NCBI GenBank assembly: GCA_010672925.1
Contig: JAAHFP010000026.1
Span: 64,001-92,984 of the forward strand
Direction of reading: 5' to 3'
Length of the DNA stretch: 28,984 nt
DNA from: Symploca sp. SIO1C2
GTDB lineage: Bacteria > Cyanobacteriota > Cyanobacteriia > Cyanobacteriales > Coleofasciculaceae
Each line of letters opens with the position of its first letter. Within the stretch, counting starts at the first letter, position 1. Below the pieces are notes generated by a model, which was given only the letters and a program-made list of their open reading frames with translations, did not search any database and was not told the DNA's origin. The position numbers were made by a program, and so were the translations under genes. Shown here in pieces: positions 1 to 28,984 of the stretch.

Positions 1-360
1 GGAGCTGAGGGAGCTGAGGGAGCTGAGGAAGCTGAGGAAGCTGGGGGAGCTGAGGGAGCTGGGGGAGCTGAGGGAGCTAGGGGAGCTGAGGGAGCTGAGG
101 GAGCTGAGGGAGCTGAGGGAGCTGAGGGAGCTGAGGAAGCTGGGGGAGCTGAGGGAGCTGAGGGAGCTGGGGGAGCTGAGGAAGCTGGGGGAGCTGAGGG
201 AGCTGGGGGAGCTGGGGGAGCTGAGGAAGCTGGGGGAGCTGAGGGAGCTGGGGGAGCTGAGGGAGCTAGGGGAGCTGAGGGAGCTGAGGGAGCTGAGGAA
301 GCTGGAGGAGCTAGGGGAGCTGGGGGAGCTGAGGGAGCTGAGGAAGCTGGAGGAGTTGAG
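1..360. repeat. Tandem array of about 40 nonamer units GGAGCTGAG (variants GAAGCTGAG, GGAGCTGGG, GGAGCTAGG, GGAGTTGAG)
   Basis: Direct reading shows strict 9-bp periodicity from position 1 to 360. Reading frames 1 and 2 stay open across the array, so a coding origin upstream of the window cannot be excluded. Confidence 0.9.
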
Positions 361-383
361 GGACAAGAGAGAACTTATAGCTA

Positions 384-420
384 TTGGATACAAAGCTCAA
401 GAAATCCCACCCAAAATTTC
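384..420 (+). repeat. Dispersed 37-bp module TTGGATACAAAGCTCAAGAAATCCCACCCAAAATTTC, with an identical copy at 14887..14923
   Basis: There is an exact 37/37 match between the two loci. Both copies sit immediately after a tandem short-repeat array, and the similarity continues through CACCCGAA. Confidence 0.85.
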
Positions 421-1080
421 ACCTCACCCGAACAATCATATCGTCAGTGTTGTCAAGTAAATTAGAGAATTTATTTCTAGGTGTTAAGTTCGCCAGCGTA
501 TCAATATTAGGTAGTAGGTGGTAGATCTTCGGTAAGGTTTCAGATTGCAGATTTTAGGGAATTTCCCATTCCTCATTCCCTTCTTCTGTTGCATAATAGA
601 TGTATTCCACAGCTTCGGAGTCCCTAAAGTGATTAAACTCACTAAGCCATTGTGGTAAAGATCACATGAATTTGCTTTGAAAGTCGAGACATTAGGGAGC
701 CTAAACTGCTAACCTTTAACAGATAGGCAAAGTAATGGTAATATTTGCCATTTTGCTATGTCAATCTAAAATAAGGAGGACTAAGCTCACAGGTGCAGCT
801 CCCAAGCCTATGCTAGCTCAGCTAACGGTATTCTGAATATGCTGCAAGCAACGGTTGATCAATACGACCGTTGTAAAATCTTAGTTGTAACAGATAGTGA
901 TAGGTGATCTTTTCTCGGTAAGTTCAACTCTAGACTATAAGGTAGATGGCAACCTTAAGCAAAAAAAAGCTTGTCCACACTATTAAGACTCAAGGCAACT
1001 TGGATTGGGCTTGAGAACTCGCTTAACAAAAGAACTTAACGCTTCTGCTCTCACCGAATGAATCTCGTAAAATCTTACTG

Positions 1081-2016
1081 ATGGAATGTCAGAATCAAAC
1101 CAAGAAAACAATGCCTAGTATGCAAAACCTATTTACGATTCAGTTTTGGGGCGTTAGAGGCAGTATCGCCTGTCCAGGTCCGGAGACTGTCCGGTATGGG
1201 GGCAACACTCCCTGTGTAGAGATGCGAGTTGGTGGGAAGCGTCTGATTTTTGATGGTGGCACTGGTTTGCGAGTTTTGGGACAGTCGCTGCTATCTCAGA
1301 TGCCGATAGAAGCTGATATGTTTTTTACTCACTCCCACTGGGATCACATTCAGGGTTTCCCTTTCTTTGTTCCTGCTTTTGTTCAGGGAAATTGCTTCAA
1401 TATTTACGGCGCGATCGCTCCTAATGGTGCAACAATTGAGCAGCGTCTGACAGATCAGATGCTTCACCCCAATTTCCCAGTTCCCATAAGAGCCATGCAA
1501 GCTGATTTGCACTTTCATGACCTGGAAGTTAAGGATAAGGTAGAGATTGGAGAAATTAGAATAGAAAATCTGCCACTGCACCATCCAGGTGAATCTGTAG
1601 GTTATCGGGTCACCTGGAATGGTTATTGTGCTGCTTACATCACTGATACAGAACATTTTGAAAAAACATTAGATGAAAATGTTCTAGCACTAGCCCGTGA
1701 TGCTGATGTCATGATTTACGACGCTACTTATACTGACGAAGAATACTACTCTCCAGTTTCCAGCAAGGTAGGCTGGGGTCATTCAACTTGGCAGGAAGCA
1801 GTTAAAGTTGCCCAAGCTGCTAATGTGAAACAGCTGGTGATTTTCCATCATGACCCTCTACACAACGATGATTTCCTAGATCATGTTTGGGAACAAGCGA
1901 CTCAGGTGTTCCCTGGAACGATTATGGCTCGCGAAGGCTTGTCAATCGACTTATTGGAACCCCCTGAGTTAAAAAAAAACTGTATAGCTTCCCCGGAAGA
2001 GATCATAAAAGTTTAG
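1081..2016 (+). CDS. MBL-fold metallo-hydrolase (beta-lactamase-like)
   Basis: The protein carries the HxHxDH motif (FTHSHWDHIQG) plus downstream His/Asp ligands, with the typical length of about 300 aa. The true start may be the internal Met at 1111. Confidence 0.75.
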   Translation: MECQNQTKKTMPSMQNLFTIQFWGVRGSIACPGPETVRYGGNTPCVEMRVGGKRLIFDGGTGLRVLGQSLLSQMPIEADMFFTHSHWDHIQGFPFFVPAFVQGNCFNIYGAIAPNGATIEQRLTDQMLHPNFPVPIRAMQADLHFHDLEVKDKVEIGEIRIENLPLHHPGESVGYRVTWNGYCAAYITDTEHFEKTLDENVLALARDADVMIYDATYTDEEYYSPVSSKVGWGHSTWQEAVKVAQAANVKQLVIFHHDPLHNDDFLDHVWEQATQVFPGTIMAREGLSIDLLEPPELKKNCIASPEEIIKV

Positions 2017-2225
2017 AACAGCAATTAGTAAATAGTAATCACTAAATTAAACTAGTACAGCACGGCGGAAATGAACTTCCGGCCTCAAAGCCTTCTGACT
2101 TGAAAGTAGGCAACAGGCAACTTCGGAAGAAGTTACTTTCATTACCTGGTGGTGAAAAATTTTTTCATCGGGACTGCTTCCAAAACACTAGCTAAGAATG
2201 ACCTCAATATGTCAAAATATTAAGT

Positions 2226-3272
2226 GTGTGGGTTACATCTTCTCTTGCCACTGCTTTAACACCAACCGCTGTTGCCCTAGGAAACTTTGACGGCGTCCAT
2301 CTTGGGCATCAGCAAGTTATCCAGCCAATTTTGCAGACAACGGCTTCCTCTGGCGAAGTTACAAATGAATTGTCTGTCGAAGATTGTCAAGTCCCCCTAG
2401 AAAGATTCAGTTCGCCACTCCTTAAAGAAAATTTTGATAATCCGTTGGCTCAGGGAAGAGGGCATGTGTATCCCACTGTAGCCACATTTAATCCCCATCC
2501 CCGTGAATTTTTTTCCGGTATTTCCTGGAAACTGCTGACCCCGCGTTCAGAAAAGGTAAAGCAATTAAGTATCTTAGGGGTTGAACAGCTGGTATTATTA
2601 CCTTTTGATCGGGAACTTGCCTCCCTGAGTCCCCAGCAATTCGTGGAAAAGATTTTAGTAAAGCAGTTAGGCGTGAAGTGGGTAAGTGTGGGAGAAGATT
2701 TTCGCTTTGGGCATAAAAGAGCTGGAACATCTGCTGACTTAAAAGCGATCGCTTCTTCCTATGGCGTTAATGTTAATATTGTATCTTTGCAAACTTGTCA
2801 AGGAGAACGTATTAGTAGCTCTATAATTCGCCAAGCTTTGGAGCAGGGGAATGTGACTCAAGCCAAGCAACGGTTGGGACGTCCCTACAGTCTCACCGGC
2901 GTAGTCGTGAAGGGTCAACAACTCGGCAGAACCATGGGATTTCCTACTGCTAACTTGGAACTACCGCCAGAGAAGTTTTTACCAAGGCAAGGAGTCTATG
3001 GTGTCAGAGTTGATGTACCTTCCCTAAGTTCACCAATATCCTCCCAACCTGGTGTGATGAACATCGGTATGCGCCCTACCGTAAGTGGTAAAGCTTTGAG
3101 TGTTGAAGTTCACTTGCTAGATTGGTTCGGTGATTTATATGGGCAGACAATAAAAGTGAGTTTAGAACAGTTTTTGCGACCGGAACAAAAATTTACCTCC
3201 CTAGATAACCTTAAAGCGCAAATTCAGGAAGACTGCGCTGTAGCAAGAGCTTTTTTCGAGAATGGGAGATGA
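2226..3272 (+). CDS. ribF: Bifunctional riboflavin kinase / FMN adenylyltransferase RibF
   Basis: The N-terminal nucleotidyltransferase motif is present (GNFDGVHLGHQ, then TFNPHP), and so is the C-terminal riboflavin kinase motif (GVVVKGQQLGRTMGFPTANLE). The ORF has a GTG start. Confidence 0.85.
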   Translation: MWVTSSLATALTPTAVALGNFDGVHLGHQQVIQPILQTTASSGEVTNELSVEDCQVPLERFSSPLLKENFDNPLAQGRGHVYPTVATFNPHPREFFSGISWKLLTPRSEKVKQLSILGVEQLVLLPFDRELASLSPQQFVEKILVKQLGVKWVSVGEDFRFGHKRAGTSADLKAIASSYGVNVNIVSLQTCQGERISSSIIRQALEQGNVTQAKQRLGRPYSLTGVVVKGQQLGRTMGFPTANLELPPEKFLPRQGVYGVRVDVPSLSSPISSQPGVMNIGMRPTVSGKALSVEVHLLDWFGDLYGQTIKVSLEQFLRPEQKFTSLDNLKAQIQEDCAVARAFFENGR

Positions 3273-3383
3273 GGAGAGGGGAGGCTAGGGGGATGGGGAG
3301 ATGGGGGAGATAGGGGAGATGGGAGGATAAAGAATACATCCCCAATTCCCAAACAACAAAGGACAAACAACAAACAACAATTC
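3273..3383. repeat. Purine-rich STRR-like tandem repeats (GGGGAGAT-type) followed by (CAAACAA)n
   Basis: The sequence reads gaggagaggggaggctagggggatggggagatgggggagataggggagatgggagg ... caaacaacaaaggacaaacaacaaacaacaa, lying between ribF and the MoxR gene. Confidence 0.8.
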
Positions 3384-3386
3384 CCA

Positions 3387-4295
3387 ATGAGACAACTTAT
3401 TGAGCAACTGACGGAAAATTTAGGTCAGACGATTGTCGGCAAAGCTGATGCCATTCGCTTGGTGCTGGTGGCTCTGCTGGCTGGGGGTCATGCTCTACTA
3501 GAAGATGTCCCAGGTGTCGGCAAAACTCTGTTAGCCAAGTCTTTAGCTCGTTCCATTGATGGCAAGTTTCAGCGTATTCAATGTACTCCGGATCTCTTAC
3601 CTACAGATATTACCGGTACCAATATCTGGAATCCTCAAAGCCGAGAGTTTGAATTTCTTGCTGGACCAGTGTTTACTAACATCCTCCTAGCAGATGAAAT
3701 TAATCGTGCAACTCCCCGCACCCAGTCGGCTTTGTTGGAAGTGATGGAAGAACAGCAAGTTACTGTAGATGGGGTCTCTCGTAGAGTAGCTCAACCCTTT
3801 TTTGTGATTGCTACCCAAAATCCCGTAGAGTATCAAGGGACTTTTCGGTTACCAGAGGCACAAATGGACAGATTTATCCTCTCCTTAAGCCTGGGTTATC
3901 CGACTCATTCCGAAGAACTCCAAATGTTGCAACGGCATCAGGAGGGTATGACTTTATCAGACCTCAGTCGGTGTATCTCGATAGAAGAATTGCTAGAGTT
4001 ACGTCGTCTTTGCTCCCAAGTAAAAGTGGAAACATCTTTACAGCAGTACATTATCGACTTGATCAGAGCTTCCCGTAACCATGAGCAAGTGACATTGGGT
4101 GTCAGTCCTCGCGGTACTATTGCTTTACAGCGAACAGCTCAAGCCCTGGCTTTTCTGGAAGGCAGAGACTATGTAATTCCGGATGATATTAAGTTTTTGG
4201 CACCTTATGTACTGGCTCATCGTCTGATGACTACAGGGGGTCGTCAAGCTAAGCCGCTTGTTGAACAGCTGCTGCATTCTGTTGCTATTCCTTGA
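3387..4295 (+). CDS. MoxR-family AAA+ ATPase
   Basis: Walker A is LLEDVPGVGKT, Walker B is LLADEINRA, and the arginine-finger region is QSALLEVMEEQQVTV. The length of about 300 aa is typical of MoxR/AAA_3. Confidence 0.85.
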   Translation: MRQLIEQLTENLGQTIVGKADAIRLVLVALLAGGHALLEDVPGVGKTLLAKSLARSIDGKFQRIQCTPDLLPTDITGTNIWNPQSREFEFLAGPVFTNILLADEINRATPRTQSALLEVMEEQQVTVDGVSRRVAQPFFVIATQNPVEYQGTFRLPEAQMDRFILSLSLGYPTHSEELQMLQRHQEGMTLSDLSRCISIEELLELRRLCSQVKVETSLQQYIIDLIRASRNHEQVTLGVSPRGTIALQRTAQALAFLEGRDYVIPDDIKFLAPYVLAHRLMTTGGRQAKPLVEQLLHSVAIP

Positions 4296-4302
4296 AGTTA
4301 TT

Positions 4303-4878
4303 ATGATGTCAAAGCCTGTGAGGTCAAAAAGTAGACTAGGCAAGGGAGGGAAATCACCTGTAATATTATTCCTCTTGCTGCTTGTCTGGAGTATTTGCCT
4401 GGGATGGGGAATGTCCTTAGTTGTAGCTGCTAAACCAACAGCAAGCATTGTTCAAGCTACTACAGTCATATCCGGTCCAGTTGACCCAATTCCAGAGCGT
4501 CACCAGCAAGGATATAAACTTTATTTGGAAAACTGCTCTGGTTGCCATATTGCCATACCACCAGAAGTACTACCGACAGATAGTTGGCGTCAGATTCTTC
4601 TAGAAATAGATCAGCACAATGGTAAAAAACTAGAGATTATTGGTCCGATTGTCCAGATTATGTGGAACTACCTGCGGGCTTTTTCTCGTCCTCTAATTAA
4701 ACAAACTGAGGATGAACCTATCCCTGAACTGATTAGAGAATCTCGTTATTTCCAGGCTCTACATCCACGAGTTGACTTACCTAGACGTTTGACTCATGAC
4801 ACCTGTGTCACTTGTCACCCTGGTGTTGCTCAATATGATTATCGTACTTTGACTCCGGAGTGGGAAAATTCCCTTTGA
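4303..4878 (+). CDS. Membrane-anchored diheme c-type cytochrome (DHC-like)
   Basis: The protein has two CxxCH heme-binding motifs (CSGCH and CVTCH) and an N-terminal hydrophobic helix. It starts 7 bp after the MoxR stop, so the two genes are probably co-transcribed. I chose the ATGATG at 4303 rather than the overlapping upstream ORF start at 4258. Confidence 0.6.
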   Translation: MMSKPVRSKSRLGKGGKSPVILFLLLLVWSICLGWGMSLVVAAKPTASIVQATTVISGPVDPIPERHQQGYKLYLENCSGCHIAIPPEVLPTDSWRQILLEIDQHNGKKLEIIGPIVQIMWNYLRAFSRPLIKQTEDEPIPELIRESRYFQALHPRVDLPRRLTHDTCVTCHPGVAQYDYRTLTPEWENSL

Positions 4879-4979
4879 TATCATGTCCGGTTGAATACTT
4901 ATCGTTAAGGCTGATGTGGGGACACGGAGAGGTTTTTCTCGTAAGTGATTAGGCGAACATGATATAGCAACCGCGAAAA

Positions 4980-5007
4980 GTAGAGACGTTGCATGCAACG
5001 TCTCTAC
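4980..5007. terminator. Perfect 28-bp palindrome GTAGAGACGTTGCATGCAACGTCTCTAC between convergent genes
   Basis: The sequence is exactly self-complementary. It lies between the 3' ends of the cytochrome gene (+) and the phosphoesterase gene (-), so it is a candidate bidirectional terminator or stem-loop. Confidence 0.5.
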
Positions 5008-5041
5008 AGGGTAGAAAATAATGGGAATATGTCAAATTTAT

Positions 5042-5791
5042 TTATTCGTCTATTTCCAAAACTAACTTGAGATTCACTACATTTTTCTTCCTTTCCCGAG
5101 GATAGCGCAAGGCGTTTTGAATATATCTGACATTATCAATTAAAGTATCATGATTGATATGACTATGGCCAAAAATATGTATTTTTGAGCCAATTAATTT
5201 TATTTGAGCAGCTAATACTGTACTAACTGATACATCTGGCAATTTTTTGAATTTTAGGTACTTCGGATTTGGTAACAACTTAGCGGTTGGCAGAAAATGG
5301 GAAAATGATATAACAGTATCTTCGTAACTTTTTAAGTACTGTTTATTTAATGAGCCAAAATATTCTGCTAAATCCATCGAAAATAACGGCCATTCACATA
5401 AATAATAATCAGCCCATTCAGGAATAATAGTATTGTTATCTAATGGTATTTTACAATGATACCAAGAAAATAAAGGAATTATCCAATGGGCTTGGAATTT
5501 ATGGGGTTTTGTGATAATACCTCTGCTACTGCACAAATTGATAATTGTATCTAATTTATGCAAAGAACTATAGCGATAATTTCTAGTCCATAATTCATGA
5601 TTTCCAGGAGTATAGAAGACGTATTTAAATTTATTTTGTAGCAAATCGAAGGTTTTGTTAATGATATCTAAATTATCAGAGATATCACCGGCAATAATTA
5701 GAGAATCATGAGGGTAGTTACCAATTTTTTTAATTAAGTTGAAATTATCTATAAAATCTGTATGAATATCTGATATTGCATATAGCTTCAT
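5042..5791 (-). CDS. Calcineurin-like metallophosphoesterase
   Basis: The motifs are ISDIHTD, AGDISDN, GNHE and a C-terminal GHSH. The gene is markedly more AT-rich than its flanks. Confidence 0.8.
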   Translation of the reverse strand: MKLYAISDIHTDFIDNFNLIKKIGNYPHDSLIIAGDISDNLDIINKTFDLLQNKFKYVFYTPGNHELWTRNYRYSSLHKLDTIINLCSSRGIITKPHKFQAHWIIPLFSWYHCKIPLDNNTIIPEWADYYLCEWPLFSMDLAEYFGSLNKQYLKSYEDTVISFSHFLPTAKLLPNPKYLKFKKLPDVSVSTVLAAQIKLIGSKIHIFGHSHINHDTLIDNVRYIQNALRYPRERKKNVVNLKLVLEIDE

Positions 5792-6002
5792 TATTACAAA
5801 AAATGGGAATTACAACTGATTTGCATTGATGGACTTACATCAGTGTACCTTCAAAGCTATCTAGGCAATAGCTCATCTGGCAACAGTAAGTCATAATTGG
5901 CTTTGGAGAGTTTAGGAATGTTTTCACCTAAACTTGTAGCGTTATACTGTGAAACTAACAAAACTAGCACAAGCTTGGGGGTGAGTGCCTTAATACCCAA
6001 CC

Positions 6003-6812
6003 ATGATAGAAACAAGGTTTCAATGGTTGGAGGCAACTGGGATGATGTTTAACTTCATCGGTTTGAGTGCGAGTTTGGGACTCCTTACGCTACTAGTCTT
6101 TGGCTTACTGCAATGGTTACATATTAGTGCCGGTCATTTCTTGGATTGGGTGATTGCTGTCTTGAGTTTTTGGTGGTTGTTGGCGATTGTGACAGTACCT
6201 TGGAATGTCCACTTAGAAGCCAGGGAAGTTTTGACAGAAGCTGCAGCTTCTCGCAACCAAGGGATTGCTGTTGATGCTAAGCAAATCGACTATGTAAGAA
6301 CTTTATCGAAGCGATCGCTAATTGTCGCTATATCTCTGCATCTGTTATCAGCTGCTGGTCTTTACACTTTAGCAGCTACTGGCATCAGTGCCGTTGGTTA
6401 CATCACCTCCGGCGCGGCTTTGCTCCTAACTGCATTGCGTCCAGCCGTAAGATTTTATGAGTATTTAGCAGCTAGACTAGCGATGATTCGGCGAGAATTT
6501 AAGTATCCCCGGGAAGATATCATGGAGTTGCGATCGCGCTTTGACAATTTGGAGAGTACTGTCCAATACTTGAGTCAGCAAATAGATCTGGCAAATTCTG
6601 ACTCTTTGGCAGCTACCCAGCAGCAGTATGCAGAAAAAACTCGTCAAGATTTAGTTAATCTTAAAGCCTCTGTCGAACAACTAGCAGCAAGGAACGAAGC
6701 AGAACATCAGCGCCTTGCTCTTGAAGCTCAACAAGGAATTTCTCAGCTGACTGTAGATAGTCAATTCTTAGAGCATGTCCGCGAAATTATTCGCTTTTTC
6801 AAGGAAACATGA
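6003..6812 (+). CDS. Hypothetical membrane protein with C-terminal coiled coil
   Basis: Three to four N-terminal hydrophobic helices are followed by a Gln/Ala/Glu-rich region with heptad periodicity. There is no recognisable catalytic motif. Confidence 0.55.
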   Translation: MIETRFQWLEATGMMFNFIGLSASLGLLTLLVFGLLQWLHISAGHFLDWVIAVLSFWWLLAIVTVPWNVHLEAREVLTEAAASRNQGIAVDAKQIDYVRTLSKRSLIVAISLHLLSAAGLYTLAATGISAVGYITSGAALLLTALRPAVRFYEYLAARLAMIRREFKYPREDIMELRSRFDNLESTVQYLSQQIDLANSDSLAATQQQYAEKTRQDLVNLKASVEQLAARNEAEHQRLALEAQQGISQLTVDSQFLEHVREIIRFFKET

Positions 6813-6879
6813 GGGACTTTATAGCTTATAATGCATACCATAAGTGAACATATAAGTCCAATAAGAGAGTTTACTGAGA

Positions 6880-7470
6880 GTGAGTTCTATGGTAGCTAAA
6901 GTTCAACAACTTACCCTTGAAGAATATCTTACTCTTGAGAATAATGCAGATATCCGATATGAATTAGTAGATGGTCAACTGATAGAGATGCCTCCAGAAA
7001 CTGATCGAAACAACTTAATTGCGCTTTATCTCCTATCAGCGTTTCTCAAATTCGTATCCTTGCATTTAATTCGTCATAAGGACACAGAAATTGTGGTCAC
7101 GGGTAGCCGTATTAGAGTACGTTTGCCTGATTTGATGGTTTTAACAGAAGAGCTTTTTACGGCGATAGGAGGTAAACGGGCAACAATTACTCCAGATATG
7201 CCTTCTCCTGCCCTAGTTGTTGAAGTTGTTTCTCCAGGTAAGGTTAATGAAGATAGGGATTACCGTTACAAGCGTTCTGAGTATGCAGCTAGAGGAATTT
7301 CAGAATATTGGATTGTAGATCCAATTAAGGCAAAAGTGACGGTTCTTACCTTAGTTGATGGATTATATGAAGAAGCAATATTTGAAGGAGATGATATTGT
7401 TCAATCAAGCATTTTACCGGATTTAAAGTTGACAGCAAGTCAAATCTTAGGGGCAGATTATGTAGTTTAA
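6880..7470 (+). CDS. Uma2 family (DUF820) PD-(D/E)XK endonuclease-like protein
   Basis: The N-terminus reads LTLEEYLTLEN...YELVDGQL, and the protein also has PDLMV, EVVSPG and EYWIVDP. It is about 190 aa. Confidence 0.75.
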   Translation: MSSMVAKVQQLTLEEYLTLENNADIRYELVDGQLIEMPPETDRNNLIALYLLSAFLKFVSLHLIRHKDTEIVVTGSRIRVRLPDLMVLTEELFTAIGGKRATITPDMPSPALVVEVVSPGKVNEDRDYRYKRSEYAARGISEYWIVDPIKAKVTVLTLVDGLYEEAIFEGDDIVQSSILPDLKLTASQILGADYVV

Positions 7471-7562
7471 ACGATCACTTTACACTTGATTGATACAAAT
7501 TCACCCTGATACTGTTGCCTAACCTCGCTAATAACCTATACAAATAAACCAAGTTTTATATT

Positions 7563-8135
7563 ATGATTGCTATACCATCTGGATTTAACCTAAAAGACTA
7601 CCTTGTGCTCGAAGGTGACAGTAACATCCGGCATGAATACCGATATGGTTCAGTCTATGCAATGGCAGGAGGAAGTGATGATCATGATGAAATCTCACTT
7701 AATTTAATTGAACTCTTACGCCAGAAGGTTCGAGCTCAAGGTTGCTCAGTTCGCTCAGGTAATGTCAAAGTTAATTATGCGGATGCGTTTTTCTACTATC
7801 CAGATGCCTTCGTCACTTGTGACCCCCGAGATAGTGAAGATAGATATGTTAAACGCCATCCTAAATTGATTGCTGAAGTGTTGTCCCCTTCTACAGAAAA
7901 GTTTGATCGAGGAGAGAAGTTTGAGGATTATCAACAAATTGAATCATTGGAAGAATATGTTTTAATCGCACAGGATAAAATACAGGTGGAATGTCGCCGT
8001 CGAGTGCGAGATGAACAGGGAGAGCGATGGAAAACGGAGGTTTATGGAGCAGGTGAACGGGTGGTTTTGCAGAGTGTTGGATTGGAAGTAGCGATCGATG
8101 AATTGTATCGAGGTGTTAGTCTGAACATCGGTTAG
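7563..8135 (+). CDS. Uma2 family (DUF820) endonuclease-like protein
   Basis: The motifs are DYLVLEGDSNIRHEYRYG, PDAFV and AEVLSPST..EK..Y. It sits in tandem with the preceding Uma2 gene. Confidence 0.75.
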   Translation: MIAIPSGFNLKDYLVLEGDSNIRHEYRYGSVYAMAGGSDDHDEISLNLIELLRQKVRAQGCSVRSGNVKVNYADAFFYYPDAFVTCDPRDSEDRYVKRHPKLIAEVLSPSTEKFDRGEKFEDYQQIESLEEYVLIAQDKIQVECRRRVRDEQGERWKTEVYGAGERVVLQSVGLEVAIDELYRGVSLNIG

Positions 8136-8205
8136 TAATGTGTTTATTTGAATAAGTAATTTGCTTTACCGTAAACTTTAGTTCAAAGTAGCAAACCTTG
8201 ATCTG

Positions 8206-9105
8206 TCAATCTCTTCCCTTCTGCATTCTGCCCTCTGCCTTCTGCCTTTTGCTATATCTGTCAATCCAATTTAGCAGTACCACTAACATAACCAACATAC
8301 CCGCAGAATAAATATCGCCTCCCCAGGAGTCGTGTAGCCAATGAAATGCATCATCTCTACCAGTGCCATAAAAGAAAGTAAGAAAAGAATTGCGGACGAT
8401 ATTAGCACTAACGCTGATAAAAATTGCCCCCAAGAAAAACAGGGTTGTCTTCTGGGCTGACTTCCAGGTACCCATCCAGTAAACTAATATCAAGCCTACA
8501 TAGAGGTTAGTAAACAACATTTTCAGTCCTGCACAGTGAGGAGCTACTTCGACAACTCGTCCCCCAACTAACAAGTTAATCCCACTAACAGTAACATCCA
8601 TCCCCAAATGAGTGAGTAAAAAGCCTGCTACACCGGCAATAAATCTTTGTAAGGGTAAGATATAAGGTGAAATTAGGTAGGGAACTGCGGTTGGTGTAGC
8701 TAAAAATATCAGTAGTAGTGGAAAACTTTGCAGCTTCAAGCCAGGAATACCTTTAAACCATAAGCAAAGACCAACTAATAACAGAGGAAAGGATAAGTTG
8801 ACTAGTTCTGATTGACCAGTTAAATAAAATAGCCCTCCTAATACCAGTAATGCAATACCCAGAGGATGGGTAGTACTTGGCAACTGATGCCACTGCTGCC
8901 GATTTTTCCAAGAGAGATAGGCGGCAAAAGGTATGCCAATCAAGCCATGACTAAAGTATTCATGCTCCAGGCTGATGGATTTGTTGAGCCAGCCATCACA
9001 CCAGTGGATGAGTAAAGGTGTATACAGAATTACCAGCAAAGCAAGGAGCAATCCGTCGAATAAGTAGCGCTCAAGGGCAAGGGGAATTTTGCTGCGATAT
9101 TGCAT
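8206..9105 (-). CDS. Exosortase-family integral membrane protein (cyanoexosortase-like)
   Basis: The protein has about 8 TM helices, a conserved Cys in VEVAPHCAGLKMLF, a downstream NIVRNSF Arg and a His. This pattern is characteristic of exosortase/EpsH. An AGGAG RBS lies 8 nt upstream of the ATG. Confidence 0.55.
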   Translation of the reverse strand: MQYRSKIPLALERYLFDGLLLALLVILYTPLLIHWCDGWLNKSISLEHEYFSHGLIGIPFAAYLSWKNRQQWHQLPSTTHPLGIALLVLGGLFYLTGQSELVNLSFPLLLVGLCLWFKGIPGLKLQSFPLLLIFLATPTAVPYLISPYILPLQRFIAGVAGFLLTHLGMDVTVSGINLLVGGRVVEVAPHCAGLKMLFTNLYVGLILVYWMGTWKSAQKTTLFFLGAIFISVSANIVRNSFLTFFYGTGRDDAFHWLHDSWGGDIYSAGMLVMLVVLLNWIDRYSKRQKAEGRMQKGRD

Positions 9106-9132
9106 AATGTTTCTCCTGAAATTTAGCTTCCT

Positions 9133-9200
9133 GGGATTGGGCGTAGCATTTGGATTGATATACTTGGGTATAGGTACTTCAATTATTGCCCAAATGCTAC
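9133..9200. repeat. Inverted-repeat element copy 1: GGGCGTAGCATTTGG - 35 nt - CCAAATGCTACACCC
   Basis: The 15-bp arms are nearly perfectly complementary. Sister copies with the same arms lie at 23193..23260 and 26484..26556. This copy is in the 3' flank of the aminotransferase gene. Confidence 0.8.
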
Positions 9201-9204
9201 ACCC

Positions 9205-10359
9205 CTACAGTTTGCCAAAAGTGATTCTTTTGAGGGAATCAACAACGTGAGTGATTTGAGCTGAGCTTATACCCGGATACATAGGTAGAGACAAAATTTC
9301 CTGGGAAAGAGTTTCGGCGTTGGGAAAGTCCCCCTTTTTATACCCCAAATATCGGTAAGCGGGTTGGAGATGACAGGGAGTGGGATAGTGAATACCGGAT
9401 TGAATCCCTGAGGCGGTAAGTTGATCTTGGATAGTCTGCCTATCTAGAGGACAAGCTGCACTGACTCGAATGACGTAAAGATGATATATGTGACCAGTAG
9501 CACTCTGATTTTGGATAGGGAAAATACCTTGGGATTGTAACGGCTCTAGGAGGGTATCATACTCTTTAGCTGCTGAGTTTCGGGATTGATTCCACTGGTC
9601 TAAATAGGGTAGCTTGACATTGAGAACCGCTGCTTGCAGAGTATCTAAGCGACTGTTAGTACCAACATCGGTGTGTAAATACTTTTTAGGTGCTCCGTAA
9701 TTACGTAGCGATCGCACTTTTTCTGCTACGGTAGCATCCTTGGTAAGTACTATGCCCCCACTACCAAAAGCTCCCAAGTTTTTACTGGGGTAAAAGCTAA
9801 AAGCAGCTGCCTTGCCAATCGAGCCTGCAATATAACCTTCCCTTTGAGCCAAGTGAGCTTGAGCTGCATCTTCAAAAATCAATAAGTCGTGAGCATCAGC
9901 TAATGCCAATAACTGGCTTGGGGAAACCATCTGACCATACAGATGTACTGGTAAAATTGCCTTAGTTTTACCAGTAATCGCTTTTTGAGCAGCTTTGAGG
10001 TCGATGAGGGCAGTATTGGGGTCACAATCCACTAAAATAGGGATTGCACCAGTTTGCATCACACCAATCAGGGTAGCAATAAAGGTATTAGTAGGTAAAA
10101 TTACTTCGTCTCCGACACCAATACCACAGGCTTGTAATCCCAGAGTGATCGCGCTAGTTCCAGAACTCACCCCAATACCGTAGTCTACACCACAAGCCCT
10201 AGCAAATGCAGCTTCAAAATCTGCTACTGCTTTACCTAAGATAAAGTCTCCTTGCTGAACTACTTTTTGGATTGCTTGTTGCAGTTGAGCTTGTATGGGT
10301 TGGTGTTGCAGCTTGAAATCTACAAAGGGAATTGTTGTTTGTTGTTTGTCATTTGTCAT
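9205..10359 (-). CDS. DegT/DnrJ/EryC1/StrS family PLP-dependent sugar aminotransferase
   Basis: The N-terminus carries the FILG-AV-FE-FA family pattern (GDFILGKAVADFEAAFARA) and a SSGTSAI block. The PLP-lysine region is FSFYPSKNLGA. The start codon lies inside an STRR array. Confidence 0.8.
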   Translation of the reverse strand: MTNDKQQTTIPFVDFKLQHQPIQAQLQQAIQKVVQQGDFILGKAVADFEAAFARACGVDYGIGVSSGTSAITLGLQACGIGVGDEVILPTNTFIATLIGVMQTGAIPILVDCDPNTALIDLKAAQKAITGKTKAILPVHLYGQMVSPSQLLALADAHDLLIFEDAAQAHLAQREGYIAGSIGKAAAFSFYPSKNLGAFGSGGIVLTKDATVAEKVRSLRNYGAPKKYLHTDVGTNSRLDTLQAAVLNVKLPYLDQWNQSRNSAAKEYDTLLEPLQSQGIFPIQNQSATGHIYHLYVIRVSAACPLDRQTIQDQLTASGIQSGIHYPTPCHLQPAYRYLGYKKGDFPNAETLSQEILSLPMYPGISSAQITHVVDSLKRITFGKL

Positions 10360-10413
10360 TTGTCATTTGTTGTTTGGGAATGAGGAATGAGGAATTGAGA
10401 ATTGGGAATTGGG
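10332..10413. repeat. Composite STRR block: (TTGTTTG)n-(TTTGTCA)n-TTTGTTGTTTGG-(GAATKRG)n
   Basis: Heptamer periodicity is read directly. The same composite arrangement recurs at 28688..28795. Confidence 0.85.
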
Positions 10414-10497
10414 TGTTTTTCTTCACCTCCATCTGCTTGTCTTCCTTGTCTCACCATTCCCCAGTCCCCCGCCTCCCCAAACAATTTTTACTTTCTG

Positions 10498-10995
10498 TTA
10501 GAATTTTTCTACGCCCCATCCTGGAGCTTCCTGGGCTGCTCTGAGAACAAATGCTGCTAATTTTTCTATTGTTTCCTGGGGCATCCAATATTCTGTAACT
10601 TCCCGACACCAATAGGTATCTTCGCTACCATCATAGGTCATTGGTTGCCTTAGAAAATTTACTATGCCGTTGATGTTATCACGAGGTGGTGAGGCACCAG
10701 CTAAAGTATCTAGAGCTAGAGATACTGGGGGAAATGGTAAGGTTTCTCCCCCAACGTGACAATTCAAACAATTTTTCTCAAATAGCTCTTTGCCAGTGGA
10801 CAGATCCTCTTCAGAGAAGAGCTTGGTATTACCCTGTTTATCCATATCTAGAGAGATTGGATCTGTAGCTTTAAGATAACGTCTAACATATTTGTCTACA
10901 TCAGCATGGGCAGGGGCACTGATGCTCAAGAAACTGAACACTGCAATCAAGGTGATAATTAGATAGCGAATTGATAATAATCGACGAGGCAACAT
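10498..10995 (-). CDS. psbV2: Cytochrome c-550-like protein PsbV2
   Basis: The protein has a CxxCH motif (CLNCH), a PPRDNI block and PsbV-like spacing. It has a signal peptide and lies immediately downstream of psbV on the same strand. I chose the start at Met22 of the supplied ORF; the upstream alternatives at 11031 or 11058 remain possible. Confidence 0.65.
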   Translation of the reverse strand: MLPRRLLSIRYLIITLIAVFSFLSISAPAHADVDKYVRRYLKATDPISLDMDKQGNTKLFSEEDLSTGKELFEKNCLNCHVGGETLPFPPVSLALDTLAGASPPRDNINGIVNFLRQPMTYDGSEDTYWCREVTEYWMPQETIEKLAAFVLRAAQEAPGWGVEKF

Positions 10996-11160
10996 TAGAT
11001 ATTGAAAATAATGGTGAATTGGGAGCAGCATAGTTGGTAGTTCTTCTAGGTTCAACACTCAGAAGTTAATTTATAATAGAAGGACCATCCGACTTTGCCG
11101 CTCCCTGTGAACATCGCAGGTTTTGCCAACGGACAAAATCCTAGCCAGAGAAAGCAAAGA

Positions 11161-11649
11161 TTACCGTAGGGATTTCGGACCGCCCCAAGCAGGACCCTTA
11201 ACTTTAGGCATCAAGAGAATATGACCAGATATAGCATAGAGGTCTTCTTCCGAAAGATTTCTCATCTCTGGAAAAATATCAGCACTCTTAATACTGGGGT
11301 GGAATTCACTGATTTCAATTTCCCCATCATAGGTAGTGGGATTGTTTAGGTAATCTATCAGATTGACAATGTTGTCTCGCGGTGGTAGAGCTCCAGATAA
11401 AGCCTCTGGACTAAGGCCTACATTAGGATTGGTTTTAGTGACACCTTGAGCATGACATTGAGCACAAGTATCAACAAAAAGGCGTTTGCCTTTCTTTACT
11501 TGTGTCAGCTCAAGTAAAGCTGTGTCCCCTTGTTCATTTAACTTCACCGTGCGGACTTCAGGGGGAAGTTCAATTGCCGCTGCAGTGCCAACTGCGAGTT
11601 GCAAGGCAAAAAACACAGTGGCTACAGCCAACAATATGAGTCGCTTCAT
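11161..11649 (-). CDS. psbV: Photosystem II cytochrome c-550 PsbV
   Basis: The motifs are CAQCH, LPPRDNI, NNPTTYDGE and HPSIKSADIFPEMRNLSEEDLYAISGHIL, all characteristic of PsbV. It has a signal peptide and is 162 aa. Confidence 0.85.
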   Translation of the reverse strand: MKRLILLAVATVFFALQLAVGTAAAIELPPEVRTVKLNEQGDTALLELTQVKKGKRLFVDTCAQCHAQGVTKTNPNVGLSPEALSGALPPRDNIVNLIDYLNNPTTYDGEIEISEFHPSIKSADIFPEMRNLSEEDLYAISGHILLMPKVKGPAWGGPKSLR

Positions 11650-11795
11650 TCTTGATTCTCCTCAAAAATTTGTCTTATTATTGAAGTCTCCCGCTGTAAA
11701 CAGACGGGAATTCGTTAAGAGTAAAGTTAACTGGCTAACTCTCGCTCAAGATTTTACCAAGTTTTGGATGCTCAACATAGCGCTGACATAAAGTT

Positions 11796-11857
11796 GGAGA
11801 GTTGAGGGAGCTGGGGGAGTTAGGGGAGCTGAGGGAGCTGAGGGAGTTGGGGGAGCT
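11796..11857. repeat. Short internal copy (about 7 units) of the GGAGCTGAG-type nonamer array
   Basis: The sequence reads ggagagttgagggagctgggggagttaggggagctgagggagctgagggagttgggggagct, in the psbV upstream region. Confidence 0.85.
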
Positions 11858-11929
11858 ATTACCAAGCAACATTGGGAGAGTTCTGTGTAGCATTTTTTTT
11901 TCCACTTCCTATGGCAGAATTGGAGAGTA

Positions 11930-12265
11930 ATGCCAGCCAAAAGTGACCAAATGCCCAAGCAGCCAACAGAATTACACCTGCGCCCTTTAGCTCCTTACGA
12001 AGACAGATTGCTGGCAGCGTTGGCGTTTTTCCGAACCCAGAGAAAGGCGGCAACCCAGGCTCATCATTGTTTGGCCATGTATCTGCGACAGTCCGAGAGT
12101 CGGATTATGAGCGAAGTGGACTTTTATGCTGAACTGTCGGGATTAGGCAAATTGGAGCTACTTGAACTTATTTACACCGATCCGGATAAAGCAGAAACCC
12201 TGATTGAGCAAGCGGCTGGGGTAGGGGTTAAGGACACTTTTGAAGAAGTCAAGAGTAACGAGTAA
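11930..12265 (+). CDS. Hypothetical protein (111 aa)
   Basis: The ORF has a GGAGAG Shine-Dalgarno about 4 nt upstream of the ATG. It has no recognisable motif. The last codons run into a GTAACGA x2 repeat. Confidence 0.45.
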   Translation: MPAKSDQMPKQPTELHLRPLAPYEDRLLAALAFFRTQRKAATQAHHCLAMYLRQSESRIMSEVDFYAELSGLGKLELLELIYTDPDKAETLIEQAAGVGVKDTFEEVKSNE

Positions 12266-12281
12266 CGAGTGCCTGACGGCG

Positions 12282-12313
12282 AATTCAAAATTCAAAATTC
12301 AAAATTCAAAATT
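12282..12313. repeat. (AATTCAA)n heptamer array
   Basis: Direct reading gives aattcaaaattcaaaattcaaaattcaaaatt. Confidence 0.85.
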
Positions 12314-12566
12314 TGCCTCGCTTTGCTCACCATGCTACGCAAACAAAATTGATGAATCTCCGAAAAAGAATTTATCCTAATTCATGCAGTAAACCCTACA
12401 TACAACCTAACATCTAACAATTGCCCTGAACTTGCGTAACCGGCAAAGAAAAGAATGATAGCTACTATAGCGATGGTGAGCAGAGTGCAAAACTCATCTT
12501 CTGAGTAGTTCCTTTCTCGCTGCTCCGAAGCTCCCTTGCTGCTCTTTGTAGCGAATATTAAGGGGA

Positions 12567-14750
12567 TTGAATCTTATGACGCCCATCAAGCGACGACAGT
12601 TCTTACAGTTTAGCGGGTCGGTGCTGGCAACTATTGGTATGAGCCTATTACCATACCAAAAGAGCGATCGCTTGGCTAGTGCTGGTGGAAATAAACCTCG
12701 CAAACTAGCGTTGCTGGTGGGAATTAATCATTATAACTATAGCGATCGCTTTGTTAATCTGAAAGGATGTATCACTGATGTGGAATTGCAGCGACAGTTG
12801 CTGATTCATCGCTATGGCTTTCACCCTCAAGATATTCTTACCCTGACTAATGCTCAAGCAACTCGCCAAGCTATTATTAAAAGTTTTGAGGAGCATTTAA
12901 TCGCCCAAGCAAAGCCAGCAGATGTGGTGGTATTTCACTTTTCGGGACACGGTATTCGTTTAACTGACTCTGACTGTGGTGCAGTCAATTGCTTCACTAG
13001 TACCCTCGTGCCTGGAGATAGTCAAGTAAACTTCGATGGTTCTGTCTCAAGCATCACCCAAGATACCCTTTGGCTGTTGATGGCAACACTGAAGACGGAA
13101 AATGTTACTTTGGTGCTTGATACCAATTATGCTGGTTGGGGTAGAGATGAAACCTTGCCTGCTGGTGCTGCGGTTCAACTTCAGGTAAGTGCCGAGGAAA
13201 AAGCCTATCAACAGCAATGTTTAGCGCGGTTGGGGTTATCTCCAGCAGAGTTTATCCACCGGAGTCAAGCTGGAATTCCTAAGGGAGTAGTAATTGCGGC
13301 AGGAGGAAACAATCAACTGTCAGCAGAACTACCTTTTAGCAACTTTCATGCTGGAGTGTTTACTTATCTGATGACACAGCATCTGTGGCAACAAACGGGA
13401 AAGGAACGGGTAGAAAGTGCGCTCGCCAATATTACTCGCTCTGTGGTACAACTTTCTACTACAGATCAAGTGCCACAATTGGCAGTTAAACCCAACTATC
13501 CTAATCAAGAGCAACCTACTTATTTTCTTGAGCCCCAGACACCTCCTGCTGAAGCCGTAATTACTAAAGTTGAAGGTAAGCAGGTAGAGTTATGGCTTGG
13601 TGGTCTTCAACCGAAGATTCTATCGGCCTTTGCTGAAGGTTCTTTACTAGCGATCATAGATCAAGCAAATCAGGAGCAAGGGCTAGTACAGTTGGAATCT
13701 CGCCAAGGCTTGGTGGGAAAAGGTAAAGTTTTGGCCGCATCTCCTCATGCTCTCCAACCAGGAGCTTTACTGCAAGAGCGAGTGCGGGGAATTCCTAAAA
13801 ATTTGACTTTACGTATTGCTATTGATCCATCCCTGGGGAAAGACCAAACAAGGGCAAAACAAGCTTTACAAGGAATCAAAGGTATCGAAGTCTTATCGCT
13901 ACAACTAGGGGAAGTTGATTATCTCCTCAGCCGTATGACTGCCCAGCATCGGCAAGAATTAGTTTCTTCACCAGAAGCAACTCTCCCACCTGTGGGTAGT
14001 ATTGGTTTATTTTCCCCAAAGCAGAAGTTAGTTCCCGACTCCTTCGGTGCCCCGGAGGAAACGATACAAGATGCAGTTATTCGCCTCCGGGCTAAACTCA
14101 AGTCTTTATTAGCAGTCCGCTTGGTAAAATTAGCACTCAATAGCAATTCATCCCGGTTGCAAGTGGCAACAACCCTAACTTTAGAGGGTGATGAACAAGC
14201 AGTAATTGATGAAGCTGTTGCAATTCGGGGTATGAACAGGAATTTAACCCAAAACCAAGCTACCAGTGCTCGACTCTATAACACTCCTACTATTAGACCA
14301 GGGCAACATGTTCAATTTCACTTTACTAATAATGAATCCTGTGAACTTTATTGCTCGATTCTGGTGATTGGTTCCAGCGCAGAAATGGTAGTTCTGTTTC
14401 CAAATCAATGGACAGCAGTAGAGGATATTATGCGAGTTGAAGCTCAGCAAACCCTCCGAGTGCCTGAAGTCGGCAAAGATAATTTCCACTTTGTTACTCA
14501 AGGACCTCCTGGAGTATTAGAGTTACTTATTATCGCCAGCAGTAAGCCACTGCGCAATACTCTTCAAGCACTGCGGAGAATTGCTTCTAGCCAAGGAACA
14601 AGGAGCGGACCAATTGCTGCCCAGGAACCGGAAGATATAATAGGCAGTTTACTTGATGACTTGGACACACAAGAAAGAGGTAACTCCAGCATTCACCGCC
14701 TTGATCTTACTCAGCTAGCAGTAATGTCGATCTCCCTTGAAGTAGTCTGA
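12567..14750 (+). CDS. Tat-signal caspase-domain (peptidase C14, orthocaspase-like) protein with substituted catalytic Cys and DUF4384-like C-terminal domain
   Basis: A twin-arginine motif (KRRQFLQF) is followed by a hydrophobic stretch. The p20-like region has LLVGINHY and a retained His in FHFSGHG. The Cys box reads VLDTNYAG where D-x-C-H-S-G is expected. The C-terminal block CELYCSILVIGSSAEMVVLFPNQW resembles DUF4384. An AAGGGGA RBS precedes the ATG. Confidence 0.75.
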   Translation: MNLMTPIKRRQFLQFSGSVLATIGMSLLPYQKSDRLASAGGNKPRKLALLVGINHYNYSDRFVNLKGCITDVELQRQLLIHRYGFHPQDILTLTNAQATRQAIIKSFEEHLIAQAKPADVVVFHFSGHGIRLTDSDCGAVNCFTSTLVPGDSQVNFDGSVSSITQDTLWLLMATLKTENVTLVLDTNYAGWGRDETLPAGAAVQLQVSAEEKAYQQQCLARLGLSPAEFIHRSQAGIPKGVVIAAGGNNQLSAELPFSNFHAGVFTYLMTQHLWQQTGKERVESALANITRSVVQLSTTDQVPQLAVKPNYPNQEQPTYFLEPQTPPAEAVITKVEGKQVELWLGGLQPKILSAFAEGSLLAIIDQANQEQGLVQLESRQGLVGKGKVLAASPHALQPGALLQERVRGIPKNLTLRIAIDPSLGKDQTRAKQALQGIKGIEVLSLQLGEVDYLLSRMTAQHRQELVSSPEATLPPVGSIGLFSPKQKLVPDSFGAPEETIQDAVIRLRAKLKSLLAVRLVKLALNSNSSRLQVATTLTLEGDEQAVIDEAVAIRGMNRNLTQNQATSARLYNTPTIRPGQHVQFHFTNNESCELYCSILVIGSSAEMVVLFPNQWTAVEDIMRVEAQQTLRVPEVGKDNFHFVTQGPPGVLELLIIASSKPLRNTLQALRRIASSQGTRSGPIAAQEPEDIIGSLLDDLDTQERGNSSIHRLDLTQLAVMSISLEVV

Positions 14751-14755
14751 TATCA

Positions 14756-14867
14756 AGGCAGGAGGCAGGAGGCAGGGGGTGAGCGAAAAAAAGGGTGGGG
14801 AGCAGAGGAGCAGAGGAGCAGAGGAGCGGAGGAGCAGAGGAGCAGAGGAGCGGAGGAGCGGAGGGAG
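14756..14867. repeat. (GGAGGCA)n then (GGAGCAG/GGAGCGG)n heptamer arrays
   Basis: Read directly, in the convergent intergenic space between the caspase-domain gene and cysK. Confidence 0.85.
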
Positions 14868-14886
14868 AAGGGAGAACTGATAATTT

Positions 14887-14975
14887 TTGGATACAAAGCT
14901 CAAGAAATCCCACCCAAAATTTCGTTCACCCGAAGGCAGGAGGATTCAAGGGAAGCTGATTTGTTTCTTATCTTC
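14887..14975 (+). repeat. Dispersed repeat module (copy 2). The 5' part matches 384..436. The 3' part AAGGGAAGCTGATTTGTTTCTTATCTTC matches 18843..18871
   Basis: There is an exact 37-bp match to 384..420. A 28-bp near-identical block is shared with the 18.8-kb locus. The GAAATCCCAC...TTCGTTCACCC segment is found inverted at 18883..18908. Confidence 0.8.
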
Positions 14976-14995
14976 ATTTTTAGACGTGAAATTTA

Positions 14996-15033
14996 TCCAA
15001 TTCCCAATTCCCAATTCCCAATTCCCAATTCCC
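14996..15033. repeat. (CAATTCC)n heptamer array
   Basis: The sequence reads ccaattcccaattcccaattcccaattcccaattccc. The reverse-complement type (GGGAATTG)n occurs at 10401..10413, 24521..24556 and 28771..28792. Confidence 0.85.
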
Positions 15034-15058
15034 TACCTCGTTAGACGCTCATTACTAA

Positions 15059-16012
15059 TTAACTTTGCCACACCACTAAATCTTGAAACAGAGGAGTACT
15101 GAGGTAACGCTCTCCAAAACTGGGCTGAATCATCACAATAAGGCGTCCGGTATTTTCTTGACGCTGAGCTAATTTGATTGCAGCAGCTAGAGCAGCTCCT
15201 GTGGAAATTCCTGAGAGGATGCCTTCTTCCCTAGCTAAACGACGACCATAAGCGATCGCATCTTGATCGCTAACGGTAATTACTTCATCGATAAGTTTAA
15301 CATTAAGGACTTCGGGAATAAAACCTGCACCAATACCTTGAATTTTATGGGCTCCAGGCTCTCCTCCAGATAGGACTGGGCTATTGGTAGGTTCAACAGC
15401 GATCGCTTTTAACCCTGGCTTTTTTTGTTTGAGTACTTCTGCCACTCCTGTAATCGTACCACCAGTTCCCACACCGGCTACCACTATATCCACTTGTCCA
15501 TCCGTATCTTGCCAAATTTCCTGGGCAGTTGTCTGTCGATGAATCTCTGGGTTAGCTGGGTTGCGAAACTGCTGTAGCATGTAGGCATTGGGGGTTGTAT
15601 CCACTATTTCCTGTGCCTTTTGGATCGCGCCTTTGATGCCGTCGCTACCGGGAGTTAATTCCAACTTAGCGCCATAAGCTTGCAACATGGCTCGTCGCTC
15701 TAGGCTCATCGTTTCTGGCATTGTTAAAATTAGCTGATAGCCTTTAGCTGCTGCCGCCATTGCTAGGGCAATCCCCGTATTTCCTGATGTTGGTTCAACT
15801 AAAACCGTTTTGCCTGGACTAATTAGCTCCTCTTTTTCTGCTGCACTAATCATATGTACCCCAATCCGGTCTTTAACTGAGGCAGCGGGATTCATTCCTT
15901 CTAGTTTGACCAAAATTTGAGCAACACAGCCTTCTGATTGAGGGATAGAGTTTAATTTAACCAGAGGAGTTTTACCCACCAGTTCCGTGATATTGTTCGC
16001 AACGTGCATCAA
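15059..16012 (-). CDS. cysK: Cysteine synthase A (O-acetylserine sulfhydrylase)
   Basis: The PLP-lysine motif is NPAASVKDR, the glycine-rich loops are GTGGT and SSG, and the protein is 317 aa. Confidence 0.85.
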
Positions 16013-16502
16013 CCTGTTCCTTTCGTAAAGAGCGACAATCTTAAAGTTAACTTGTGAGGGTCGTTATTGGTTATTTGTCATTTGTCAATTAGTCTATGCT
16101 ATCCATAAATGGGGATATTCTTCCTCCAGACCACAGCTTCCCCATCAGTGTTCAGTAGAAGTAGCCAGTTTTGCTTCGATTTAGTCACAAATCTTCACAA
16201 AATGAAATACTCCTGATGCCGGAAGCAATCTTCAACACCCCAGAACCCCGACTTCTTCAAAAAGTCGGGGTTCTCAAAAAAACATATGAAATCTTCAATT
16301 TAAACCGTGAAAGTTCTCCTTTGCCCAGTTGCTCCAACTGTTAAAATAGGGAAGAAAAGAAGATGCTTTCGTTGGTTGGATAGAGTGCTAGCTCTACTCA
16401 ACAAAGTAGCTTTAGCTTTGTTGCGCTACTACTAAGATTAAATCTACCTGAATACTCATCATGTTTAGACCAACCCCCCCAACTCCCTTACCGGCAAGGG
16501 AA

Positions 16503-16529
16503 GGGGGAGCAGAAAAGTCCCCCTTTTTT
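16503..16529 (+). terminator. Putative rho-independent terminator on the + strand inside the 0.8-kb cysK/cyclase divergent intergenic region
   Basis: The stem GGGGGA/TCCCCC has a 9-nt loop and is followed by a TTTTTT run. No annotated + strand ORF lies upstream, which suggests a small transcript or a leader. Confidence 0.4.
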
Positions 16530-16730
16530 GCTATGGGTGGGTTACGGTGGATAGTTAGGCAAATCCGCTTCTATTTCCCCCCTATATTCTGCCTCCGGCT
16601 CTCCTAGTTTTCTCAAGACAGGGGTTGCTCTCCCCGGATTTGTTTTACTCAGTAACTTGTTTTTCAATGAAATTCAACAATCATCCTGATATTTCTGAGA
16701 GTGGGGAAAAATGCCAACCGCTGAATCGAT

Positions 16731-16800
16731 TGTTTGTTGTTCGCTATTTGTCTGGTTGTACAAACAACAAATAACAAATAACAAATGACAAATCACAATC
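16731..16800. repeat. Imperfectly palindromic heptamer block (TTGTTTG-type then CAAACAA/ACAAATA-type) immediately upstream of the CHASE2-cyclase start
   Basis: The sequence reads tgtttgttgttcgctatttgtctggttgtacaaacaacaaataacaaataacaaatgacaaatcacaatc. Confidence 0.75.
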
Positions 16801-16810
16801 CAGGTAAGAT

Positions 16811-18772
16811 TTGATGATTTTTAGCAGCAATAAATCAGCATCCAAGCTTGTTAACTCTTGCAGTATATTATGGCGAAATATCACCACCAAAACCAAAAAA
16901 ATTGACCTAATTATTGCCAGCTTGTTGTTTACCGGATTGCTGCTAGGAGTAAGACAATTAGGCTGGCTACAACCGCTAGAACTAGTAGCTTTTGACCTTA
17001 TGGTTCGCATCCGTCCTGATGAAGAGCCAGACCCTAGGTTGCTAGTGGTAGGGATTACAGAGCAAGATATAGAAGCTCTCGGTCAATACCCGATATCAGA
17101 TGCAGTTTTAGCTCAAACATTAGCAAAATTATCCCAAAATCAACCGAAAGTTATCGGTTTAGATTTAGCTCGCAATATTCCGATTGAGCCCGGTTATCAA
17201 TCACTGGTAACTCAATTGCAAAATCCCAAAATTCTTGGTATTACTTTTATTGGTAACAGTGCTTTAGAAAGTGTACCACCTCCTCCAGAAATTACAGAAG
17301 AGCGCATTGGTTATAGCGATGTTTTGCTCGACCCCGATGGTGTAGCACGGCGTAACTCAATGTATACATCTACGGATACTACTAACATTTTATCCTTATC
17401 TCTTAAGCTGGCTCTTGCTTATCTGGCTTCCCATAATATTTCCCTCCAATTAACGGAATATCAGGAGCTACAGTTAGGTAATACAGTATTTCAGCCTTTA
17501 CTTGCTAATTCCGGAGGCTATCAACAGATTGATGACGGTGACTATCAAATTTTGCTCAATTATCGCTCAGCTGATAATGTAGCGCGACAAGTTACTTTAC
17601 AACAGGTTTTAAAGGGACAGATTGAACCAAGTTGGGTGAAGGATAAAATAGTGCTGATTGGTATTACTGCTCCTACGGTCAACGATTTATTTGATACTCC
17701 CTATAGTGTAGCTAAAACAGGAAATGCACAGATTCCTGGGGTAATGCTTCATGCACAGATGGTAAGCCAAATTCTCGGTGCAGTGTTGGACAATCGTCCC
17801 CTGTTTTGGTATTGGTCGGAATGGTTAGAGCTATTGTGGATTGCCCTATGGTCATCACTGGGGGGAGTTTTGGTCGCACGAGTTCGCCATCCTTTACTTT
17901 TATTACTCAGTGCTATTGCTGGGGTTGGTTGCCTCTGGGTTTGTGGGATATTGCTCTTACTTGAGGGAGGATGGATACCCTTAGCCGCACCCACTTTAAG
18001 CTTCTTACTCACTGGTATAATTGTAGGAGCTTACCAACTACAACAGTCCAAACAGCAAGAACAAATGGTGATGAGGCTCTTAGGGCAACAAACTTCACCA
18101 AAAATTGCTCAAGCTCTTTGGCAAGAACGCGATCGCTTATTAGAGTCAGGGTTATTACCAGGAGAAATCCTCACAGCTACTATGCTACTCACTGACCTGA
18201 AGGGTTTCAGCACCATCTCAGAAAAAATTTCCCCAGCAGTAGTAATGAGTTGGTTAAATGAATACTTGGCAGCGATGACTCAGGAAGTACAACAGCATCA
18301 GGGTATTATCAATAAGTTTACTGGTGATGGTATTCTCGCTGTGTTTGGAGTACCCGTACCCCGCACCACAAAGGAGGAGATCTCAGAAGATGCACAACAA
18401 GCCGTAGCTTGTGCTTTAGCCATTAGTCAGCGCTTAGAATCCCTGAATCGTAATTGGGAGACTCGTGGTTTACCAATAGTACAAATGCGGGTGGGTATTT
18501 TCACCGGTCCTGTGATGGTGGGTAGTTTGGGAAGTAAGGAACGTTTAGAATACGGCGTAATTGGTGACAGTGTTAATATTGCCTCCCGTTTGGAAAGTTG
18601 TGAGAAACACCGTCAACTCAGCAACTGCCGGATCTTGATTGCTAAAGAAACCCTAGTCTATCTCCAAGAGAAATTTCGAGTGGAGTCTTGGGGTTCTCTC
18701 TCTTTAAAGGGTAAACAGCAACAAATTGAAGTTTACCGTGTGTTGGGGAATTCTGATACTATCGAGAAATAA
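16811..18772 (+). CDS. CHASE2 sensor domain-containing class III adenylate/guanylate cyclase
   Basis: An N-terminal TM is followed by a roughly 300-aa periplasmic region and then three TM helices, which is the CHASE2 architecture. The C-terminal cyclase catalytic domain reads FTGDGILAVFGVP ... GVIGDSVNIASRLE. Confidence 0.8.
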   Translation: MMIFSSNKSASKLVNSCSILWRNITTKTKKIDLIIASLLFTGLLLGVRQLGWLQPLELVAFDLMVRIRPDEEPDPRLLVVGITEQDIEALGQYPISDAVLAQTLAKLSQNQPKVIGLDLARNIPIEPGYQSLVTQLQNPKILGITFIGNSALESVPPPPEITEERIGYSDVLLDPDGVARRNSMYTSTDTTNILSLSLKLALAYLASHNISLQLTEYQELQLGNTVFQPLLANSGGYQQIDDGDYQILLNYRSADNVARQVTLQQVLKGQIEPSWVKDKIVLIGITAPTVNDLFDTPYSVAKTGNAQIPGVMLHAQMVSQILGAVLDNRPLFWYWSEWLELLWIALWSSLGGVLVARVRHPLLLLLSAIAGVGCLWVCGILLLLEGGWIPLAAPTLSFLLTGIIVGAYQLQQSKQQEQMVMRLLGQQTSPKIAQALWQERDRLLESGLLPGEILTATMLLTDLKGFSTISEKISPAVVMSWLNEYLAAMTQEVQQHQGIINKFTGDGILAVFGVPVPRTTKEEISEDAQQAVACALAISQRLESLNRNWETRGLPIVQMRVGIFTGPVMVGSLGSKERLEYGVIGDSVNIASRLESCEKHRQLSNCRILIAKETLVYLQEKFRVESWGSLSLKGKQQQIEVYRVLGNSDTIEK

Positions 18773-18774
18773 TT

Positions 18775-18809
18775 TTAGATTTTAGATTTTAGATTTTAGA
18801 TTTTAGATT
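18775..18809. repeat. (TTTAGAT)n heptamer array
   Basis: The sequence reads tttagattttagattttagattttagattttagatt, directly after the cyclase stop. Confidence 0.85.
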
Positions 18810-18842
18810 GAATCAATAAAAGACCAAGGCTCCAAGGTTTTT

Positions 18843-18908
18843 AAGGGAAGCTGACTTGTTTCTTAATCTTCTGCTCTTCTTTGGGTGAACGAAATGTCGT
18901 GGGATTTC
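18843..18908. repeat. Dispersed repeat module (copy 3, rearranged)
   Basis: The block AAGGGAAGCTGACTTGTTTCTTAATCTTC matches 14948..14975. The block GGGTGAACGAAATGTCGTGGGATTTC is the reverse complement of the GAAATCCCAC..TTCGTTCACCC segment at about 14905..14932. Confidence 0.7.
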
Positions 18909-18911
18909 CAT

Positions 18912-18964
18912 TCTCCGCGTCCCCGCGTCTCCGCGTCCCCGCGTCTCCGCGTCTCCGCGTCTGC
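18912..18964. repeat. (CGCGTCY)n heptamer array
   Basis: The sequence reads ctccgcgtccccgcgtctccgcgtccccgcgtctccgcgtctccgcgtctgctc. Confidence 0.85.
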
Positions 18965-19079
18965 TCTTTTCCCCATACCCTGCTTCCTGAAAATCATTGA
19001 GGCTGTCTACCGGAAACTGATGAGGGAACTCTGAATACTTAAGTGAATTCTCTTAGGTAAGAAGTATCAAGGTAGGCAG

Positions 19080-19859
19080 ATGACTAGGACAAAGACTATA
19101 ACAACTGTAGGTAAACCCTATCTCACCTCACTGCTAAGTCTGTTTTTGTGTAGCTTGCCCATGCAGGCACTGGGGCAAGAAGTTAATCTAACAGTTCCAG
19201 AATTCAACAGAGGCACTAACCTGGAGGCTGCTTCTACTGTACAGGCACAACTACCGGATTTACCAAAGCGCCCACGGTCTGGCAGAAGGAAACCTGCTAG
19301 TGCGAGAGGACCATGTTCTCCTAGTGAAAAATCGATCACTGCTTTAATCCCCACCACCAACTTGGGGTTAACCACTAGAGCATATCCTACATTCTTTTTT
19401 TATGTTCCACCAACTCCTGCAACAGAAATGGAGTTTGTACTCATTGATGAAGAAAACCAGCGTCAGATTTACACAACTATTCTGAAGATTACTGGTAATT
19501 CTGGTATTGTTAGTTTAAATCTCCCTGCTACTGAAAATCTACCTCCTTTGGAAATAGAAAAAGAATATCATTGGTATGCTTCCCTAATTTGCAATCATCA
19601 ACAACGCTCTGGAGATATTTATGTAGATGGGTGGATTAAGCGAGTTGCCCCTGACTCACTTCTGATGGGTAAGTTAGAGAATACTTCCCTAACGGAGCAA
19701 ATTACTCTTTATCAAGAATTTGGTCTTTGGTACGATGCTCTCAAAGCTCTAGATGAGGCTCGCCGCTTGAATCCCGATGATTCAGCTTTAGTAGCGAAGT
19801 GGACAACTCTGCTGAAATCGGTAGGGTTAGAAGATATTGCCTACGAACCTCCGGTGTAG
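19080..19859 (+). CDS. Secreted DUF928-like protein
   Basis: The protein has a signal peptide and a basic Arg/Gly-rich stretch (KRPRSGRRKPASARGPCS) followed by a conserved-looking PTFFFYVP / W..L..G core. This resembles the cyanobacterial DUF928 family as I remember it. It is about 260 aa and is placed directly after a CHASE2 gene. Confidence 0.45.
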   Translation: MTRTKTITTVGKPYLTSLLSLFLCSLPMQALGQEVNLTVPEFNRGTNLEAASTVQAQLPDLPKRPRSGRRKPASARGPCSPSEKSITALIPTTNLGLTTRAYPTFFFYVPPTPATEMEFVLIDEENQRQIYTTILKITGNSGIVSLNLPATENLPPLEIEKEYHWYASLICNHQQRSGDIYVDGWIKRVAPDSLLMGKLENTSLTEQITLYQEFGLWYDALKALDEARRLNPDDSALVAKWTTLLKSVGLEDIAYEPPV

Positions 19860-19983
19860 GGTATGGGGAGTGTGGGGAGTGTGGTTTGTCAAGTAGTTAA
19901 TTTGTACGGCGAATTTGACCTGCTCCCGGCAGGATACCTGTTCCACAAGAAATTGATGAAGAGAATTTGGTGTGATATTGATG

Positions 19984-20958
19984 TCACGATTGGAGAGCTT
20001 TCAACTGCACTTCTGATAATCCCAATATTTGAGCAACTTCCTCAATTTTCATTCCTTTTTCTAGTAGATTTCGGGCAGCTTGCATTAATTGAGCCTCGGC
20101 TTGTTCCTTGGCAGCACGCTCCTGTTCTAACCGTTGCTCCGATTGCTCTAACCGTTGCTCCGATTGCTCTAACCGTTGCTCCGATTGCTCTAACTGTTGC
20201 TCCGATTGTTCTATATCAGTTAACAACCAGTTACCAGCTCGATCGCACCAGCGTAACCAATGACCAGGGACATTTTGAAATACTCCTTCCCAAATTCCCA
20301 AACCAATCTCTAAATCGGCGAACCAAACCATTGGGTTTCCTGGGTTGAGGGATTGTTCCTGATATTCTCCTTTCTCTAGCTTGAAATAGCGCAACTTTCG
20401 AGTGTAGCGGCTATAGACAATGTAGTGAGGAACCTGCAAATATTTCTCGTACACTTCTAGCTTGGCAGGGGTTTTGTTTTTAGTTTGTTTCGCTGATGCT
20501 GCCTTGGCTACCTTGGCAGTTTCATCATAAAAGCGTCCCAAATCCTCTACTTCCGTACCTGGAGACAAAAATTCAATGACCACATGAGGATTTCTGCCTT
20601 CCTGCCACACCACATAACTCCGCCGTAAGTCTTTTCCCTCATACAAATGAGGCACATCCAGCGCTAGAAACCAGTCGGGGCGTTTGTGCCACAGGGGATT
20701 GTTTAAATCATAGTAGACGTTAAGATCAGAAGCAGTAAAACAATTGTCACTCTCGTAATTGCTCAACTGGAGGCTGCGACTAAGAAATTGTGGTTGCAGA
20801 TCATGAAATTGATCGGGCAATCCTGGCTCCTCTGGATACTCACTGGGTAAATCGTACATCGTAGGCAGTGTTTCCCGGGGCAATGCTCCTGCACAGATAC
20901 TTTGTGAATGGGGAGAATCGACCTGTTCGAGTATTGGTTTGTAGTTGATGGAAACCAT
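19984..20958 (-). CDS. Uma2 family (DUF820) endonuclease-like protein with C-terminal (EQSEQRL)n coiled-coil repeat
   Basis: The motifs are TMYDLPSEYPEEPGLPDQFHDLQPQFL, VVIEFLSPGT, KYLQVPHYIVY and EYWI-like blocks. An ATG at 20958 with a GAGG RBS is preferred over the TTG at 20970. Confidence 0.7.
   Translation of the reverse strand: MVSINYKPILEQVDSPHSQSICAGALPRETLPTMYDLPSEYPEEPGLPDQFHDLQPQFLSRSLQLSNYESDNCFTASDLNVYYDLNNPLWHKRPDWFLALDVPHLYEGKDLRRSYVVWQEGRNPHVVIEFLSPGTEVEDLGRFYDETAKVAKAASAKQTKNKTPAKLEVYEKYLQVPHYIVYSRYTRKLRYFKLEKGEYQEQSLNPGNPMVWFADLEIGLGIWEGVFQNVPGHWLRWCDRAGNWLLTDIEQSEQQLEQSEQRLEQSEQRLEQSEQRLEQERAAKEQAEAQLMQAARNLLEKGMKIEEVAQILGLSEVQLKALQS
20131..20215 (-). repeat. In-frame 21-bp tandem repeat (about 4 copies, CCGTTGCTCCGATTGCTCTAA on the + strand) encoding EQSEQRL heptads
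   Basis: Direct reading shows near-identical 21-mers with single substitutions in the last copy. Confidence 0.85.
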
Positions 20959-21115
20959 AGTCAACCTCAACCTTTGCCTGATTACTAGTTTTATTCTATC
21001 TTATAGCAATAGCGTAACCCAACACTGGAGAGTATTCTGTTGGGTTTCACTTTGGTTACACCCAACCTACATTTTTAGGTGTGTCACGCTACTACTAACA
21101 CCTACCACCTACCAC

Positions 21116-22753
21116 CTACTGTACCGGAACTGTCCACCAAGCCAATCCATAGGGTTGGGATGACTCATTTTCCTGGCGCTGATACTGAACTCTGATTTTA
21201 TAGCGACCAGATTTAGGGACTTGGCAGAAAATATGTTCTACACTATCGACACGGCTAACAGAAGCACAGACACTTTTGCTAGTATTGTCTTCATCCGCTG
21301 GAACTAAAAACAGATCGAGATTATTTAAACCGCGATCGCGAAAATTTTCTCCCACATCGTAGATATTATTATCATTAGTATCTTCGAGTTCTACTATACG
21401 ATCCCAAGCTAGGGTTAGAGCCACAAAACTACCTTGTTTCAATGGTTGAGCTAATTGGTAGTCTTGGGAAGATGATTCCTCTACAGTATGATAATCCCAA
21501 CCTACTGGCGGTACTGCTGCCGTTGGATTCCACTGACCAGGGCTAAATTGCTGGTAAGCTCGGAAGACATTGAGATGTCCTGTACCCATCTGTATATCTA
21601 GGGGGATCTCAGGATTTTGGTAAGCATCGGAGTCTAACCAGTTGCGGCTATCTTTACCCTCCATAGTGCGGCTCATATTTAAATATAAGCCATCACCCCT
21701 ATCTTGGATTTTGTCAGCAGAGTTGAGTAATACTGCTTTCATGACTTCGTGGCGTCGGGAGTCTAGACTCCAGTTAAGGCCAGAAGGCAAAAGTTGGGTC
21801 TTACCTAAGAGAGTATCCTGCAAAGTGCGATCGCCATATTCTTGCAGCAGTGCTACCGAAGCTGTAATATGGGGGGCGGCAAAACTGGTACCACTTACTT
21901 CAACTACCTCACCTTCGAGGTCATAGACAGAGATTTTGCTTCCCGGTGCTACCAGACTAATGGCACGGCGAGGGCCAACATTAATTTCTCGGTTAATCAG
22001 GCGTCTGCCAATTCCTAAAGGTGCTGCACTTAAGTTAGCAAAGTCTACTTTAGTAAAGATTCCTTCTCGCTGGGTTGAGTAGGCAGTGGTAATACCATTA
22101 TAGTGATCCGTAGGGATGGGAATACCGCCGCTGCCCTGATTTCCCGCAATCACATAGAGAACATTGTGAACCCTGGCTGACCAATCGATACATTGAGTTA
22201 GTAGAGCATTACCATCCAGGATAGACTCACTCCTCGAATCTCGTTGGAGGGATTCCCCAAAGCTAAAGTTAATTGCTCTAACATCTCCCCCATTTTGCGA
22301 AGCCACATGTTGAGCCGAGAGACATTCTTCTGGTTGTCCACTTTTTAAAGGAGAACCTACCGCTGAGGCATAGAGTCTGGCTCCTGGTGCAACTCCTTTC
22401 AAGGTTTTATCATTACTAACCATTACCCCCGCCACCATTGCTGCATGGGGGTCAATATCGGTATCGGTTTTAGCCGGGGTATCCCTATAAAACACCTGGG
22501 CTGGAAGCAGTTTGTAATTCCAAGAAATTGCCTTGTCAATACCAAAGAATGAGGGTCTGCCAATTTCTACCTGACCAATAGCAATTTTACGACCAATTAA
22601 ATCATAGGGAGGTTGGTGTAACTGGTTGGCATTAATCCCCGCTTCTCCTAAGGAATCATCTAAAGCTTGAGCCGGTGCGATAAACCAGGAGGCACTCAAA
22701 CCCCAAATTAACCATGAGATTTTTTTTCCTATCTGCCGCTGAGTCAATGACAT
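21116..22753 (-). CDS. Secreted S8 family (subtilisin-like) peptidase
   Basis: The protein has a Sec signal peptide. The Ser motif is GTSFAAPHITASVALL, the oxyanion Asn block is VIAGNQG, and a subtilisin-like GVAPGARLYASAV block follows a His. An ATG at 22753 with a GGGAGA RBS is preferred. Confidence 0.75.
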   Translation of the reverse strand: MSLTQRQIGKKISWLIWGLSASWFIAPAQALDDSLGEAGINANQLHQPPYDLIGRKIAIGQVEIGRPSFFGIDKAISWNYKLLPAQVFYRDTPAKTDTDIDPHAAMVAGVMVSNDKTLKGVAPGARLYASAVGSPLKSGQPEECLSAQHVASQNGGDVRAINFSFGESLQRDSRSESILDGNALLTQCIDWSARVHNVLYVIAGNQGSGGIPIPTDHYNGITTAYSTQREGIFTKVDFANLSAAPLGIGRRLINREINVGPRRAISLVAPGSKISVYDLEGEVVEVSGTSFAAPHITASVALLQEYGDRTLQDTLLGKTQLLPSGLNWSLDSRRHEVMKAVLLNSADKIQDRGDGLYLNMSRTMEGKDSRNWLDSDAYQNPEIPLDIQMGTGHLNVFRAYQQFSPGQWNPTAAVPPVGWDYHTVEESSSQDYQLAQPLKQGSFVALTLAWDRIVELEDTNDNNIYDVGENFRDRGLNNLDLFLVPADEDNTSKSVCASVSRVDSVEHIFCQVPKSGRYKIRVQYQRQENESSQPYGLAWWTVPVQ

Positions 22754-22802
22754 ATCTCCCAATTGTTGTCCAACTGATGATGGTTACTGAGGCGTGAAAT
22801 TC

Positions 22803-22860
22803 TAGCTTATCTCAGTAAGTTTGAGCAAAACTCTTACTCTATGCTAGGTAAGATAAGCTA
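22803..22860. promoter_or_regulatory. Nested imperfect palindrome in the divergent S8-peptidase / AKR upstream region
   Basis: The outer arms TAGCTTATC / GATAAGCTA are 9 bp and perfect. The inner arms are CAGTAAG / CTTACTC. The element spans about 57 bp between two divergent gene starts. Confidence 0.35.
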
Positions 22861-22901
22861 GTCTTGTCCAAAAATTGGCCTGATTTATTCTTGGAGTTAC
22901 G

Positions 22902-23168
22902 ATGGAAACCAAACCCTTAGGCACCTCGGAGGTACACATCACCCCAATTATCATGGGTACTTGGCAAGCAGGTAAATCCATGTGGGTAGGCATTGAAGAT
23001 GCCGAAACGATTAAAGGGTTGCAAGCCGGATTTGAGGCAGGAATCACTACAGTTGATACGGCAGAAGTTTACGGTAAGGGTCACTCAGAAAAAATTGTGG
23101 GTAAGGCTCTAGCAGAGGTACGTGATCAAGTAGTTTTAGATGATAATCCAGTGATGTGGAATTTTTGA
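22902..23168 (+). pseudogene. Truncated aldo/keto reductase (N-terminal about 85 aa only)
   Basis: The N-terminus reads LGTSEVHITPIIMGTWQAG...GITTVDTAEVYGKGHSEKIVGKAL, which is a typical AKR start. The frame stops after 88 codons, whereas the AKR family is about 300 aa. No C-terminal remainder appears in any downstream frame. Confidence 0.65.
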
Positions 23169-23189
23169 GAGGTAGGTCGATTGTTGTCT

Positions 23190-23262
23190 GTAGGGGCGTA
23201 GCATTGGCGCTGGCACATTGCCAAAAAAATCCAAGTTTCTGTCCGCCAATGCTACGCCCTTC
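23190..23262. repeat. Inverted-repeat element copy 2: GGGGCGTAGCATTGGCG - 34 nt - CGCCAATGCTACGCCC
   Basis: The arms are 16/17 complementary and are the same arm sequence family as the elements at 9133..9200 and 26482..26560. It lies directly after the truncated AKR. Confidence 0.8.
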
Positions 23263-23295
23263 CAGGATTTATTCAATAGGTTTAAAACCTACCAC

Positions 23296-24030
23296 CTAAT
23301 CTCCTGACAAGAAGGGGACATTATTGCCTGCGGCAACAGTGACGGCAAAAGCAGCATCAGGATTGTCATCTTCATGATTCAGGATCAGCAAAAAGGAACC
23401 AGGTTTTACTCCATCCCAAAACAGCTTATGCCATTTTTCTGGCATAGAATCTGCTAGTTTTTTGCTTTCAAAATAAACTAAATGTACATTATTTCTAGCT
23501 GACAATTCTTTGACTTTTACTGAATCACTAGGCATAAAGGACATAGCTAGTTCTAAGGCTTCTTTTTGGCTGCGCTGCTTGCGGTCGGTTTGCTCAAATA
23601 ATAGAGAAATGTAGTAAGCTAGATCATCATCATAAGCAACATTAAGATAGTCATTTTTGTATCTACCAGATTGATCATCACCTAAGTTAAAACCGTGGAC
23701 AGTTTCAAAACTGGATCGTGTATCTCCTAATCCTGCTCGATTTATACTAATTGGGGTCGATACCTTAGTTGATATCGATGATTGAGAAACTTTTTTTATT
23801 ATTGGTTCTGAAGATGTTGGTGCAGAGGCAACGGGAGAAGGAGCGGGAGATATTTGTTGAGTTTTTGGCTGCACTGGGAAGAGATAACCCGACAGCATAA
23901 ACACCAAGATTGAGGAGAGATAACCCACAGCTCCCATAAATAGCATAGGAGGTAGGTAACCAATCAGCCTCATCAATAATATACCAGAAGATATAAGGAT
24001 AACTTTTTTAGGGCGTCGTAGTTTGAGCAT
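23296..24030 (-). CDS. Hypothetical membrane-anchored protein (AT-rich gene)
   Basis: Two N-terminal TM helices and a Pro/Ser/Thr-rich linker are followed by a globular domain of about 150 aa with no recognisable motif. The base composition is clearly more AT-rich than the neighbours. Confidence 0.5.
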   Translation of the reverse strand: MLKLRRPKKVILISSGILLMRLIGYLPPMLFMGAVGYLSSILVFMLSGYLFPVQPKTQQISPAPSPVASAPTSSEPIIKKVSQSSISTKVSTPISINRAGLGDTRSSFETVHGFNLGDDQSGRYKNDYLNVAYDDDLAYYISLLFEQTDRKQRSQKEALELAMSFMPSDSVKVKELSARNNVHLVYFESKKLADSMPEKWHKLFWDGVKPGSFLLILNHEDDNPDAAFAVTVAAGNNVPFLSGD

Positions 24031-24318
24031 TATTTCACCTATTGCGTTGACTACTAACCCACATTTCTGATGGACAAACCAACAATCCGTACAGTTAGAT
24101 ATTTAGTTATTCAATAGTGGGTAAATCAGTCATAAGGTATTGACACAGAATATTTACAGTGTTAGACGATTAATTAAAAAATTGAGTAATATGGGGGGAG
24201 TAAGTTATAGAAAGTGATTTCAAAAAGGTTAGGAAGAGATTAAAAAAAGTCTATAACTATTGAAGTATGACCTGAGAGCAGGTATGTAAGGTTTATTGTC
24301 CTAAGGAGATCTTGAGCC

Positions 24319-24510
24319 ATGACCAAACTACTCCAAGACGCAATCACCGCAGTTTCTGGATTGCCAGAATTAGACCAAGACGCGATCGCTAAAATTATTT
24401 TAGAAGAACTAGCATCTCAAAGGCGCTGGCAGGAAACCTTTTCTCAGTCGGAGGCGGAGGCTAAACTTGCTCTGTTAGAGGAGAAAGCGATATCTGAATT
24501 GAATGAGTGA
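24319..24510 (+). CDS. Small hypothetical protein (63 aa), antitoxin/addiction-module-component-like
   Basis: An AAGGAG RBS sits about 12 nt upstream of the ATG. The acidic helical sequence MTKLLQDAITAVSGLPELDQDAIAKIILEEL resembles small addiction-module component families. No partner toxin gene is adjacent. Confidence 0.45.
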   Translation: MTKLLQDAITAVSGLPELDQDAIAKIILEELASQRRWQETFSQSEAEAKLALLEEKAISELNE

Positions 24511-24558
24511 AGGTCGAAGGTCGAATTGGGAATTGGGAATTGGGAATTGGGAATTGAA
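24509..24558. repeat. (GAAGGTC)2-(GAATTGG)n heptamer array
   Basis: The sequence reads gaaggtcgaaggtcgaattgggaattgggaattgggaattgggaattg. The GAAGGTCGAATTG junction recurs at 28676..28688. Confidence 0.85.
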
Positions 24559-24651
24559 GATTAATGCACTTCCTAGATAAAAATGCTAAATAGGTACGTC
24601 GAAATACAGTAAACTATGTTACAAAACGTCAACTGAGGCCAAATCCTTACC

Positions 24652-24690
24652 AAGGACAAAGGACAAAGGACAAATAACAAACAACAAATA
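24652..24690. repeat. (AGGACAA)n/(ACAAATA)n heptamer array
   Basis: The sequence reads aaggacaaaggacaaaggacaaataacaaacaacaaata, immediately upstream of ggt. Confidence 0.85.
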
Positions 24691-24695
24691 TCTCT

Positions 24696-26429
24696 GTGCT
24701 AACTCGAACCAAGAAGTTGATCATCGGTGCTTTGGTGGCTGTAACTATTATTACCAGCCATTCTTTAGCTCAATCCCCAACTCCTGATAACTATAGGGGT
24801 ATTTTTAATCCCGTTAGCTCTCGCAATGGTATGGTTTCTTCTCAAGAAGCCTATGCCACTCAAGCCGGTTTAGAAGTGTTGCAGGAGGGAGGAAATGCCA
24901 TTGATGCAGCGGTGACTGTCGGATTTACCCTAGCAGTTACTTTACCGCGAGCTGGTAATATCGGTGGTGGTGGCTTTATGCTGGTGCATCTAGCACAAGA
25001 GAATCAAACCCTGGCTATTGATTATCGAGAAAAAGCTCCTTTAGCAGCAACCCGTGATATGTTTCTGGATGCAGCGGGGGAGGTGGAACCAGAAAAGTCG
25101 CGATACAGTTACTTGTCTGTTGGTGTGCCTGGTACGGTAGCTGGATTAACGATGGCCTTGGAAAAGTATGGCACAATTTCCCTAGAACGAGCCTTGCAAC
25201 CAGCAATTGCTTTAGCAGAAAAGGGTTTTCCTGTTTCCGAAGATTTGCATAATAGCCTAGTGCGATCGCAAGAGCGTATGCAAGTTTCTCCTGCTAGTAT
25301 GGCGATCTTTTATAAGCCAGGAGGTGTTCCCTATGAGGTGGGGGAAATTCTGGTACAAAAGGATTTAGCTAAAAGTTTGAGACTGATTGCCACGGAAGGT
25401 GCTCAAGCATTTTACCAAGGAGAAATTGCTGAAGCGATCGCAGCGGATATGGCAGCTAACGGTGGCTTAATTACCAAGGAAGATTTAGCCCGCTATCAAC
25501 CGGTGGTGCGAGAACCAATTCAGGGTACTTACCGGGGATATGAAATTTATTCTATGCCTCCTCCTAGTTCTGGTGGTATTCATCTGGTACAGATCTTGAA
25601 TATCTTGGAAGCGTTTCCTCTAGGGGAATTGGGACATAACACAGCTCAAACCATTCATTTGATGGCAGAAAGCATGAAGTTAGCTTATGCGGATCGTTCT
25701 AAGTTTTTGGGAGATCCTGACTTTGTCTCGGTGCCTGTGGCAGGCTTAACTGACAAAAACTATGCTGAGGAATTACGAAGCCGTATTAATCACCGTGGCG
25801 CCACAGCTTCCCAAGAAATTGCCCCTGGGAATCCCCACAATTTGGTAGAGAGTAATGATACAACTCATTATTCAGTTATGGATCAATATGGCAATGCTGT
25901 TGCCAATACTTATACTTTGAACTTTGCTTATGGTAGTCGCCTAACCGCAGCAGGAACCGGTATTCTCCTCAACAACGAAATGGATGATTTTTCTGCTAAG
26001 CCAGGAGTTCCTAATGCTTTTGGGTTAATCGGAGGAGAATTTAATGCCATTGAACCAGAAAAAAGAATGCTTAGCTCCATGACACCGACAATTGTGATGC
26101 AGGAGGGCAAACCCTATCTAGTTACAGGAAGTCCAGGTGGCAGTCGGATTATCACCACAGTTTTGCAAATTGTGATGAATGTCATTGACCATAAAATGAA
26201 TATAGCTACGGCTACTAATGCGGCCAGAGTGCATCATCAATGGTTACCAGATAAATTACGAGTAGAAGCAGGCTTGAGTGGTGACACCATCAATTTATTA
26301 GAGGAAAAAGGACATCAGGTTTCTGTTCAAAATGCTATGGGTAGCACTCAAAGTATCATGCGCATTGGAGATTCTTTTCAAGGAGCTTCTGATCCCCGCC
26401 GTGCCGGTGCTCTAACTTTAGGGTACTGA
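24696..26429 (+). CDS. ggt: Gamma-glutamyltransferase
   Basis: The protein has a signal peptide. The autoprocessing and catalytic Thr lies in TTHYSVMDQYGNAV, and GGEFNAIEPEKRMLSSMTP and GSPGGSRII blocks are present. It is 577 aa with a GTG start. Confidence 0.85.
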   Translation: MLTRTKKLIIGALVAVTIITSHSLAQSPTPDNYRGIFNPVSSRNGMVSSQEAYATQAGLEVLQEGGNAIDAAVTVGFTLAVTLPRAGNIGGGGFMLVHLAQENQTLAIDYREKAPLAATRDMFLDAAGEVEPEKSRYSYLSVGVPGTVAGLTMALEKYGTISLERALQPAIALAEKGFPVSEDLHNSLVRSQERMQVSPASMAIFYKPGGVPYEVGEILVQKDLAKSLRLIATEGAQAFYQGEIAEAIAADMAANGGLITKEDLARYQPVVREPIQGTYRGYEIYSMPPPSSGGIHLVQILNILEAFPLGELGHNTAQTIHLMAESMKLAYADRSKFLGDPDFVSVPVAGLTDKNYAEELRSRINHRGATASQEIAPGNPHNLVESNDTTHYSVMDQYGNAVANTYTLNFAYGSRLTAAGTGILLNNEMDDFSAKPGVPNAFGLIGGEFNAIEPEKRMLSSMTPTIVMQEGKPYLVTGSPGGSRIITTVLQIVMNVIDHKMNIATATNAARVHHQWLPDKLRVEAGLSGDTINLLEEKGHQVSVQNAMGSTQSIMRIGDSFQGASDPRRAGALTLGY

Positions 26430-26481
26430 GTTAGTTGTTAGGCAATGGTGACCAGTTAAGGCAAAAATTCGGAGGGCGAAG

Positions 26482-26560
26482 CATTTGGATACCATAATTT
26501 GGGATTTCACCGATGAATTTTCGCCCAAATGCTTACGCCCTTACACCCAATTCCCCATAC
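26482..26560. repeat. Inverted-repeat element copy 3: GGGCGAAGCATTTGG - about 35 nt - CCCAAATGCTTACGCCC
   Basis: The arms are complementary with one indel. They belong to the same arm family as the elements at 9133..9200 and 23190..23262. The element lies between the convergent 3' ends of ggt and the ACAD-like gene. Confidence 0.8.
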
Positions 26561-26602
26561 GTAAATTTCCTTTTAAATAAGGATTTGGAGAAAGCCCTCT
26601 AT

Positions 26603-27724
26603 TTAACCTATTAACTGAGCAAGAGTCGCTTCCATCACTGCCGTTGTTTGACCAGAGACGGTAAATACCAATGCCTCACGATATACTCGCTGTGCCGCAT
26701 GATATCGATAATTAGCCGCACCACTGGAAACAGTAACTGCTGCGGTGGCACAACGTTGGGCTAAATTAATTGCCCAAGCACGGAGTTTTAGCCGCTCATT
26801 CCAAGTTTGGGAGTTAGGTGCTAAGGCTGCTATCATGGCCGATTGGCAGCGCTGAAGTTCCTCATTAAAGGTATTAAAAGCTTGTTTGATAAAGGGAAGT
26901 TGTTTGGTTTGGTAAACTGCTTCAATAATATCAAGACCTGCTCTAGTATTTCCCAAGCAGTGAAACCCATGATGCAGAACATTTTTCTGATCATTCTCGT
27001 GAATTGCATCAGCTGGCTTAGTAAAGAGAACCAACTCTTGGGGTAAAAACCAATGAGTAAGTTCTGCTGTAACAGTATTAGTTGAAGACATTGCCCCTAG
27101 TTGCATTGGCTTACTCAAGGCAATTGTTCCCCCAGTCTGTTGTACAGTGTCCGTTAAGGGCAACATACCATACACTGCTTGACCATCGGGAAGCGTTGCA
27201 CCCAAAATAAAATCTTGAAAGAAGCCACAACCGGTTATCCAAGGCACTGTTCCATCTATCTCATACCCACCCTTTACAGGCATAGCTTTAACCATTGGCT
27301 TGCCTTGGCGTCGTAGATGGGAAAAACCGACACCAACCAATACTTCCCCTTGACTCATATAGGGTAGATATTGCCGCTTCAACCATTCGTTGTCAGAATT
27401 GGCAAGAAATCTTCCTGCACTTTGGTGTTGGGTTTGCAGAAATGCCAACGCGCCGGAGTAACGAGGTACTAGCTGTTGAAATTGGCGAAGAGTTAGTTCA
27501 CTCACTCCAGCACCTCCCCAAGCTTGAGGAACTTGCAGTGCTAACAAAGAACGACTGCTCATGCCCTGAAGTGCTGCTTTCAAGGCTTCTGGATTTTCAT
27601 CAATTTCTGAAGCTACTGGTGCAACGGACTCCTGGAAGTAGGATTGGGCAGTGTTTAACAGTCCTTGGGACTCATCTCTACTGCTCTGCTCCACATTGCC
27701 CTGATTCTCGACAGCTAATGACAT
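26603..27724 (-). CDS. Acyl-CoA dehydrogenase family protein
   Basis: The domain order resembles the ACAD N-terminal and middle beta-barrel domains (GVGFSHL..GKPMVKA..GGYEIDGTVPWITG). The protein is 373 aa. The assignment is by general fold-family resemblance only. Confidence 0.5.
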   Translation of the reverse strand: MSLAVENQGNVEQSSRDESQGLLNTAQSYFQESVAPVASEIDENPEALKAALQGMSSRSLLALQVPQAWGGAGVSELTLRQFQQLVPRYSGALAFLQTQHQSAGRFLANSDNEWLKRQYLPYMSQGEVLVGVGFSHLRRQGKPMVKAMPVKGGYEIDGTVPWITGCGFFQDFILGATLPDGQAVYGMLPLTDTVQQTGGTIALSKPMQLGAMSSTNTVTAELTHWFLPQELVLFTKPADAIHENDQKNVLHHGFHCLGNTRAGLDIIEAVYQTKQLPFIKQAFNTFNEELQRCQSAMIAALAPNSQTWNERLKLRAWAINLAQRCATAAVTVSSGAANYRYHAAQRVYREALVFTVSGQTTAVMEATLAQLIG

Positions 27725-27810
27725 TTGCTAGAGTCCTGAGGTTTATATATAAGCGCACACTTTTCCCATTATGAAATAATAATAACATAAAACAACAAGC
27801 AATTAATTGT

Positions 27811-27837
27811 AAAAGGAAAAACAGGCTTCCAGCCTGT
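27811..27837 (-). terminator. Hairpin AACAGGCT-TCC-AGCCTGTT followed (on the minus strand) by a U-rich tract
   Basis: The 8-bp stem is perfect. On the minus strand it is followed by TTTTTCCTTTT. The hairpin lies upstream of the ACAD-like gene start and antisense-proximal to the wecB-family 5' end. Confidence 0.35.
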
Positions 27838-27952
27838 TCCACCAGAGATTGTTTATATATTTATTGTGGAACTGGCATCTTGCCAGTCATCTTCTCGTTG
27901 CCTGTTGCCTTGTCCCGAAGTAGTATGTTTACAACCCAGATGAAAGCGCTAT

Positions 27953-28687
27953 ATGTTGGAAGCACCTGAACAATTTCCTGTGTTGGGACTACCAGTTCAC
28001 TTATTAGATGACTATCCTCGCTGGTTGATATCTCGTTTACAGCAAGGACAGGGAGCTCAGGTAGTGACTCTGAATGCAGAAATGGCAATGCAGGCAGAGC
28101 AAAATTCAGATTTAGCTAAAGTCCTTCAGCAAGCAGAATTAGTAATTCCAGATGGTGCTGGCATTGTACTCTACTTAAGGCTTCAAGGTAGACGACAACA
28201 ACGTTGTCCCGGAATTGAACTAGCTACTGCCTTGCTACAAAAGGCTGGAGAATGGGGAGATTCTTGTCCCGTGTTTTTCTATGGAGGTGCTCCTGAGGTA
28301 GTTAACAAAGCTGCTAAGGTATGGCAAGAACAACTGCCTAAATTAGCGATCGCAGGTATTTGGGATGGCTACCTCTCACCAGATGCTCAAACCCAATTAC
28401 AAGCTACTCTTCAAGAGCAACAACCAAAGCTCATATTGGTCGGTTTAGGTGTTCCTCGTCAAGAGTTGTGGATTGCCCAAAACCGCCACCTCTGTCCTCA
28501 AGCAACTTGGATTGGTGTCGGTGGCAGCTTCGATATCTGGGCAGGAGTAAAAACCCGTGCACCAGCTTGGATGCAGCAGATGAACCTAGAATGGCTGTAC
28601 CGACTTTATCAAGAACCCTGGCGTTGGCGCAGGATGATGGCTTTACCTCAGTTTGCTCTCAAAGCCCTCAAAAGAAGGTCGAATTGA
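27953..28687 (+). CDS. WecB/TagA/CpsF family glycosyltransferase
   Basis: The N-terminus reads VLGLPVHLLDDYPRWL...VVTLNAEM with PDGAGIV, which is typical of the family. The protein is about 245 aa. The last codons and the stop are embedded in the STRR GAAGGTCGAATTGAG. Confidence 0.8.
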   Translation: MLEAPEQFPVLGLPVHLLDDYPRWLISRLQQGQGAQVVTLNAEMAMQAEQNSDLAKVLQQAELVIPDGAGIVLYLRLQGRRQQRCPGIELATALLQKAGEWGDSCPVFFYGGAPEVVNKAAKVWQEQLPKLAIAGIWDGYLSPDAQTQLQATLQEQQPKLILVGLGVPRQELWIAQNRHLCPQATWIGVGGSFDIWAGVKTRAPAWMQQMNLEWLYRLYQEPWRWRRMMALPQFALKALKRRSN

Positions 28688-28795
28688 GAATTGTTGTTTG
28701 TTGTTTGTTGTTTGTTGTTTGTTGTTTGTCATTGGTCATTGGTCATTGGTCATTTGTTGTTTGGGAATTGAGAATTGGGAATTGGCAAGTCTAAA
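28688..28795. repeat. Composite STRR block: (TTGTTTG)n-(TTGGTCA)n-TTTGTTGTTTGG-(GAATTGR)n
   Basis: The block has the same modular order and junction sequence as 10332..10413. It includes the exact TTGGTCA heptamer x3. Confidence 0.85.
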
Positions 28796-28810
28796 TATCT
28801 ATCTTGTCTT

Positions 28811-28984
28811 CCTCAGCTTCCCCAGCTCCCTCAGCTTTCCCAGCTCCCTCAGCTTCCCCAGCTCCCTCAGCTCCCCCAGCTCCCTCAGCTTCCCCAGCTC
28901 CCCCAGCTCCCTCAGCTCCCTCAGCTCCCTCAGCTCCCCCAGCTCCCCCAGCTCCCTCAGCTCCCTCAGCTCCCTCAGCTCCCC
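28811..28984. repeat. Tandem nonamer array CTCAGCTCC (reverse complement of the GGAGCTGAG array at 1..360) running to the window edge
   Basis: Direct reading gives about 19 units with the same variant types as the array at 1..360 (CCCAGCTCC, CTCAGCTTC). Confidence 0.9.

Follow-up and report, generated by a model that had tools for sequence, protein, structure and literature searches.

RAYTs are HUH/Tyr enzymes related to the IS200/IS605 transposases, and they act on hairpins in single-stranded DNA. The Escherichia coli enzyme, TnpA_REP, binds its own REP together with the GTAG foot (4ER8), and E. coli REPs can stabilise upstream mRNA or, near a stop codon, affect translation termination. To our knowledge, binding and cleavage of a REP on single-stranded DNA by its cognate RAYT are known only for E. 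coli TnpA_REP (PDB 4ER8). We know of no biochemical study of a subclass 2.4 enzyme and of no direct in vivo demonstration, for any RAYT, of RAYT-driven REP proliferation.

Subclass 2.4 of TnpA_Y1 is characterised by NH[IFV]H, WQ and YIxNNP motifs and a median length of 194 aa, and it equals Bertels' RAYT Group 4 (Quentin et al. 2018, PMC6006769). Host phyla include Cyanobacteria and Bacteroidetes, besides a range of others (Quentin et al. 2018, PMC6006769). The cognate REPs are described as "long": the bottom of the stem consists of three G-C pairs, a GT[AG]G foot lies on the 5′ side, and some have a "double foot" (Quentin et al. 2018, PMC6006769). A RAYT gene with the same REP in frame inside it and/or flanking it is the signature of the subclass; such in-ORF insertions were reported and regarded as probably neutral (Quentin et al. 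2018, PMC6006769). RAYTs of Group 4 have been recorded from 17 classes and are frequent in Cyanobacteria, Chlorobia and Caldilineae (Bertels et al. 2017). Earlier work described GTAG-tagged REPs from Cyanobacteria, Chloroflexi and Planctomycetes, most of them in spacers between unidirectional or convergent ORFs (Di Nocera et al. 2013).

Three hairpins in a 28,984-nucleotide stretch of Symploca sp. SIO1C2 DNA (the window) are assigned here, with a probability of about 0.85, to the long REPs cognate to RAYT/TnpA_REP subclass 2.4 (Bertels' RAYT Group 4). The element, the enzyme class and the in-ORF copies are already published, and the finding is correct but ordinary. The closest described element is the Table S1 REP for Anabaena cylindrica AFZ56567.1, GTAGGGGCGAAGCATTGGCTCG...CGCCAATGCTTCGCCC (Quentin et al. 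2018, PMC6006769). Like the window hairpins, this PCC 7122 element is a "long" REP of 69 nt with a single GTAG foot, an arm (GTAGGGGCGAAGCATTGGC), a loop of ~35 nt and a second arm (GCCAATGCTTCGCCC). Its arms differ from those of window copy 2 by one compensated A-T to T-A pair. It differs from the window elements in its loop and host, and the window copies are dispersed with no RAYT in view.

More distant systems share parts of this arrangement. The REP/BIME elements and RayT of E. coli (4ER8; subclass 2.2/Group 2) have a GTAG foot beside an imperfect hairpin, are extragenic and mostly downstream of genes, and are associated with a single-copy HUH/Tyr enzyme. E. coli REPs measure ~35 nt, have a short loop and are confined to enterobacteria, whereas the family described here measures 65-75 nt, has a ~30-nt loop, reaches at least eight phyla and, unlike REP/BIME, occurs in frame inside the RAYT gene. 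The REPINs of Pseudomonas fluorescens SBW25 are likewise long hairpins (~70-110 nt), replicated as a unit, non-autonomous and tied to a RAYT (Bertels and Rainey 2011). A REPIN consists of two inverted REPs, each with its own palindrome, whereas the window copies have one foot and arms with only a 4-bp internal palindrome. IS200/IS605 elements (TnpA_IS200) share the HUH/Tyr chemistry, the use of subterminal hairpins on single-stranded DNA and the lack of target-site duplication (PMC6006769). IS200/IS605 elements are present in many copies, each with its transposase between two different end hairpins; in the present family the hairpin alone is repeated, apart from the gene for the enzyme. Border repeats of a ParE/ParD-like module by MaOC1 in Microcystis aeruginosa PCC 7806 contain an inverted repeat, GGGCGAAGCATTCGGA, of the window REP family. 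The published account treats them only as 152-bp direct repeats on either side of a toxin-antitoxin pair and does not recognise them as REPs (Klemencic et al. 2021).

Three hairpins in the window

The hairpins are listed below with scores from a covariance model that was trained on copies from other genomes, the window copies being left out.

9139..9208 (core 9139-9204), minus strand: predicted REP, copy 1; 50.7 bits, E = 1.6e-11
23190..23259 (core 23194-23259), plus strand: predicted REP, copy 2; 62.5 bits, E = 1.1e-14
26474..26544 (core 26474-26540), minus strand: predicted REP, copy 3; 53.3 bits, E = 3.2e-12

Exactly three sites were returned, at E = 1e-11 to 1e-14, and the rest of the window scored at noise level. 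The arm consensus, with up to three mismatches, occurs five times in the window against 0.46 expected, and five was reached in 0/100 shuffles. Folding of each copy against its shuffles gave z values of -3.0 to -6.3. Inverted-repeat detection picks up copies 1 and 2, the latter with 22-nt arms that are 91% complementary. Covariance model, arm count and folding all agree with the preliminary description of three related inverted-repeat hairpins. Its coordinates were close to the true sites, with one range, 9133..9200, a few bases off the core at 9139-9204.

MAFFT alignment and the covariance model agree that copies 1 and 3 share a strand and that copy 2 runs on the opposite one. Read on the minus strand, copy 1 comprises a GTAG foot (9208-9205; CTAC at 9205-9208 on the plus strand), arm GGGTGTAGCATTTGG, a loop and arm CCAAATGCTACGCCC; the arms at 9139-9204 are GGGCGTAGCATTTGG and CCAAATGCTACACCC. 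Copy 2, on the plus strand, comprises a GTAG foot (23190-23193), arm GGGCGTAGCATTGGCG, a 34-nt loop and arm CGCCAATGCTACGCCC, and its pairing can be extended to 23188-23265. Copy 3, again on the minus strand, has a degenerate GTAA foot (26544-26541; TTAC at 26541-26544 on the plus strand), arm GGGCGTAAGCATTTGG, a loop and arm CCAAATGCTTCGCCC; its arms at 26474-26540 are GGGCGAAGCATTTGG and CCAAATGCTTACGCCC, the right one with a one-base bulge. This copy has the commoner A/T arm form, and copies 1 and 2 have the rarer, compensated U-A form. With its GTAA foot and bulged arm, copy 3 may be inactive. All three stems are 15-22 bp long with a GGG/CCC bottom, and copy 1 has one G-U pair. A second foot is absent from the window copies, each having a foot on one side only; a REPIN identity was ruled out on this ground, and the copies are single long REPs on the reading preferred here. 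HIP1 palindromes (GCGATCGC) in the window mark cyanobacterial DNA.

The loops had been described as unrelated, from a comparison that used the plus strand throughout, though copy 2 has the opposite orientation to copies 1 and 3. When oriented and freed of the inner stem, the three loops still show no significant pairwise likeness. Loops 1 and 3 do have homologues elsewhere: loop 1 is identical to a Caldora copy at 24/34 positions and loop 3 to a copy at locus L107 at 27/34, each above all 200 shuffles. The best match of loop 2 is marginal (0.055). The earlier description is fair within the window and only approximately true in general. Judged by these matches, the loops are diverged homologues rather than unrelated sequence. 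Since homologous loops occur in other genomes, it is the whole element, loop included, that is copied, with the loops drifting afterwards. The small dispersed repeats of Nostoc (Elhai 2008) were considered as a possible source of the variable loops and are unnecessary given the RAYT link.

All three copies are intergenic and lie at the 3′ end or ends of genes, in spacers of 99-173 bp flanked by unrelated genes. Copy 1 sits in the spacer that separates the stop of DegT from the start of the exosortase gene, both genes being on the minus strand (Pfam). The TAG stop codon of DegT (9205-9207) is the TAG of the GTAG foot. The C-terminal residues of DegT after '...RI' are unlike those of the closest orthologue (L129), so the 3′ end of the gene was apparently remodelled by REP insertion. 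Copy 2 lies 20 nt past the stop of a truncated aldo/keto reductase gene, and a convergent ORF stops 30 nt away from it. The reductase ORF (22902-23168) encodes 88 aa covering Pfam profile positions 1-67 of 291, and the remainder of the gene is missing. Copy 3 lies between convergent ggt and acyl-CoA-dehydrogenase-like genes. This Pfam context agrees with the placement first proposed, just 3′ of the stop codons of DegT, of the truncated reductase and its convergent ORF, and of ggt and the acyl-CoA-dehydrogenase-like gene.

DegT and exosortase genes are adjacent, as in the window, in more than 70 of the other cyanobacterial contigs chosen via the exosortase gene. Their orthologous DegT-exosortase spacers are without the REP, including that of the closest relative at 83-84% protein identity, and the covariance model gave no strong match over 400 kb of these contigs. 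Absence from more than 70 orthologous spacers indicates that copy 1 was gained in the lineage of the window. In the closest orthologous spacer (L129), heptamer repeats stand in place of the REP, and the boundaries are too unclean to define an exact insertion.

The same spacer carries other repeats in several of these contigs. Heptamer tandem repeats were seen in L129, L141, L147, L168 and L173. Other GTAG-footed hairpins, for example GTAGGGGCGGGTT...AACCCGCCCC and GGGCGAGAAGACCTCGCCCCTAC, were seen in L180, L202, L203, L152, L150 and L155. The DegT-exosortase spacer accumulates repeats repeatedly.

Further palindromes occur in the window. A perfect 28-bp palindrome at 4980-5007 (GTAGAGACGTTGCA|TGCAACGTCTCTAC) carries GTAG and CTAC at its two ends and resembles a short REP of the double-foot type from another family; the main-family model matches it weakly (16 bits, E = 0.025). 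A GTAG-footed hairpin, GTAGGTTGGGTGTAACCAAAGTGAAACCCAAC, lies on the minus strand at 21040-21071. The REP beside the Nostoc punctiforme RAYT Npun_F5543 is GTTGGGTTTCGTTCCTCAACCCAAC (Bertels and Rainey), and the resemblance of the 21040-21071 hairpin to it indicates that the window has at least two different GTAG-REP families. On the minus strand at 2871-2890, CTGTAGGGACGTCCCAACCG contains a short palindrome (GGACGTCC) after GTAG and may be a third GTAG-tagged type. A near-perfect palindrome at 16242-16274 (AGAACCCCGACTTCTT / AAAAAGTCGGGGTTCT, 1 nt between the arms) is without a GTAG foot and is unrelated to the REP family.

The hairpin family in other genomes

One genome per species was scanned with the exact pattern GGGCGWAGCATT N25-55 AATGCTWCRCCC; the degenerate arm pattern of the family is GTAGGGGCG[AT]AGCATT N25-45 AATGCT[AT]CGCCC. 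At least 119 loci were found, and 134 hairpins were extracted from the matches listed. By record title, these matches belong to Cyanobacteria, Chloroflexota, Candidatus Brocadia, Armatimonadota, Acidimicrobiia, Deltaproteobacteria, Latescibacterota and Calditrichota; the cyanobacterial genera among the matches listed include Microcoleus, Microcystis, Phormidium and Tychonema. The hairpin family is not specific to the genome of the window. A plasmid search gave one match, in Allocoleopsis PCC 7113, and this single match among plasmids is no evidence for plasmids as a vehicle.

Family members are 65-75 nt long and consist of a 5′ GTAG foot, the arm GGGCG(A/T)AGCATT, a covarying inner stem of 3-4 pairs, which brings the stem to ~16 bp, and a ~30-nt loop (consensus GTAG|GGGCGAAGCATT...AATGCTTCGCCC|CTAC). 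The arm is nearly identical over at least eight phyla. Most of the 134 hairpins have GTAG directly 5′ of the arm, CTAC directly 3′, or both, and the CTAC side is conserved at ≥90% in 118 aligned copies from other genomes. Hairpins with a double foot occur in other phyla (Brocadia, Chloroflexota), where they resemble collapsed REP doublets, as in REPINs.

The inner extension of the stem varies by lineage yet stays complementary (CCGGC/GCCGG, TGC/GCA, GGCG/CGCC, GACA/TGTC). Next to the scanned core, on its inner side, lie three pairs on which the search pattern set no constraint; they are 89-92% Watson-Crick with 2-4 pair types each, and show 54, 28 and 41 double changes in the 118-copy alignment. 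The degenerate A/T position of the core is A-U in 113 copies, U-A in 5 and mismatched in 0, though the pattern permitted mismatch. The covariation score was 0.172, against 0.057 for column shuffles (0/500 reach 0.172) and ≤0.063 for slid registers. Covariation of the inner stem indicates that the pairing itself is under selection.

Conserved and covarying stems with variable loops of 30-40 nt would also be seen if the hairpins were structured small RNA genes, or parts of them, with loops that are possibly target-specific. Rfam gave 0 matches at gathering score over the whole window, and at relaxed settings, applied to four loci, the sole matches were generic long-hairpin microRNA models, all below threshold. 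Copies lie in either orientation to their neighbours, and some lie inside ORFs; within RAYT genes the hairpin is translated. No promoter-like site was found at copy 1, and loop homologues in other genomes drift like neutral sequence. A small RNA identity is hardly credible on these grounds. The related suggestion of a structured RNA end, made in the preliminary description, is not supported, given the lack of an Rfam match, the mixed orientations and the copies inside ORFs.

Gene context in other genomes was taken from crude ORF-based models, and copies within one genome are non-independent. In these models, 90 of 104 classifiable copies are intergenic and 14 lie inside ORFs of ≥100 aa. The spacers comprise 57 tandem, 25 convergent and 8 divergent cases, against a background in which convergent and divergent spacers are about equal. 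This preference for convergent over divergent spacers is the 3′-end bias known for REPs. All-against-all clustering of 2280 ORFs from the listed loci gave no protein family common to the hairpin neighbourhoods, so the hairpin is not a cis-element of a particular operon.

Some copies lie within genes other than RAYTs. A LarC-type nickel-insertion gene in L031 (ORF 4810-6330) carries the REP at 5729-5795, as a genuine in-frame insertion. The Pfam match of this LarC spans residues 6-490 for a profile of 375 positions, so the gene appears tolerant of the REP. Further in-ORF copies were seen in a radical-SAM gene (L089), where the REP falls in a linker, and in a WD40 protein (L116), where it falls at the C-terminal end. 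Core-to-core lengths of the dispersed copies (loci L001-L119) are 1 mod 3 in 58 cases, 2 mod 3 in 48 and 0 mod 3 in 26; 1 mod 3 is the length class expected of in-frame copies of the GEAF..NASP type. The excess may reflect descent from in-ORF copies, or merely copy non-independence.

Were the hairpins host RNA elements, that is, terminators or stabilisers of mRNA 3′ ends, their repetition would stem from function and not from mobility. The gene 3′ ends occupied by every window copy, the 25 convergent to 8 divergent spacers, the very stable RNA hairpins predicted for the window copies (-29 to -42 kcal/mol) and the effects of E. coli REPs on mRNA stability and translation termination are all in keeping with such a role. 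A terminator scan at copy 1 was empty, however, and T-runs after the stem (8-13% of copies) are no more frequent than at random positions (9%), so that the terminator family proposed in the preliminary description is not supported. A Rho-independent terminator was rejected on the same lack of U-tract enrichment and on a loop of ~30 nt rather than a short one. Arms near-identical across phyla, a GTAG foot and copies in or beside RAYT genes are unexpected of terminators; relatives do without the REP in their orthologous spacers, and some copies lie in frame within genes, such as LarC in L031. A host RNA element as the primary identity is unlikely, and an RNA role could be a secondary effect of REPs. 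Transcribed hairpins of the window may affect mRNA 3′ ends or translation termination, as at DegT, with its stop codon in the foot.

RAYT genes and spread of the element

A GTAG foot is a hallmark of REPs handled by RAYTs, and all locus ORFs were therefore searched with E. coli RayT. Two matches were found, L017 and L066, and both contain the hairpin. The L017 gene (6463-7023) encodes 187 aa, with the HUH motif MPNHFHG and a catalytic-Tyr region, WQRGYYDRIIRN...RRYIEENP. Its product matches E. coli RayT, PF01797 and NCBIfam REP_Tyr_transpos (E = 4e-19, below the equivalog cut-off). A single-sequence search of the PDB gave no match, and one with a 40-member RAYT family profile gave only 4ER8, E. 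coli TnpA_REP (E = 1e-6). Between its HUH and Tyr motifs the gene contains the hairpin in frame, with cgt agg ggc gaa gca ttc read as RRGEAF and aat gct tcg ccc as NASP. A second hairpin lies 6 nt past the stop codon of the same RAYT gene.

The L017 protein has 5488 relatives at E ≤ 1e-5, many of them carrying PF01797 or the JGI name "REP element-mobilizing transposase RayT". A recognisable variable insert with palindromic ends is present at one site in 108 of the best 120 of the 5488. These 108 inserts are of the classes GEAF..NASP (36), GEAS..DASP-like (47), (V)GAKHS..NASP (19) and short palindromes such as RRGGSRAAPT (6).

At the DNA level, the hairpin was found in or beside RAYT genes, or both, in seven genomes from several phyla (L017, L122, L123, L125, L126, L127 and L128). 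In Egbenema (L122) and in an Armatimonadota MAG (L123), the RAYT gene contains one copy and is preceded by another ~100 nt upstream, the two having near-identical loops. In L126 the arm is in another frame, with GTA GGG GCG AAG CAT TC read as VGAKHS, and an extra copy lies downstream. The L127 RAYT locus has a variant arm, GGGCGAAGCATCTGCC. L128 has a short palindrome within the RAYT gene and a long REP downstream.

Local rearrangements were seen in two of these ORFs. L125 (4300-4420) has tandem partial duplications of the foot region (GATACGTCCCGTAGGGGCGGC, ×3) before the REP. In L126 (3200-3330) a half-copy, and after it a full copy whose arm has a compensated change (GCGATGCATT/AATGCATCGC), come before the in-ORF REP. 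In these two loci the in-ORF RAYT site looks like a hotspot where REP-related events have recurred.

The preliminary description had proposed a REP or RAYT-associated palindrome, and this reading is borne out by the GTAG foot, the GGG/CCC stem bottom, the covariation, the hairpins in or beside RAYT genes elsewhere and the Table S1 entry. No RAYT gene or remnant was found in the 29-kb window. As the same hairpin occurs inside RAYT ORFs, the dispersed copies might be what is left of decayed RAYT genes, surviving as the former in-frame insert and not spread independently. Tblastn with five RAYT proteins found no RAYT-like coding remnants around the window copies nor in 117 of the 119 loci listed, and the window spacers, at only 99-173 bp between intact unrelated genes, also speak against this origin, which is barely plausible.

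Target-site duplications of 2-9 bp were not above chance at four candidate boundaries over 137 copies. This result fits HUH-type transposition and argues against a MITE derived from a DDE element. MITEs, as internally deleted copies of a DDE-type insertion sequence with the arms as terminal inverted repeats, would share with the hairpins their conserved inverted termini, variable interior, length of ~70 bp and dispersed intergenic positions. Besides the duplication result, no locus was found in which the arms bound a transposase gene; the sole associated gene is the HUH/Tyr RAYT with its internal hairpin. Covariation of the inner stem points to selected pairing, which a terminal inverted repeat does not need. 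A MITE origin is very improbable.

For REPs of subclass 2.4, the following mechanism is likely. A single-copy HUH/Tyr transposase, with its gene at another place in the genome, would bind the hairpin and foot where the DNA is single-stranded, as in the lagging-strand template. The transposase would cut and rejoin the DNA beside the hairpin, and elements would thus be copied or maintained with no target-site duplication. Copies would last where they are least harmful, downstream of genes. If the enzyme reads only the foot and stem, these would stay near-invariant while the loops drift. For the genome of the window, we infer that it encodes the cognate RAYT and that this RAYT spread the copies.

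Embedded copies and meaning of the window hairpins

The in-frame REP of subclass 2.4 RAYT genes is possibly a selected feature and not a tolerated accident, a proposal made tentatively and held to be somewhat doubtful. An embedded REP could serve as a master copy, holding enzyme and substrate in physical linkage so that both would move jointly between phyla, and it could possibly regulate RAYT expression. The same arm is translated in two frames (RGEAF and VGAKHS), which indicates that the DNA is conserved and not the peptide. Selection of the embedded REP is consistent with the presence of the insert at one site in 108 of the best 120 relatives, and with the near-identical loops of in-ORF and neighbouring copies in L122 and L123.

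For annotation, the three window sites should be labelled as REPs of RAYT subclass 2.4/Group 4 type, and not as terminators or small-RNA genes. The genome of the window is expected to hold many more REP copies and one RAYT gene. In the window, the REPs mark recent remodelling of gene 3′ ends, with DegT ending in the foot of copy 1 and a truncated aldo/keto reductase abutting copy 2. For the family, the survey adds breadth to a published observation, in its reach across phyla and in the REP inside its own transposase gene, and introduces no new kind of element. A selected master copy, if true, would explain why the 16-nt arm is near-invariant over at least eight phyla, whereas other REP families are lineage-specific.

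What the first reader, a model, noticed from the sequence alone, without database searches (positions are those of the whole stretch)
12567..14750. A Tat-exported caspase-domain protein has an intact His but a substituted catalytic Cys, and is fused to a DUF4384-like domain
The p20-like region aligns cleanly to the orthocaspase/metacaspase pattern: LLVGINHY, then GCITDV, then FHFSGHG with the His present. The Cys box D-x-C-H-S-G instead reads VLDTNYAG, so the nucleophile Cys is an Asn, or a Thr/Tyr depending on register. This predicts no cysteine-protease activity. The N-terminus has a canonical twin-arginine motif (KRRQFLQF plus a hydrophobic stretch), so the folded protein is exported. A C-terminal block of about 130 aa (CELYCSILVIGSSAEMVVLFPNQW...) resembles DUF4384, a domain recurrently fused to bacterial caspases. 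Pseudo-orthocaspases are described in cyanobacteria, but a Tat-exported, His-retaining, Cys-less variant with a domain of about 300 aa of unknown function between p20 and DUF4384 is a good candidate for a non-proteolytic role such as a scaffold or sensor.
Basis: partly seen in the sequence, partly recalled or inferred. Interest (0 to 1): 0.6.

Follow-up and report, generated by a model that had tools for sequence, protein, structure and literature searches.

The report
Exported, catalytically dead cyanobacterial caspase homologue
This gene encodes a cyanobacterial caspase-like protein that very probably can no longer cut proteins and is probably exported from the cytoplasm; proteins of this kind (pseudo-orthocaspases) are already described, and this one belongs to a second lineage that lost its catalytic residues independently.

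Summary
ORF 12567/12576..14750 (+) encodes a 724-727 aa protein with four parts: a twin-arginine-type leader, a complete caspase (Peptidase_C14) fold, about 220 aa of beta-barrel and alpha/beta modules, and a DUF4384 beta-sandwich. His128 is present. Asn187 occupies the column of the catalytic Cys, which aligns with yeast Yca1 Cys276.

The leader, the middle modules and DUF4384 are traits of the whole family. Hundreds of intact His-Cys paralogues share them, and so does the published "YS" pseudo-orthocaspase clade. The retained His is a relic: 4 of 25 clade members keep it, and 78%-identical sisters have Gln.

The new point is phylogenetic. The gene belongs to a 25-cluster clade (Symploca, Allocoleopsis, Waterburya) nested inside the active enzymes and separate from the YS clade (100/100 bootstraps). 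In this clade His and Cys were each lost several times, and a post-Cys "GNxxVRS" loop motif is gone in all members. The S1-pocket aspartates are invariant and dN/dS is about 0.2.

Most likely function: an exported, non-catalytic binder or decoy. The mode of action is inferred, not shown.

Verdict: a new member of a known kind, of modest interest.

The parts
12576..14750 (+). Coding sequence of the pseudo-orthocaspase (724 aa from the ATG, stop codon included). The mechanical ORF starts at a TTG at 12567 (727 aa).
   Evidence: The Met at the ATG is conserved in 109 of 121 homologues, and AAGGGGA lies about 10 nt upstream.
12576..12683 (+). Twin-arginine-type signal peptide, MTPIKRRQFLQFSGSVLATIGMSLLPYQKSDRLASA. 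The RR codons are at 12591-12596. The predicted signal-peptidase site is A-S-A before G at 12675-12686.
   Evidence: RR is invariant in 121 of 121 homologues. TIGR01409 and PF10518 give their only hits here, both just below threshold. The segment is disordered in the AF2 model, with residues 1-38 at pLDDT below 50.
12699..13484 (+). Complete caspase/metacaspase fold (Peptidase_C14, p20 plus a p10-like part).
   Evidence: Pfam E = 2.2e-19. Foldseek finds AtMC4, AtMC9, GSU0716, Yca1, TbMCA2 and MALT1 at E down to 4e-14 over 300-380 columns. A family profile hits Yca1 at E = 6e-25.
12933..12953 (+). His box FHFSGHG. His128 (CAC, 12948-12950) sits at the catalytic His position.
   Evidence: The column is H in all HC members but only H 4, Q 5, Y 16 in the gene's own clade.
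13113..13136 (+). Former Cys box VLDTNYAG. Asn187 (AAT, 13125-13127) replaces the nucleophile Cys. Asp185 (13119-13121) and Asp71 (12777-12779) of the S1 pocket are retained.
   Evidence: D68 and D182 (ATG numbering) are invariant in 25/25 query-clade, 122/122 HC and 148/148 canonical sequences.
13137..13190 (+). Remodelled loop after the Cys box (WGRDETLPAGAAVQLQVS), lacking the GNxx[VI]R[ST] motif.
   Evidence: The motif is present in 93/122 HC and 124/148 canonical-YS sequences and in 0/25 members of the query's clade. The loop has low pLDDT in the model.
13539..13805 (+). Small beta-barrel module (about aa 325-413, TTG numbering).
   Evidence: AF2 secondary structure with pLDDT 85-95. The only solved-structure matches are weak and generic, to the N-terminal barrel of F1/V1-ATPase subunits.
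13806..14150 (+). Alpha/beta module (about aa 414-528).
14157..14549 (+). DUF4384 beta-sandwich. The Pfam match covers 14295-14549; the predicted sandwich starts at about 14157 and contains a disordered insert.
14550..14747 (+). C-terminal helices plus two terminal strands; the family-wide conserved end is ...LAVMSISLEVV.
   Evidence: AF2 models and the conserved C-terminal columns in alignment A1.

Best explanation
The gene encodes an exported pseudo-protease. A twin-arginine-type leader sends the folded protein across the plasma or thylakoid membrane, where signal peptidase probably removes about 36 residues.

The mature protein keeps an intact caspase/metacaspase fold and the acidic S1 pocket that recognises Arg or Lys (Cys68, Asp71 and Asp185 in TTG numbering). 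It cannot perform cysteine-protease chemistry, because the nucleophile is Asn. It also lacks the Arg-containing 'GNxxVRS' loop that follows the Cys in its active relatives. Three non-enzymatic modules follow: a beta-barrel, an LptE-like alpha/beta module and a DUF4384 sandwich.

Evolutionarily it is not the housekeeping YS pseudo-orthocaspase. It belongs to a younger lineage that arose by duplication from the active Tat-exported His-Cys orthocaspases. In this lineage catalysis apparently became dispensable first. His and Cys then decayed piecemeal in different branches, and the His in this gene is a leftover.

The most likely mode of action is inferred, not shown. The protein probably works as a non-catalytic binder of basic peptide segments. 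The most plausible form is a decoy or partner that modulates the active paralogues of identical architecture found in related genomes.
For: Shown by tool results:
- Domain content and register of the dyad.
- A confident full-length model (pLDDT 81.8, pTM 0.82) with a disordered leader, and a metacaspase fold over 300-380 aligned columns.
- No enzyme fold in the C-terminal 419 aa.
- RR invariant in 121 of 121 homologues, and both Tat models hit only the leader.
- Purifying selection across all domains: dN/dS is 0.19 against the Symploca SIO2D2 orthologue and 0.24 against SIO2C1 at dS 0.53.
- The 25 dyad-substituted nearest homologues form one clade. That clade is nested among HC enzymes and separate from the canonical YS clade: 100/100 for each clade, 0/100 for their union, 100/100 for nesting.
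- Published YS and FS proteins map to the canonical clade, not to this one.
- Only about ten positions that are conserved in HC have been relaxed: the dyad, the loop after the Cys and a few others. The S1-pocket aspartates stay invariant.
- The GNxx[VI]R[ST] loop motif is present in 0/25 clade members against 93/122 HC and 124/148 canonical sequences.
- The internal topology, with 100% support at key nodes, places QC, HS, HN, QN and Y-x members so that parsimony requires at least three losses each of His and Cys.
- Co-occurrence with active paralogues: Symploca SIO2C1 has P0002 (QN) and the HC locus L068. One 9.26-Mb genome has a canonical YS copy, a query-clade copy and two HC copies.

Established knowledge:
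- The His-Cys dyad is required in clan CD peptidases.
- Pseudo-caspases such as cFLIP and TbMCA4 act as partners or regulators of active relatives (discussed in PMC6426788).
Against:
- Both curated Tat-signal models score just under their thresholds, and no dedicated Tat or Sec predictor was available.
- The destination (periplasm or thylakoid lumen) is unknown.
- The decoy or partner role rests on analogy and on co-occurrence in related genomes. The window itself shows no active paralogue or CHAT gene within about 12-14 kb.
- The trees are neighbour-joining on corrected identities, not maximum likelihood.
- The function of the GNxxVRS loop is unknown. Reading it as an activation or processing site is conjecture; MaOC1 is reported with catalytic Cys169, and I did not establish where it processes itself.
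- Small unicellular cyanobacteria carry only a pseudo-variant (PMC6426788), so pseudo-orthocaspases can act without active partners.
Confidence: 0.6

Rival explanations
1. It is simply the Symploca orthologue of the housekeeping YS pseudo-orthocaspase (the SyOC/sll0148 type) and serves the thylakoid or photosystem II role proposed for that clade. Its position next to the two cytochrome c550 (psbV-like) genes would reflect that role.
For: It has a TAT-like leader, as described for the YS clade. Two Cytochrom_C550 genes lie 0.9-2 kb upstream on the opposite strand. The box VLDTNY resembles the canonical VLDTSY.
Against: The union of the two clades is never recovered (0/100), and the query clade nests among HC enzymes (100/100). 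Published YS and FS sequences match the canonical clade best. All 118 canonical homologues are strictly Y-S and keep GNLRVRS, which the query lacks. Canonical copies coexist with query-clade copies in the same genome or the same genera. The psbV neighbourhood is absent at the 77-78%-identical orthologues.
Confidence: 0.07
2. It is still a hydrolase that uses the retained His128 with a non-canonical nucleophile, or an Asn-based self-cleavage.
For: His128, the S1-pocket Asp71 and Asp185, and the whole fold are intact. The protein is under purifying selection.
Against: The His is Gln in 78%-identical sisters and Tyr in most of the clade. The nucleophile position is N, S, R, K, T or C across the clade, which means no constraint on either residue. 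No alternative Cys or Ser is conserved near the pocket; the Cys residues are at 68, 137, 142, 218, 592 and 596.
Confidence: 0.04
3. It is a non-catalytic exported protein whose job is unrelated to other proteases. The caspase fold and the three C-terminal modules would then act only as a structural or ligand-binding scaffold in the periplasm, cell envelope or lumen.
For: The C-terminal modules resemble envelope, adhesion or carbohydrate-binding sandwiches and LptE-like lipoprotein folds. Unicellular cyanobacteria have only a pseudo-variant and no active partner (PMC6426788). The window contains no protease partner near the gene.
Confidence: 0.22
4. It is a decaying duplicate with no function.
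For: Both dyad positions drift freely and the post-Cys loop is degenerate.
Against: The 724-aa frame is intact. dN/dS is 0.19-0.24 in every domain at dS up to 0.53. The clade is retained across several genera with 50-55% identity over the full length. Relaxation is confined to about ten positions.
Confidence: 0.03

Closest known systems
Cyanobacterial YS pseudo-orthocaspases (Klemencic et al. 2019, PMC6426788; SyOC/sll0148 of Synechocystis, PMC7889975)
   Same: Both have a caspase p20 fold with a substituted His-Cys dyad, a TAT-like RR leader with an AxA site, and conserved S1-pocket aspartates. By current Pfam they share the same C14 + DUF4384 architecture over 700-800 aa.
   Different: They are separate lineages (0/100 bootstrap for a common clade). 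The YS clade has a fixed Y-S (118/118) and keeps GNLRVRS. In the query's clade both dyad positions drift and the motif is lost. The YS clade is near-universal in cyanobacteria. The query's clade appeared as only about 25 clusters at 90% identity, from Symploca, Allocoleopsis, Waterburya and unnamed metagenome genomes.
Intact His-Cys, Tat-leader, DUF4384-bearing orthocaspases (uncharacterised paralogues, for example L068 of Symploca sp. SIO2C1, P0100 and L003:15272-17542)
   Same: They are the immediate evolutionary source, at 45-53% identity over the full length. Leader, fold, middle modules, DUF4384 and C-terminus are all the same.
   Different: They keep H, C and the D-S-C-H-S-G-G-G-T-R-G-N-x-x-V-R-S stretch. 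The query has N at the Cys position, W for F at position 166 (ATG numbering; 25/25 in its clade) and a remodelled loop.
MaOC1 of Microcystis aeruginosa, the biochemically characterised orthocaspase (PMC7935541)
   Same: It is a prokaryotic caspase homologue that is specific for basic residues. It is the reference for what an active relative does.
   Different: MaOC1 is active (catalytic Cys169) and cleaves a cytoplasmic antitoxin. I could not establish whether it belongs to the Tat/DUF4384 family. Microcystis does carry HC members of this family (L063, L065, L066).
Eukaryotic pseudo-caspases and pseudo-metacaspases (cFLIP-L, Trypanosoma brucei TbMCA4)
   Same: They are catalytically dead paralogues that arose from active enzymes and coexist with them. 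They serve as the functional analogy for a decoy or partner role (discussed in PMC6426788).
   Different: They are not orthologous, they act in the cytoplasm, and TbMCA4 is processed by an active metacaspase. The query lacks the basic loop motif that could serve such processing. The analogy is not tested here.
Solved metacaspases Yca1 (4f6o/4f6p), AtMC4 (6w8r), AtMC9 (8a53, 9n3d), TbMCA2 (4af8) and bacterial GSU0716 (3bij)
   Same: These are the best structural and sequence matches for aa 45-306. The dyad columns align.
   Different: Identity is 17-21%. They have no leader and none of the three C-terminal modules. All except engineered mutants carry the Cys.
Csx30 and Csx29 of type III-E CRISPR-Cas (bioRxiv 10.1101/2022.08.17.504292)
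   Same: A DUF4384 domain occurs in one group of Csx30 proteins, which are cleaved by the TPR-CHAT protease Csx29. In this family, DUF4384-bearing orthocaspases sit next to CHAT-domain genes in 42 of 88 sources (two verified as giant TPR-CHAT-type ORFs).
   Different: There is no CRISPR context here, and the query's own window has no CHAT gene. The link is a lead, not a demonstrated relationship.

Membership tests
Peptidase C14 / caspase-hemoglobinase fold (clan CD) | Significant match to the family profile | tested here: met
   PF00656 scores E = 2.2e-19 (70.5 bits against a cut-off of 21.4), covering aa 45-306 and 224 of 233 model positions.
Peptidase C14 / caspase-hemoglobinase fold (clan CD) | The three-dimensional fold | tested here: met
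   The AF2 model has pLDDT 81.8. Foldseek finds AtMC4, AtMC9, GSU0716, Yca1, TbMCA2 and MALT1 at probability 1.00, with target-normalised TM 0.5-0.68.
Peptidase C14 / caspase-hemoglobinase fold (clan CD) | Catalytic His-Cys dyad (needed for membership as an active peptidase) | tested here: not met
   His128 is present, but Asn187 sits at the Cys column, which aligns with Yca1 Cys276.
Orthocaspase (a prokaryotic caspase homologue defined as p20 without a p10 domain) | Prokaryotic origin with a p20 domain | tested here: met
   All close homologues are cyanobacterial, and the nearest is Symploca sp. SIO2D2 at 97%. The p20 motifs are present.
Orthocaspase (a prokaryotic caspase homologue defined as p20 without a p10 domain) | Absence of a p10 domain | tested here: inconclusive
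   The Pfam match and the structural alignments extend through a p10-like segment (VVIAAGGNNQLSAE...GVFTYLMTQHLW). This segment aligns weakly with the SGSKDNQTSADA...GAMSHAF region of Yca1. The literature nevertheless files this family under orthocaspases.
Pseudo-orthocaspase in the general sense (Klemencic 2019) | A p20 domain in which one or both dyad residues are substituted | tested here: met
   The dyad is H-N. HN is among the rare variants listed in PMC8283722.
YS clade of cyanobacterial pseudo-orthocaspases | Tyr-Ser at the dyad positions | tested here: not met
   The query has His-Asn, whereas canonical homologues are Y-S in 118 of 118.
YS clade of cyanobacterial pseudo-orthocaspases | Phylogenetic placement with the published YS proteins | tested here: not met
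   The common clade is recovered in 0 of 100 bootstraps. Published Nostoc T09, Coleofasciculus, Moorea and Cyanosarcina sequences match the canonical clade best.
YS clade of cyanobacterial pseudo-orthocaspases | N-terminal TAT-like extension (RR plus AxA) | tested here: met
   The leader has KRRQFLQF followed by ASA before G. This feature is shared by the active HC members too, so it does not discriminate.
YN clade of pseudo-orthocaspases (multicellular nitrogen-fixing cyanobacteria) | Tyr-Asn dyad, a conserved Trp a few residues before the Tyr, and no C-terminal domain | tested here: not met
   The query reads DVVVFHFSGHG, with no Trp and His rather than Tyr, and it has a long C-terminal region with DUF4384. 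The description of the YN clade comes from PMC6426788. The nearest relatives are YS, YR, QS and HC types, not YN.
Twin-arginine (Tat) signal peptide | An RR-x-F-L core, a moderately hydrophobic uncharged h-region, basic residues in the c-region and an AxA site | tested here: met
   The sequence shows K-R-R-Q-F-L-Q, 17 uncharged residues, K and R in the c-region, and A-S-A. RR is invariant in 121 of 121 homologues.
Twin-arginine (Tat) signal peptide | A score above the curated thresholds of the Tat-signal profile models | tested here: inconclusive
   TIGR01409 scores 15.3 against 16.7, and PF10518 scores 17.7 against 22.7. These are the only hits, but both are sub-threshold.
Twin-arginine (Tat) signal peptide | Tat-dependent export shown experimentally | not testable with these tools
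   This needs localisation and an RR-to-KK mutant.
DUF4384 (PF14326) | Significant match to the family profile | tested here: met
   E = 3.6e-16 (59.4 bits against 27), covering aa 577-661 and model positions 3-81 of 81. The domain is predicted as a beta-sandwich.

The most novel reading that the evidence does not exclude
The Tat-leader / caspase / DUF4384 proteins may form an unrecognised extracytoplasmic caspase system in cyanobacteria. It would comprise an active His-Cys protease, the ancient YS pseudo-enzyme and this younger pseudo-lineage, and it would be genetically coupled to CHAT-domain (often TPR-CHAT) proteases. These are neighbours at 42 of 88 sources, and the Csx29 (TPR-CHAT) and Csx30 (DUF4384) pair is a precedent.

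In this reading the query's lineage was first locked in an uncleavable, zymogen-like state by loss of the GNxxVRS loop. Only afterwards did it lose His and Cys piecemeal, and it now acts as a dedicated decoy or regulator of the active paralogue.
Probability: 0.15. Interest if true: 0.6.

Novelty: new member of a known kind. Interest (0 to 1): 0.3.

Why it matters
Pseudo-orthocaspases are widespread in cyanobacteria, and their function is unresolved. The only genetic study, of SyOC, links one of them to tolerance of oxidative stress.

This gene shows that the dead state arose at least twice within one exported caspase family. The younger lineage also records the order of decay: a loop motif is lost in every member, while His and Cys are lost at different times in different branches.

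That gives a natural series (HC, QC, HS, HN, QN, YS...) for testing which features matter for the non-catalytic function. It also cautions against reading a retained His as functionally meaningful. For genome annotation, 'caspase family protein' should not be taken to imply protease activity here.

Tried and rejected
1. psbV synteny as a functional clue. The two cytochrome c550 genes lie beside the gene in the window but are absent at the 77-78%-identical orthologues. Only CysK downstream is shared with the 97% orthologue. I rejected it as probably coincidental.

2. Membership of the published YS clade. Rejected by the tree, bootstraps, BLAST of published fragments and motif counts.

3. Membership of the YN clade. 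Rejected on sequence features.

It returned mostly HC paralogues and missed the closest Symploca loci, so per-genome copy numbers are only anecdotal.

6. Whether MaOC1 belongs to this family could not be settled from the accessible text.

7. The promoter and terminator scan around the gene found no more sites than shuffled sequence would give.

8. TPR-CHAT adjacency as a property of the pseudo clade. It turned out to be family-wide and is absent from the query's window.

9. The first MAFFT run timed out and was repeated with faster settings.
Full report
**1.

The window contains an ORF at 12567..14750 on the + strand, 727 aa from a TTG. In a 121-sequence alignment of homologues the fourth residue, Met, is conserved in 109 sequences. 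It corresponds to the ATG at 12576, which is preceded by AAGGGGA. The likely product is therefore 724 aa.

Pfam finds Peptidase_C14 at aa 45-306 (E = 2.2e-19) and DUF4384 at aa 577-661 (E = 3.6e-16). Solved metacaspases are the only PDB sequence relatives.

**2. The register of the Cys box is settled**

The 120 best homologues are all full-length (about 715-785 aa) cyanobacterial proteins with C14 plus DUF4384. Around the box the alignment has no gaps: ENVT-[LV]-V-L-D-T-N-Y-A-G in the query against ENVT-V-V-L-D-S-C-H-S-G.
- The Asn187 column is Cys in 97 of 121 sequences.
- The His128 column is His in 100 of 121.
- A profile of the family aligns this column with DSCHSG of yeast Yca1. The same column reads DSAHSG in the C276A mutant structure.

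Asn187 therefore sits exactly at the position of an experimentally defined nucleophile. None of the protein's six Cys is at that position.

**3. The leader is Tat-like, but this is not proven**

The leader reads MTPIKRRQFLQF, followed by 17 uncharged residues, Lys and Arg in the c-region, and A-S-A before Gly40. The two arginines are invariant in 121 of 121 homologues. Among the 150 broader representatives, nearly all whose N-terminus is present also have them.

TIGR01409 and PF10518 give their only hits on the leader. Both fall slightly below their curated cut-offs. AlphaFold2 leaves residues 1-38 disordered. Export by Tat is therefore likely but not shown. Periplasm and thylakoid lumen cannot be told apart with these tools.

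**4. Structure**

A full-length model built on 76 sequences has pLDDT 81.8 and pTM 0.82. Foldseek aligns 300-380 columns with AtMC4, AtMC9, GSU0716, Yca1, TbMCA2 and MALT1. The caspase fold is thus complete up to about aa 306 and includes a p10-like part. The unassigned middle is about 220-270 aa, not 300.

A separate model of the C-terminal 419 aa (pLDDT 75.7) shows four elements:
- a small beta-barrel;
- an alpha/beta module;
- the DUF4384 beta-sandwich, with a disordered insert;
- a helical C-terminus ending in two strands.

**5. What is already known**

Klemencic et al. 2019 (PMC6426788) described cyanobacterial pseudo-orthocaspases, most of them Y-S. They noted that the YS clade has an N-terminal extension with RR and AxA resembling a TAT signal. 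They proposed a thylakoid or photosynthesis role.

A 2021 survey (PMC8283722) lists HN, QC and YR among 16 rare dyad variants. It counts DUF4384 on 19 true and 4 pseudo-orthocaspases. SyOC (sll0148, Y-G) is the one member with a knock-out study.

**6. Where this gene sits in the family**

The 24 nearest homologue clusters all have substituted dyads: HN, QN, QS, QC, HS, YS, YR, YK and YT. More distant clusters are HC.

An exhaustive representative search finds 462 family representatives at E below 1e-30. Among the best 150 there are 105 HC and a second block of about 30 YS, YG and FS sequences at 34-38% identity.

In a neighbour-joining tree of 178 full-length sequences, with bootstraps on a 69-sequence subset:
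- the query's 25-member clade is monophyletic (100/100);
- the YS/YG/FS block is monophyletic (100/100);
- the two never join (0/100);
- the query's clade groups with a subset of HC sequences to the exclusion of the other block (100/100).

Published YS and FS p20 sequences were taken from the 2019 supplement (Nostoc sp. T09, Coleofasciculus, Moorea, Cyanosarcina). They match the second block best. That block is therefore the published YS clade. The query belongs to a different, younger pseudo-lineage.

A further search seeded with a canonical member returned 118 homologues. All 118 are Y-S, all keep the Arg of the GNLRVRS loop, and 116 align the RR motif. They include a Symploca protein (SIO1A3), an Allocoleopsis protein, and a copy in the same 9.26-Mb genome that holds a query-clade copy (P0005) and two HC copies. 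Symploca sp. SIO2C1 holds both the QN protein P0002 and an HC paralogue, L068. The query's type is therefore an additional paralogue, not a replacement.

**7. The pattern of constraint**

dN/dS is 0.19 against the 97% orthologue and 0.24 against the 78% orthologues (dS about 0.53). The values are similar in every domain, so the gene is maintained by selection.

Compared with 122 HC sequences, only about ten positions that are at least 90% conserved in HC have lost their residue in the query's clade (ATG numbering): His125, Cys184, Gly162, Phe166 (Trp in 25/25), Leu181, Arg191, Gly192, Arg197, Asp251 (mostly Glu) and Gly602. The S1-pocket residues stay in place: Asp68 and Asp182 are invariant in all three lineages, and Cys65 is kept in 22 of 25.

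Because the loop after the Cys aligns ambiguously, I counted motifs on raw sequence. G[NSG]xx[VIFY]R[STA] occurs within 25 residues after the box in 93/122 HC, 124/148 canonical and 0/25 query-clade sequences.

**8. Order of events (inferred)**

Inside the clade the key nodes have 100% support. Group A is {QC, QS, QS} plus {HN, HN, HN, QN, QN}. Group B is HS plus sixteen Y-x sequences.

With HC outgroups, parsimony makes the clade's ancestor His-Cys. It then requires at least three independent losses of His (to Gln twice, to Tyr once) and at least three of Cys.

All 25 members share the lost loop motif and Trp166. I therefore infer that catalysis became dispensable at the base of the clade, before the dyad decayed. 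The His in this gene is then an ancestral leftover with no evidence of constraint. The Asn codon AAT is one step from the Ser codon AGT.

Whether the lost loop is an activation or processing site is conjecture.

**9. Gene context**

Upstream of the gene are a 111-aa ORF without Pfam hits and, on the opposite strand, two cytochrome c550 genes. Downstream are CysK (opposite strand), a CHASE2 adenylate/guanylate cyclase, DUF928 and a subtilase. None of this is conserved at the 77-78% orthologues.

In the YS/YR branch of the clade the gene is followed by a giant ORF. In L003 that ORF is a TPR-CHAT protein, and it is followed by an HC paralogue.

A tblastn search with the CHAT domain shows that this adjacency is family-wide. 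A CHAT gene lies in the flanks of 42 of 88 sources, about one per 20 kb of flank. It usually abuts the caspase gene:
- 11 directly upstream and co-directional;
- 10 starting just downstream;
- 6 convergent;
- 9 divergent.

The window itself is not among them. I found no paper describing this link. One precedent pairs a TPR-CHAT protease (Csx29) with a substrate that carries DUF4384 (Csx30) in type III-E CRISPR systems.

**10. Conclusion**

The finding is real and correctly read as a pseudo-protease. It is, however, an example of a published kind. The features singled out as unusual are either family-wide (leader, middle modules, DUF4384) or unconstrained (His).

Three modest new points emerge:
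- the independent origin of this lineage from active exported orthocaspases;
- the piecemeal decay of the dyad after loss of a loop motif;
- the family's association with CHAT genes.

The mechanism I commit to is an exported, non-catalytic binder of basic peptide segments, most plausibly a decoy or partner of the active paralogue. It is inferred from retained and lost features and from analogy. It is not demonstrated.

Noticed in passing
Related loci L003, L009, L020-L086; not in the window: CHAT-domain genes (caspase-like; two verified as giant TPR-CHAT-type ORFs, L003 and L009) lie next to Tat/C14/DUF4384 genes in 42 of 88 sources, about one per 20 kb of flank. They usually abut the gene, on either side and either strand. 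Most of these loci encode intact His-Cys enzymes. No paper found links the two. The Csx29 (TPR-CHAT) and Csx30 (DUF4384) pair of type III-E CRISPR is a possible precedent.
   Followed up: partly
window 10498-11058 (-) and 11161-11649 (-): Two tandem cytochrome c550 (PsbV-type, PF14495) genes lie just upstream of the finding on the opposite strand. The second resembles a PsbV2-like paralogue. This neighbourhood is not conserved at orthologous loci.
   Followed up: partly
window 11930-12265 (+): A 111-aa ORF with no Pfam match lies on the same strand, 310 bp upstream of the caspase gene. Its function is unknown, and I did not check its conservation.
   Followed up: no
window 11806-11857, 12282-12313, 14799-14864, 14997-15033: Short tandem repeats of 7-9 bp sit in the intergenic regions flanking the gene: GGGAGCTGG x5.8, AATTCAA x4.6, GGAGCAGA x8.2 and CCAATTC x5.3. 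From my own knowledge, they resemble the short tandemly repeated repetitive (STRR) sequences of filamentous cyanobacteria.
   Followed up: no
window 12975-12977 and 12990-12992 (Cys137 and Cys142): A C-x4-C pair in a loop of the caspase domain is present or absent together across the family (C in 69 and 70 of 121 sequences). It could be a disulfide, which would fit an extracytoplasmic location.
   Followed up: no
window 13326-13328 (Glu254; position 251 in ATG numbering): This position is Asp in 111 of 122 active members (in the p10-like 'SAD' stretch). It is Glu in 147 of 148 canonical YS proteins and in 17 of 25 members of the query's clade. This is a convergent Asp-to-Glu change in both pseudo-lineages.
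   Followed up: partly
Canonical YS clade proteins P0224, P0233, P0245, P0254, P0265: The 2019 paper states that no further domains were identified in YS pseudo-orthocaspases. Current Pfam detects DUF4384 in all five tested (24-36 bits; one is below the 27-bit cut-off). They also align with the query over the full length, so the whole architecture is shared.
   Followed up: yes
window 16811-18772, 19080-19859, 19863-20348 (+) and 21116-22762 (-): A CHASE2-sensor adenylate/guanylate cyclase is followed by a DUF928 protein and a 161-aa ORF without Pfam hits. A subtilase (Peptidase_S8) lies nearby on the opposite strand.
   Followed up: no
window 6880-7470 and 7563-8135 (+): There are two adjacent Uma2-family putative restriction endonuclease genes.
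   Followed up: no
window 5001-6000: G+C drops to 0.315 here, against about 0.43-0.46 elsewhere in the window. The dip overlaps a calcineurin-like phosphoesterase ORF at 5042-5791 (-).
   Followed up: no
window 8206-9105 (-) and 9205-10359 (-): An exosortase (EpsH family) gene lies next to a DegT/DnrJ/EryC1-type aminotransferase gene.
   Followed up: no
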